From Blasia pusilla (taxonomy: Eukaryota): DNA of 64,000 bases. Shown one piece after another: positions 1 through 64,000 of the stretch. Below the pieces are notes generated by a model. That model was not told where the DNA came from. It did not search any database and saw nothing but the letters and a program-made list of their open reading frames with translations. The position numbers and the translations under genes were made by a program. The stretch lies in NCBI GenBank assembly GCA_050084515.1, contig CM114271.1, forward strand, positions 15,252,001 to 15,316,000, in the 5' to 3' direction. Numbering within the stretch: the stretch's first letter is position 1; the number at the start of each line of letters is the position of its first letter.

Positions 1-599
1 ACCGGGAAAGGCTCCTCGAGCAGGAATTGATCCCAGTAAAGGTGCAAAGCCAGTTCGTCTCCGACCTTTGAATGCTTCCCGACCCAATTCACCTCCAATC
101 CAGAAAGCAAATGAATCTCTGCCTTCAAATCCGAGTTCTGGGACCGGCTTGACTGAGAAAGCAAGAGCACAGTTGCCCGCGAAAGACACAGCCGTGCCTG
201 CCACACGACGAGAGGAATCGCCCAAGACAATAAGCGATCCACTATTTCCTCCGAGGCCAGTCGTTTCATCCACGCAAAAAGGGCCCCTCCGCGAGATGAC
301 GAGACGGCCGAACGATGTGGGCAAGCAAGGGGATCCCGACGATCCATTTGCTTGCACTCACCTGACTCAACTCATGCCCATATCGCCCATCCCGTCCACG
401 TACAGATCACAATCTGGGTAGGTGCCTTCTCCGCTCATTTAACTCCTCGTACTCAAATCAGATCAGCTGTTGAAATCTGGGAATCATTAGGAGCAAGGAT
501 TGCTGATCGTGCATCGAACTCCTCGCAATCAAATCGGTTCTTGAAGTTTATTGGTTGAGGAATTCGAGAGGTCGCATCCGTTGGTTGTCTCCAAGAACC

Positions 600-1600
600 T
601 TGAGGCATCTAGGACTGATGAAGCTTGATTGTTTTGAAGTCACAGAAAAGAGAATCAGTATCGATCAGTGATGGCACTGATGGGTAGACGACCAGTTCTG
701 CCCTCTTCCTATCCACAAACTGCCACGAACCTCTTTGGGAAAGACTAGTAGTTGAGATGCCGCAGGAACTGGTCAACCATCAATGCGTTTGTTGTAATGG
801 AGAGACAGCCCTTCTAAACGGTTTACGGCTTTTGAGGTGTTCGTTTGTGAGAAATCACATCACTATTGACACTCGGGCGGACTCGCAGGGGCATGGGCAA
901 CAAATTGCAGGACTTGGGGAGTGTAGCCAAGCCAAATCACAGCAGGTGGGCAAATTCGTAAGCTTTAATAATGAAGAGAGAAGGAATCAATCAACTTCTT
1001 GTCTATGGGACTTGGATATACAAGACTTGCTGCACCAAAGCATGCCCGATCTAGCAAAAGAAGACAGGACAGCCCCAGGTGTTCCAACTCTAGCAACCAT
1101 ACACTGATGAGGGAATTCAGCAATCTCAACCAGATTCCTACCGAGCATGAAAGCACTCACCCTTAAGTCAGGGCTCTGGAAGAGTCCAGGAAATGCCGAG
1201 TAATGGTAGCTGCAACTGAAAGGTGCCGCTTTGCAGCGTGGAGTTTGTTTGACTTGCAATCTCAGCATAGTCTTCACTTTTCGTGAGTTGAAAGTTTCTC
1301 CTCTCCCTCCATATCTGAATGTGGCCAGTGCTTGGATTAGCTCAGTGGGTATGGGGCCGGAAAGATAAAAAGCTTGTTCAGTTGGTTTCGCAAAATTCAT
1401 GGAATTGCAGTACTGTCTCTTCCTTTCCCCTTCATTTCCTAGCAGTGGGTTCTTCCTTTTGCAAAGCTCCTCATGTATATATCAACTGTCAGAGATGTGG
1501 GTGTTTGTACAGCGAATCCAACATGTTCTTGCTAGTACTTTTAGGAAAATCATCGACTGACATGCTTAATTCTCTCAAGTCGCATATTCTTAAAAGCTTC
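600..1600 (-). mobile_element. Possible heavily degraded LINE (L1-like) ORF1 remnant
   Basis: Frame-broken minus-strand peptides (IWLRLLN..LEHLG..LLD; LPKSCNL followed by a frameshifted Cys/His cluster near 870-920) loosely resemble the L1 ORF1 DUF4283/zinc-knuckle region. A Pro/Ser/Arg low-complexity tract follows toward position 1. The match is weak and by eye only. Confidence 0.25.
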
Positions 1601-2127
1601 GAAAGCTCTTGATCTTAGAAATTTAGAAAGATGGTCATCATAGAGAAAGTCCTCATTCAGCAGTTTCATCGCGTCTCCGGCACTGCCCTGGATGGGTGCG
1701 GGGGGAGGACGAGGTGCAGAAATTATCATATTAAAGGCGGAGGCTCCGTCATGTTGTGTTCAGAGCTAACCTTACATAGTATTGTTGGTGGGGAGGTTCC
1801 AGTATCAGCTAAACGCTATCTACTGACTGGGGGACCCGAAAACGTTTCTTACCAGTACAGCAGATTATGGCAGTGTACGTAGGCTATTTTCCGTACGAAC
1901 AACTCTGGTAACACCAACTTTACACTTTCATAGTGTTGTGTGAGTGCTAACCATCCATAGTGTTGTTCGTGGGGACCTTCAAGAATCGTCCAAGAAACAA
2001 TATCTAAGTGACCTGATTTAGGCCCCCAAAGACACTTTTTACGTGTACAGCGGCCTTGGGCAGTGAATTTGGGCAACTGTGTGTGACGAACTCTGGTTAG
2101 AAATTTCAGCGTTGGTTGTTGCGTTTC

Positions 2128-5100
2128 ATGGGAGGCTTCACTCAATATAATGCCTCTCGTAGTCTTGAGACCATAACCTTAGAGAGAAAATTGCTTGGGG
2201 TCTGTTTTAGTATTGAGAAAATTTCTTGTCCCGTGGACAGTGGAACTTTGCCAGAAGGCATAGAAGCTCCGCAGTCGAGGGACCAAAACATGAGGCGACT
2301 CTACGTGCACGATGAAGACCGCGTGCTTCTCAAGGTGACTATATCCACAGTGAGGCGACCTAACGAGTTGGAGCGATCAGATCCAGGTTTCTTAGGCTAT
2401 GCGCAAGTCATGTCATGATAGATACTCAACACCAAGTCTTACTTCGAGGCAAGCCAGACACGAATGAGCTCAGTGAAGTGTCATTCATAGCTAAAACTTC
2501 TGCTCATTTCCTCAAGCGATGCTTCAGGTGGTGCACTACGGGAACCCAACCTCGGTGGGCATCGAATTCGATGAAGCCGGGGAATGGCAATTCAAGCCCT
2601 TGTGGTAAAGGAAAATCGGAACCAACTTGAACTTCATGCTCTGATTTGCACTCAGCGATATTGAAATTATGAGCTTACAAATAAACCGATTTGATTTCGA
2701 AGTTTTTTATTGTGTTGACGGAACCAGGAAAACTTCCTTCACAGCTTAGTCCTTCTGGGGAATCTATCACTCCCTCGCATTGTGAATTTCAGCTCACCCT
2801 CTGTAATTCCCGTGCTGCTAGATTTTCTGATCAGCTGAATAAGAATGAGTTGTCGGCTTCGTAGCCTGAGCTGTCCTTGGCCTCATTAAAGTATGATCAG
2901 AGCTGCAGGACTCAGCGTGCCGGTCCACGGGCCCAAATCTACTTTCAGCCATCATCTGTAATCTTCTCACTCATTTCTACATCTCCTCGATGAGGTCCAT
3001 GTTGATAATTTTCTCCTAACCGCCATGAGGAGAGGGAAACTGAATATGACGCACGCTTGTACACAATTTGTTTAATAGTAGGTAGCAACGATCATAAATG
3101 ACTTACTCATAATAAACACTGTAGGGCGAAGGGAGCTGAATTTGATACATGGTTGCCCCCAATCAATCTATCGAGTAGGTGGTAGTAAGAATTATGGATC
3201 CTGATAAGAGTTTACCGGAGACTAGTTCCACATTTTTACCCCGGACAAATATAACTACTCCACGGTAATTCCACACCAAAGAGCAGACGAGCAGACGAGC
3301 AGATACAAAGTCTTTCCATAATCCTTTCTGTACAGATATTGGCCACTATCAGACCATACATGCGATGGAACATGCTTGTTGAACACCAACACTAGCTTGT
3401 AAAATCCTACCAGGTGAAGGCAGCAATTGTAACCTGTGGAGGGCTTTGCCCGGGTCTCAATGACGTGATCCGCCAGGTACTTAGGCTCATATCCTGCTTC
3501 GGTACTGCATGCTATCTTGTCGGATGGAGTTTTTTTTTATTGTTGCTCTCCAAAGAGTAGGCAAGGAGTGGGATTGAACATCATTTCACTTAAAAGCTCT
3601 TTGAGAAGGGGATGGGAACGACAGATCTTGATAATGTCGAACCTTCAAGATGCACCTTTCACTGAAGAAAAAACGTCACTCTTTGAACTTTTCTGATGCT
3701 CGAACAGGTGGTGTTTACTCTTGACGTGTATGGAGTAAAGGAGATTTTGGGCATCCAGTATGGTTTCAAAGGCTTCGTCGATCCTAAGTATCCACCTGTT
3801 GCAGTTACTTCCCTCTCTCTGTTTATTTGAAAGAAATTCCACATGGGGGTTCGTCACAACACAGTTTGGGCTTTCACTCTGATGACAAATCTGTTTTACG
3901 GGCACTCTTCTGGAACTGGGCATCTCTGTGAGGAATCACAGAGATGCTCAGTACTGTAGATTTAATTCTTAAAGGGCTCTGTGTCGTATCCTAAATGTAC
4001 CTTGTCATTCTGTGATTCCATTCTAGAGGAGTAGCTGAGGCAAAATTGTGCTGGACAAGAACGGGATTTAGTCCAACTTTCAAAGCATGATGAATTTGGT
4101 ATTGTCTTCTGGTGGGAACAGCTGACCCGCAAGTTGGTGTCACGTCTACACATGGCTGGCGGGAGCTTCTTAGGTGTCTCTCGGGGTACTCCAGATCTGA
4201 ACGACGTGGTGGATAGACTGCAGGTTTGTCAAACATGAGTGAGTCTACCCATGTCAACCTTGACGGTTGTGATCAGACTTTTTCTATGGCCCCTTGGGTC
4301 CCTCTTTTTTCTTTCCAGATTTATTGAGTCTTTTTCAGTCATTAGGGAGATTTTCTGCTCACTGTGATTTACACCCTTCTCAGCTCTGGTCATCATTTTT
4401 CGTCCAGTCCTTTAGGTTCCTTTGGTTTCTTTCATAATAAGTTTTTCCTATCCTTCAATTCTTAGATTGTTTCTTTTGTCTAGACTTGGAATGCTCATTT
4501 TTTATTTTCTTGTAGATAGTGGGTAGGTGCAGTATGAGGGTCAGTCCTGGTATTAGCTTTTAAATGTCTCTAAACAATCAGGGTGATAGACACTAACATA
4601 GCATTACTAAGTGACTCACATCTTAATCTGTTGGGAATCTCTGGATCTCTCGTTCTTTTTTGTTATTGTTTGTGTGCAGGATTGGGGCATCAATTTTTTT
4701 TTTGTGATTGGTGGCAACGGCTCACATGCTGGGGCGCATGAGATTTACAAAAGAGTAAGATCTGCGATGTGTATGGCATGTGTTTCACATTGCAACTCTT
4801 GGTCTGGAAAAGTTAGGTTCCATTCTCATAGCTTCTTTGGTACTCCACCTACATGAGCTTTGATCATGGGCAGGAGGATCTCACATTCTATGTTTTCTTT
4901 CAGTGTGTGGAACGCAAAATGAAAATTGCAATCGTTGGGATTCCGAAAACAATTGACAATGATCTACAACTTTTTGACAAGACTTTTGGTTTTGATACCT
5001 CAGTAGAAGAAGCGCAGCGTGCTATCAATGCTGCCTTTGTTGAGGTACTCATTGTGATTATTAACACCAAAATTTGTAGTTAATTGTACTATCCCCTGAA

Positions 5101-7796
5101 ACATGCACGAGGTCCACTTTTGTGATTGATTATCCAAACTCGTGTAAGGATGTAATGGTCCAAGAAGGATTATCTGGTTGAAACCTGCTACCATTTCCAG
5201 AGTTGTGTGTTGAGATGTGAAGGGATTGATTCTCAGAAATTATATTGAGTGCATCTGTGTTATATGGGATTCCAAATACGTACATAGATGTGTAGGAATC
5301 ATTTGTATTACTAGTTCATTGATTTCAGGCAAGCAGTGCGTATAACGGTGTGGGCATTGTCAAGCTCATGGGAAGACAGAGCGGTTTCATAGCTATGTAC
5401 GCCACTTTGGCCAGTGGTCAGGTGGACATCGTCCTCATCCCAGAGGTCTGTCTCTCCCTCATCCCATGCCAAGATAGCAACACCAAGCAAATCAACCTCC
5501 CTTCTTTTTGGAACTCTAAAGATTCAGGGTTGAAGAATATGAAGGTTTGGCATTAATGGCTCCAACTTTGACATATTACTTTCTTAGAAATATATATGTT
5601 ACGGTCAACTACACACTCATACTCAATTCGTCAATCTGTATCGGCAGGTAACTACATTCTTCCACTAGGAGAAACTTCTTCCTGCCTGCACTATACTCCC
5701 CACTTCATAGTGCCAATACAAATTTCTTGTTTTCTCTACCTTTCTTATTTCCAGCTTTGTGAACCCCAACACTCGCTCACATCCTCCATGGGCTGCTGGT
5801 CAGGTACCTTTTGTATTGGAAGGGGAATCTGGTGTATATGCTTTCATGCATAAAAGGCTGGAGAAGAATGGGCTGTGTGTTGTGGTCATTGCAGAGGGTG
5901 CAGGACAGGTCAGTGGATTTGATTATGGCATGTTCTCTCTCCATATTTTCCAGAGATGGGTTATCGAGTGAGTGAAAATGGTTTAAAGAACCAAAGCTCA
6001 TCCAAATTTCACATATGGACCAGTTTGCAAAAAAATGCAGTTCCTGAATCTTCAATGAATGGAAATAATTGCAACTTCGAAGATGCTGGCTCTGCTTTGA
6101 CAATAATGTAGGGATATCATCCCTTTGCCTGACAAGATCCTCATTTACTCAAGCCCTGCAGAGGAAATGATTGATCACTCCGGCTGCTGAAGTAAAAACC
6201 TTCTGCTGCTATTACTGAAATTGTGCTTATAAACTATTGATATCATGCTCCATGAATTGAACTTCATGCTCAACAATTTTGAGATCTCTGATAGTTCCAC
6301 CTTTGTGCACTTGCAGGAGCTCCTGGAAAGTTCTGGTGGCGTGGATGCTTCAGGAAATCCAATACTTGGGGATATTGGTAAATGGTTCTTCAGCCAGGTC
6401 GGCCTCCGAAGGACTTTGAAAATTCATAGCTGAAAGGAACTTACAGCACTCTACTACATACAGAAAGCGATATTCTATGATACGAAAAAGGATCTGAACT
6501 GAGCATTAAGATGCATAATGTAACAATACAACCACAATCAAGCAAGTAAAACATCCCTCTAAGGTCTTTTGGTGCCAACTGCACAGATAATGCCAGCTAT
6601 TGCTAAGGTATGCACAAGTGGGCCTCTAGCAGCCGGATTCCCTACCACCTGCTAGACGTGTATTGGTCTTTAGCCACATGGCCATGGATGAAGTGGAATT
6701 TTGAGTGACTGATTTTGGTGCAGGTGAAAGCTTACTTTGGCAAGATCAAGGTCCCCATTGATGTTAAGTACATAGACCCTACTTACATGATCCGAGCAAG
6801 GCATTGCAACTCCTCGGACCACATTTTTTGCAGCGTTCTTGGTCAAAATGCGGTGAGTTTGGCCGTTTGGATTTTGTATGTCGTCTGTTAGGTGAGCGAG
6901 CCTTGGGATGATGGCAGGCGTAATACTAGAATATTTGTTTAAGCAGAAAGATGCACGAGCCAGGAAGACTAAAGTGGAGTAAGATACTTTGAGGGTATCG
7001 GCATCCATTTCTTTTCACTTGTTGCCCTTATAAACATCAAATTTCGGAATTCTTTAAGCTTAGCAGTTTGGAAAAGTGGTGGTTAAGTCTATGAATCCCT
7101 TCTACATTTTCAGCAGTGTGGACAAGGTCCAGGACGACGTCCTGATAAATTATGAAGCTACCCTCTGCATACCAGAATGAAGATGACATTAGCAGGGATA
7201 GTTCAGTGTTGTTTTCCAAAGAACAGGGGAAAGTCCTTGGGAACTGAGTTAGATGATGATTTCTGCCGTCAATCTATGCCCAAAGCTCCACTCAGTACAG
7301 TTGGCACAAGTTTTAGAAAAGACGATCACCGTTTTCTTATTTTCTTTGAATCTCCTGAACTGTGCAGGTCCATGGAGCGTTTGCTGGTTACACAGATATA
7401 ACTGTAGGTCTTGTAAATACCCACTACGTTTTCCTGCCCATCCCCAAAGTGATTGAGGTACCTCGCAAGGTGGATCCAAACAGTAATATGTGGCACCGAA
7501 CTGTCACCTCCACTGGGCAACCTGATTTTCCTACTCAGAAGATAGGTCTTGCAGTAGTTCCAAGTGTCAGCAGCCTCTCGCAGGACACCTCTGGATCCAA
7601 GTCACCAAAGTCTCAAGAAACAACACTGTCAAGGTCTCAGTCTCCTGAACCTGGATCAACTGAGGATTCCTCCTACCGATCTAACACTCCTACACGACCT
7701 CAACGGCGAATCTCTCAATTGTCCATAAGAATTGATAAAAACAACGTGCAGATAAGGTCTGTCGACAACTACTTCAAGAAGAAGACTCAACGGTGA
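2128..7796 (+). CDS. PFK5: ATP-dependent 6-phosphofructokinase, PFK5-like (13 exons)
   Basis: GT-AG exons at 2128-2334, 2528-2604, 2909-2957, 3414-3476, 3708-3803, 4122-4223, 4680-4754, 4904-5044, 5329-5445, 5804-5908, 6317-6397, 6724-6852 and 7368-7796 join in frame. Motifs: [81 protein letters not shown]. The start codon is uncertain because an upstream exon is possible. Confidence 0.92.
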
Positions 7797-9112
7797 TGGC
7801 TTTCGCAAGGCCCTTGTGTGTAGCTTCTAGCCTGACCTGGAAGCGATGTTTCTTTCCCACCTCATCAGTAAAGAAATTCCAAAGGTTTGGGATGCCCTTT
7901 TTTTTCTCTTCTTTCATCAGCTCTTACTTAAGCTGACATCTGGGTGATCTGCATTTCTAGATACGCGACATGTCTATTATTCTTTGACTAGAAGTCATGG
8001 CGCTGGTGACATTCCCATCTTGTGATCTATCCTTTGGCCGGAAGATTTCTTCCAAGCGTGATTGTGGGAGTGAAGTGCTATTTTGAGTGACTAGGAATTC
8101 GAAACTGCTAAGTAGCAGTGGAAGTTCACCGATAATAATCCTGATAGTGGATCACAGTCTTTGCTCCATATCCTGGTGGCAAAAACAACAGCAGTGCGAA
8201 AGAAAAGGACTTGCTTTCGTCCATCACAGAAAGACGCATCCTTTTGAATTGCAATTTGTGATCTCGTCCTCAGTGAATCTGTCGAGAAGGGCTGTGAAGA
8301 AATTGAGTATGTGCTATGGGTCGTCAGTTGGAATGGCATCATTCCTGAGGTTGGTTCAGAGGTAAAGGAGAACCCTTATTAATGCAGCTTGGACAGCAGT
8401 TTTGACGTTCAGTAGATGTGTGATCGCTACTCAAAATGATAATCTCAAGGCCTCACAACGATATTAGAGTGAGAGAATCTTTGTACCATCCCTGTTCGGA
8501 CAAGCAATAACAAAGTCATGAATCTTGTGAACGGCTGTGTTCACGATACCTGAACCATGGCCTCAAGATTTCCGTGACTGTACATGTGTGAATTCTGGAA
8601 AATCACTGCCATCTTGAAAGTTTTGCAGCAAGTTGCTCCCATCCTACCTTCAACCCACACATTCGCTCTCGAACTGCTGACTCGTCCATTCTTTCATTTG
8701 TCAGCTGACGCTCTTGATCCACATGAATTTCGGTAAGATGGGGGCATCGCTCCTCGCAATGTCACACTGTTTGGCTTCACTACTGTTTGGCTTCAATGCT
8801 AGGTGCTGAATAAACGTAACGGAGGGTTTGAGGAGCATGGTGCTACAGTGGTTGGTAGCTTGGGGTTTACAATAGTGAATAGAAACTTATAGAATTACTC
8901 AAGTAACTTAGTGTCTTACCACAGTAAATAGTAATAGGTTGTTATCATAGATTTACTTCAGTAATTCACAGAAATACCATAATGATTCTGCGAATTATTA
9001 TGGGTGGCAGACCCTAACCCTAAAACCTAGAACTTCATTTTTTGACTGTATATAACCTTTAAAGGGTGCTGTTTGTGCACATCTTTCTGAGCTTGAGGAG
9101 CTGATTGGTTGC

Positions 9113-9370
9113 TAACCTGAGTGGAATGTTCTTTTGACCTTAGTAGTGCAGTGTGCTTCTGTTTACTGAGTGGTCAGCTGACCTGAGGGTTTCCATGAGT
9201 TGTGATGCAAGGTATCTAGTAGTACTAACCCGAGTGGTTGCTATTGCACTAAGTGTGCTTGTGAATGCTAGGTAGTGTGGAGGTACAGGTAGTCTAGTTC
9301 TTTCCTCTACAATATAACCTGAGTGGTTCCTATTGCACTAGGTGTGCTTGTGGGAACTAGGTTGTAGAGA
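9113..9370. repeat. Degenerate direct repeats, probably transposon-derived
   Basis: TAACC(C/T)GAGTGGTT(G/C)CTATTGCACTA(A/G)GTGTGCTTGTG recurs at about 9226 and 9315, with a more diverged copy at about 9113. Confidence 0.5.
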
Positions 9371-10355
9371 AACTCTGATATTTTAAAATAGTCAAGCGAA
9401 TAGTGTTCAACAGAGGACTTCCGATTATGGGGTATTGCGAACATTAGTGTCACAAGTTTGGCAGACCCAAGCATTTGAGTAAATTCCTACTCTAATGGGG
9501 CATGGAATATTTTGACATGAACATTTACCCCTACATCTCACCACACTATCTGCACGCTCTCTGGTGCATCTCATTCAGCTCCACAGAGAGGAAGATGTAC
9601 ACACTGATCTCTACAAACATAGGAAATGTTCGTACTGAACAGTTCAGAAAGAGTTTGTATCATAGGATCCGGAATTAGGAGTACTCGCGTGAGTCCGGCA
9701 AAACGACGTGACCGCCGGCCCGCTTAGGCGAAGGTGGCAGCTCCTTATAGTCTTTTTTTTTTTTGAATGCCGCATTCCCAAATTCGATAAATTTACGTTT
9801 TATATGTATATATCGAATTTCTTCTTCGCCAAGACTCACATAAATCGGATCGTTATCGCGGAGCCGCGGTCAATTCATTTTTATCATCCTTTTTTATATA
9901 AAAAATCTGAAGCCGACAGGAGCTTTAAAAAAAATGCAGCGGGTCATTGTATAGCTCTAAAGGACTGGGACATGAGTACCGGCCGGGGCAAAGGAAACGG
10001 ATATCTCGGATGTCACGCCTGGGCCAAAGGTCGCTCCGGCGTGTACAGGTTCTTGCTTCATGTAATTCTCTATTTACTGTAATGCTTAACCTCAAGAATG
10101 CCGCATCAGTCTCCTGAACTCAACCACAGACTGTGACTAGACAGGTAAATTAATCACTTTTATTGCCTCTCCAAAACCATCCTATATCCATGATGGTGGA
10201 TTTGACAGTTCGCTGTACTCATTCACAAAGTAGCCAGAAAGTTTCAGGGCCATCATGATCAGCATTGATATGCTCAATTTTGCCCAGTGGAGAAGCCAAA
10301 TACTTGAGGGATCTCAGCAAACTCAGTGATCTGCAGAAATATAGTCACACAAGAC

Positions 10356-13300
10356 TCACGTGGCTAAAGTTATATGAGGGCAAAAGATACTGGGTGCATC
10401 GCAGCCCAAAACATCCTTATAGTTTCTTGTGATGAAAAATTTGTCATAAACAAGCCCATCTCTGCTCTTTTTGTACTCAAAAAGCAAAGTTGAGTGGTTA
10501 TAGGCAGTAAGCTGGGTGAATCCAAAATCAAAGTCCTTGAAATAGCTCCAAGTTGTGTTCCAAGGTGCAAATGATGTCAAGCCAGCTCCTCCTCCTCCTG
10601 CCACTACATGTATGGTTGCATTGTATTTCCCTGAATAGTGCTCTCTCTCTTGACTTACACAAGAATTCTGCAAGTTTCAGACAAAGTTCATATGAGAAAT
10701 CTTCGTTTAAGAGACCCTTCTATCAAATCTAACCATGAATTGCATCCACGTTTCTGCAGAGGTAGTAATCAAGTAAGAGTTATCAAACTAAACAATGATA
10801 ACAGGTCAGCAGGATAAAGGGAGCTAGTTTTAAAAGAGGGTGCTGTACCAAGAAGGTTTTAGGTTCAGATCTTTAGACTTAAATAGAAGACTTCTTGTAA
10901 GAACAGTGACACATACAATCTAAGCAAGTACAGAAGAAATCATACCTCATGAACTGGACAAGTGCGCTCATAATTATGGGCATGACCGTAGAAAGCAATG
11001 TCAACCTTATACTTTTGCCAAAGTGTCTCCAATACTCTTCCCATGGGCTCACCAAAAGAACCTTTGACTGCATAAAAATTTGTAGATGAGTAACCCAATA
11101 CACGGTGTGCTATGAAGATTAACCATGGCTGCTTTTGGCGGTCAGCTGATGCAAAGCACTGCTCCAAAAATTTATACTGCTCTGTGCCTTCAGCCCAATC
11201 ATATTCCGAATTTGCGACACAGAATCGAAACATGCCCCAGTCTGTCTGATACCTGCAATGTCCAGCATACATCGTTCATTGGCAGATGGCCCAAAAAAAT
11301 TTCAAATTCCTTCCCCTAATACTGACATTCCTGACAGTAAAAGAGAGAGTTAACAGGATGTGCTACAATGGCCAGGAGAAAAACAAGATGCACAAGGCAG
11401 AAGATGACAGTCACGTGTCCAATTTACTAAGAGATGAGGTGGAGTTTTCACTGTCCCTTCAGAGATAGACCCAGCACTGTTCTAGAGAGTAGAAATGCCT
11501 GCGCAGATCTCTAAACTCCCTGGAAGGCTGAAGATCATCATGCGGATGGTTAAATCGTTTTCTGGACTAGCTAGCTCTGCTTTGTCAGAGCAGAGAGTTC
11601 GGAGCTAGTCACTGGTTGGGTTCTGTATCATGCGTTCTACAGTCCTTGTTTAACTCTTGATCTCTGTCTCAAACCTGGTTTTTTAACTGTCATTTAGAAA
11701 TAGGCCACTCGTTGCACGCAGGTGGACTATTTGATAGTTGAACCCTCTAGACTAATGCATCGTATCTACAGAAGCTGGGAAAAAGACCCATCACTTAGTT
11801 GAACAACAAATTTCTAAGACCAGAGGTAGAGTTCTTGGCAAAGTGTTCTTCTCGTCAGGGTAACAGCCAAAATCACAGATGTGAACATCTGGTCGGATGT
11901 CATCAATCCTGCCACTTAAAGACAACAATGCAGGAATCAAAGCAGCCCAATTGATATTCCCCTCGTATCAAATGATACAATTCATAAACCCTGGGAGACA
12001 AAAAAAGAGTATCCTATGAACAACAAATACAATTGAATCATGAAAGGGCTAATGTGACAAGCTCAAGTCCTGAAGTAATTGCTCAGGAGATATCTAAACA
12101 GAGATTCAACGACATTCAGTGCTTACCAGAATTTTTCCCTATTCGTTGCAGGCATATTGAAGATAGTTTGTGCTGGAACCCCGCACTCACCCCCAGAGTC
12201 AGCAGTGTTGTAAAATGACCCAGTGGATGGCCAGTCACGCTCATGATTTCCACTGTTGAAGAATAATAACAAACAAATGGTGAATATGTAGAATCGGTAT
12301 TGCACCCGAACCCCTCCCCTTAACTCCAGGAAAATATCATGCTATGCATGAATTCTTCTGAACCACTCTTGACCTTTCACCCTATCCACTGGATTGCCAA
12401 TTCTATCTCATGTAGATGGTGGGTCTGGACTAGTGCAGCTTTGATATACTGTACGCAGAGTCTAATGATGCACATGTCTGAATATGGGGGTGAATACAGG
12501 AAGACAAATTACAGAAAGGAAAAATGATTCGATCATCACCTGGCCACCATGAACGGCACACGGGAAGACAAGACTTCGATTTGTTCAAGAAACTCATCCC
12601 ACTGGGAAATATATCCATTTGCATAAGCCAAGTCTCCAATCAGAAAAATTGCGTCATAATTTTCTATGTCTGCTGCGAGAGTGTCAGTAGTATTCAAACA
12701 TCCTGGTTGATAGTTGCTGTATTCATTGGATCCGTCGCGCTCAGCCTGGGAGATGGAATCACTTAACATATTTCAGCTTCGACAGCATGGTCCAGGGAAT
12801 CCAAAATCACCTCTTCTTGGTCAGTATGACAATCCATATACTACACAAGTCCCACACCATGGTGATGAGTTTCAACTGTTACCATCCATGAACTTTTGTC
12901 CTCAATGAATCCTAAATAAAAGTACCAATGCCAACAGAGGCCTATCCATGTAGTCACTATCCAACTTCGAATGTTGAGGAAATCAAAAGAGAATTATCTT
13001 GAGGAGAAAAAGACTCTACCTTCCCCATATCACCAAAGATAACCACCCGTTGCAATGAATCTTGACCTGGGAAAGGGGGGGATGTGAAGAAGCTCTCTCG
13101 CCCCCAGATATATGATCGATTTCCCAGATTATGGCCTACTTGGTAAAAATACCTAGTCAGATGAAACCAGCAACCATTCATGAGCTCCATTCTTCTCATG
13201 GTTCTAGTAACTTGACTTCAAAAGCAGAAGATAAACTTGAAAACGTTAAGTATCTCTTGCATTTGAGAGGTTTCTGAGAGACCCTCCATATATCTGGAGT

Positions 13301-16300
13301 GTAGAGTCATAGGATACTACCCATCCCTTCGACAATAACATAGTTCTGGCAGCCTTGGAGGTGTTCGCATAACTTTTTCCAGCTTTTTCTTTCCTTGTTT
13401 CTCCATTTGTCTTCACCGACAAATGGAGAAACAAGTTACACAAAAATTGTCCAGGTTGGACCATCTTCTACAACACATCTTTAGTTACAGTCTAAAGAGA
13501 AGCAAAACTGTCCTCACTTTCTCCCACCAGTAGTTAAGAAACAAGAACACTTCATGTGGCCAACACATGGCCATCGGTTTAGTTTGCAGGAATTTGTCAA
13601 TAATTGGCTCTGCAGATCTGAAGATTGTACAACCCTCAAATCCTAAGATGCATTATCTTAATGTCTCCTTACTTTTTACTGGGCCAAAGTCCCTTGAGAT
13701 TGCCTGTATGGATGAAGCCAGGATCCCGCCAACCAACTGTGTTTGCAGGTGCTCCTACACAATCAAGCCAGCTTATTAGCCAGTCCTTCAGTGTGAAAAT
13801 TGGAAACGGAAGCATAATGATAGGATGCAACTCCCTAGGGATGAGAGGATCTACCGCAATTGCTGGACATTAGACCACACAACAGAAGAAAGATAAATGA
13901 TTTACTTCGGCAGATTGCATCATAGGAAAGTAGTGAGATTCATTTTATCTTCAGGTTCAAGACGCATAACCAGTCAGCTGGTTCCTCAGTTCTACAGATC
14001 CTGGATGTCTCTGCAGTTTGGTGGGACTGGTTTCGAGAAGACTACTGAGAAAAGCTAAAGATTCTGTGGCTAAATGAGTTAGACAAATAATTGGATTTGG
14101 AATCGACCCTCGTATGGCTTCTGCTGGGGTAGCCACTCTTGTTTGATAACTCCCTAGGTGTGTGGTCTCCTTGGACGTTAAAGATGATGCTGTTAATTAC
14201 TAGTGACAGCATGTGGGCGCAACCCAAAAAATTACTTTGAGAGTGTTGAGTAATAGATTTGTGTGGATTGGGCAAATTGACGTTCCATTCCTGAAGTCTT
14301 CAGATCTTGAGAGGGATGAATTGGATGCCAACAACAAAATTGAACTTGGATAGGCTTAACTACAAAAGCTCGGCAGAAATTGTAAGAGTTTACTGAACTT
14401 GTCTATTATCTCTACCAAGTGAAGTCCTGGAGTTGAAGAGGTTTGAATGACCAAGTCTTCACGCATCATCCCCAGCAACGACACCCCAGCCATAGCAAAT
14501 AAGTGTACTACCAAATGTCTTGCTTCCTGACTCAGGTAGGGGTTTAGGTGCACCGCAAACACTTCTCCATCACTTTGAGTACTACAAATGGTCTCATTAG
14601 TCCAAAGTGGAATATTGGCAAGACAAATCAAAGATGGGGAGATGGTAATGGAATATTACCACACATATCATTTCGAGTAAATGTAATAGTTCCTGCTGAT
14701 GTGGTCACCCTATCCTTTTCCTCTATCAAACCCCAAACCACAAGAGGAATGGCTTCTGCTGCATCATAACCACTCGTCCACGTGACTGTCATCTGCAGAG
14801 TACACTTTACTCATATAATTTCACAAACTCAAACGCTAGCTCTCATCCTCCACCTTCCAATCCTTGAAAAAATACTCACTTTAGCACAAGGCAAACTCTA
14901 ACAGCACTCAATGCCCCCCAAAAAAACAAAAACTTTTCAGAGGGTCACACAGATATTTAGTACCACATTAAAGATCAGACTTGTCATCTTGTCTCTTAGG
15001 TTTATCAGCAGAATAGACACGAAGTTCACTGAGAATGCTGCTCTGAAGGGTAGCTTGAATATATGTGCACTGCACATTTTCACAATTCACCTACCTCATC
15101 CCAATGTTGTCCATTTGCAAGCCGCACAAAACGCGGGGCCTTCGGATTTGTAAACCTGACGGTATTCGATATAGCCAAAAGAACTGGCTGCAAAAGAAGA
15201 AACATCAAACCTTAATAAGTCTATTTTGACCCCAAGTGGGAGTGGGGATATCCAAAGTCGAGAGAGACCACATGCAGGATCTACCATAGACAAGACTTGA
15301 AGCAGCTTCTTACAGCCAAGAGAACTCCCTCATACATTCACATGGTCCATGCGGTGGAGTTGCAATGAGGTAATGAAGTTCAATAGTGCTGATATACATA
15401 CACTGGTAAGATCACCCTTGAAGAAGCCAAAAGCATAGTCGGCCCTCATATTGACCAACCGAAACCTGTAACTTCCTTTTCCTTTGATAGCATAATCCAG
15501 CGTTGAGGAATTCGCATAAGTGTACTTCACAAAGTAGAGATATGAATGTCAGGATAATATTGGATAGCTTCAAGACCAACAATGTCAGTAACATGAAAGC
15601 ATTTGTCCACTCACCTGGGTGAGCCGTACAAGTAAAATGAGCTAGAAAAAAGGACAATGAATGAAGTGGTTTATTGTCCACAGGGATCCATTAGGGCCAT
15701 GGGACTCTGATTTGAAACTTTTGGAACAGCTGAACAGGACAGAGCACAGCCCAGGAAGTCTTGTGACCTCTGAGAGAATGAGATACAGTGTGAGCCAATG
15801 AATCCTTAGAATACAGTCCTCTGAGACCTAGAACTTCCATGAGCCTAAACAAAAAAAAAAACTCAAAGCAAAGGGAATCAAAAGTTTCATTTATGAAAGA
15901 TCAGACAAGTTAAAGAGAACTAAGTGCTGCACACACCTTGCAGAAGAGAACTTGGTCTTGAGACTACCATACTAAGTAACTGGGAGTGTATTTGAATTTC
16001 TTCTAAAAATTCGACGACTCTACTTGAAAGAAAATTTTCACTCTGGAAATGTAGGTACTTCCAGAAAGATGTCTGCATAAAAGTTCTAACATCCTCAAAA
16101 AGCCAGATACAACTTCAGTGTAGTTTAGAAGATAACCTTGATGGGAGCACTGCAAATCTTTGGTATTTGGGTATTGTCAGGTAATCCTTGCGACTCTGAA
16201 CATAAGGACCCACTGCAAGACAAAAACTGCCAATTCTCGGTCATGCTGACACAAGCACAACAAGAAGATCCGATCATGGAACACTTAGGAGACGCTAGAG

Positions 16301-17261
16301 CTAACAAATAGTTTAACAAGAACAGGAGAAGGAGAGAGATCAAATCAGACGATTGGGAAAAGTTGTTTATGAATCTCTAGGAGCAAGAGCAACTCGGATA
16401 ATGTGATCAGCTGCAAGACTCTGTGGAAATGAACTGAATTCTTCCCCATCTTCCCAACAGCATATGCAATCATTTAAGTTTTCTCTCTCTAAACTCAGAG
16501 CACAAATTCTAGGACAACCTCAAAGGTGACATCTGTAGTTCATATGTAGATTTCTATTCCCGACAAGATCTATGGCATGGACAAAGACCCAAATTTTGAA
16601 CCAAATTGCCTACTTGAAATCAGCAGGTGAGAAGACTCCAATCCAATCGGTATTCTCAGCTGCTGAAGGCCTTTCGAACTCCACAGTCACATACTCTGCA
16701 TCTTCCCCCTGGACAAGACCATGTGATGCAATCGTGATTTTTCGTTAACTTGTTGTTTTGGAGGAACAGAAAATGAGCACCAAACCTCTCCTTGATTTCC
16801 AAATGCCATCTCATATCCATTAATGTATTGACTTCCCTCACTATGGCAAATGAGGCATCTGGAAAAGATGGTGATGTCAACGTGGCCAGATCAACAACTA
16901 ACCACCAATATTACCAACAGAGAAAGCTCTATATCGCTTCATGTGACCAATCAAAGAACAGTAACTCAACTTTTCTCTTTCCAGACAGAGAAAGACGAAG
17001 GTATTGTTAAATAGCCGAAGCTAGTACTGAAGTATTGACAAAATCAACTCGCTATGTAAGGAAGAAGAAACATCCGCATGCAATGGCTGAAACAAGCACC
17101 TTGCTCCCAAGAAGATCAGGTGAGGCTGTGATGGACACACTGGAGTCAAGTTCCAAGACGGCTCGATGTAAGGCTATCCTTCCCAGTGGTTGTTCCGTAT
17201 AAGTTGCCCATGTTCGAGCAATTGTCAGTATGAATGCCAGGATCACCCACTTCAACTCCAT
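10356..17261 (-). CDS. Purple acid phosphatase / nucleotide pyrophosphatase-phosphodiesterase (PAP1/PAP24/PAP27/NPP-type), secreted, 12 exons
   Basis: Exons 17261-17100, 16708-16614, 16212-16137, 15524-15402, 15187-15095, 14792-14660, 13754-13673, 13152-13020, 12745-12540, 12252-12127, 11252-10946 and 10667-10356 join in frame. The N-terminus MELKWVILAFILTIARTWA looks like a signal peptide. Other motifs: EQPLGRI, DWIGVFSP, MTVTWTSGY, GWRDPGFIH, and the metal-binding GDMG, GDLAY, GNHE, IAHR and GHAH. Confidence 0.93.
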
Positions 17262-19121
17262 CGCAAGCAAAGCTCTATCACATGTGCACCAAAAATCCAA
17301 AGGACCGCCCCGTTTAGCAACAAAATGCACACACACACACCAGACATGCCAGTCGAATGTCAACCACATCAGTACAAGCATGAAAGTGAACCAGCTCGCC
17401 ACAAGCTGCAGTTTTAGCAGCAGATGCTAAATTTGATTCCCATTGTACTTACCCTTTTGTGGAGCACATTTCTGGCAAACCATTTACCAATAATTGCAAT
17501 GACGATGGAATACGGAAATCGGGTAGTGACCTCAATGACAGAATGATGTGCAGGAGACCCAACGGAAAACTGCCATTTTTTCCTAGAGATGGAAAACAAC
17601 AAGATCCATTCTCTGTACTAGGACCTAAACCCAAAAATTGGCCCGACTGCCATCGCCAAAATAATCATCGACTGCCGACTAGCTGTTCGTAAAGTCACGC
17701 TTACATAAGCTGGAATTCAAAACTGAAGTTGATGAGGAAATTGCTCCCGTGACACTATCAGCCCTGCTCCCTGAGCAGATCCACTTTAACCCCGCCCAAT
17801 AAAACCCCTGATCTTACTACTGACTTGCAGTTGACATGTCTGCTTACTGCCACCAACCTCCTGCAATTCGGAAAGGTCTCCTATAACCCAACTGTCCGCC
17901 CGCCACCCCGCCCATCCATCCAGACCCTGACCGTGCATCCATAAATCCACACACGACATAATTTTAAAATGAAGATATAACTTGTGGTGCATTGCGGCAA
18001 TGCCCCACAATAAGCTGAATTCATCTCCTTCCTCCCATCTCCCACCGTACAATTCCAAAGCAGTTAATGCACTAGGAGAGCCAGGAAATCCCGACAAGGA
18101 AAGAGCAGTTACATACATGAGCACCAACCCTTCGCCTGTATCATGTGAAAGACGATGCCTGTCAAGACGAGGCAGAAAACAGAAACTATAGTCGCAACCC
18201 AATGGAGTCCACTCCCCTCCTCATCAATTGAGCCAGTTTCCGAGCTGCTGCCCCCGCCCTAGTACCTCTCCTCTCCCCCTAATTCTGAATTTCTGATCCA
18301 GCCACGACAGACGAGCCAGCACTGGTACTGAAATATCGTGTGCTACAGGATAATCCTTACGGTAGCTCGGAATATTCCTGAACTAACTCTCACTCTATGT
18401 CTCTCTGGCGCATGATCTAGAGCAAAGCAGCTCTTAGGTCCTCTCTGAAGACGCTTTATCCGATTTTACTGTGGTGGAATTCGCAGATCAACGTCCCATG
18501 GTCTTTTGGCATCCCCGTGGGCAACAAGTCACTTCACCCATTCTCTCGCTATCGGGTTGACGATTTGGGGGAGGGGCAGAGTTCGTTTTCCATCACACGC
18601 TCACTGACGCGCAGAATTCAACGACGCAGCACCCAGCGTCTGTAGGCCCGCCCGCCAGCCAAACCAGTTCTCCGAATCTCACCAGCCTCACTGACTCTAG
18701 CACGAGCCCACATAACCCTTGCGATCTCCTCCAGATTCCAGTCCTGCCACAGGAAGACATCATCCATACCCACAACACGAGGAGAAATTCCTGCACAGCA
18801 CTTGCGGATCGCATCCCAGATTCTCTCCATCTTCATCTCCATCTCTCTCTGTCTCAGAGCAAAAGATTACTTCGCTGTGAGTTGAAACTCCGGCATCTCA
18901 GCGAAACATTCCTTATTCCATACGATGGAATGCATGGACGGATCATCCGTACTTGTTTGTCAGTCTATCTGCCTCTGTCGGGCTCTGGCAGGAGTTTCGT
19001 GGCGTCGTTCAAGGGATGTGCTGCGAAAGTGCTCCTCTCGTTTCTTGCATGAAACGCTGAAGTCCACTTTCATGCAAGAGGGCTGTGTTTCCCTTTCCGG
19101 ACAAGTCACTACTATGTCCAC

Positions 19122-19604
19122 TAGGGGGTGTCATAATACCCCTTATCGAGAAAAATGATGCACTTCGATAAAAACGTGTGAAAACCCATCGGAAGTACCC
19201 CTTATCCGGGATTTTAGTGTCCCCGGATCTGTATATCCGGGGACTTGTCGGATCCCAAACCCCTTATCGAGAAAAATGATGCACTTCGATAAAAACGTGT
19301 GAAAACCCATCGGAAGTACCCCTTATCCGGGATTTTAGTGTCCCCGGATCTGTATATCCGGGGACTTGTCGGATCCCAAACGAGTAGCTCCGGAGCTACC
19401 CGTTTTGGCACTTACGGGAAGAATCATTCCCGCCCAGTTTGCAGTTCTTCGCGGGTACTCCGTGGATTAAGGCTGGCGGTTGACATACATGGGCCAGTGC
19501 GCAAAACTGCTGCCCCCTCCCCTTCCGAGAGTAGCCCAGTGAATTTCTGTGCCAAACCCCCTCACTTGGACAATTCCGGATAGGTAGTAAATTGACACCC
19601 CCTA
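19122..19604. mobile_element. Non-autonomous DNA transposon (MITE) with 12-bp TIRs
   Basis: TAGGGGGTGTCA at 19122-19133 and its exact complement TGACACCCCCTA at 19593-19604. TATGTCCAC flanks both sides (19113-19121 and 19606-19614). Confidence 0.78.
19139..19380. repeat. Exact 121-bp tandem duplication inside the MITE
   Basis: 19139-19259 is identical to 19260-19380. Each unit contains the perfect hairpin GTCCCCGGAT-CTGTAT-ATCCGGGGAC. Confidence 0.95.
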
Positions 19605-19759
19605 ATATGTCCACCATGGGAACAAATGGAGGGGAGTCTTAAATGGAAGGATTCCTAGATATGAGAGGAAGTGGTATGTTAGGTCCTTATCCCATGGGCA
19701 AGCGTCGCTCACCCAGCGTTGATCGTTAGACTAGATGACACTCATCCTACGGCTTAGGT

Positions 19760-21126
19760 CAAGTATAAAGCTTGACTATTTGCCAAAGTTTACAGCTAGA
19801 TTGAAGGCCTTGACTACACAGAAAATTTTGCTCCCGTAGAAACATTTACTTCCATAAGAAGCTTGCTAGCATTGGCAGCAAAGCATAATTGTGAGATACA
19901 TAAAATGGATGTAGAAACCGCCTTCGTCTATAGAGAATTGCATGAGGAGATTTACAGCAAACCAAAAGATTTCAAGGATGGAAACAAGGTATGGTTACTA
20001 AAGAAAGCCTTATATGGACTCGAGCAAGCGTAAAGACTCTGATATGAGAAAATTGACTATTATTTTCAGAAGTTGGGCTTTCACAAGAATAGGGCAGATC
20101 CTTGTGTTTCTCACACGTTGAACATTGTGGTTCACATAGCATTTTATGTCGATGATTTTTACTCCTCCGTGAAGAACTGAAAACTATGTAGATGCTAAAG
20201 CATGGACTTAGTGAAGCTTTTGAAATCGTTGATCTAGGAGAAGTTAAGTTTTTGCTCAGAATATAAATCACTAGAAATAGAGATGTTGGTTGGATCAAGA
20301 TGAGCCAAGCCAGATCTGTGAAAAATATCATCGATCGTTTTTCTATAGGTGATTGTAATCCAGTAGGAACACGTATGGAGGTAGGAATCAAGTTTCCCAA
20401 GGAAATGTGTCCTCAAAGTGAATTGGAGATGAATGATATTGCTAAGATACCATATCAGAATGCAGTGGGCTTCATTATGTATGCCATTGTTGCCACAAGG
20501 CCAGACCTTACATGCACACATATTGGGAGTTTTGATCAAGTTCATGCACAACCTTGCCTTGCAACATTGGCAAGTTGTCGAGCGTGTGATAAGATACCTG
20601 AAAGGCACTCACAACTTTTGCCTCAAATATAAAAAAAGAGGCAGAAGTAGATCAGATTGGTTAGAGTGATGCTAATTGGGCAGGAGATCTCAACAATATC
20701 CAATTGACTTCTACATATTGCTACTTGTTGTATGGAGGAGCCATTAGTTGGAGTAGTAAAAGATAATCCACTGTCGCACTTTCTACATGTGAACCAAAAT
20801 ACATCACTTTAACACGTGTTGCCAAGGAGGCAATATGCCTTAGATGCCTCCTTAATGGTTTTGGATGCCATCAAGCAAGGGCTAAAAAAGTGTATGCAAA
20901 TAGTCAAGACATTATTGATCTAACCGAAAATACAATACATAATGCGAGAACAAAGCACATTGATATACAACATCACTTTATACGCAAAAACATTAGAGTG
21001 GAAATTGAACAACATGTGCAACATAGGACATGGCAGTTGATGTCTTCACATAATCTCTCACCAAGGTTATAAACCTAAGGTACATCGAGTTGATTGGGAT
21101 ATACCTAAACTCACATTCGGAGGGAT
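19760..21126 (+). mobile_element. Degraded Ty1/copia RT-RNase H remnant ending in a polypurine tract, with a probable LTR start (TG at 21127)
   Basis: Frame-broken motifs KYKA*LFAK..EGLDYTENFAPV, HKMDVETAF, LKKALYGLEQA, YVDD, PYQNAVG..YAIVATRPDL, SDANWAGD, ISWSSK..STVALST and ARTKHIDIQHHFIR, followed by GGAGGGAT-TGTT. Confidence 0.92.
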
Positions 21127-21491
21127 TGTTAAAATTGCAACTATGAGATCATGAAAAAAATTACGTTCTACTTTTTACTTTCTAACTATGGAAAGTTACT
21201 TTATTATGTGTAGGTAAGAAACCATTTTTATGATTGTTAACTAATCCCTTAAGGTTTCCCAATAGCTTTCTTTAAAGACTATTGGGGTTCAAGATAGCCA
21301 AGGGTTGTCCTATTAGAGCGAGAGGCTTACCAAAACACTCTCATTGTCTTCTCTACTTTTCCTTACTCCTAGACCTGCAAACTTCTTGACTGTTGTCCCT
21401 TCAACTTGGGTGGCTAACCTATTGTGAATGAAGGAGTTGATGATTTCAAAGACCTACTGCTGGAAGAGATAGAGTGTTGCCTAAAGAATAT

Positions 21492-22099
21492 TGTTAAGTC
21501 TCTCAGGATAGATCGATGAGATCTAGTAGAGCGCCTTCGTGAGTAGCGGAGGACATGCTCAGTAGGTCAAGGATGACCTACTGAGGCCCTGGGAAACCTG
21601 AGAGAGCAGGTTTGCCCTTCGTTTCGGTTCATTTGGAGCCATATTGAGGAACTTACTATTTTAAGTAAGTACAATTTTGAATATGTGATCGATTTTTTAT
21701 TTTTGGTAAGTGACCCTTGACCTCCTACATCAGGTCAAGAGCCAAGGAGGTGACTTGGGAGCATAGGTTACCATGGAGAGAGTTTGGGAGAGGCGAAGGG
21801 TATACCTCAAGGAGAGAGAGCTTGAGAGCTCATTCTCTCTTTGTTTAACCTCTTGGCATGAGGCGGCGGAGCTATGGTCTTGTTCGCCTTGTGTGTGTAA
21901 CCCAAGCCTCTCATTAGGAGATTGGCTTTGGTTTGACATTAAGAGAGACATGTGAAAGTGCACACATGTGAGAACTATGGTGTTATGAGAGAGATTGGAT
22001 CTTATTTTACAAAGAGATATTTTGGTTCTTTTTGTCTCGTTGTTTGGATGCCATGAGTTAGCATGGGATCGTGCGTGTTTGTGTGTGTGTTCGGTGACA
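21492..22099 (+). mobile_element. 608-bp TG...CA unit corresponding to the two fused ends of the 41484-50044 element (solo-LTR-like, or an internal-deletion derivative)
   Basis: 21492 to about 22016 aligns to the reverse complement of 50044 to about 49520. About 22013-22099 aligns to the reverse complement of about 41568-41484. Identity is high (roughly 90% in segments checked by eye). The unit begins TGTTAAG and ends GGTGACA. No TSD was found. Confidence 0.85.
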
Positions 22100-24130
22100 G
22101 CGATATGTGTTGTGTAGCAATGTGTATGCGCACGACAGTGTCGTACACATACACATCGCTGGTCACATCTACACATCATAGAACACCGATCTTCCCAACA
22201 CAGGGGTCGATCCAGACATAAACGAAATACACTCACGCATATAGACCCAGACCGCACAACAAAATCAGAGAAAAAACGGCTCACCCAACCTAAACTCGAC
22301 TCTTGGATTTACATCCACCCCCCGCTATGAAGGAATCCGGATGCTAACGCCCTAATTCCTATACATATACAGACATGTGCAAGAGAGGTGCTCGTAAAGC
22401 CCAACATGAGAAAGATGGTTTGGTATATCCATCTTTCCCTCTCTTATACCATTATGAAGAGCCAAAAGGCTCTACCAAAAAAAAGAACCATCCGGATGGT
22501 AACCTGCATGCATATGTTACAAGATTACCGTGGACTCAATCAATGAATCACCTTACTGACAAAGACCATAATAGGGAAATCGACATAAACGCCATTCTCA
22601 ATGCAACAAATCTATTGCCAATCTTATCCGACATCTCAGGACGAAGTTACACCCGAACATCCGACAATGCAGACATACCAAAACTCTTCAATCCTGTGCG
22701 TCCTCGAAGACCTTCTAACTTCTGTTTTGCCAAAAAGAGGAGTACATTGTAAAGTGGCGTAGGTGTTCCAAAATAGCTCAAGATAATACTACTAGATCAA
22801 ATTACAAGGTAAATCATAATTTGCGTGCATGGTAAAATACAGAATGTTATGGTTGAAACAAGCACACTGTTGCAATGATAGTTTTATGCCCATGATTTTG
22901 AAGTGGAATCTCTCAACTTACTACATCCACCTGCAATGACTGAAACGAGCACCTTGTTCCAATACTAGTTTCATGATCCTGTCGATTTTGGCATGAAATC
23001 TAGACTTTTGGCATACATGGGGAAAATGGAAAAGGTAATTCCTTCCATGCTTGTGAGGATTTCTTCCGTCAACACAACATGTGATGAGCACAAGAGTCCA
23101 TTTTATAAAAAATGTCTACTTCTTCTAAAGATCAAACCTATCACTTCATTATGGCCTCTACATACACTCGGCCTCTACATACACTCGTCGTTATTTTTCT
23201 CACTATCTAACTTATCCATGTGTCCTTCAAGCGAATACAACAATTAATCCTCCTCTCCAATTCCCCCCTCTCAAGGCTGCACACTGGTTTGAATACATTC
23301 GAGTCCAGGGAAACGCATTATCCCATCTAGTAATCAAATTTCATTTCTTTTAAACCAACATCTTTCAATTGCAATAGAGATTTGCAAGGATGAACTAAAA
23401 ACTTATAAGATTTCACAATAAAATGGAGGTTTAAAACTGGAAACCCCTGCTACATTCATGGTTTGTTGCACCCAACATTTTGATACTTCCCACATGACTC
23501 GGACTTTCCCACATGACTCAGCCTATCTTTCGATTACAAATTATTATTCTGAGAGGCAAAGCCAGAATACTTACTCCATTCTGTGACTTGGGTGCGGCTA
23601 GTACATGCCATAGAAAAAGAGAGATTTCAACTTCCCCTCCCTTAATCAACCTTACACATAGGCACAAAACTCCACCACAAACTTCCAGAAATAGTCGTGA
23701 ACGGTAGAGATCCTCCCTATGGTGTGAAAATAAAAGAATTTAACGAGTGATCCTAAAGATAAGGAGTTTCTGCAATACCAGCTGCCTCCACCGGTAGATC
23801 GATACAACAGCACCCATGTTGAGAATTCTAGGTTGATTGATATGAAGTTGGCACCCAGCTAGCGGAACTACCTTATTGAGAATACCCTTCAAAACCCTAT
23901 GAAAGGCAAAGTTACTACAGATTCAGGGCCAAAGGTCTTGGGATAAGTTGTGAGACCTCCTGTGGAATAGAAACTTTCGACATTGACCAAAGCCTGCTTT
24001 GTACATATAGTAAGCTGAATGCGCTCATCAAAACTTCTACTAAAGGCAGTTTCGGTTCATTCTCTGTCTAAGTTGTTGCCAATATGATACATCTATTGGG
24101 TAAGCCTGCTTACTTGAGCCTCCTTCATTA

Positions 24131-27100
24131 TCATCTTCCACTACTAAAATTAAGCCTTGAAAAGAATGAGCTTGGTGAGCTGGGCACAGGCTCAACAACA
24201 GCTCCTGGAATACTTAAGGGTCGTTCACTTGCTCCGGCGTTGCTGTAAGTGTCATGGCATCTCTTCAGCTGCATGTAAAGTCAATAGTTAGAAACATCAT
24301 AAGAAACCAACTCCCACTACATGCCCAAATTTACAAACAGCACTCCCTCAACAACTCACCAACTATTATAAGCCAAAGTCAACTGACAGTTTGCCTTGAA
24401 CAAGTTTGCAAAGATTTAACTTTTCTGAGCAATGTAAGCAAATGCTGTTCTTTAGGTGAGATCAATTTGTAGTGAGATAAGCTTGTCTAACAGATCAAGA
24501 CTAAGGTCACGAGTTGACCAGCAAATAAATTCTTAAGATACAAGTCACACCTCTTCCGGGCTGAACTGTAAAAGCATTGCAATGACTGGGAGGAGAGCCT
24601 CTACTTCACCTGCAATAGCAGAAGAACATAAAGCCTCAGTACTGATCTGAAGTAAACCAGAAAATTAATAATAATATACATAAATATACTCAATTCGTTG
24701 TACATTATACGGACCCATTCATAAAACTTTCCTAGTTTCCAACTTCCTTCTAAAATATTACACCTAGTCAATTTTAATTGGTCTGTAGAAGTATCCTTTT
24801 ATTATAGGAAGCATTTGAGTGATTTAACTTAGAATACGATATGTGGACATCTACTTTCAGTGATAAAGGAGTCTGTCTACTCATTGGCACTCATTAATTA
24901 CACGACAGTGGGTGAGCTACATATTCGGCCAAGAATACTCAGTACTAAGGTACTGAGAAAAGTCAACCATACCAGTTTCAAGCAACTTAAGAATGACATT
25001 TTTCAAATATGTCATATCCACACCATCACGCTTGTGTGCGCGCTCCAACTTCCGGACTTCCTCCTTCAGTAGGGCTTCCTGCCAAATCATCAATTCGACA
25101 ATTAGGAACAATTCATCCAACTTCCATGACAGGGTGAGAAGAAACCCAAGTTTGTTAGTTTCATGCTACTGAAATGAAATTCAGTTTTGAACTTATTATA
25201 AGCCCCAAAAGAGGGTTGGATTCTTGCGTGATTGAAGACATCGAGGGCATTCTAATGATTTTAAATCACATCCAGCTGTGACACCGAGATCCTTACTTGT
25301 TGACTGTGAAGCTGATTTTCCTGTTCCAGCTCTGCCACCTCTTCCTGGAAGATCCACACGGGAATCACTATCTTCAGCAAGCAACCTACTCCTAGTATGA
25401 AACATACCCTTTGCACATTTACCACTAAATGATACAAACGGAAAGATAATGCACTGCCAAAACCACTGATCTGAATCACTTTAAGAACATGCAATTGATG
25501 AAGCTACAATTAAGATCTTACTTGGCGGATGGTGGATGCATTCTGGATAGTTCCAAATGAGCATTGCCCAACACTACAAATTAAATGTCACTCCATCCTA
25601 GGTAAGGCAGCAACAACTTATTGTTTCACCCCCTCTTGATAGCTACAAGCTGAGTGATTGAGTTGATAGTGAAAAAGATCCAAATGTGGTACATTATTGA
25701 AATGCCAGCTATCACTTGGCAACAGTTTCAACCTCAAAATAACAGCAGGGCATGAAAGAATTCTTACCTGCAAAACTTTAATATGCCGTCGGCATTGAGA
25801 AACTTCCTCTTCCCTTTGAGCCTGTTGCCTTGCCAACAACTGGAGAAGATTTGGAGAAGCACAACAAATCAGCCAACCCCAAACTGCCAGAATATGAAGA
25901 CATACAATCAAGGGCATCATACAATAGTTCTTAGGAGCAAGTCTTCTATTCCAAGAAATTCAGGAGCTACCACATATATTCCCTGGCCCTAAAGCTCCCC
26001 TCATCATGTATTTTTTGTCTTCCCACACCCACTGAATTTCCTAAATTCTCAATCTCACTCTTCCAGACTTTCTTTCTTAATATTCCTACATATAAGTAGT
26101 CCCTGTTTCCTAAACCCTAAACTGCCAGATCTGCACATATCATTTCACGCAAGAATTATTGTGCTCAATGAGATGTGCAGGTCTGGCAGTGGAAAGGCAA
26201 GAAGGATGACACAGTGATCAAGTAGCCAAAATTTGCGTAGGGAAACAGAGATTGGTTTTATGTTGGACTGCAAGTAGGATATCATTTATTTTGCTATCTC
26301 TGACATAATTAGTGGATTTCCTTTGACCGTCGATTCACTGTCCTGCTGCATATTTCTAAGTCTCGAAATGAGAACACCACCTGAACCAGAGGACCTGTTA
26401 GGTCATCTTTGTCTGGGTTCTCACTGCCACAATTCTTACACAAACTTCAAATAAAAGTCCCATGGCTCTTACTCTGGGCCCCCATGGACAATAGATCAAT
26501 TCACAATGAAGGTTCCACTCATTCACTCTCCTACTTCACTCTGAAACCTGTTTCAGAAAAAGTTTCCATATTTCACCTAAAAATTGCTGTGGGTGCAGGG
26601 GCACAAATACTTTCATCAACTAACTTCAAATGTCAGAGCTTCCTTTTAACCTGATGAATGTTCTAGCAGTCTAAAAGAGTGTAATTGTCTCAAAAAGGGT
26701 TACGGACCAATATTTGATGATCTTCAAGTGCAACCATGGAAGCAGCTGGTTCTGCCTTTTCCAGAGAAGCTGCAAGGTCAGGTAAAAGTTATTTCCTCTG
26801 TTAGAAAGCTGAAGTCCTTAAGATTGTTGTGTACTCCCTGCAGCTGATTCCTACAAGCCTCAAAAACCATACTACAACCATTCAAATCATAATGAATTGG
26901 CACAACACAATTCAAATAGAGCAAGCAGCTAGTACCAACTGTAGAATTCAAGATGTGACTTGAAGGATGAAAATTTACATGCTTTGAAAATTTTGTATCA
27001 AAACCATGAACTACACTACTGAATGAGACAGCGACTTTGACAACACAAGGACCAAGGAGAGGAATCTTTACCTGGCTGACTCGGTTCTTTACTTTGAATC

Positions 27101-30100
27101 TGTAATCACGTGGCACAGAACTACATGGTTATGGACCCGTCATTACTGTATCCATGAATGAGACCATAAGTACCAACATACAGGTCCTCTTGAGAAAAGT
27201 AAGACTGGACAAAAACAAAATCTTTCTTTTGACTTCCTCAACCTTTCTTGACTAAACTTTCTTGCGACCAGAAAAGAGTTGAGGTGGATGAGAGTAGAGT
27301 ACCATTTTAGGTTGTTGTGAAGATCTTTGCAGACTCGCATTATCTTCAAGGAGACGAGAAATCTCTTGGTCTTTCTCCTCAATCATCCTGTCAACCATCT
27401 CCGAAATGACTCAAACTCGCCCTGCAAAACAAGGTGTAGATGCTCAAACCATGAGGTTCTCCAGTCGGACAAATAGTCTGTAGTATCAATGAGAACAGAG
27501 CACGTGACATCCCAGCAGGTAGTGGAATACATATTAAACCATTGACATAACTGAGTATGCAACTGACCTTGACATTCTCGTAGTCACTCAGCAGTGTGGT
27601 GTACTCTTGCCTCAAATCCGCTTTCACAGTATCCTTAACTTTGGTCTCCATGGCCTCATATCTCACTGCAAAAAAGGGTTGAATTGGGCATGAGACATGC
27701 AATAACATTTTTAAATTTAATTTTAAAATCTGGACGTGCTAGGTTCTATATGGTTGTCATCAAAAGTAAAGAGCAACCAGAAATCAACCTATCCATTGTG
27801 TGAAAAACTAAACAAAATCACTTCGAAAAATTCCAAACCAAGGCTGCACACTAAGATCCTTGCTAGGATCTAAGTGTGCAGCCTTAAGGCTTCATTAAGT
27901 TATTTCTAACTTAAAGAACCCTTGACACTCACAGCGCCAAGTAGCTTCGACTTGCTCCAAACGATGTTGCCACTCATACTGCTCTGAAGCTATTTGTCCT
28001 TTCGTAGCCTCCAGCTTTATGACCAAGTCCTTGATGCGTTGTTCCCCATCCAACAATGCAACACCTCTGTAGAAGAAAATAATTAAATGTACCTTTAAAA
28101 TATATTCTCACCCTTAAAATAACCTGCTCAATATTTTAGTCATCATATATACCACAGCCCTCTCCTGACAAAAACTGAGAAAACTCTTCTAAAATGTCTG
28201 CAGAATCAGCTCAATGAGAAGGTGTTCAATAGAGTTCACACAAAGACCATCAGCCACAAGATGAAGGTAAGATAGAGGATACCTTGCAGCAAGTTTGGTT
28301 TCATAATCTGAAATGGCCTCCTGCAAGGCTTTTCTTGCAGTATCTCTAGCCACTTCAGCTGCTGCTGCCTCCCGTGTAGCTTCCTACATGAAACACTTTC
28401 CTAAGAAAATTGTAGAAAGATGGACGTGTTCCACAGCTCTCCACATGCACGTGGATAAGTATCCCAAGTAACAAGTGTATGACAGGGATACTCAACCAAG
28501 TTGAAAGGCAGAACTCAAATTCATTTTTTCCATGTCATTTGTTTTTGAAGTTTGTTAGTATACTATACCAAACATGACTACCTTAGATCCTAGCAACAAA
28601 TACAATACAATACACATGATCCAAGAACACCGTAGGAGGCCACATAGAGTGGTATTGCTAACATGAACCCCAACAGACTTCGTCAAAGATAATCTTATCT
28701 TGTCCTGTTACCTTCAAAGCTTTTTCTTGTGCTGCAGCAAGTTCAACATCCTTTGCAGCAAGTAATTCTGCTTCCTTTTTCTGCAGAAGGGCATAAGCCC
28801 GGACTTTGTATGAAGCCAGGTCATTTGCAATACGAGCTGCCTGTCATCCAGGCCAAAAAGTCATTAAGAGATGGTAAGCACTCTGGGAACTTACAGTAAT
28901 AATGCAGCACATAATCATCCCTTATAAGATATAAAATCATGACTCTGAGAGCTGTCCCAGGTGTGTTGTAGTCAGAGCAGCGTGCATGAAAAACATCCAA
29001 ACTTAATTATGAACTGACAGCATAGAATCAGACAACATATGTCAATTTTACTGCAGAAAAACACTATGGGTCATCCATCACATGTTGGATGAAATTGGTT
29101 AAAACCAACTTGATGGGTAGTGGCTGTCTATTCTATCTCTCACACTCTTCTGTGACATTACACGTTCAACCAGATGATTACCTTATCATTTGCAGCATCA
29201 AGATCAGCCTGAACAGAGCTCAATGATTGACGCTTCCTCTCTAACTCGGACTCCAGCCGGTCTACACTCAACGTTATGTACATGGTGAGAGAACCTCATT
29301 CTTAAATTGTAATAGCCAGCTCCCTTTTGGTACAGGAAGAAAAAACTACTGCAACATCATCCAATGCTAAAGAACTGAATATTTTCCAAAGTTCTAAACC
29401 CTCTTTTCTCTTTTTGCACCTTCACATTTTACCAACACATTTTCACCAGCATGCACAGCACATCCTTCTGCAAGACAAAATAACAAATTATGAAAGGTCT
29501 AAAACCTACTTATTATCTCCCCAAAGGCAACTTCCTGTTGATGATGAGATTTCTCTGAATCTTCCAGTTTCCTCTTGAGTTTCTCCAAACTTGCCTGCCA
29601 AGCCTCTCGTTCCTTTTTCTGTTAACAGTCAAGTATAAACATACAACAGCAGCATAGTCAGACAATCTCATGATTCTGGGTATTGTCAACCATGACTTTC
29701 CTAGTTAAGCTCAGACCTATTGCAAGAGACACAGGCTTCATTCTGATCTACAAAGAAGCAGTTCCAAAGATAAAGAAGAAACCACGAAGAATTAATATTA
29801 TGAGGATGTCCATTCTCATCAAATCAAATCGAGCAGGAGTTGCACAAAGAGGATATATTCTATGAAAGAGGATAGGCTTCTGAAGATACCTGCTCCTGTT
29901 CAAGGCGAGAAAGCTCTCCTTTAGCAGTGTCAATAGAAGCACCCAACCGTACAACCTCTCCGCTAGAAGCTGCCTCTAGCTCAGCAAGTTTGGATTCTTT
30001 CGCTGCAAGCTGAGTCTGTCCCATGAAAGAACATGTAACAAGCATACATACTACTAGATAAGAATCCAAGAAAACCAACATGGGGAGTCTCAACCATGAC

Positions 30101-33100
30101 ACAGTTAATAAATATTCCTTCCCTCCTGTTTCCTGCCACTTAATTGTAACTGAGCCTTCAGTAATAAATCGTATAGGTAACACAGATACACTAATCTTGA
30201 TAATGTAAGTGAGATACAGAACATGCAAATACTTGCACAAGTCACGGTAAAGGCCTTTCTGGTGATTTCAGTGATGGACATAACCCTAAATATGTGACGA
30301 CCAGTAAGACTGAAAAAAGTAAAATCTCCAGTTTCTTGACTGTGGAAGAATAAGAAACCCAAAACTTAACTCCATACAAAACTGGATTGTGACTCGAGAC
30401 CAGCAAGCAGAAGCCTACCTGCAGAGCAGATATTGTCTCTGCCATCTTGTTGTTCTCTGTCCCTCCATCAGCAAGATGTAAATTCAAGTCCTCGATGGCC
30501 TACAGATAATGCAAATCATTGAAGTTCTTAAACTAACTTCACTTGAGAACTAGGATTCGTGACAAAGGTCTGCCGTGACAAAGGTCTGCCGAGTTAGTCT
30601 CCCTAGAACTTGAAAGTGATAAATAATATTCTTCACCAATTCAAATTCACTAACTCACCTTCTTATGTTTCTCTTTTAAATTCAACACAGCAGTTTCATG
30701 GTTTCCCTCTGCTTCTTTCAACAAGGCTGCCATCTCCAATGCCATCTGTCCGCATACAACACTCTATTAGACACAGCTCATCAAAATACCCCAACAGTTG
30801 AATAACAAGAGAAAACAGATAAGAATCCAAGACACAAACCTGATCTTTCTCTGATGCTAATCGGCGAGATTCTGCTAGATTGTGCTCTTTCGCTTCCAGT
30901 GAGTGGCGAAGATCTTCAACTTCCTCTTTAAGCCTGATAAGTAATCCAACCATGAGGACCGGTACAGAATGCTAATAAAAAATTTATGGGCCTTCCTCTG
31001 TTCATCAGATACTTAAGAATTGAAAGAGTTTACAAAAGCAGATGATAATCAGACCACCCCTGAGGGGATACTCAAATACTCTTTAGATTAACAAAGAAGG
31101 GATTTACTTAGTGTTGGCCACTCGCAATTGCTGCCTCTCTGCACCCAGAGAACGGAGTGCTTCCCCACTCTGATGTCGGGTGCGTTCCAACTCATCTTGG
31201 AGTACAGCCTGTTTTGATAGGGCTTGAGCAGCCTTCTCACCAGCTGCTCCAAGTTGTGCTTCAACCTCTTCTTTCTCCTGAAGATGTGAACAATCAAAAT
31301 AATCTCCCATCAGAACCATGCAACTCAGAATGGGCCTATGACTGCTTACCACTGCATCCTCTACCATCAACATAACCTGCACGGACAACACCATTGACAC
31401 TGGACAAGTAACAGGAGCAAGTGTTGGGAAAAGACAAACCCTGCACCTTTTGAACTTCCTGAATACGCTGCTTTGCCCGTTTCTGCAAGCGCCCAAACTT
31501 TGCATCCAATTCTGCATACTTCACATCCAGCTCTGCGTACTTCTCATCTCGTTGTTTAGTCTCAATTTCCAACTTCCGCAGAGCTGCAGTAGCCCAATAT
31601 CATCAATGACCATCTGAAAACTCCTCTTAGCACAAACACACGAGATGGTAAGACTGCACGATGGGATCTACTCCTTTTAATGTAAGTGATCATAAGAAGT
31701 GTTGCATATGATGAATGGATAGCTAAAACGAATCCATCACTATAAATATTCAGGACAATTGGTCTTCTACAAGGCTTTACAACCAATCACACTCCCACTT
31801 TTCAACTCTGGAAGCTTTCCTATCATGTCTAAACTTCACGAAATTACACATTTGAGTTGAAAAAAGTCATAATGCAGCTCTCTTCTTTAAATATTCACCT
31901 TCCAAAGGAATCGAACTTCTGAACTTGTAAAGAATACACATGCATATGTTACTTGACTGTTTTTCAAATTCGCTGCATCTGCAGTAAGGTCTGCGATGAG
32001 ATAATATGCCTTTACTAGCTAGTAAGTTGCAGAAATACCAACTACCACTTACAAACTAGTGAAGGCTAATTTTCCTTCAGTGAGATACTGAGTTGGATAG
32101 TTACATTCTGTGGTCATTCTTGGAATTTTTGTCATATTGTGTACTAATTCTCAGCATTCAGATTATTGGTAAAGCTTCAAGAAATGATAGATTTCCAGTA
32201 CCTTCTGCAAGCTCATGTGAGAGTGCATCAACTCTCTGCTGGGCCTCAGCACATGCAGTGGAAAGATGTTTTACTTGGTCTTCAGCTGCTTGCTGACATT
32301 CCCTGCTTTCCCTCAAGTGTTCCTTCAATGTCAAAAGTTCTTGCAAGGTAGCAGCCTCCGGAAGTTGCTGTGACCCTGCTTCCAACTCCACAACCTCATA
32401 ATGCAGTCTATCGGCTGCGGCAGCTTGAGACTTGAAATCTTCAAGTTGTGCCATCAAACTCTTGTTTTGGGCTTTTAGTTCTGACATTTCAGAATGCAAT
32501 GAATTATCTACATCATTCAAGTTTACCAAATCCGATGACTCCTTCATTTGAACACTGCCGTTGTTTGGATCTTCCACTTTCTGGAAGCTAGATTCATCAG
32601 ATAAAAAATGTTGCTGAAGGGCTCTCACTTGCTCTTTCAAACTCACAACCTTTTTGCTACTTTCTTCTAGCTCCTTTTGAAGATTTGCTTTCTCTTGAAG
32701 CAATAATTGCACTTTATCTTCAGTCAATTCCCACTTCTGCTGCAAAACATAAGCATGCAAAATGGAGAAGGGCAGTCAAATTAAGAGTCTGAATAAAAAT
32801 AATTCCCATCAAGTGCACGCCAGGCTTTACACAGATTAGATACCACCACATGAGAAGAAGGAAGCTAAACAACTTCCAAGTCCTGAATGAGCCTCAAAAG
32901 AAAATTGGAAGCCCATCTCAGAAGGCATGCTCACTCATAGAGAATGAAGAATCGTCGGAGCTGTCTCTCATCAAGGAAATGAAAGGAAAAGAGAGGCAAA
33001 ACCATGAAAGACTATGGATATACATTCACACAGTTATGTGGAGACTGCCTAGATTATTTCAAAAAAAATCTAGTATTTTGCCCGGGTATTGCACAGCCTA

Positions 33101-36100
33101 CTAAGCTTGTGGAGAAGTAACAATCAGAAATGAATAAAGAGCATCACAAGAGTATCTACAGAAACAAATGCGACCACAAACTTGCAGCAGACTATTTCTG
33201 AACCGACCCCAACTACAGCCAGAAGCGCTTGAGAAAACAGAGAACAATTCAACCCATACTTGAAAAACAATTTAAGGGTAGCTTGAAAGATCCCAAAAAA
33301 AGCACACCCACCTCTGCTTCTTGTCCAGTTCCAGCAGCCTCCATCTACAATTACAAATTGTAGGTGTAAATCTCATTTCCCATTTGCTGATTTCACAACT
33401 CAATTGCATTGGATCCACATCTAATCTATGCTTTCCTTCCTTTTCCCATCAATTACACATCGATGTGTACCTTCTGCACGTAGATAAGGGGTTTCTATCA
33501 AATATCAATCTTTCCTTCAGGGTCCTAGGCGAAGTTCATTTAGTTATATGATAGGCTGCTTGATGAGTCTAGCAGCCAGGCAGTCCTTTGTGCAAAATCT
33601 CAACTCCAAGGCTCTAAGCAAGTGCCCACTTCATTAAAGACAACTTGGCGCTCTGCAAGTCTGGGAAATCAACTTGTCAAACCCATTGTTCAAGCAGAAA
33701 AGAACATTTCAACCAGGTAATAAGGTAATTTTCAGTTTTGTGGGCACGTCCCTGCATCCATGCTCCAATCTTCCACCAGCAGGCTCACAATGGAAGTTGC
33801 ATTACTTGGGCAGGAACCTCAGTCGTTTGGTCACTTCTAGCTAGCAATATTACTAGTATAAGACAAACGTGGGAGGGTTTTGAATGCAGCTTCATCCCGT
33901 CAGCAAGCCATAGTACCTACAAAACTCTGCCTACTGGTGTAAGGACCAATTTTCCCCAAAATCTGAGTTAAATCAGTCTACTTTGACAATCTGCTTCAAC
34001 ACTTGAGCCCTGATGTAAAAGACAAGATATTCACATGCAAGCTCTAATATTGGTTGCTCCAACAGTTCTCTACTCCTACTCCTGAAGAATATAGTAGGTT
34101 CATATTCTCTCAACTATCAACTCAACTGGCTAGCCAATCACGCCGACTACTTTTCATCCTAAGTGTGCACATAATATCTCATTGAGCAGGACACTGTCCA
34201 ATTCAATTACTTAAGATGACCAATGGTAGTGTATTATGCAAGAACGACAAGATTGCATGGACTTACTTCATCCAAACGATGCATGAGCTGGGACATAGCA
34301 GCCTCCTGCCCCTCCTGCGCAGCTCTCCGGGATGCTGCAATTTCCTCCATCTCCTGTGCACGCCAAAAAGCTTCAGCAATTATAGCATCAAATGCATGAA
34401 AACAAAGAGAAAATATTCCAGTTAGTTCATCTCAGAGAAACAGCCAAAGGCCTACCTTAATTTTTTCTTGAAGGTGTTTTTGAGTTTCAGCTAGAGATAC
34501 ATTTGCCTGCTCCAGTTCCTTGCATGTACTGAGACAGTCAATCACAAGTGAGAAAAGGATAACAGTCCTCATTAATGCATGTCTGGATGAAAATAAGTGC
34601 AAATAGTGCCTCCATGAAGAAGATTCCATTGATGCACACACTTCAGAGAAGATGGCCCATTTTCTGATAAACTCTCCCCAACTTGACACTGAGGCAAACT
34701 CGTAAAATCAGGACTTTTTCAACTGGAAAGGCAAGACCTACCTTGAATGCTGCGCTACCAGGTCTAAGTGGGCTCGGCTCATTTCATGACCCTCCTTTGA
34801 TATGCGCTCCATATCATCATGGGTGGTAGACATGCGTGTGAAAGCTTCTGCAACCTGCTCTGCTGCTGCCATCAGTTGGGTCTCGAGCTTCTCATTTGCC
34901 TGCCAATTCAGAAGTTGAATCGTCTTACATAGCGAGTTGTAAATTTGTTGAAATTTGTTGAAATGCATCAACACATGAAATAGTGTACATCAGAACAGGT
35001 ATTCCAAATTTCATAAAGTCTCAAGACCTTGGTTAGGTGCTCTACACGTTGCTGCGCATCTTGCTTTGCAAGTCGCAGTTCTTCATCAGCCTCTGCTATG
35101 GCTTCATTTTTTTGCTTTACCACAGATTCATTTTTCTGCTTCACTGCACTAAACAATTATCAAAGGTAAGTGAATTTACATTCCAAATTGTGAAGATTTT
35201 CTTGCATTTAACTTGGCGTGTGATTGTTCAAGTATAGCCGACTCCACTATCCCAACATGACTGACCAGTATTGTGACAATTTCAGGAGTCCACAACCAAC
35301 CAGTACCGATAAACCTATACAATCCTCACAAGACCATTCTCGACGGACAAACTTTTCTGAGAGCTCCACTTCCGACAAGCAGAGTCGTAGGCTGGTGAAC
35401 AAGGCGGCTACAAGGTTACAGCATCTTCATTGACGACAAAGCTCAATGCATGTTCAGGGACCGAAAACTATTTGGCAAAAGCTTGCGTAGATACATCTAG
35501 AAAAGCAAACTCTAGACTAGAGATGCTGTCGCCTCCAGCAACGGACGACGAAGAGACCAATATGATCGTAGGGCAAGAATTCCTAAGGCGTGTAGACTTC
35601 CTCAACGTAAATTCAGAAAATCCCAATGCAGCAATGCCGTAGTGCAGGGACGCTCATGAATAAATTTGCATTCCCTCGCCACATCAAAATCAACCATCCA
35701 AAAGCATTGGTTAACTCCTCACTCAATTCAGGCATAAAACCTCATTCAATTATAAGACGGGGTAGAGGTAGGCACGGGGAGAGAGTGGAGGTGTTATACA
35801 AGCAAGCTCGCACGCACACACAAAGATAATTACATTCGATAATTTCGTTCTCCAAGAGTTGCCTCTCTCTGGCAGCAACTTCTTCTCGTCTGCGCTTCTC
35901 TTCAATCTCTGCTCTCAGCTCTGCCCGCAACCTCTCCAGAGCCGCTTCCGCATCTTGGTCTGCTCCTCTGGCATCTTTGTGAGAGGAAACCTCGGAATCC
36001 GGGGAATGTGTAATTTCTCCATTGCTAACCTCCGAACCTGAAAGACTTTCACGATGCCTAGGACTACCTCCTTCAGATGCTAGGGAATTCACAGGTGAAG

Positions 36101-36353
36101 ACGCATCGATCGCACCGTTCCTTTCACTGACTGCGCTTCCGATCGCCGCGATCTGAGAATTCGTCTTGGAAACCGAGCCATTGAGAGCTCCTGCAGCAGC
36201 TTCAGCAGCCGCAGCTCGGCCTTCCGCGGCCTGAATTCTAGCTTGAAGCTCCGCTTGCTGCTTCTTTAGCGCAAGCTTGATCTTCTTCTTCATGGAGGCC
36301 ATTTCCGCTACCAGCCTCTCATTCTCAGCTTTCAGACGCTCCCCGGACTCCAT
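24131..36353 (-). CDS. GRIP: GRIP-domain coiled-coil golgin (AtGRIP-like), more than 20 exons
   Basis: ATG at 36353. Coiled-coil exons include 36353-35834, 35143-35028, 34899-34742, 34528-34456, 34353-34267, about 32737-32202, 31583-31447 (RDEKYAELD..KFGRLQKRAKQRIQE), 31277-31108 and about 28840-28711 (YKVRAYALLQKK). GRIP domain GVDMTYLKNVILKLLETG/EVEALLPVIAMLLQFSPEE lies at about 25030-24551. The last exon is 24268-24131. Some internal exon boundaries were not fully resolved. Confidence 0.9.
26121..26190. repeat. Intronic inverted repeat (24-bp stem, 2 mismatches)
   Basis: ACTGCCAGATCTGCACATATCATT ... AATGAGATGTGCAGGTCTGGCAGT. Confidence 0.8.
27840..27885. repeat. Intronic hairpin (21-bp stem, 1 mismatch, 4-nt loop)
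   Basis: AAGGCTGCACACTAAGATCCT-TGCT-AGGATCTAAGTGTGCAGCCTT. Confidence 0.8.
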
Positions 36354-37149
36354 CTTTCACCTCCTAGGTCAGACGTGCCAGATTTCCTCACGACCTCCCC
36401 GCTCTCCTCCCGCTCCCTCTACTTCCTCCTCCTCCTTCCCGCTACACTAACCCCATCGATCGGACCTCCATTTCCTCGCATTTCACTCTCCATCGCCTCT
36501 CTACTCCTCCTGATCCGCCCGATGCACCGAGCTCGCGCTCCCGATCCTTCCTCTCGCGTCCTCTGCGCTCCATCGATCCGCGGCTACACACCCTCCTCGC
36601 ACCCGGATTTCGTGACACACACCGATCATCTTGTGCTTTCGCCCGTGCAAAATCCTCTCCACTGCGCAGAAGCGCTCCTTCCGCTGGCGACGTCCGTCCG
36701 TCCGACCTGCAGAAGACGCTCGCCGCTCTACAACAACGCGCCCGTCGTCGTCGTCGTGAGGGCACGATGCGAGACGACGAGAAGGAGCCGATCTTGTTGA
36801 TTGGCCTTCGCATTGACCACCGGCGGAATGAGAGACGACGGGATGGGCCGAGGGCCGAGGCTTTACGGGGCTCCTCAGCTCACGTGCTCCGCCAGCTTCC
36901 CCGAATCCCCACGAACGCTATTTGTCGTCGTCGTCGTCGTCGTGCGGAAAGGAAATTAAATTGTCAACCATTTTACTTCAATATTTCTACGTCATTCATG
37001 ATGAAGAACACGAAACCTTCTTTATTTTCGAGGTTGTGTTGGTTACTATCATCGGATGGAGCTCCTCTACGGAATTGATACGAGAAAAGAAAGAGAATGC
37101 AAATCTTTTGCAACATTTAAATTCATATTAGAAAACACTTTTTATTTTC

Positions 37150-37205
37150 AAATACCTCTTTGTTTGACGCGTGATAATTGGCGGGCAGCAAGAAAATGTT
37201 TCGGG
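37150..37205. repeat. Copy of the subterminal repeat of the MITE family at 63570-63901
   Basis: AAATACCTCTTTGTTTGACGCGTGATAATTGGCGGGCAGCAAGAAAATGTTTT resembles 63589-63637 and the reverse complement of about 63832-63880. Confidence 0.55.
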
Positions 37206-37256
37206 CAACAAAAGGATTTAAGTTTGTGTGCCGCATGATCCCTACATAGACAATAC

Positions 37257-37290
37257 ACCCGCAAAAGTCATCGCACGGGCATCTTTCTAG
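37257..37290 (+). mobile_element. Helitron-like 3' terminus
   Basis: ACCCGC...GCACGGG-CATCTTT-CTAG followed by T: a degenerate GC hairpin, a short spacer and a CTAG|T end. Confidence 0.5.
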
Positions 37291-38169
37291 TTTCAGAAAT
37301 ACAAGATTAGGCAAGTACATGCCAACTTTGTGTTATGTTTCACCTAAGACTCATTAATGATCATAGCAAAAGTTGGATACCATTGGAATCTACGTGATTG
37401 AAGTTTTTGTCAAACAAAAGGTAAATTGGAGTCAATTCCATTAATAGGATATTGGTAATGAAAACTAAATCCCCAATATTTTTCATATGATAATATTTGC
37501 ATCAAATGGCGCATGATCCACAAACCATCGATCGAGTACCGTTTGCTTATCCATTCAACACATTCATGTTTCAAAAAAACATGATAAGAACATCATCTTC
37601 AAACGCGAACGATGTGGATGTGGGCCAGAAGACAAGTACATGCTCAAGAATTCATTGTGATAGATCTCATTCATTTCCTCATTTGGAATACACTCAATAA
37701 AGAGGTAAATATAATCATGTACACAACAAGACAAGTATGCGAAGAGATGCTTTCAACATTTACACAATAAATAAAAATTTCACACCAAAACCAACATAAA
37801 GGGATATAAGTCTTCCCTCTTGAAGAAGTCACGATAAAATAGCCGTATCTCTTAAAACAATTGACGTCAAAAAATTGGGGATGACCATTTCAAATAAATC
37901 TATGAATAAGATTGTTGGTCTTCTTACTTTTAGTTATAATTTCATATATTATTGTATGAAATCATCTCCTAAGGCTGCTAGGTGCAAAGGTATATATCCT
38001 ATCCTAGCTTCAATAACCAAGAAACAAAATATTGAGAAATTGCTAAATAACCAATATTTGTTGTTAAGCACAAATTTGATTTACCAACTTTTTAACTCTC
38101 ATGTTTAAATGTAAGAATTATAAGTTATGGTCTTATGTAAGAGTTACATAAGACCATAACCTTTATCTC

Positions 38170-38640
38170 TTGATTTTAAGTGGCTTGAATAATTGTAGGG
38201 CAGTCGCCATGACAAACAACAAGAAAGATTTGATGAAAATCACCACCAAATATTATGAGTCTACTGCTAAATGGTAGTTTCCTTGGGTCATCATAATCCA
38301 CTCCCAAAATCTCATCTAAGATACAATTCACCACCTTAAATGCATAACTATGAGTCATAAACATCTTCTCCCATATAATAAGCCTTACACTTCGAATTAA
38401 GTGTGTTGCATTACTATTGACGGTTAAACTAAAAATCACACTATACAATGATTAAGTTAGAACTTGTATTATTTTACATATAGGAGCTTTTAATACTCGA
38501 ATGAAGGTAGCAACTATAATTCATAGATCTTAAGTAAATACTTACTTACAAGTATATTGATGGTAATCTTGAAGCGTAAATATATTGTGTGTCCTCGGTC
38601 TTTCTTATTCCATTAGGAATATCAATGAAAAATAATTGTG
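38170..38640 (-). mobile_element. Helitron PIF1-like helicase remnant (further decayed Helitron-like sequence may extend to about 41300)
   Basis: FFIDIPNGIRKT is a decayed Walker A region. VRLIIWEKMFMTHSYAFKVVN and LPFSSRLIIFGGDFHQIFLVV correspond to the Helitron consensus LIIWDEAPM..AFEAVD..PFGGK..GGDFRQILPVV. Confidence 0.75.
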
Positions 38641-39656
38641 TGAATGTTTGGTGCAACATTTTGGTATATTTTCTTGAGTTCATCATGTAGAACATATCAA
38701 GGATCACATCGTCATTTATTTAATTGCGCTTCTTCCAATAGTGATTATTCATGTATTCCTCTATATCATACATTCTTTTTTCTTTCTCTAAATATAAACA
38801 TGAATGCTCTCGATTGGTTGTGATCTTAATGGGGGTGTATGGAGCTCATATGAAAGTGCAATTGTCCACTTCAAGCCCATCAGTATGCAGATGTGCTTGA
38901 GCGGTGTTTCTTACTCCTCTCTCTCACATGTATTTGCTTTATCACTTTCTCTTCTATCCTTGAGTAGAGGGTAGGGAGGAAAGGTGTATCCGTACCACTT
39001 TGAGCATGTCCGCACTTGGATACACTTTTGCGGTCTCCACTCTCTCACTCTACTCCATCGCTCTTTGTCCGTTCTCTCTTGTTGCTCTACTTCTCTTGCG
39101 TTGTTGCTTGGTACTCTCATGCTACTGCATAGTCTCTCAAAGTTGGGCAACTCTCACCTTGTCTCTTAGCTAGCTCTCATGCCCTCAACATCTCTATCGC
39201 TCTCGATCTATTGATGCTTTTGTGCTTGCTCTCGGGGAGGCTTTTGACCTCTCTCTCCCCTCTCTCTCTCATCCTTGATCAATTCCTCTCTCTATAGAGA
39301 GAGGAACTGATCAAGGATGGAGAAGCAAGAGGTGATAGGAGAATGGGGATCATGCTAGCCCTCCACAAAATTTAAGGAGGCCACCTTTATTGATGATCTA
39401 GACTTAGGCTAGTTTTTTCATATATAGTGATGGTCATGTCATGACCATCATGCATGATCAGATTTTGAGTCTCAAAGCAAGGCGTCAACAAACATATATT
39501 TGGAATCTATACTTTAATTTGAAGAGGAGGGGGTTACCTCTTTTCGTAAGTATTTTTCCAAAAGAAGTGAAGCTTCTCCCGAAGTAGATATTCGAACAAT
39601 CCCCTTCAAGTAAAAAGTTTTAAAAAATACAATAGTAAAAGAGTCACTCCCTGTTT

Positions 39657-39814
39657 CCTATATTTTGAAAGTGATTTGATCCACAAAGTGTCCCTCCCCG
39701 TTGCCCTATATTTGAATGTCATTTGATCTACAAAGTGTCTCTCCTCTCAGCCCTATATTTGAATGTCATTTGATCTACAAAGTGTCTCTCCTCTTAGCCC
39801 TATATTTGAAAGTG
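39657..39814. repeat. 47-bp minisatellite, about 3.3 copies
   Basis: CCCTATATTTGAATGTCATTTGATCTACAAAGTGTCTCTCCTCTCAG units start at about 39657, 39704, 39751 and 39798. Confidence 0.85.
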
Positions 39815-41755
39815 TTGAAGAAAGTGGAGGCACCGTTAAATTGAAAGTGGTGAAAGAAGCTTGAGGAGTAGAGGAGACGCATTATTCCCCGAAGTTGTGG
39901 CATTTATAGTGAGGTTCATGCATTTTTGCCCTTTGGAGATGATTTGAGAAATTGGAGGTGCACGTGAAATCAGTTGTAGGTTGCTCAAGACCACTTGGAG
40001 GCTGTTGTAGCAATTGCAGAAAAATTTGGAGGATCTACAGGTGCGTTATTTAATTGTTTCTTTCTCAACTTAGGAAATTGCGTGTTTTGTTGGATCATTT
40101 CAATTTTCCTGCCCCATTTATTCACTAAGATTGTGGCACCAGACTCTGAATGCACTTTTGCTACAATCAAAAAACTAAATCCTTATAGTGGACTTTAAAC
40201 TCTTCCCATCGCAAGTACTCGAGTACGCTAGTGTTAATCGACCATGATCGCAAGAGCCTCTCATTGTTTTAAAGAGCAATTTTGTGTTCGAAATTAGCTG
40301 TCGCACAATCAATACAAATCTATTTCAATACCGCTTGTTGTAAATGAATCACTTATCTGAAAAAGTTGCATATATGAACATACCTCATGGTTCTGCAGAT
40401 TGCGGGCTACGGGTCCAAGGCACGACATGAGGGGTATATCTCTGTCATGGAACCCAATGTATGATGATTGGTAGTACTATTCAAACTCCTTTGTAATTGC
40501 AACTTCCTAATATCACTCTCTTGGAAATTTTGTCTCCTTGCAAGATTGAGTAATGTATTTTATCTTACAACCCTATCAATAGTAGACAATAGAGGAATTG
40601 TGGAATCACTTGGTAAGGTGCAACTTTGTGGAGGCAACACAACTCCACTGAGAGTGGAAGACACGGGATCTACTCTTGACCTTACTTCATCCCCAACATG
40701 GGGAAGAGTTATAGAATTATCTATGATTTCATGTTCACCTTGATTAGGAAAAGTGGTAGGTAAGTCAACTCGTGGTGATGCATGAGTAGTGGGCCTGATT
40801 GTGGATGCATTCTTAATAGCTTCATGGAGTGCACTGTTAGGTAATTCGACTCTTGGCGACTTATCAATGTGCTCTATATGAGCTCCTTCAATTTCTCCCA
40901 CTATTACTCCATCCTCTCGCCTTGGTGATATATAAATGTCCTCTATGTGAGCTCCTTGATTTTCTCCCAATATTACTCCATCCTCATTGGAAGGCCTGAA
41001 AAAATAAAGAATAGGTCAACATACAAATCAAATATGAACATTTAATGGGTTTAACACACAACTCTAATTACATGAAATTAGATATATATACCTTATGAGT
41101 CAGCAGTCGAAATGTCCATATTTGGAATATTCTCAACAACCAAAGCAGACTCAACTTCAACATGAAGCGCTTTTCTTCTTTTTCTATACTCTCAATAGTA
41201 TGTTCTATTTTTCTCTTTGAGACCTTCCATTTTATCAACGCGAAAAACACGTTTTTGTTTTTTGGCTTCGCAGAGAGGAACTTTTCGGAAATCACATTTA
41301 TCGATAGGATTTAAGGGAATAGGAAGTCTGGAGCAACACATCCATATTACAAAGAAAGAAAATGAAATTTTAAGTTAGAATTATATAGGGCAGAAATATA
41401 TTAGATTTGCATAATGTTCGTCAATGAAGTGAACTCACGTTGAAGATGTTTCGAGGGCGAGTTATTGTGCACATGTACATCACTGTCACCAAACACACAC
41501 ACAAACACGCACGATCCCATGCTAACTCATGGCATCCAAACAACGAGACAAGAAGTACCAAAATATCTCCAATTGCCCCCTAGGTGGTGGTTAGGTCCCT
41601 CTAACTCCAGATAGCCATCTATCCCTACCTACCATGACATACATCTCTCGGACGCTAAGAGCAAGAAGGCCGGGTGCTCATGTGGCCCCATCGTTAGTCG
41701 CCTTCTTGTCATCCATATCAGAGACACAAGTCGGAATGTAGAACTACCGACTCTA

Positions 41756-41893
41756 TGTACATCTGGGACACATCCATCGTCCCTAAGGAACCCTAGTGAG
41801 AGGTGGCGTCAAACATGCCATATGCCATCCTCTCGAACACGCATCACAGACTAGCATAGTGGATGCACCATCGATGGAACCACACAACATACA
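41756..41893 (-). pseudogene. PHD finger at the integrase C-terminus
   Basis: CMLCGSIDGASTMLVCDACSRGWHMACLTPPLTRVP*GRWMCPRC has the C4HC3 spacing, interrupted by one in-frame TAG. Confidence 0.9.
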
Positions 41894-42099
41894 CCGCAAG
41901 CCTATAGGAATTATTGCTAAGCTCGGATCAACTGTACCGTCAATTTTCGGAAGATGATATGGCGCACAGTTACGCACATGGTCCTTCCAAACCATACCAT
42001 CGCATTCCTCCAATAAGAGAACATCGGATGGCAAAACCTCACGCACTCTCAAGATGGTGTGCCTTATAGTCACATCCAACATCGTGGGTGCCGTCTGCT

Positions 42100-42785
42100 G
42101 CAAGTAGGCATAGTCTCCTTGATGAAACCTCCGGATAGTAGATCAATAATCACCTCCCCGAATAGTCGCATACCTCAACGTATCCTGATGTTGCGCAATC
42201 GCCAAGTTTTCAAACGCCATGGACATCACTCTCTGAAACAACTCATCCCTCTCAGAATATGCTCGCATCCATATATCAGGGTCATCAAGGTTCAACACCT
42301 CACCAACATCTCGACGAATGGCCGTAGGTAAATCTGGCTCTTGGCCATACAAAAGCAAGTACGGTGAGAAAGACGCTAAGGATGCCTGCCTGCTGAATCG
42401 GTATCCCATGGCCAACCACGGCAACTAGAGGTCCCAATCTCCTAGGTGACCTCTTTGCAAGCCATACTTGCGTAGTCCTCTCTTCACCATCTGCACAACC
42501 CGCTCCGCTAGTCCATCCGCCTCAGGATGATCTCTCGAAGTAGTGCGGTGGTCGATCACTGCCTGCTCACACAAGGCCTCAAACTCCCCGCGGACCTCTG
42601 TACCCTGATCTGTCAACACCTCAACTCGTGCGCGGTAATGACTCAACACTCGATCTAGGAAGGCATACGCTACTCCCTCACTTGCTTTGTCCGGAAATGC
42701 AACCAACTCTATTTGCTTTGAGAAGTGCTCGACCATCACCAACACATGACGACTATGGCGCTTCGTCAAAGGCAAAGGTCTTGCA
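42100..42785 (-). pseudogene. Retroviral-type (rve) integrase core and C-terminal region
   Basis: PLPLTKRHSRHVLVMVEHFSK..VLTDQGTE..IDHRTTSRDHPEADGLAERVVQMVKRGL..WDL*LPWLAMGYR..SFSPYLLLYGQEP. Confidence 0.9.
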
Positions 42786-42789
42786 AAAG

Positions 42790-43700
42790 CGGCTTTGCAA
42801 TCAAGCTAAAACCCTTGACATACTGTCGATAGAAGTTTGCCAATCCCATGAATGCACGAACTCGACTCACATCCATAGGGCGTGAAATGCATGAAATAGC
42901 CTCTATCTTCGTCTATTGCACACGAAGGCCCCTTGGGTACATCATATGACCCAGGTACTCAATCTGGTCGTAGAAGAACTTGCACTTGCCTAGATATAGC
43001 TTCAGCCCATGTAATTGCAATCGTCAAAAGACCTCCTCTAGATGTCCTTCATGCTTCTCAACCGTAGTGCTAAAGACTATGATGTCATCAATATAACACC
43101 TAGCAAAATCCAGACTTGCCAAGATCCTATCCATAACCCTTTGAAACTCAGTCGGGGCATTCTTTAACCCAACTGGTAAGAATCTCCACTAGTACAAGCA
43201 ATCCTTCCCGTGAGGATCAATGCCCCAAAATGCCGTCTTTTTCCTGTCCTCCAATCTGATAGGCAATTGATGGTATCTGGCTCGAAGATCCAATGAAATG
43301 AAGACCTTTGCATGCCCAATCGCATCAAAGATCTCCTCAAGGGTGGGCATGACATACCTATCGGACTTTGTCTACTGATTGATGGGTTGGTAATCTCCAC
43401 ACATCCGCTTATTCGTCTAGTTGCCATGCACATCCTTCTTGGCGGGCATGATAGTGGCAGATGCATACTCTCCATGCGACATCTCCACTAGTCTTGCTCC
43501 TACTCTGAATCAAAGCCCTCTCCATGTCAGTGTACCTGTAGGGTCGTCGAAAGATCGGCGTGTCACTTGACAACTCAATGCAGATCCTTGGACCCTTCAG
43601 CGTACCCAAATCATGCATACTAAATGCAAAACAACTCCTATAACTCCTAAGGAACTGGAGTATCCGACGCTGCTCTCCTCCTGTCAACTTAGGACCCATA
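42790..43700 (-). pseudogene. Ty3/gypsy reverse transcriptase
   Basis: PIFRRPYRY, RMCGDYQPIN, RYVMPTLEEIFD, SLDLRARYHQLPI, KTAFWG, LPVGLKNAPTEFQRVMD, CYIDDIIVFS (YIDD at 43084-43095), KCKFF..IEYLGH and VRAFMGLANFYRQYVKGFSLIAKPL. Confidence 0.93.
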
Positions 43701-44019
43701 TTTGGCTCCCAAGTCTCCATCGTGACTATGGTAGGACTCTCGTGGTTGCTATGGTGCAACCCCGTCTCAAACAATAGAACTCTTATCTCCATGTGTAGTA
43801 CCCAGAACCACACTCAATGCTGTGGCTACCATCTCCTGGCGTACTTGCAAAACATCCCAAGAAGTCCAAGGGTATCTCTCCCGATCATCCCTGGTGTGTC
43901 GATCTCCTCGAGTCTCGCCCCCAGCCATTGCCTCAACCATCTTGGTAGGCATGGGGCTCACCAACGCAAGAGCTGTGATCTGTCACATCCTCAAACGACG
44001 TTGCTCAGCTGCTCCTAAG

Positions 44020-44970
44020 CTAAAAATCCATGTCAAGCAGTTCAGGTCCATCGCCTAACCCAAGATATGACGTCGTAATGCCTCCGATAGTGATGGTACT
44101 ACCGTCACTCCTGTGGGGAATCCTATCGCTCCCTCTCACTCATCGGCGTTGGGCTCCACCAACTAGTGTACTTGGTCATCCCAAACCAAGTCAGGTCCGG
44201 CCTCCTTGAATGCATAGGAAGCGGAAAAACTCACCAATATGGGAAAGGTTGCCCGTGGCGTGCCAATCTTGTTGACCACAGTCAATGTCGGTCGATCATC
44301 TAGCCTCACTGCCTGTGATCGATGGCCCGGATCCAATATAGAATCCACCAACAAATCGGAGGGACGATCCACTCTCGCATAAGCCCTCCGCAACACCTCA
44401 TGTGGTACCAAGTTGGTCCACCAAAGATGCGGGCGATGTGCTCTAGAACCTGCACTCGCCGTATCTAACAATATTGCGGGGCTGATCCATGCGCACACGT
44501 GATGTGCACTCGTCACCACGCGGGACCTCGAATCGCCCAAAATCGGCACATTCTCCAAAATGTACGTTGGAGAACGAGGCTGATGCTCTTGTAAATGTCA
44601 CAAGATCCGCATCATCTCCCAAAATAACCTGGACCGAGTGTCAACTTACCCGCTATCTCGTCCAGCACTCAATTGGCCCTGACACGGCCAACCAGCAATG
44701 ACCATGTCTCTATGGTCCCTACCCGCTCCAAGTCCTGCGCCCCCAACAATGAAATGTCCCTCGGTAGGGAACTCTGGTATCCCTAAATGGCAGACGCTAA
44801 CAACAAGTTGGGAAAACGGAGGCGTAACAGCGCCACATGGTGAAGTAAAGCGCGCCTCGCAAAATCATCAATCTCCACATACAGGTACCGCTGCACGCGG
44901 ACTCCAGTGTGCAAAACAACAGCTAACCCAGTGTTGATCCCTCCAAAGAGATCCAACACCAGAATAACCT
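44020..44970 (-). pseudogene. DNMT3-like C5-cytosine DNA methyltransferase domain embedded in the retroelement polyprotein
   Basis: Motifs occur in canonical order: I VLDLFGGINTGL, II YLYVEID, III RDISLL, IV DMVIAGWPCQG (PCQ at 44679-44687), RSRLFWEMMRIL, VI YILENV, VIII RAHRPHLWWTNL, IX EPNADE*EGAIGFPTGVT and X RRHILG*AMD. Confidence 0.9.
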
Positions 44971-45379
44971 CCTTTGGGATGCACCACACAATTGGGGTGG
45001 TGTCCAAAGAGGTCATAGCAGCACTCCTACCTACCTGGGGTTCCTCTGACCCGTCAGGCTATGGTGCAAACGTCTTGCTCCACGCGGTCTGCACATGCTT
45101 GATGGCTAAGCGTTGAAGCTCCTCAGTCGAGCCCCAAAGCGGCACCTCTCCTCCACGGACTTATGCGGTTACCATGACACTCCTCTCCATAGAAATGTCA
45201 GGAACGGGAGTATCCTCTACATGGACATGTCCCTCAATCAAATCACTACGCCAAGTGATGGCACTACTAAATGTTGCTAAGGTCGCCATCTCTCTTGGCT
45301 GTCGCTCGATCACTGCACTTGTGAATCGAACGGGTAATGACCTAAGGCGCCCATCACCTCACTGCCATCCTGGTCTGTG

Positions 45380-45700
45380 GAACGCTGACTCCTCCTAGTA
45401 ATCCAGGGAAAATCCCATGAGGTATAACACTGCTCCACCAACCAAGATGTTGTAGGACTCTGCATCAATCACTATCGCCTTGCTCGCACCACGGACTCAT
45501 CTGTAGGATGTTCTGGGCGAATCCTCACCACGACCTTCTGTCAGGTGATATATTGTGTGGTACTTGCTCCATCCAAGGATTTCTGTATCCAGAATGGACA
45601 ATGCTCCACATCGGCTCTCGTCAAGTCCAATCCTCTGAATGACGCTTTCCCCAACATATAGAGTTGCGCTCTTGAATCCAACAAGACGTGTTGCGGACTA
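45380..45700 (-). pseudogene. Aspartic protease (retropepsin)
   Basis: HVLLDSRAQLYMLG is a decayed LLDSGA motif (Asp codon at 45676-45678). A downstream YNILVGG-like motif lies near 45440-45460. Confidence 0.7.
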
Positions 45701-46199
45701 AAAGCTCTACCTCCGGGACTCACCAACTCGAAGACCTCTCCATGGTTATCCAACAACACAACACTAGTAGAAGCCATGGCATGCTCTATCGCGGGTCTAA
45801 CGGGCATCTCCGCCATCCTAGCAGCTGCAACCTGCCATGAATTTGATGTGGATGGCCCGAGCATCCGCTCCAAGGGCAGGTCCATCACCTCCTCTGCAAT
45901 CACCTCTGAATGTGTTGCAGGAACTCCAACTCCACGCTCACATAGCGTAGCGGCCAGCCAAAAAACCTCGACGGGCGTACCTCCCAACGTCATAACATCG
46001 GAAGCGAAAAATAAAAGAGAGCGGTACACAACGGTAGCCGCCCCCAACAATGTGCTTGACACATGCCCCTCGAGAGCATCAACAATAGGAGTCGTTGTAC
46101 TCGCTTCTCCCATCGCCCTCCGTGCCTGCACACCAACAACATCACCAACTCTCCAGGAACTCTAATCAAGACCCATCGATGGGGTCTTCATTGCCTTGG

Positions 46200-47950
46200 A
46201 CAACGTGAAAGATTGAGGAAGACTAGTCTATTTCATGGCTTTCCCTCGCTGTGGATCCACCTGTGCGGCTACTCCATGCATCATAATTGCGATGGCCTCC
46301 ATCTGGGCAACCCCGCACATCCAATCGGGATCTTCCTTATCTCTGACTGCTCCATATGATGTCGATGCCACGGATCCGGCATCGGGTAACCTCAAGGCCA
46401 GAGCGACAATATGCTCTTGTAGCTGATTTATCTTAGCAGCCATCCCAGCCTCACGCCCGACGTCTCCCTCGACGTGTCTAGGTGATGGGACTCTACCTCC
46501 TCCACGGGCAGCTCCACCACCTTGTCCGACAACTCCATCTCCTCGTCCCCCAACAAGACCACCTAGTACACCATCTCTAGGCCCACCGGACCAGCTACTC
46601 GCTCTAGTGTCCTCTCTGGCCCTCGGTCCGGACGTAACTCAGGGTGTAAACTGAAACATATGGCGCGTGTATAACCATACCTCTGACAATAGTCACACTC
46701 ATAACCTCTTGTTGTTGCACCATCTCTCCTCCATGCTGAGACACACGTCCATGACCCTAACGAGTGCAATCACGCTGATGATGGGCTCCACCACATGACC
46801 AACAAGTAATCATAGACGACTGCTGCTGAGCGGCATATGAAGGCGTAGGTCTCTGTGGCATAGCCTCTTGGTATCCTCCTAGAGCTCGTGGTGCCAAAGT
46901 CAACCTATCTCGGAGTCCACTTTGTTGCACTAGTGGTGTAGACAATCGTGACTGCTCTCACCCAAAACCTATGGTGGCTACGCTCTCCTTCACCATGTTG
47001 CACTCAATATTCTCGGCTGTCCTAAAAACATCTCTCAATATAGAGGAGGTGTTCATAAGAAGCATCCCCTCCCGCACCCGTGTCCATAGGGTCCGGTCCA
47101 GCATCGCGTACCATGACTGGATACCCTGAGCCTCTATCACCTATGAGTGACGTTGATCAATCGGCGCAGGCGAGTGTAAGCCTCACGTAAACTCTCACCC
47201 GAGCACCTCTGGAAGTCATGGATGCTCTGCAACTTCTCCGTCCGTACCCCTTGGTAGCTCGCCCCCAACTCAACGAAAAACTCAACCACGGGGTTAAACT
47301 TGGGACGAACCCGACTAGACGGTGCAACTGCTCCAGTGCAACCTCCTAAAACATCACTAGTGGAAGAGGAAGTAGCCTCTCTTGACTCCTCCTCCTCATC
47401 TGGGAACGGCTCCGTCCATGACACATAGTCTGGGTCATAGTAGAGTCGCCATGCCTCAATCTCTTGGGCATGTCTGTGGGAGAACTCATGGGCACCTCCT
47501 CATGTTTAGAGGGGGTGCCCGTCCATGGGCACCCCCTCTAAATGCTAGAACATACCATTGCATGTTGTAAACGGGTTGAACCCTCTAGAGTTCCTAGCCC
47601 GCTGTGAGTCACACCAACTCCTAAACTCCGCAATGAAGTCGTGTAGCTCTATAGTGCCTACAACACGTGAAAACCTACGCGGTCCTCTATCTCGGTCGTC
47701 CATCTTGTACGCCCAACTAGTAGGACCACTCAATGTGTACGGTGGATCACTAACACACTCCTCTACACGTTTCCCCTCGTCTGAAGATAACATAGAAGGA
47801 GATCGAGGTGGTCTCTCACGTGGAGGCCCTCAAAACCTCGCACCACTCCGGGTAAACCCTCCAAAGCTACTCTCAGGTCCACTACCTTGCCTCGAAAGGA
47901 TGCCGTGATGACCCTTGTGCCCCTCTCTCGCAGTCACTCTCAACCTTGCG
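46200..47950 (-). pseudogene. gag-like region with two zinc knuckles
   Basis: RFSRVVGTIELHDFIAEFRSWC and FQRCSGESLREAYTRLRRL; one intact knuckle CWSCGGAHHQRDC (CX2CX4HX4C) and one degenerate knuckle CDYCQRYGYTRAIC. Confidence 0.75.
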
Positions 47951-50900
47951 TGTAATCACTCGATCATTCAATCTAACATATGGCACTCAATCCACACTCT
48001 CTCACTGAGACGTGTACTGTGCGGCAACAAGCGGCGTGGTGTGGCAATCGGCTACTGTCCTATCATCTCATCGATAAGACACACCCTCAACTATGGACAT
48101 CCCACACACGTCTATGTCCCCTAAACCCATACATCAATGATGCTTTAAGCATATGCACGAAACCCAATGTCCCCAATTAAGTGCCCAATACCCGTAATTC
48201 CCTCATACGTATAGGGTAAGAGACCACAATGGGTAACCTGATAATAATGTCAATGCCGCTCCTCGACAACTACAATCTCAACCCAAACTCGGTCATGAAG
48301 ACAACTCCTCCAATCAGCAAGTCGTACTCTTCTTGTACTGACACTGCTCGAACCTTCTCGATGTGCGGTGCAGATCCAACAGTCCGGTGCGGCACTGGCG
48401 GCACGGAACGGCTACAAACGGCACGACACTCAAGAATGAGATGCGGCACTCGACGGCATACCCTCCTCAATCAAAAATTCACACGCTCTGCTCCTTAGTG
48501 AAGGAGCGGCTCCGCGATTGAGACGATGCGGTGCGGCCATGAGCGGCACCGCGCAGCAATCAGCGGCGAGTTGTGGCTACGGGCGTCACGGCACGGTACT
48601 CAATTATCATCAAGCGGCTACCAATCACAACATAGCAGGATGAAATGAAAACTCAAACACCATAACCCGATGTCACCTGCCATCACTGGTTGATGACAAA
48701 AATGCGATGACGGTGATGAACAAACCAAAGTACGTGGTGGCGGCACAAGTCAGAGAATCAACAGTGGTCGTGGAAGACCCTCCACTCCGTAATGGCGGTA
48801 ATGGCAACCAAGGGTGGACAACGGCCAAACACGGCTCTAAGCATCGCTCGGCGGCGGTGGCGGACAATGGATGGTGGACAGTGGACCATTGATGGTGACG
48901 GTTGACCATCGATGATGACGGTTGACCATTGTTGGTGACTATGACCGCAACAGCCGCCGCCGCTGCGGCGGATGGTTTAGGGTTGAATAATTTAACCTTA
49001 AAAATTGCCTAGCAATTGAAAATTTTCAAGATTGATCATAACTTTTTGCTTGCAACTTCAAATTGTGCACCGTTTGTTGCACAACATGCACAACTTCACG
49101 ATCTATGACAGTGTCAAAAAATATTTTGAATCGGACATTCTAGTAAATACTGACGGGGATTGTCGTAAAGCCCAATGTCTCTTTCTCCTACACAAAATTC
49201 GGCAGCGCTTCCGCGCTAATTTCTTCCAACGAAAATATAAAACCTGTGAGAACAAAAATCAGCAAGCTACATGGTGCTCCCAAGAGCACCGGCATGGAGC
49301 AATCCGCCCCCATACTCAATTGCTATCGAAAATTGGGCAGCGCTTCCGCGTGCCATTTTCCTGTCCAGAAAACTAGCAAAGCAAAACAGCAAACTCGCAT
49401 GGCTCTTGCTCCGGTGAGCACTCCCATGAGCCATGAAGCCAGGAACATGGTCTCCCAACCTGCAGCAAACTTCGAGCAACCAGCGAGCTCTCCCATGAAG
49501 CTCTCTCACTCACACATTCTCTCTTTGTAAAATAAAGATCCAATCTCTCTCACAACACGATAGTTCTCACATGTGTGCACTCTCACATGTCTCCCTCAAT
49601 GTCAAACCAAACCCATTCTCCTAATGAGAGGCTTGGGTTACACTCACAAGGCAAGGGACCATAGTTCCGCCGCCTCATGCCAAGAGGTTCAACAAAGAGA
49701 GAATGAGCTCTCAAACTCTCTCTCCTTGAGGTATACCCCTCCCATCTCCCAAACTCTCTCCATCGTAACCTATGTTCTCAAGTCACCTCCTTGGCTCTTG
49801 ACCTGATGTAGGAGGTCAAGGGCCACTTACCAAAAATATAAAGTTGATCATTTACTCAAAATGGTACTTACCTAAAATAGTAAGTTCCTCAATATGGCTG
49901 TAAATGAGCCGAAACAAAGGGGAAACCTGCTCTCTCAGGTTTCCTAGGGCCTCAGTAGGTCATCCTTGACCTACTGAGCCTGTCCTCCACTACTCACAAC
50001 GGCGCTCTACTAGATCTCACTGATCAATCCTAAAAGACATGACAAGTTCCCTTCGATTTCCTCGTATATGGTCACATCCCATGACTAAACTCCATCTTTC
50101 CTGGTATAATTATTCACTCCTTCAAGCATACCTCAAATCTTTATAATGACAAGCAATAGGAAGTCACTAGCACGTCTAAGAAGCATAGTTTGAGTTTTGC
50201 ATTTAAACCCGGTGCACATTTTTAAGCGAGCAAAATCTCTATGCCGCAATTTAGAAAGAAATGACAGATATCAACTCACATAGCCATCAACACATACGAC
50301 AACGCATACCATAAGGAAATGTCTTCATTTTGCATGAATAGGAAGAGCAAACCGTACAAACAACTCGAAAGAAATGAAGACTAGACCTAGAGCTTAGTCA
50401 CATAAGTCTAGTTATATTGTGTGATAAGTTCAACCAAATTAATGAGAGATTCATTTCATTGAGGTTAACGAATGTTTGCTCTCCAATCTTCACAACATAC
50501 AACCACATGATGAAGTTCTTTTCGATGCATATGTTGATTTCAGAGCTCATTCAATAAATGATAACGAATCGTGAGAGGACTCACTTGAGCAAAGTTTCTT
50601 GACTAGTGGCCTTGCAAGGTCAATAGTCACTCTTAGACACGTTTGGGTATAGGAGATTAAAATTTTGATATTTTCCTAAGGCATAACTTACATTGTTATG
50701 CTTAAAACACACATGCTTAAGAGAGATTTTTTCATGAAGTAAGAGTCAGTTTTAGAGCCAATAATTTATTTCACGAAAAAGGCTTCATTCAATACTTTAT
50801 CGTAGTGACACTAGCAAAGCGTAGCCTCGCCTTTGCAAAATTTATAGTATGATTTGCTTACGTGGCACTCCTTGTTTCTACAAGCTTATATGGTATGTAC

Positions 50901-51699
50901 ATCTGCATTAGGTGTGAGTTATCCTACTAGTTGTTTTTATAATAGACTTCATTTCAATTATGATACCAATGACATACACCTTTTTTTGTGTGTTATACTC
51001 TCAAATGGTTCCATTTGCTTTTCAAGGAATCATGTTTCAAGTATTTCCTTCTTTTCAATGTGTCATTGCTCTATTGTCAAATGTTATCATGCTCATAAGA
51101 AATATACACTCTACTTGTTTCTCGTTAATTCTGCATCTATGTATTGTGTTACGGAGATCTCAGTCTTTGCTTTCCATTCAATCTCATTTGGATCAAGGTG
51201 AAACACATGGTATTGTATTTAGTAATTATCTTACATTTTCTTCTAAATGTATGTTTATTTCTCTTTAATTAGTACATGCATCACGAAGAATGTAATGGTT
51301 GTGATCATGTTAATGAGTATGGGAGTAACTTTCAAGCGCAAGAGAAGTGTACTAACCTTGTTTGTTCCATTGGCAATGCTTTCTTCATAATACATAACCC
51401 TTCACTCTATTCTGGTATGTGTAACTGAATAAATGGATAGAACAATCTTAGCAACCTTATGTTGAAGTCATGGAAATACCTTCTAAACATTATGGCTACA
51501 AACATCTACCATTTGTTGTTCAATGGTAACTGAGTTTTGAGGTCCACACTTCAACAATAAAGACATGAGTGGTCTTCAACATATTGCCCTCAATATCCTA
51601 AACATAGTGAAAGTGTCAAATTTACCATCGGTTGGCCTCTTTTGACGCTTCTATCTTGATGACATTTGGTCAACTTCTTGGCCCAAATACGTTTGAGGG

Positions 51700-52900
51700 A
51701 GAGAATGGTGTCTTGGCTTCATGAAAAGCTATCTTGCCTATTTCTTTTGGAGGGGTGGGGCTTTCCTCCACAGCCGCATATGCTCCAACAACTTTTTTGG
51801 GCGTTGGTTGCATGGATTATGGCTTTAAGGTTTCTCCAAGGAGATACGCCTATATTGATGGATGATGTCGCCCATGTAGAGGACGGGGATCAGTTATTTC
51901 AAAAACAACAGAGATCTGCTTGAGCTCTTCTTCCTCTCGCTACATAAGCAATTCTATCCCCTTCCAATCAATTGATTACGGAAGGACTTGATTGACTTCA
52001 AGAGCATATCTCAGAGAATTTGCACCAAATCGGCTTTTCCCAGCATTCTCTCTAAGGCATCCTTTGACGCTCATCAAGCTTGTCTGCCTTGATGTACGGG
52101 TACGGGAGTCAGGATGTGGCTTATGTGGCTCTTATTCTTCCATTTCGTCTTCCTTAAAGTATATTCTTGACAACTTTGCAGTCACGCCTTGGACTTCCCC
52201 ATCCTTCTCTGTTAAGTGTGCCAAATTGTGTATGTGGGGATCCCATTGATACAAAGTGTATCCATATTCTTCGATGTGCACATGGTGGAGAACGAACGAC
52301 CACACATGATGTCATGAGAGAGGCGGTAGCATCAGTGGCTCGTACTAGTGGGTACACCGTTGGGCAAGAGCAACTTAATGTCCTACCTTCAACTACACAA
52401 GCAACCTTTCGTCGGAGAGTTGATCTTGTTATGTCTCGAGGAGGATTCCGGACACTAGGTGATGTGGTGGTTGTTGATCCAACACGTTTTGACTTGGTGT
52501 GTCGAGCCGCACATACCAGAGATTTGGCGGCCGAAGCAACATAAAGAATCAAGGAGTTAAGTTATGCTATAAGACATGCCACAAATGGATTTATTCTTTT
52601 TGCAATACATGTATTCGATCATTTACATATGTCTTTTGATAATTTCCTGAAAACATATGCTCATCACTCCCTCGAGAATCATGACCTTGCCCCTTCCCGT
52701 AGTCCTTCTCTCTATATAGTCACTACTTATTAATTATGCATCATCGAAAATAAATAGTGACTACATAGAGATGCATCGTCGAAAATAGGATGCGGCTACC
52801 CTAAACCCTTACAACGTGCACAAGCTTTGACATTGATACATCATGCGGAAGTGGTGGGAGGCCGCTCGCCTCGTCGTCCGTTCACATCCGACCAACCTCC
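51700..52900 (+). mobile_element. 3' part of a non-LTR retrotransposon with a CCHC knuckle and restriction-like endonuclease (CRE/R2-type), degraded
   Basis: AILPISFGGVGLSS, RLGLP..CVCGDPIDTKCIHILRCAHGGERTTTHDVMR, RRVDLV..TLGDVVVVDP, K..Y and FILFAI match the RLE-clade LINE C-terminal architecture. Confidence 0.7.
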
Positions 52901-53522
52901 AAAGTTCTTATTTCAGACTATCAATTGTATAACTTATTAAATTGGTATTTTTTTCGACTAGCTATCTTTTCTTTTTACATTCCATTACATATTTTTCATT
53001 TCTCGTCTAGAAATGTTCTTACCTTTCTTTGTCTTCGTGAGGTTTGACACTCTTTTAGTTGGGTATTATATGTGCATCCATTTAATCACCAACTCTATCC
53101 TTTATTAGTAATTCACTACGTTGTACCCCATGGGGCCGCCACACTAATTTTCTTCTAAGTGTGCGTTAGAGTGTGTGATTTGGGACTACGCTGATCCGGC
53201 ACCTGTCTGACAACAGCTCGGGCAGACGACCGATGGAATTTGGAGGACGAAAGTATCACACGATCCATACATCCATCCATTTCGATCCATCCATCGGTTC
53301 GTTCGAGACTGGCAGTTCGTGAGCAGATAGAACCCGGAACCTCCGTTTCTTCAGCAGAAGCGGAATTCTGAGGAGCTGAATTCTGTGTAAGCACACGAAT
53401 TCCTCGAGAGCTCAGCGGAGATCGTAATGATGATGCGAGCGGTGTGGCGGAGATTGTAGTGATGATGTGAACGGTGTGGCGAAGTGAATGGTTTGTGGCG
53501 GCTGCCCACGCGCCGGCTGGCT

Positions 53523-55262
53523 ATGGCGAAATTAATTATGCTCGGGCACTCGGATTCTGCGGGTTCTCCTATGTTTGCGAGCGCGTCTGGATCGATCATC
53601 CGCGCTCGCTGCTCTCCCGCGATGAATCGCACCGCACTCGCTGCCGTTTGTCGTCCCAAAGAGTGCGGCTCTTTCAGGAGCGGCGGTCTTCGTGGAGGAC
53701 AACAAAGCTCTCATCGGAGTACGCCCGCTCCGGTCAGTTTGAACGGCCGCTCAATCGATCTTCGCAGTCGTGAGGGGCACGTCGGAGCGCCGCACAGAGT
53801 GGTTCAGAGGACGCGGGATCATCTTCGTCCGAAGGCGCGGAGATTCGGCAGTAGAGTATTTGCGAGTTCGAGTTCGAATTCTGCAAAGTCGAGTGCTGAT
53901 GCCGATGAGGAGGAAGAGGGCAGAGGGGGAGAACAGGGGAGAGTTGACGAGAGTGCTCTTCCAACGATGGAGGACATAAAGAGGGTGGCCGAGAGGCAGG
54001 GGATGAAGCTGGAGATTCGGACTCTGGGGCCGTGGTTTCAAATCAATGCGACGAGTCTGGACGGAACGCTGCTGCTGGGCACGGCGGAGGGGTTTGAGAA
54101 GTGGTGGCTTCAGGGGCGTTTGCTGCATTTGGAATCCATCAGATTGACCCGCGAAGCGTCACAGCAATTTACGGGATCGATTTTGGGACCTGCATTTCTC
54201 GTTGGCGCCGCTGCAGTTCGGCACGGCTTGGATCGGAATTGCCCGACCGCTGAGCTGCTCGCCATTTTTGACGACGAGGCCACCCACTCTAAGGTTCGTA
54301 CGACTGTGTGCATTCTTCATCCCATCGTTTCCATCTCCAATTGCCACACTCAGTTGTCGGGAGGAAAATTGCGGTGTTCCTGAGTGAGTGGAAATCCCTC
54401 GCGAGTAGCACATGTAAGCACTTAACTAAGAGATGTCCGCGCTGACGTCGAAGAGTTACAGCACTTGGCTTTACACTGGAAGGAGGATTGAAGGGGAAAA
54501 TTGTAAAATAGTCCTGAATCCTGTCGAAATTCGGTCCAAGGATCACTTATTCCCTGGCGCGGCGAGTGGAGTGCGCGCTCATCATAGAACTTGCTAATGC
54601 TGCTTTCCTGCCTTCGTAACGTGTCTCCGATTCGGAGGAAAGTGCTGCGCCACCAGCTTCCCTAGGCTCGGATGGTGGGGGTGCCCTTTCGGTCAACATT
54701 TCGCCTGTGCTAGTTATTCTGCCGAGGGCAAGAACGCAGCTGACTAACGATTCTCGTGAGGTCCAAATCTCTCGTCTCCCATCTCTGGCGCGTAATCATA
54801 GGTGAGTCTGGAGTGGGAGGAAAACCGTGGGCCGCACTCTGATTGCAATCACGCGGAGCCCAATTTGCGGCAGAGAAAGAGCGATTGAAAGAGTAGAGCG
54901 TCGTCGACGTCCTCAGACCCGTCGAAGTACGATAAGAATCGATCTTCAACGCTATGTTGTGGACATAAGCATCTCACGAAAGCATCAATCAGGATCACTG
55001 ATAAGAAAATGGGTGGTCGGTGAGTGTGCAGCTGGTTAAGTACTACAGTCGACTCGGTTTCCAGGCGATGTACGAAGTAGAAGGAGAGGGATGGAACGAC
55101 ATAGCTAATAGAGTTGTGTGGGGAGGAGTCGGCACACGGATGGATGCAAACTGTGAGGAATTGCTCACGAAATGGTCCCGAGCTCTTCGACCCAAAGACA
55201 GGGAGGCGATTTCAAGGCCAAGCAAGGGCTTTTCGCCGGTAGCTCAAAAGGTGCAACAATAA
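53523..55262 (+). CDS. Conserved uncharacterised GNAT-fold-like protein, probably plastid-targeted (2 exons)
   Basis: Exon 1 53523-54293 and exon 2 55032-55262 join in frame. The N-terminus is Ser/Arg/Ala-rich like a transit peptide. The core LHLESIRL..AELLAIFDD..HSKLVKYYSRLGF..VWGGVGTRM resembles a plant/cyanobacterial family as I recall it. The start codon is uncertain (53523, 53538 or 53571). Confidence 0.8.
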
Positions 55263-56182
55263 TAAAGTGAGGTCAGCTCACCTTTCCGAGTCCACATGGC
55301 GCATGCTTTTCTCACAGCGTGGGTGGCCATTTGCCCCTGTTATGCCTTTAAAAAATCATGGTTTTTCCCGATAGCTGCCCTGCGTGATAGGGATTCTGTT
55401 TTCCATATCTGCGATGGGCTTTTGAGGTTATCGGTTGGAAAGGGGCGAGTGGACGTACACTCCAATCGTTTTCATGGACACCGCATTGCGAAACGTATCT
55501 AGGCTCAGCGTGTTCACTTATGCATTGGTATGGCCAATTTCATTCATTTCTTAGTGTAAATTGGCGCGTTGCAAGAGTACACCTTCCGCGGGACTGCTGC
55601 AATATGAACTGTGTCTAATATGTCCGAAATCTTGACGGATCAGCTTTGGGATCTTGCGTGGAGTAAATTTTAACTGCTCTCAGTGGGCATTTTCGGCTAC
55701 TGAACTTTCGAGGAAGAGCGGTTCAGAAAAAGGGAGGATATCACTGTAAACGTCTCTCCAGAGTAGCGGCTTCTTCCGATGATCCATTCAAAGCACGATG
55801 AGAACTCTTGGCCGAATTGAGCGATACATGGTGATGCATGTAATCAGATTTCCCCCTAAATGAATGGTATCCCAAGTCCAAGGACAATTCATCTCCGGGT
55901 AATGAATCTTCGCCCCACAACAGATTTCCAAAAGTGGCTGTTTATCGAAAGTTGGGAATGTCCGCCAACAGAAATCTTCATGTTCGATCACCCATATTCA
56001 TGTTCGATCACCCATGATTGCTGCACAGATTCTAACGTTCAGCTCCTCCATGGGGAAGCTATTTGCGTCATTTTTTATGCTTGTTTTACCAAGCGGATAT
56101 ACATGATGGGTGTTTGACTCATTGAAGTCTGACGCCCAATGGTTTCCATCGACTTCACAGGTTTTGTTTCCTGCAGTCAATC

Positions 56183-58377
56183 TCACGTATTTTTCCTCAA
56201 CACAATTTCTGCAAGTTGCAATGAAGCCGGAAGGGAAGAAATTTTCTCAGATGGAGTAACGTCGGCAGCATCGACGAGAAGCGTGCAGCAAAGTCCCCAC
56301 TTAGCCATGAGAAACTCCAACGACCGATGCCCGCTGCACGACACACAGAATACTGCAAATAAGTCTCGACCATCCAAGAAAACCTTGTCAATCTGTTACC
56401 CGCTCACGGATGATCCATTGTGTTGTGTTCTGAAAAGAAGACTCCAGCAAAAGCCAAAGCAAAGCGAGTTACAGGATTGGTTGCTACATCATCACTCCAA
56501 CGACAGCAGCCAAACCTGCGCTGTTGGTAGGTTGTGATGAAAACTGCACTTGGTGTACCACGCAACAAGTAGCTGACAGTAGCAAAAAGATCATCGAAGT
56601 CTGCAGGTCATTCTTGAAGATATGCACAGAAAAATCAGCCCCTTTATGTTTGAAGAGAACAAAAATCCAACGAAGGTCCTTTCAATGTGGACATGGTAAT
56701 GCAATCCAGGCTTCGGGCTTGAAGAATGAGCATTTGCTAACAACGAAAGTTTCAATAAGGACCATTCCAAACAACAACAACAACGGGCCCAAGAATCAAC
56801 CTGCGTTCTCATAAAGAACATCTGCCCCGAGTATGATCTGAACTTGGTCTTGAAGCGCGCAAGTATCCTTATCCCATTCGCCCCATGTAAGACTTTGGAT
56901 CTGTCACCAAAGATGCGAACAAGTAAGACCATTTTCACTTTACGAAAGTGAAGATCGGAGAGCTAACAAACGAAACAAGGAATTTCGAGCTCGGTGAATA
57001 AAACAACGGTACACAATGCACTCCAAAACGTGTACATAGAAATCGTTCAAGCAGTGCCACCTTGCAATCAATTTTGTTTAGTTGGCAGGTTGTCTTCATA
57101 TTCTCAAAGACCTTCGCAGCAAAAAACTACCCGAAGTCAGATTCGTCATCTCTTTCCCATTGCCAGTCATCAGCAGCTAATCTTGACAAAACACGACGTT
57201 CACCTTGCGCGCACATGGGGATCACGATTGCAAGACTGCCTAACTCTATGACCCATATCCTTCCAAGGAAAGAGGCAAATCAAGTCGTGGTGAGAGCATA
57301 TGATCACCTCAGGTTGACTAGCATGATCCGTCAGCGTGACATTGCTTCCTACTTTTGCTGCCACAATGCCTGGCAATGCTGTTCCTGCACCCAACTGCAC
57401 AGGCAAGAGTTTCTCTTCTGGTTGACAACACAATCCATTCCAATGGAAGCTTGGAGCCAGTGAGAACAAAAAGCTTACCTGTGACAGTTTAGTAGAGTCA
57501 TTACTCTTCACGTCGTCCAATTTAGCAAAACTTATCCAACAGCTGAAATTGGAGAGAGTAGTGGAAGTGCTGGAAATGCTTGTGAAAATGTAGCTTCTCT
57601 CTCATGCGTGTTGTTTTCGAATCTACCTGGTGAGGATCCGTACTCACTACAGGCGTCCCAAACGAGGCCGGACAGCCACAACCCCAAAAATGCAAAATTG
57701 TGGAGTGGTCATGTGCTTAGTGACTTAATCTGTGAACACAGTTCAATGCGTTCGATTACCTCAAGGACATTAGCTCCATGGAAGCGCTCCCGTTGTTGCC
57801 AGATGTACTCCGCCAAAGGTATGCTAGATGGCCACACGTACAAACCGTACTCCTCTTTCATCACCTGCAGACAATCGAGTCATGATATTACTGATTGGTG
57901 GTTAGAATGAAGTTGCTTGCGCCTGTAGTTTCAATGGCGTGCGTATCGTTCAGCAGTACATTGGTCGTGGCGATTTCTCATCCACGAAAGCGCTCTTCAA
58001 TTTTACTTGTCTAAGTTTGATCTACTAAATTTATTCAGCCCCTCTGCTTTTCTTGTCCTTCTATGGTCGCAACGCTAAGAGAGGCAAACATTTGTGAAGA
58101 AAGTCTCCCTGTATTCCTTTTCCCTTAGCGGCGATCACAGGACTCGAAGCACTCACATCTGTAAGATGATCTGTGGAGCATGAAACACAAAAAGACTCTG
58201 CGAGTGAGAGAGGAAATAGCGCGTAGAGGCCAATTGTCTTCTCAATAGACGGGAGTCCAATCGGGACATTCAAATGATAAGAAAATGAAAGGAGTGGGCG
58301 AAGGTAAACACCTCTGAGATGCGAACGGTGAGATGGAGAGGACCGTCTTCAAAGTGATGCTCCGAGACTCTCCGCAT
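56183..58377 (-). CDS. METTL23: METTL23-like class I SAM-dependent protein methyltransferase (Methyltransf_16 family), 7 exons
   Basis: Exons 58377-58312, 57864-57760, 57394-57308, 57111-57061, 56900-56801, 56600-56516 and 56333-56183 join in frame. Motifs: YGLYVWPSS..LAEY, VLELGAGTALPG, VTLTD, LTWG, ILGADVLY and TTYQQRS. Confidence 0.88.
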
Positions 58378-61300
58378 TTTCTCTCTTGATTAGGTTGTGG
58401 ACCTCCCTCCCCTGCGTCAACTTCTCATGATAATCTTTCCGCCGTTTGAATCCCTCCCCGAGTGACGAAACAGCGATGGCACGGCTCGACTGGAGCTCCC
58501 TAACGTGCGCACGTTGTGTTGAAAGGCCTCAAGTTTCCATGCACTGCCTTGATTTACCCCAATCCGACTGTGAGCTCCCCTGGTTCTTTCAAGTATGTGT
58601 CTCGTACAAGAAGTAATTAGAATCACTGACGTATGTGTTTGCAAACCTTCGCTGTCTAATTTGGCCTCGGTACACCTCGATGAATCAAGAGACGGGGCAG
58701 CATCAAAATTTGCAGCACCTTACGATAACGAATTAGGACGACTGCCGGCAAAGCGCTCCCCTCCCTCATGTGGTCCCCTGAGCCACATGGTAGAACAGGG
58801 CTGAACTGTGCAACCAGTTCGCCGCCGGAAATTTGGTCTTGTAGGGAACTCGGGAGGATTTTAAGGGTGTAGACGATTTCGAAAACTGCAATTTCCATTG
58901 TTCCAGTCATCAAGCCATTAATCGTAGGAGATGGCTTTACTTCCTTTAGGATTTTCTCGAGAGAACTTTGAGAATAGGGATGCAGCTACAAAATGGGGCT
59001 TTACGGATTCGTAAAGCTTTCTTGTTGCATTGAGTAGTGAAACTCCGTGAGAATTGGACAGCACCCGTCCTTCACTTACGCGGTCTTTAATGGATGCGTG
59101 AATCCTCAATGGTTGTCGATCCGTTGAGAGACTCCAGTAACGAGACTGGGGGATGGGTTCCTGGAAACGGCTTAGGATTTTGTGTAGTCACTTTCTTCCC
59201 ACTTCGGGAACCATGTGACTGGTGGGTATCTCATCCTGTCACACACTCCGGAAAAAAAACCGTAGACTGTTGAGGCATATGGTAATGTCTCTCTCTCTAG
59301 GTCCACATGATTTGTAAAAGTTTGTAATAAGGACCTTGAAGTTGTGAACATGGCCTTCAGATCGAGAGAAGGAAGGAGAAAGGCGAAACGTCCGGAGTTG
59401 TGGAGATGAAAGTGTCGAGGATGGATGAATACAACCCTAAAGGTTGAGATTTGAATTCGACAGATTGTTGAGTTGGAGAATCAGTGAAAAATGTTGGAAG
59501 CTTGACAAGATCGTTCCCAAATTTCGAACTTCTTCCTGATCTCCAACTCTCTTCATTTTTCTCATTGTAAATCTATCGTCAAAAAGCTTTTCCATTGTGA
59601 ATTTTGCTCATTCTCACCTTCTTTTTTTTTTTTTCTTTTCCATTGTGGTCATTTTGGCATTCTCAGTGACCTAGCTTGGGATCAAGAAGATTTTCCTTTC
59701 TTCCCAAAATCAATCTCAAAAGCTGCTGGTGAAGGGTGGTCGTGGCACCAGTGACCTACTTTTCCTTTCTGCCACTCAGTGAGAAACAACCAACCAGACG
59801 ACCCAGAAACAATCGATAGTTTCAATCTTCTTCACCTTCGTATGTCACCAAGAGTGTTCTTGATGTCTGCAAGCTGATAAGGCAAGCAGGAGGCAGTTCC
59901 TCAAAGACCCTTTGTAACCAGCGTTTGAAAGCAGCAAAGGGAAAATGTCATGTGCTTCCGTTTTTTAATGTCACACGAAGTCTGTCTGCCTGATCCGACC
60001 GTGCAGATGAAACAAAGGCCGCTAGGCAAGGAACGTTGATGTTGAAGAGTTTCTCGAGCAACAACAGATTACTGGATGCAGCAAAGAGGGACTCTCTATT
60101 CACCATCTCTGAAGTGATACTTTACACAACGAATTGCACCACTTGGGTAGCAATTGACACCGATCATGTACAATTTCGGTCTGAACCCTGAGCCCTCTGT
60201 CTATCTATCTGTACAGCTATTGTACATCGGATCTATTTCGGATTTGGACTAACTGAATATTTCATCATCCAGAAAGCCGTGTGCGCAGTTGAATCCATTC
60301 AGATATTGACCATACTGAGCTGCAAGCGAAGATCCACCTTGCCGCCCTAACATGCTGACGTCGAAGACCACCATCCCACCGAATTCCTGCAATGGTCAAA
60401 ACACACACCAAACGAATCTCAGCTGGTTGTGGACGCAGATAGCGTACTATCTCGAATCGCCCAGGTCTGTCACTCTGTCGCCTACAACACTGTTGTTGAC
60501 GGATAATATCCGCGTCTTTTTCAGAATGACGCTTTCTAACCCTCTCAGTAGAATACTCCATCTGATCTCTTGGCTTTTGGGAAAGGACGTGCTATGTCTT
60601 CTCACTGTTGACTGACTACAACCTTAGATCCTACAAGTCTCGGTTGGTGATACAGGTTTATAAAAGCATAAAATTTCAACCTGGTCGGTTCGATGGATTG
60701 AATTGGATGCATTCTCATCCTCGAAGGCAGGCCTCTTCTGCTCCTCGTCAGCGTGTTGGCCATGCTTTCCTTCAAAGTGGTGCACCAGAGCTTGGGAAGC
60801 CTCATGATTGAGCAATCTGCTCGGCACAGAAACACCGCCATTACCACAGCACTCTCGACCTCTAAATTATGGAAGCTGTTTGACGTCATGAAAAACTTTG
60901 AAACGAGGAGTGCCAGACATTCGTATGTGAACCCTTATCATTAAACTCCTTATCATCACATTGTTACAACTACTCGAGCGGTTAGATCCGAACACACGCT
61001 CTCCCCGTTCATTACATCGTCTTCATGACGTTTGTTAACAACCTGCCAAAATCTTCCATCAACACGTCTCTTGTCACTAGATAGAGTAAGACAGAGTGAA
61101 GGGTTTTGCCAAACGAAAGGTGGAGGCAAAGAGTGCGTACGGAGATGAGCGCATCCGCAGATTCATTAGATGTCCGTTCAGCCACTGGTTTTGCAACCTC
61201 GCATCTCCATAATGGGCGGTCGACAGAATGCTCTCATCCTCGTCCTGATCATTTCCATCCATTCCCGGGACACAAATTAAAAACTGTCCTCGAAGCATTC

Positions 61301-63147
61301 GCCAGAACTATCATACTGAGCTGAGCATGATCCAATTGGCCTAATTCAAAGAACTCCGATTGTCCCAGGTACCAAAAAAGAAAACGTCGGCTTCCTAGAT
61401 TCGTTTACAAAATCCAGACTCACACAACTTCAAGCTGTGGGGGTTCTCGGCAGTCTCCCAATTGAGACTTCCATACTGGATCTAAGCTTTAGTCTGAACA
61501 GGAGGCATCTGTATGTGTAAAGTGCGATATGGAGTAAATATTGCAGGTGTACTATTCTACACCTCTCTTCGGTACAGAGACCAGATGGACAACTACTGAG
61601 ATACAGATACTGTTGCAACTTCTGCAAACCCAGCCAGGGTCCAGAATATTCAGGTCCCGGGCTTTCAAATCAGAAATGCCGGACACTGACATAAGATAGA
61701 TTCCTCAAAATCATAGACCATCTTTGAAGATCCCAAGTCTCAGCACAGACACATCGAACTCACCGAGGAGAATTCAAATGAACTCAAACATGGTAGCACC
61801 CAGTGAATTTCCAGGTCCGACTTGCTCGACCAACGAATCAATTGATCTTTGCTCAACTCCGCCTTCGCTCTACCTCGGGAGCAACCACCTCCCAAAAACT
61901 CGCGACAAAACCCTATGAACATTCAAATAAACTCTAAAAAAAGCAGGACAAAGCCGGTGGTTAGGCAGACGCCCCGTTGTTCGGGGTGTTGCTATGAACA
62001 ACCCCAGGATGTGATGAGTCGACATCGAGGTGCCAAACGACTCCGTCGATAAGAGCTCTTGGGAGTCATCAGCCTGTGTGGCAACAGCTGAACTTTCAAA
62101 ACAAACTGGCTAGACCTACAACCATGACCCTAGGCGAGTACAAAGAGGGAATCGATCCAACGCGGACCGCTCTTGCTCTCGATCCGTGCGATGTGCCCTC
62201 CCAAGAACCTCCCACGAATAGCTCGGGGGACTCTGGGCACTCTAAAGATTCAAACATCACGGAAGGGCCTCGGGACGTAAAGCAGTAGTCCAGCGCTTGA
62301 ATATTTAACACACCCGCGACGCGGCGGAATCGTCCGCCGATCACAGCGACCGCATCCGTCTCACGCATCCATACAGTACAGCAGGAAGAATCAGCAGAAC
62401 TGACAAAGAATTCCGAGAGCTCCACCTCAGAACGGGAGACCGAGCCTCGGGCTTTGCTGCAAGCACAGCTACCGCTGGGTCCCATGCGCCGCCCAGCGCT
62501 CTGTCGTACCGCCGGGACCTGTATCGAGCTCCACGACCGAGTTCCCGCCGCTGCAGACATCGCGCGCAATCGAACTACTGCCTCCCTTCCGCTAACAGCC
62601 ACGTTCGAGTTGGAGAAGGCGATCGGCATGCTCCGACTGCGTCGTGGGAAACGAAAATCGAGGAAGCGTGCTCGGGGAGAAATTCCGGAGAACGGCAGAA
62701 TGGAGAGGTGCTGTTCCTTCTTCTTTCACGCCGATTTCAGCCGCCTGGGAAGTGGTGATTTTAAGCGTTGCGATCTCCCGGAGAGCGAGCGAGCAGACGA
62801 TCGATCGATCGCAGGGGCCGCCTCGGGCAACGCGCGCGCTTTCTCGCTCTTACGATCCGAGAGGGGCACACGGCTTCCGGCCGATCCGATCGCCACAAGG
62901 CCCGCGAAGATAGAGAGGTGCGTGGCCGGGGCGTGGCTTGACTCACAGCGCTTTGTCAGCTTCTTCTTCCCACGATCCTCGACAGTCGATCGATTGCCTG
63001 CTCCGATCTGCGGCACCGGATGCGTCGCGTTCCATACTCCTCGCCGCACAGAGAAATATCTCGTCGCGGACCGGAGCGAGCCCTCCGCGATTCCTCCTTC
63101 TTTCCTTCTCGTGTTGCTATCGAAGCCCTTTCATCGGGTTCACGCAC

Positions 63148-63350
63148 TTGCTCTCTTTTATTATGGGAGAGTGCCTGAACGTAACGTCGTTTGTGGATGT
63201 AAGTGTTTGAAGAGTTGCTCTCTTTTATTATGGGAGAGTGCCTGAACGTAACGTCGTTGGTGGATATAAGCGTTTGAAGAGTTGCTCTCTCTTATTATGG
63301 GAGAGTGCCTAAACGTAACGTCGTTTGTGGATATAAGTGTTTGAAGAGTT
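63148..63350. repeat. Three 67-bp tandem units, each containing a GGGAGAGTG transposon-end motif
   Basis: The unit TTGCTCTCTTTTATTATGGGAGAGTGCCTGAACGTAACGTCGTTTGTGGATGTAAGTGTTTGAAGAG has its GGG at 63165, 63232 and 63299. Confidence 0.9.
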
Positions 63351-63901
63351 AGTGCATAACTCGTGAAAGGAAGAGATCAATTGTGATGCACATAAATTAA
63401 AATTTCTTTTTTTGCTGCTTTCTCGTAATATAATATGTGAAATATTTTCTTGATGCCCTGTCGTCATGTGTCCAAGATAGAGGTGTTTGCAAGTCAAGAG
63501 GTCACTCTCCCACAAGAATATAAATAGACTTGTTTATTTGTCTCCTGGCAATCCGTCCCGGCAAACGATGGGAGAGTGTCAGATTAGCAAACATCTCTTT
63601 GCTTGACATATGGCAACCGGGCAGCAAGAAAATATTTTCCCCTGTAAGGGCGACGAGAAAAGAATTTTGCGTGCAACATGATTAGTCCCTTCACTCTCGT
63701 GCATGGCACATGCTGCCTACTAGTTGTACTAGTGGTAGCCCATGCCATACCCCAATCATGTTTGGGACACACAATATATTTTTCTTGTTTCGCGCAGGAG
63801 AAAACAATTTCTTGTCGCTCATCGAATAAAAAAATATTTTCTTATTTTCCTCTTATTACACGTCATGCAAAGAGGTATTTACAAATAAGAATACACTCTC
63901 C
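63299..63901. mobile_element. Two adjacent MITE-like elements with GGGAGAGTG...CACTCTCC(C) ends (63299-63511 and 63570-63901)
   Basis: Terminal inverted motifs are present. Long degenerate subterminal inverted repeats (CTCTTTGCTTGAC..AAGAAAATATTTT versus AAAATATTTTCTT..TCATGCAAAGAG) are shared between the copies and with 37150-37205. Confidence 0.6.
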
Positions 63902-64000
63902 AATAATAATATAGACTAGTCCTTTTTTCTATTTGAGATTACCTTATGCTCGTGTTGTAGGATGTATAATTTTGAATTATGCATATTAAGTGTACATTCA

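Follow-up and report, generated by a model that had tools for sequence, protein, structure and literature searches.

A conserved PHD finger at the integrase C-terminus of Ty3/gypsy elements with a DNMT3-like domain, a candidate tether to histone H3 tails

Introduction

Chromatin readers and DNA-modifying enzymes in retrotransposons show adaptation to, or manipulation of, the host epigenome. The 64-kb stretch of DNA analyzed here (the window) raises the question of what such a reader does at the end of a retroelement polyprotein. An initial annotation, made from the letters alone, had described a PHD finger fused to an integrase and, in the same element, a DNA methyltransferase, and had proposed that the element may target H3K4-unmethylated chromatin and combine the reader and writer types of animal DNMT3. 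We asked whether the finger is a genuine domain of the element, which state of histone H3 it could read, and whether it would serve the integrase or the methyltransferase.

A PHD Finger Closes the Integrase Frame

On the minus strand, where all features described here lie, positions 41893-41756 translate as CMLCGSIDGASTMLVCDACSRGWHMACLTPPLTRVP*GRWMCPRCT, with zinc ligands spaced C-x2-C-x11-C-x2-C-x4-H-x2-C-x14-C-x2-C, the canonical C4HC3 arrangement; nothing comparable is found on the plus strand of this interval. The initial annotation had proposed a search with the Pfam profile PF00628 (PHD), and this gave a match at E 1.9e-11 and 44.2 bits (cut-off 24 bits) that spans the whole model (profile positions 1-47 of 47), the in-frame TAG being read as X for the Pfam scan. 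At E ≤ 0.01 the 129 C-terminal residues of the frame match PHD, PHD-1st_NSD and PHD_2 and no other profile; they give no match to the ADD profile (the GATA-like finger plus atypical PHD of DNMT3/ATRX), and the integrase C-terminus of the window likewise has no match to the chromodomain PF00385.

The finger is frame-continuous with the integrase core (PF00665, 42425-42805) over 350 codons, three stops among them, and forms the last domain of the pol frame. One TAG falls inside it at codon 37 of 46 (41783-41785), and another (41753-41755) closes the frame one residue past the last zinc ligand; similarly, in the close relatives P0001-P0017 the protein ends 0-12 residues past the finger. Translation, the profile match, the alignment and an AF2 model confirm that 41756-41893 encodes a genuine, complete PHD finger at the end of the integrase frame, so that the initial reading of a C4HC3 PHD with one TAG, rather than a chromodomain, fused to the integrase C-terminus is upheld. 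Reading the in-frame TAG as a coding codon was considered and rejected: a TGA stands in the same frame, many stops and frameshifts occur elsewhere, and the column is variable in relatives (E, K, D, A, S and others).

The Host Element Is Decayed

The PHD belongs to a single dead Ty3/gypsy-type element at about 41.5-49.5 kb, ordered 5' to 3' on the minus strand as gag, DNMT3-like domain, reverse transcriptase (RT), integrase and PHD. Directly upstream of the finger lies the SH3-like C-terminal β-barrel of the integrase (41957-42142), identified from the AF2 model, which has five strands at residues 11-62 of the 129-residue piece, and from Foldseek. It is preceded, in the PHD's frame, by a remnant of the catalytic core and linker (42143-42805; PF00665 E 8.4e-9 on 42425-42805) that contains a TAG at 42425-42427 and a TGA at 42143-42145. 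An internal deletion of about 355 codons has its junction at position 42787; it removed the RT thumb, RNase H, the integrase H2C2 zinc domain and the start of the core, the lost domains being named from domain positions in ORF2 of the relative L014. By tblastn, residues 337 and 693 of L014 ORF2 both adjoin window position 42787, and residue 765 of P0012 falls at the same position, with the next aligned part running from residue 1160 (window 42817).

Further upstream lie a frameshifted RT remnant with five stops (42787-43813; tblastn, with a weak PF00078 match on 43189-43371), the remnant of a DNMT3-like cytosine methyltransferase with about 10 stops (43998-45481; tblastn and solved-structure match), a match to the protease-bearing part of the L014 gag-PR-DNMT ORF (45520-46014; tblastn to ORF1 residues 569-759, the aspartyl-protease match in L014 ORF1 itself being weak, at residues 698-747), and gag remnants (46602-47829; translation and tblastn to L014 ORF1 residues 58-437), which by eye include a CX2CX3HX4C knuckle-like motif in the ORF at 46757-46957. 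The methyltransferase remnant, which the initial annotation had placed in the same element as the finger, is split between frames: motif I (DLFGG) lies in one and motifs IV (PCQ) and VI (ENV) in another, the PCQ, ENV and C-terminal motifs keep their native order, the best solved match is DNMT3A (E 4.4e-5), and the DNMT parts of relatives match it by tblastn at E 1e-27 to 1e-40. Because of the decay, Pfam was mostly negative on the DNMT, gag and RT pieces of the window, with no match for the gag remnants, and these pieces were identified by tblastn and solved-structure search instead.

In total the window copy has accumulated about 23 stops and several frameshifts in addition to the large deletion that took RNase H and the integrase zinc domain. 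It is inactive, and nothing acts in the window now. No second copy of the element was found in the 64-kb window by blastn or tblastn, and 32 other window ORFs of 130 residues or more belong to no credible Pfam family. CpG observed/expected is 0.71 in the element and 0.57 and 0.82 in the flanks; CpG depletion as a trace of past methylation was uninformative.

At the 3' end, an untranslated tail (41576-41752) is conserved in a related family at about 71% nucleotide identity (blastn), and the eight 3'-most blastn alignments among the matches listed (L003, L004, L007, L008, L011, L027, L064, and L066) end at 41576, corresponding to position 10556 of L027. A probable "B"-type terminal repeat of the element follows at 41479-41569, sited where the 114-nt B repeat of the related family starts, and has a second copy in opposite orientation at 22014-22104 (95.6% identity over 91 nt). 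Direct repeats of at least 60 nt flanking the element were not detected in 38-52 kb, nor with a blastn word size of 7, and the LTR search was also negative in L014, L027, L011, and L003. Comparison of copies revealed a split A-coding-B-A-B repeat layout in the relatives L064 and L008; in the window only one B-like repeat adjoins the element and no A copy was found.

The Finger Is Conserved Among Relatives

Other copies carry the finger as well, a point on which the initial reading depended: PF00628 is present in 100 of 114 related proteins (precomputed Pfam annotation), and the strict C4HC3 pattern follows the integrase in 95 of the 114. Across a 42-row alignment all eight zinc ligands (C84, C87, C99, C102, H107, C110, C125, and C128) are invariant, as are P119 and W123; conservation reaches 90% or more at D100 and G105, with D100 in 39 of 41 relatives. 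Of 80 metagenome loci related to the element, 77 extend over the finger's end; the full ligand set is kept in 49, of which 32 are also free of stops in the aligned 129 residues. Over 45 PHD codons, dN/dS is 0.052 (L014/L013), 0.073 (L017/L018), 0.12 (L017/L024), and 0.039 (L039/L077); for a decayed pair, the flanking integrase part gives 1.1. As judged from these alignments, the data show the PHD to be a family trait under purifying selection in intact lineages.

The full Ty3/gypsy pol order (RT, RNase H, integrase with H2C2 and rve core) is found in the relatives P0012, P0002, P0093 and in L014 ORF2, and the window keeps RT and then rve core in this order, with RNase H and H2C2 deleted. The best named partial matches are to Sphagnum fallax (74%) and Calypogeia fissa (79%), the host range resting on few named protein matches. 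The sole chromodomain-bearing match among the 114 is P0114, which is very distant (E 3.1e-5).

Histone H3 States the Finger Could Read

PHD fingers of the ING/BPTF type that read H3K4me3 have a cage of aromatic residues, one of them a Trp two positions ahead of the ligand His. In the window PHD this residue is Gly (SRGWH), as the initial annotation had pointed out, and it is Gly in 88 of 95 relatives and Trp in one; the residue before the first ligand (Cys1) is A, P, K, S, R, M or E, and never aromatic. Among the best 60 solved chains by sequence, the nearest are CHD4 PHD1/2 (E 9.8e-18), PHF12, KMT2C/D, PHD2 of KAT6A, DPF2 and DPF3, PHD1 of KDM5A/B, PHF21A, ATXR5, BAZ2A/B, UHRF1, and AIRE. Chains of ING, BPTF, and TAF3 are found neither in these best 60 sequence matches nor in the best 50 fold matches.

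The AF2 model of the 129-residue piece (pLDDT 85.5; block means 84-94 over the PHD) superposes on solved PHDs at 0.6-1.5 Å rmsd over 46-51 residues with 39-48% identity (Foldseek). These fold neighbors include the ATXR5 PHD with H3 (0.9 Å, 45% identity), DPF3b (0.6-1.0 Å), the BAZ2A PHD with an unmodified H3K4 peptide (1.1 Å), BHC80 (1.5 Å), and the UHRF1 PHD (1.1-1.2 Å; 3asl, 3sou, 3sox), of which 3t6r is a complex with the unmodified H3 tail; wherever the title of a close solved fold neighbor names a ligand, that ligand is an H3 peptide. In its top rows Foldseek pairs the integrase barrel plus PHD with Tudor+PHD cassettes. Reading of the H3K4me0 type is plausible because the cage Trp is missing family-wide and because H3 tails, several of them unmodified, are what the closest solved PHDs bind.

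In H3K4me0-reading PHDs of the BHC80/AIRE type, the Asp of C-D-x-C and the P-x-G-x-W loop hold A1 and R2 of H3, and the window PHD has both (D100; P119 and W123). Additionally, an acidic residue just before Cys1 contacts unmethylated K4 in BHC80 and AIRE; this residue is absent from the window PHD, which has L82 and R83 there, while relatives have mostly L, F, H or Q at -2 and A, P, K or S at -1. Because this acidic contact is absent, selectivity for K4me0, as against binding of the plain H3 N-terminus or R2, is uncertain. The window PHD thus resembles the PHDs that bind unmodified H3 tails (PHF21A/BHC80, BAZ2A/B, ATXR5, DPF2/3, KAT6A PHD2, CHD4, UHRF1, and AIRE), which are its best sequence and fold matches and share L-x-C-D-x-C and P-x-G-x-W-x-C-x2-C with it, and differs from them in belonging to a retroelement integrase and in lacking the N-terminal acidic K4 contact of BHC80/AIRE. 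This neighborhood suggests that the finger could plausibly belong to the H3K4me0-reading class. With such readers it shares 40-48% identity over about 48 residues, a level of likeness from which specificity cannot be read off.

A Candidate Tether for the Integrase

The PHD follows the integrase C-terminal barrel at the end of the polyprotein, the position of the chromodomain in chromoviruses, and it probably has a part in choosing the sites of new insertions. Our analysis favors the reading, at a probability of roughly 0.6, that in active elements it is a tether of the integrase to H3 tails without K4me3. The PHD of such an element would bind the H3 N-terminal tail when K4 is not trimethylated, the bound finger would anchor the complex of integrase and cDNA on nucleosomes that lie away from active promoters, and integration would be biased as it is by chromodomains for H3K9-methylated chromatin. 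The DNMT3-like enzyme would do its own work apart from this, such as methylation of the newly inserted copy. In published work, chromodomains are stated to direct integration, and PHDs of retrotransposons are presented as possible readers of histone tails (PMC6673714; bioRxiv 10.1101/2021.11.30.470311).

It is possible, at rather lower odds, that the PHD helps the integrase in a way independent of H3K4 state, through a partner other than the H3 tail; candidates would be a chromatin protein of the host, a different histone surface, or a factor for nuclear import or stability. PHD fingers are also able to bind non-histone partners; the acidic residue that contacts K4 in BHC80 and AIRE is missing, D100 is the only conserved polar surface residue that stands out, and the two-domain Tudor+PHD cassettes in the top Foldseek rows are readers of combined marks. 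Weighing against such a partner, the close solved neighbors with ligands in their titles are without exception bound to H3 peptides, and the conserved P-x-G-x-W and C-D-x-C are the features that grip the N-terminus of H3 in these structures.

Relation to the DNA Methyltransferase

DNMT was found by blastp in 46 of the 114 relatives, in two architectures: before RT in the window's clade, versus directly upstream of integrase-PHD in clade 2. L014, the only intact close relative, has DNMT and PHD in two ORFs parted by an in-frame TAG, with PF00145 in ORF1 at E 1.8e-13. One uninterrupted ORF holds both domains in L030 (3609 codons), L020 (2182), L070 (2092), L054 (2034), L029 (1906), and L065 (1893), and the two also occur together in P0012 and P0093. 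PHD-bearing relatives without DNMT exist too; in P0050 and P0058, RNase H and integrase are only about 200 residues apart. The PHD therefore works where the writer is absent.

These arrangements bear on whether reader and writer are coupled as in DNMT3, with the PHD sensing H3K4me0 and guiding or activating the element's own DNMT3-like enzyme, so that methylation of DNA would fall where K4 carries no methyl group; we consider this coupling unlikely. The uninterrupted ORFs of the intact relatives and the frequency of DNMT among the 114 speak for such coupling, as does clade 2, in which a mature DNMT-IN-PHD protein is possible. Against these, the finger is of canonical PHD type and matches no ADD family at E ≤ 0.01, the window's clade has its DNMT upstream of RT and far from the PHD, L014 encodes the two in separate ORFs, some PHD-bearing relatives have no DNMT, and polyproteins of such elements are normally cut by the element's protease. 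Animal DNMT3 is alike in that a single gene product unites a PHD-superfamily zinc-finger reader with a DNMT3-type catalytic domain; it has an ADD (GATA-like plus PHD), whereas the element has none and carries its reader on the integrase, not by the methyltransferase, and no result here suggests an autoinhibition released by H3K4me0. The DNMT3-like pairing of the initial annotation is therefore not supported as worded: a canonical PHD without an ADD match is carried by the integrase, with RT, RNase H and integrase between it and the DNMT, which leaves the reader-writer idea an analogy only.

We hold it doubtful, too, that PHD-integrase and DNMT3-like domain form one ancient chlorophyte-to-streptophyte module, in which, where the DNMT is fused upstream of IN-PHD, a mature DNMT-IN-PHD protein would be guided by its PHD to H3K4-unmethylated nucleosomes, integrate there, and methylate the inserted copy or the DNA around it. 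If true, DNMT-IN-PHD would be a retroelement-made DNMT3 analog achieving "stealth" self-silencing in safe chromatin.

It is highly improbable that the PHD reads H3K4me3 and sends integration to active promoters; PYGO-like PHDs of the K4-methyl-reading type have been described in cnidarian retrotransposons (bioRxiv 10.1101/2021.11.30.470311), but the position two before the ligand His is not aromatic here, no aromatic residue precedes Cys1, and ING, BPTF, and TAF3 are missing from the best sequence and fold matches. The idea that the cysteines match by chance, or that the PHD is an exon taken from the host and without a role in the element, has nothing in its favor except the broken state of the window copy, and we regard it as negligible given the Pfam E-value and dN/dS of 0.04-0.12, and because the related proteins carry PF00628 at the same place and match the strict C4HC3 pattern in the proportions given above.

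Comparison With Known Systems

By its sequence, the element is of the Gypsy-Dnmt3 kind, represented by KnitGypsy-Dnmt3 of Klebsormidium nitens (de Mendoza 2018), and its kind runs in the order gag, protease, DNMT3-like domain, RT, RNase H, integrase and PHD. Gypsy-Dnmt3 elements of streptophytes, with an unrearranged DNMT3-like domain in a Ty3/gypsy polyprotein, have been reported (PMC5890265), and both KnitGypsy-Dnmt3 and our element have this domain inside gag-pol together with a Ty3/gypsy-type pol. With the K. nitens protein KFL_009030040 (P0096) the integrase part of the window shares 52% identity (E 5.1e-67); this protein falls in the window's clade of 29 rows with support 98 (IN-PHD tree, FastTree only), and the DIRS-like A-coding-B-A-B repeats reported for KnitGypsy-Dnmt3 (PMC5890265) are those also seen in L064 and L008. 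Unlike KnitGypsy-Dnmt3, the window copy is dead and comes from a different, more bryophyte-like lineage. The term PHD has no occurrence in the main text and three supplementary files of PMC5890265, Figure 4c aside.

The element resembles chromoviruses in having a chromatin-reader domain added at the C-terminal end of the pol/integrase frame; the chromodomain of chromoviruses reportedly steers new insertions to heterochromatin (Gao et al., 2008, cited in PMC6673714 and in bioRxiv papers). The domain is a chromodomain there and a PHD, with no PF00385 match, here; the mark is H3K9me there, whereas an H3 tail without K4me3 would be expected here. Gypsy-Dnmt3 elements and PHD fingers in transposons generally were known already; new, as far as the literature searched, is a conserved PHD at the integrase C-terminus of a DNMT-bearing lineage, at the chromodomain position. 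If the finger reads H3 tails without K4 methylation, it would represent a second, independent solution to chromatin-guided integration, and the many intact relatives would offer a natural test of reader choice against insertion landscape.

In Chlamydomonas, REM1, said to have been described by Perez-Alegre in 2005, is reportedly a PHD-bearing LTR element. A figure legend presents Gypsy-7a_cRei as another (PMC9940879), and C. reinhardtii transposons are said to carry the PHD commonly as an accessory domain (PMC8557442). REM1 and Gypsy-7a_cRei are likened to our element by description, not by sequence, as green-lineage LTR retrotransposons with a PHD in pol; Gypsy-7a_cRei differs in that its legend puts the PHD before the integrase and names no DNMT (PMC9940879). 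In the ESM Atlas, one cluster with 80 members (score 0.94) is labeled "integrase zinc binding/PHD/integrase core"; Mollusca is its commonest phylum.

A PHD finger closes the integrase of a decayed retroelement

Minus-strand positions 41893-41756 translate to CMLCGSIDGASTMLVCDACSRGWHMACLTPPLTRVP*GRWMCPRCT, a full C4HC3 pattern carrying an in-frame TAG (41783-41785, minus strand), and a terminal TAG closes the frame (41753-41755, minus strand). In the profile check that the initial annotation had proposed, with the internal TAG read as X, the finger matches the Pfam PHD profile PF00628 over all 47 profile positions (E 1.9e-11, 44.2 bits against a cut-off of 24 bits), and a Pfam scan of the finger-bearing C-terminal translation returned no chromodomain or ADD family at E <= 0.01. 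The integrase core (PF00665, E 8.4e-9, 42425-42805) shares its frame with the finger, together spanning 350 codons with three stops (TAG, TGA, TAG), and the residue two before the ligand His is Gly. The translation, its stops, the PF00628 match and the frame shared with PF00665 therefore bear out in every detail the initial description of a complete C4HC3 PHD finger with one TAG, rather than a chromodomain, fused to the integrase and bearing Gly at that position.

The finger is the end of one decayed retroelement on the minus strand. From its 5' side, this element comprises gag remnants (47829-46602) in which a CX2CX3HX4C motif resembling a knuckle was noted by eye, a part corresponding to the protease-bearing region of relatives (46014-45520), a DNMT3-like methyltransferase remnant (45481-43998) and a reverse transcriptase (RT) remnant (43813-42787), directly followed by the core and C-terminal barrel of the integrase and then the PHD. 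The DNMT-type writer that had been placed in the same element is thus present, with DNMT3A as its top solved match (E 4.4e-5), and is split between frames: motif I (DLFGG) is read in a different one from motifs IV (PCQ) and VI (ENV). Residues 338-692 of the RT-RH-IN-PHD ORF of L014, an intact close relative, are absent at a clean junction (42787); by reference to L014, the deleted part held RNase H, the H2C2 zinc domain and the start of the core. The tblastn segments contain 23 stops and at least 8 frame changes, no LTRs were found flanking the element, and the window contains a single copy. GC content is 0.49-0.52 in the element vs 0.37-0.40 in its flanks, which together with comparison to relatives places the element at roughly 41.5-49.5 kb, with an approximate 5' end. 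The window copy is a dead member of the Gypsy-Dnmt3 kind.

Conservation of the finger among relatives

Querying longer proteins with the 350-residue read-through of integrase and PHD retrieved 114 relatives, with named matches from Klebsormidium nitens, Sphagnum fallax, Calypogeia fissa, Pleodorina starrii, Tetrabaena socialis and Cymbomonas tetramitiformis. Far from being confined to the window copy, the PHD is present as PF00628 in 100 of these (precomputed Pfam column), and 12 of the 14 without it span just 28-81% of the query. Strict C4HC3 follows the integrase in 95/114; seven of the 19 failing it were inspected (P0082, P0083, P0090, P0093, P0095, P0097, P0105). The C-termini of P0082, P0093, P0095 and P0097, a subclade, read W-x-C-x2-H, and their last zinc ligand is therefore His, not Cys; the loop of P0105 is longer, P0083 is degenerate and the first C-x2-C is absent from P0090. 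In a 42-row alignment, the eight zinc ligands, P119 and W123 never vary, and D100 and G105 hardly do (numbering of the window's C-terminal 129-residue piece). Whole relatives read PR-DNMT-RT-RH-IN-PHD in Pfam with the PHD at the extreme C-terminal end (residues 1470-1513 of 1516 in P0012, 1735-1777 of 1783 in P0093, 983-1027 of 1033 in P0002).

A metagenome scan added 80 related loci, 77 of which cover the finger end; all ligands are kept in 49 of the 80, and 32 are also stop-free over the aligned 129 residues. In intact lineages, dN/dS over the 45 PHD codons is 0.052 (L014/L013), 0.073 (L017/L018), 0.12 (L017/L024) and 0.039 (L039/L077), similar to the 0.02-0.07 of the adjoining integrase part, with dS near saturation for some pairs; the integrase part of one decayed-family pair gave ~1.1. 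Conservation and low dN/dS thus indicate that selection maintains the finger as part of the integrase throughout the family.

Two positions of the DNMT

A blastp search with the DNMT part of P0012, a whole DNMT-bearing relative, found DNMT in 46/114 relatives (15/114 in the precomputed Pfam column). It lies upstream of RT in the window, the K. nitens protein P0096 (KFL_009030040), P0012, P0093 and others, and between RNase H and integrase in 38 proteins, including P0023 of Pleodorina starrii, so Gypsy elements with a DNMT3-like domain extend beyond streptophytes. In a quick FastTree of the integrase-PHD part (107 rows, no outgroup), a single branch (support 96) separates the two layouts, with one change of layout; the tree omits eight proteins whose matched part is shorter than 300 residues (P0101, P0102, P0106, P0109, P0111, P0112, P0113, P0114).

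In L014, a gag-PR-DNMT ORF (1006-5085, PF00145 E 1.8e-13) ends in an in-frame TAG (5083-5085) and is followed in the same frame by the RT-RH-IN-PHD ORF. Because of this type of boundary, many proteins of the window's clade begin ~100 residues before RT, and P0002-P0010 all do, as if the boundary, a possible read-through, were conserved. In the other clade, DNMT and PHD share one unbroken ORF in L030 (3609 codons), L020 (2182), L070 (2092), L054 (2034), L029 (1906) and L065 (1893), as they do in P0012 and P0093. The 3609-codon ORF of L030 (55-10882) encodes PR, RT, RNase H, DNMT, integrase and PHD; it runs well past the PHD.

A cage-less finger and its probable role

The H3K4me3 cage of ING2 and BPTF includes a Trp at position -2 from the ligand His. 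At this position 88 of 95 relatives have Gly and one has Trp, and none of the 41 aligned relatives has an aromatic residue directly before the first Cys. By sequence, the top solved matches comprise CHD4 PHD1/2 (E 9.8e-18), PHF12, KMT2C/D, KAT6A/DPF2/DPF3 PHD2, KDM5A/B PHD1, PHF21A, ATXR5, BAZ2A/B, UHRF1 and AIRE; the best 60 include no ING, BPTF or TAF3 chain. AlphaFold2, given the C-terminal 129 residues and the 42-row alignment, modelled a five-stranded barrel and then the finger (pLDDT 85.5, pTM 0.60). Foldseek with 41756-42142 ranked the Tudor+PHD cassettes of PHF1, MTF2 and UHRF1 first because integrase barrel plus finger resemble them in outline, at high rmsd, so just the domain succession is alike. 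The finger alone matched ATXR5 PHD with H3 (0.9 A, 45% identity), DPF3b (0.6-1.0 A), BAZ2A PHD with an unmodified H3K4 peptide (1.1 A), BHC80 (1.5 A), MOZ DPF (48% identity) and UHRF1 PHD (1.1-1.2 A; 3asl, 3sou, 3sox), 3t6r being a UHRF1 PHD complex with the unmodified H3 tail. Binding specificities of solved PHDs are general background except where entry titles state them. By these sequence comparisons, the finger is of the cage-less type.

The Asp of C-D-x-C, the R2 contact, is retained in 39/41 relatives. In BHC80 and AIRE, K4 is contacted by an acidic residue immediately preceding the first Cys; the window's PHD has none there (L82, R83), which counts against a strict H3K4me0 assignment.

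The selected, conserved PHD takes the integrase C-terminal position where chromoviruses have a chromodomain, and the same PHD is also present in relatives without DNMT. By analogy, its most likely role would be a tether to H3 tails without K4 trimethylation. We put at roughly 60% the probability that, in active elements, the finger would bind the H3 N-terminal tail if K4 lacks trimethylation and, so bound, would tether the integration complex to nucleosomes distant from active promoters; selectivity for K4me0 itself deserves less confidence than this statement as a whole. Such tethering would parallel the use of H3K9-methylated chromatin by chromodomains, an analogy resting on passages that cite Gao et al. 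(2008) in several sources (PMC6673714; 10.1101/2021.11.30.470311; a 2026 bioRxiv preprint).

Of the initial interpretation, the PHD on the integrase of a DNMT-bearing element stands, and the proposed DNMT3-like coupling of reader and writer, an analogy only, appears improbable. It would be least implausible in the other clade, where the DNMT lies directly upstream of IN-PHD; however, the window's finger is not an ADD domain and is attached to the integrase, and in the window's clade it is distant from the DNMT, in L014 even in a separate ORF. The finger also persists where the DNMT is missing: in PHD-bearing P0050 and P0058, RNase H and integrase are just ~200 residues apart, and neither P0031 nor P0090, also PHD-bearing, gave a DNMT match by blastp.

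Comparison with published elements

DNMT3-bearing Gypsy elements (KnitGypsy-Dnmt3) have been described in K. nitens (PMC5890265), the text of which, in its main part and 3 supplementary files, does not mention a PHD. The body of the 2026 bioRxiv preprint mentions "streptophytes (Gypsy-DNMT3)" and describes chromovirus-like elements bearing DNMT and DAM; there, "PHD" occurs only in the acknowledgements, as a fellowship. Elsewhere, passages state that chromodomains and PHD fingers occur widely in retrotransposons (PMC6673714), that PHD is a common accessory domain of C. reinhardtii transposons (PMC8557442), that it occurs in Gypsy-7a_cRei (PMC9940879, figure legend) and that RT and integrase domains are found together with PHD and Chromo (10.1101/2021.11.30.470311). 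Our limited literature search found no description of a PHD in the Gypsy-DNMT3 lineage. Two points seem modestly new: the whole DNMT-bearing lineage uses a PHD where chromoviruses, alike in the C-terminal position of the reader, use a chromodomain; and the lineage, with two DNMT positions, has both chlorophyte-like and streptophyte-like hosts, a range drawn from few named matches.

In the ESM Atlas, the nearest neighbour of the integrase-PHD part of P0012 (score 0.94) is an 80-protein cluster auto-named "integrase zinc binding/PHD-finger/integrase core", with PF00628 in 99% and Mollusca as its commonest recorded phylum. As a lead, this cluster suggests that integrase-PHD fusions may also occur in animals.

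Terminal repeats and flank

KnitGypsy-Dnmt3 is reported with unusual A-coding-B-A-B repeats (PMC5890265). The repeat layout is found in relatives L064 (6514-7080) and L008 (5072-5640) as a B of 114 nt, an A of ~337 nt and B again; L027 (2034-10675), L011, L003 and L001 stop right after the first B. The window's nucleotide homology to the L064/L008/L027 family stops at 41576, five bases short of the expected B start. Just 3' of the element, a 91-nt repeat (41479-41569) is placed where the related family's B begins. Its second copy lies inverted 19 kb off (22014-22104, 95.6% identity) and weakly matches the B repeat of the family (70% over 71 nt, E 0.002); the surroundings of this 22-kb copy yielded no coding remnant of the element. 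Just outside the element, a 151-codon minus-strand open frame with no Pfam match (40560-41015) contains two tandem 65-nt units (40852-40985), 86% identical and 69 nt apart.

Follow-up and report, generated by a model that had tools for sequence, protein, structure and literature searches.

The window, that is, the whole stretch of 64 000 nucleotides that was analysed, contains a decayed copy of a gypsy-type retroelement at 50044-41476 on the minus strand. The stretch flagged in an earlier note on this DNA is the methyltransferase domain of this element, which sits between the protease (PR) and the reverse transcriptase (RT). An N-acetyltransferase-like host gene lies nearby at 53523-54380 (plus strand); four of its five protein matches carry organism names and all four are liverwort proteins (Marchantia and Riccia, 45-64% identity), in agreement with the land-plant genome that had been proposed. 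The features of the element are given below in its reading direction, followed by a relic of the same family from elsewhere in the window.

49526-50044, minus: A1, the 5' terminal repeat, beginning TGTCATG; 91% match to the A part of the solo A-B (21491-22017)
47689-49525, minus: leader between A1 and gag; no protein match upstream of 47706 (tblastn with relatives)
46632-47688, minus: gag, broken by frame changes; tblastn with P0073, P0074 and P0077, 37-47% identity
46804-46766, minus: CCHC zinc knuckle in gag (motif location)
45493-46452, minus: protease region (tblastn collinearity)
44714-45058, minus: N-part of the methyltransferase (DNMT) domain, motifs I-III; 115 aa with one in-frame stop, read-through P0002
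44956-44924, minus: motif I, LDLFGGINTGL (motif location)
44025-44711, minus: C-part of the DNMT domain, motifs IV-X; 229 aa with five in-frame stops, read-through P0001
44693-44676, minus: motif IV, GWPCQG, containing PCQ (motif location)
44555-44544, minus: motif VI, ENVP, containing ENV (motif location)
44444-44412, minus: motif VIII, RAHRPHLWWTN, in which RAHRPH holds Arg-x-Arg (motif location)
44126-44103, minus: motif IX, IGFPTGVT (motif location)
44075-44058, minus: motif X, RRHILG (motif location)
42781-43711, minus: RT; tblastn, 61-67% identity to the RT of P0072 and P0087
43095-43075, minus: RT motif YIDDIIV (motif location)
42781-42790, minus: point of an internal deletion, where RNase H and the zinc-binding domain of the integrase are missing; RT matches stop at 42781 and integrase matches begin at 42787
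42452-42787, minus: integrase core of the DDE type; Pfam rve, E 8.4e-9, 75% identity to P0094
41756-41893, minus: C-terminal PHD finger with one in-frame stop; Pfam PHD, E 7.2e-8
41576-41592, minus: polypurine-like motif AACCACCACCTAGGGGG directly before B1; the same motif stands before B1 in five of five relatives examined
41476-41575, minus: B1, the 3' repeat, broken off, with its last ~30 nt, A2 and B2 absent; 96% match to the B part of the solo (22014-22104)
21491-22136, plus: solo A-B junction of the same family, A and B contiguous, comparable to a solo LTR

Read-through translation of 45058-44025 (minus strand) gives a C5 cytosine methyltransferase domain whose motifs, I to X, are in linear order; its bounds reach slightly past the 44970-44020 noted earlier. 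The two parts were translated straight through the breaks, with X placed at stops. All of the motifs that had been listed for the domain were found: motifs I, IV, VI, VIII, IX and X follow one another in that reading order from 44956 down to 44058, the N-part also has a stretch YLYVEIDD, and RLFWEMMRIL is also present in the C-part. By motif positions, the window's domain does not have the DRM-type order (motifs VI-X before I-IV). Three-frame reading of the minus strand placed the C-part one frame off the N-part, with the frame change near 44712, and brought the breaks in the domain to six in-frame stops plus this one frame change. At 44707, a length difference of two letters relative to the window is seen in 151 of 189 DNA reads from its organism, and the reads disclosed several further length differences that are peculiar to the window copy.

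The search against PF00145 that had been suggested as a check gave no match for any of the four raw open-reading-frame pieces of the domain. The read-through C-part was matched at E 7.5e-9 (35.9 bits, cut-off 22), the match being limited to motifs IV-VI. The N-part alone gave no Pfam match; aligned with the motif I-III region of relatives, it showed 56% identity. Searched against 5.8 billion database proteins, the C-part matched relatives at E values down to 2e-91, which places its identity far beyond chance, and its best solved relatives were DNMT3A chains (E 7.7e-5).

In tblastn comparisons, Marchantia polyproteins aligned collinearly with the window from gag and PR over DNMT and RT to integrase (IN); identity was 37-48% for gag and PR, 54-60% for the DNMT C-part and 61-82% for RT. 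A protease-like motif, VLLDSRAQ, was located at 45687-45664 (minus strand), where the active-site place reads DSR; at the matching place the relative P0115 gave an Asp_protease_2 match of 22 bits, below the cut-off of 24.3. With this motif on one side and the start of RT near 43711 on the other, the domain lies between protease and RT as had been described. RVT_1 matched one RT piece of the window weakly, and no primer-binding site was recognised by search. The Pol order PR-RT-RH-IN with a DDE integrase was found, of which PR, RT and the IN core remain in the window, RNase H (RH) being deleted; the full order is seen in P0115, an uninterrupted protein of 2188 aa with CCHC, protease, DNA_methylase, RVT_1, RT_RNaseH, H2C2 and rve domains (Pfam), and the gypsy-type pol of the earlier note is thus borne out. 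At 42788, 624 DNA reads of the window's organism continue into sequence that is absent from the window, so the deletion is peculiar to the window copy or to a subset of copies. This copy cannot work, as its previous description as dead had it: six stops and a frame change interrupt the domain, RNase H is deleted along with the integrase zinc finger, and the 3' repeats are lost.

The ends of the element were defined with the help of relatives' loci fetched from metagenome contigs (50 loci). A layout A1-internal-B1-A2-B2 was found in five of them (L034, L035, L043, L037 and L050, of which L035 and L043 are the same locus, leaving four distinct), with A of ~340 bp, B of ~115 bp and element ends reading TGTCATG...CACGACA; in relatives' loci a polypurine-like motif (AACCACCAGCTAGGGGGG) stands directly before B1. 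Target duplications of 4 bp (CATA, AAGG and AATC) flank three of the four distinct loci, and TG..CA ends together with 4-bp duplications are as made by DDE integrases. No LTR pair was found in the five relatives or in the reads of the window's organism, split direct repeats A1..B1-A2-B2 being present instead. At 41476, 1608 DNA reads continue into the B end ...CGCACGACA, which is absent from the window, and reads join 50044 back to 41476 (B to A) as well as 41573 to 49535 (A to B). The B-to-A joints carry 32-34 letters between, in DNA and RNA reads alike; the commonest form of A-to-B joint is seen in 274 DNA reads. The assignment to Ty3/gypsy therefore stands for the Pol, whereas the ends are split direct repeats and not LTRs.

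Self-comparison of the window showed that 41479-41569 and 49520-50045 stand contiguous at 21491-22104. An insertion of 7950 bp into a host repeat, with duplication of 4 bp, was considered for this arrangement and rejected, the flanks being the element's own A1 and B1. Loss of A2 by recombination between B1 and B2 was likewise rejected, given that the flanks are A1 and B1 and that 21491-22136 is a solo A-B, and a cut of the window copy at the polypurine tract was discarded once B1 had been recognised beyond the tract via relatives and reads. No family protein matches were found near the solo A-B 21491-22136 (tblastn with relatives). An apparent inverted B end directly follows it (21491-22170), and no target duplication was seen there. 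Among the DNA reads, A-to-B joints are about twice as numerous as B-to-A joints (about 140), a ratio of ~2:1 that would fit roughly equal numbers of solo A-B relics and full copies.

DNA and RNA reads of the window's organism were mapped at a likeness of at least 90%. In the three DNMT bins the DNA depth was 194-329, compared with 1.3-6.4 for the left flank and 0.08-0.15 for the right, which indicates that siblings number about a hundred or more and possibly thousands. Of 43746 mapped DNA reads, 38577 are only 90-95% alike to the window, so that the window copy is an old family member. The better siblings that had been surmised do exist, in that reads of the window's organism contain sequence lost in the window copy. 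In three RNA runs the element is covered throughout on a single strand (3.0-8.8 versus 0-0.62 on the other strand in the DNMT bins), with higher cover over A, B and the 3' part than over the DNMT bins. If the libraries are of the usual type, this RNA is the sense strand of the element; most of the RNA reads are 90-95% alike, and the transcripts hence come from siblings.

At E of 0.001 or below, the C-part was matched by 65 proteins of about its own length and by 29 that are longer. Identity reaches 65% among the named sources, which are Calypogeia fissa, Marchantia polymorpha, M. paleacea, Riccia sorocarpa, Sphagnum troendelagicum and S. fallax. Collinear gag-PR-DNMT-RT-RH-IN polyproteins are present in Marchantia, Calypogeia, Riccia, Sphagnum and Closterium; the Marchantia protein P0072, for instance, shows DNA_methylase, RVT_1 and RNase H in order (Pfam), and the PF00145 scores of relatives are 26-46 bits. 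A profile of the domain matched 9779 cluster representatives at E of 0.001 or below and 428 clusters (50% identity) at E of 1e-30 or below, and the best 150 profile matches were all element proteins, long or partial. An atlas search with the relative P0003 returned PF00145 clusters only among its matches, the first one being streptophyte. The family is large and old, and the methyltransferase is an integral part of it and not a one-off capture; it is not unique to this genome.

Two architectures were distinguished among the relatives, RT-RH-DNMT-IN-PHD (45 complete rows plus partials) and DNMT before RT (13 rows). A FastTree phylogeny of 169 domains and the window C-part split cleanly in two with an SH-like support of 99; with a midpoint root only, all 98 RT-first rows fell on one side and all six DNMT-first rows together with the window on the other. 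Named members are liverworts, mosses and Closterium on the DNMT-first side and Scenedesmus and Chromochloris on the RT-first side, organisms having been named for four of 30 representatives looked up, Klebsormidium not among them. The streptophyte clade (DNMT before RT) thus appears to have a chlorophyte sister clade (DNMT after RNase H). Pfam found rve and Integrase_H2C2 in relatives and no Phage_integrase (tyrosine recombinase) in the 11 relatives with RT or integrase domains, of 14 scanned. In the chlorophyte-type relatives P0096, P0101, P0109, P0113 and P0169 the DNMT follows RNase H, and P0096 has a G-patch domain between DNMT and integrase.

Selection on the domain was estimated from the C-part of the window and those 23 metagenome loci that gave a single, full-length match; in 22 of these loci the domain contains stops. 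For 22 of the loci dN to the window was about 0.27-0.34, and for the distant L033 it was 0.52. The dN/dS ratio was 0.049-0.186 against the 18 computable loci and had a median of 0.149 over 39 pairs with dS of at least 1, both being approximate owing to saturated dS. Close pairs gave medians of 0.49-0.64, as expected if much of the difference arose after insertion. The domain appears from these approximate ratios to have evolved under purifying selection, and the dN/dS comparison called for earlier argues against neutrality. The stops that fill the domain of the window copy, and the similar breakage of most metagenome copies, are what would be seen if a host DNMT3 gene or pseudogene had been inserted once in this copy and had since evolved neutrally. 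This reading, which had been named beforehand as one that would overturn the proposal, has virtually no chance of being correct. The domain is found at the same polyprotein place in Marchantia, Calypogeia, Sphagnum and Closterium, its identity is intermediate between those of PR and RT, the ratios against distant copies are as low as about 0.05-0.19, and DNA reads over the domain stand at 194-329 versus 0.1-6.4 in the flanks; a one-off insertion is refuted by the family-wide presence of the domain.

The kinship of the domain was assessed with a family profile run against all solved chains, in which 54 sequences were listed at E of 0.01 or below:

DNMT3A: 74.4 bits, E 7e-20
DNMT3B and DNMT3C: 63.8 bits
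"DNA methyltransferase" 4onj/4onq, which we take to be tobacco DRM: 38-41 bits
DRM2: 34 bits
M.HhaI: 27.8 bits
DNMT2: 26 bits

No DNMT1 chain was among the 54. A predicted model of the relative P0003 (mean pLDDT 65.6, pTM 0.72) was compared with Foldseek, and all 36 listed rows were DNMT3A or 3B (best E 2e-13, TM up to 0.66). The domain thus appears closer to DNMT3 than to DNMT1, DNMT2, DRM or the bacterial enzymes; its putative DNMT3 membership rests on the ranking by profile and fold. The DNMT3-like and linear character claimed for it is supported by the same rankings. With the host enzymes (DNMT3A/3B and plant DNMT3), which gave the best profile and Foldseek matches, it shares the fold and the linear motif order; identity to human DNMT3A/B is about 20%, and the family domain differs from host DNMT3 in having no PWWP or ADD and in standing inside a retroelement polyprotein present in a hundred or more copies. 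Plant DRMs, which are related to DNMT3 and perform de novo methylation, are circularly permuted; the N-terminal block of the family (profile 24-153) pairs with the C-terminal half of DRM (223-350), as expected for a permuted enzyme.

Conservation was counted in alignment columns, strict patterns giving under-counts (PC[QN] in 97 of 169). The motif IV Cys is kept in 168 of 169 domains, the motif VI Glu in all 169 and its Asn in 160, and both Arg residues of the motif VIII Arg-x-Arg in 166 each. These counts bear on the idea that the family keeps the domain for a role other than DNA methylation, either methylation of the element's RNA or, in the manner of DNMT3L, recruitment or blocking of host DNMT3 without catalysis. 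Such a role was suggested by the Klebsormidium Gypsy-DNMT3 domain, which produced no methylation in yeast, a result that its authors call inconclusive, and RNA methylation was raised by the same authors for a LINE-borne DNMT (PMC5890265). It is considered unlikely, as a purely structural partner would not need the catalytic Cys, Glu-Asn and Arg-x-Arg that are kept in 160-169 of 169 domains, and the nearest enzymes by sequence and fold are those acting on DNA, DNMT3A/B, and not DNMT2 (26 bits).

The best explanation overall, which we regard as probable, is that the window contains a dead copy of a DNMT3-carrying gypsy-type family together with the self-methylation role proposed for it. In working copies the methyltransferase would be made as part of the polyprotein and would then methylate the new cDNA of the element or its insertion site de novo, so that the new copy would be born with host-like methylation. 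Taken by itself, this last part, de novo methylation of the own cDNA or insertion site, is put at not quite an even chance by analogy with dinoflagellate DIRS-borne DNMT3 domains, which methylate CG de novo in yeast (PMC5890265) and are the only, and indirect, experimental support. Counting against the explanation are the lack of methylation in yeast by the Klebsormidium domain, the stops in most metagenome copies and a CpG ratio of the element that is no lower than in much of the window. An enzyme acting mainly in trans was weighed against methylation in cis, through which a high-copy, transcribed family would alter the host methylome and not its own cDNA. The hundred or more copies and the sense RNA in the window's organism are in its favour, as is the fact that a trans effect was raised for Symbiodinium (PMC5890265); against it, the methylome of Klebsormidium was reported to be plant-like despite such elements, though these are fewer there (PMC5890265), and action mainly in trans is judged improbable.

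The PHD finger is common to both clades of the family (Pfam of relatives). Among solved structures it is matched best by the PHD fingers of CHD4, PHF12, KAT6A, DPF2/3, KDM5, PHF21A, ATXR5, UHRF1 and AIRE, most of which read unmethylated H3K4 or the unmodified H3 tail. By analogy the finger may tether the integrase to silent chromatin and would then steer integration to places unmethylated at H3K4, as chromodomains do in chromoviruses. Chromoviruses (Ty3/gypsy) have in common with the family a chromatin-reader module at the C-terminus of a DDE integrase; in the present family the putative reader is a PHD finger, a DNMT is carried and there are no LTRs. A wider proposition, offered only tentatively and in our opinion rather doubtful, is that of a streptophyte lineage of gypsy-type elements, DNMT3-carrying and PHD-tipped, that would have persisted from Closterium to liverworts and mosses, is transcribed at high copy and would constitute a transposon-borne de novo methylation module which marks new insertions and may feed host methylomes. 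In this module a DNMT3 catalytic domain would be paired with a reader of unmethylated H3K4, much as ADD and catalytic domain are combined in animal DNMT3.

This kind of element is already published for a charophyte, Klebsormidium nitens (KnitGypsy-Dnmt3; de Mendoza et al. 2018, PMC5890265), and the family of the window is a further member. As described there, KnitGypsy-Dnmt3 likewise has an unpermuted DNMT3-type domain inside a gypsy-type Pol, a DIRS-like repeat layout rather than LTRs, purifying selection on the domain and a streptophyte host; by this comparison, which is one of descriptions and not of sequences, the present family differs in its liverwort-like land-plant host and far higher copy number. 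The word PHD is absent from the text of that paper on Gypsy-DNMT3 elements. The A-coding-B-A-B layout is given there for SymbioDIRS-Dnmt3 of Symbiodinium and said to be common to the gypsy-like KnitGypsy-Dnmt3 (PMC5890265). SymbioDIRS-Dnmt3 thus shares with the window's family the DNMT3-type domain in Pol and the A-coding-B-A-B repeats; CG de novo methylation in yeast has been shown for SymbioDIRS-Dnmt3, and it uses a tyrosine recombinase, whereas in the window's family the integrase is of the DDE type (rve plus H2C2), with TG..CA ends and 4-bp duplications. EpiLTRs (bioRxiv 10.64898/2026.05.21.726589) are LTR-type elements that likewise carry a cytosine methyltransferase and a chromatin reader, but are described in Cymbomonas and Euglena with a DNMT4-related domain, an adenine methyltransferase and a chromodomain, and are set apart from the streptophyte Gypsy-DNMT3 in the same preprint.

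The name "streptophytes (Gypsy-DNMT3)" is used in that preprint and in PMC12344493, and PMC6338049 describes such transposons as not present in land plants "such as tracheophytes". The earlier note knew of no characterised embryophyte example, which holds in so far as none from a bryophyte or other land plant was found named in the literature searched, where passages of Marchantia and moss methylation papers make no mention of such an element; the supplementary trees of later papers may contain such sequences. The family is widespread in liverworts, mosses and algae and unremarked in public annotations, in which its proteins are filed as hypothetical proteins or plain DNA methyltransferases. 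Retrotransposons that carry their hosts' silencing enzyme are known from dinoflagellates and one charophyte alga; what the present family adds is its range in land plants, a high copy number accompanied by transcription, the position of the DNMT ahead of RT, and the PHD finger. Liverworts and mosses commonly carry the family, among them the transformable model Marchantia polymorpha, which opens the benefit of the enzyme to the element to genetic tests in a land plant that is easy to work with. Transposon copies may inflate the counts of "DNMT3 genes" in bryophyte genomes.

The CpG observed/expected ratio of the element is 0.73, no lower than that of much of the window (0.44-1.15), and depletion of CpG and CWG was uninformative for the element. 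The value of 0.44 belongs to a long coiled-coil host gene with exons at 29860-36356 (minus strand). An open reading frame at 38176-38451 (minus strand) contains ...IIFGGDFHQI... and may be a fragment of a PIF1/Helitron-type helicase, which it resembles. Short tandem repeats lie at 39638-39810, and two 65-nt tandem units, 86% alike, were found at 40852-40985 within the open reading frame 40560-41015 (minus strand).
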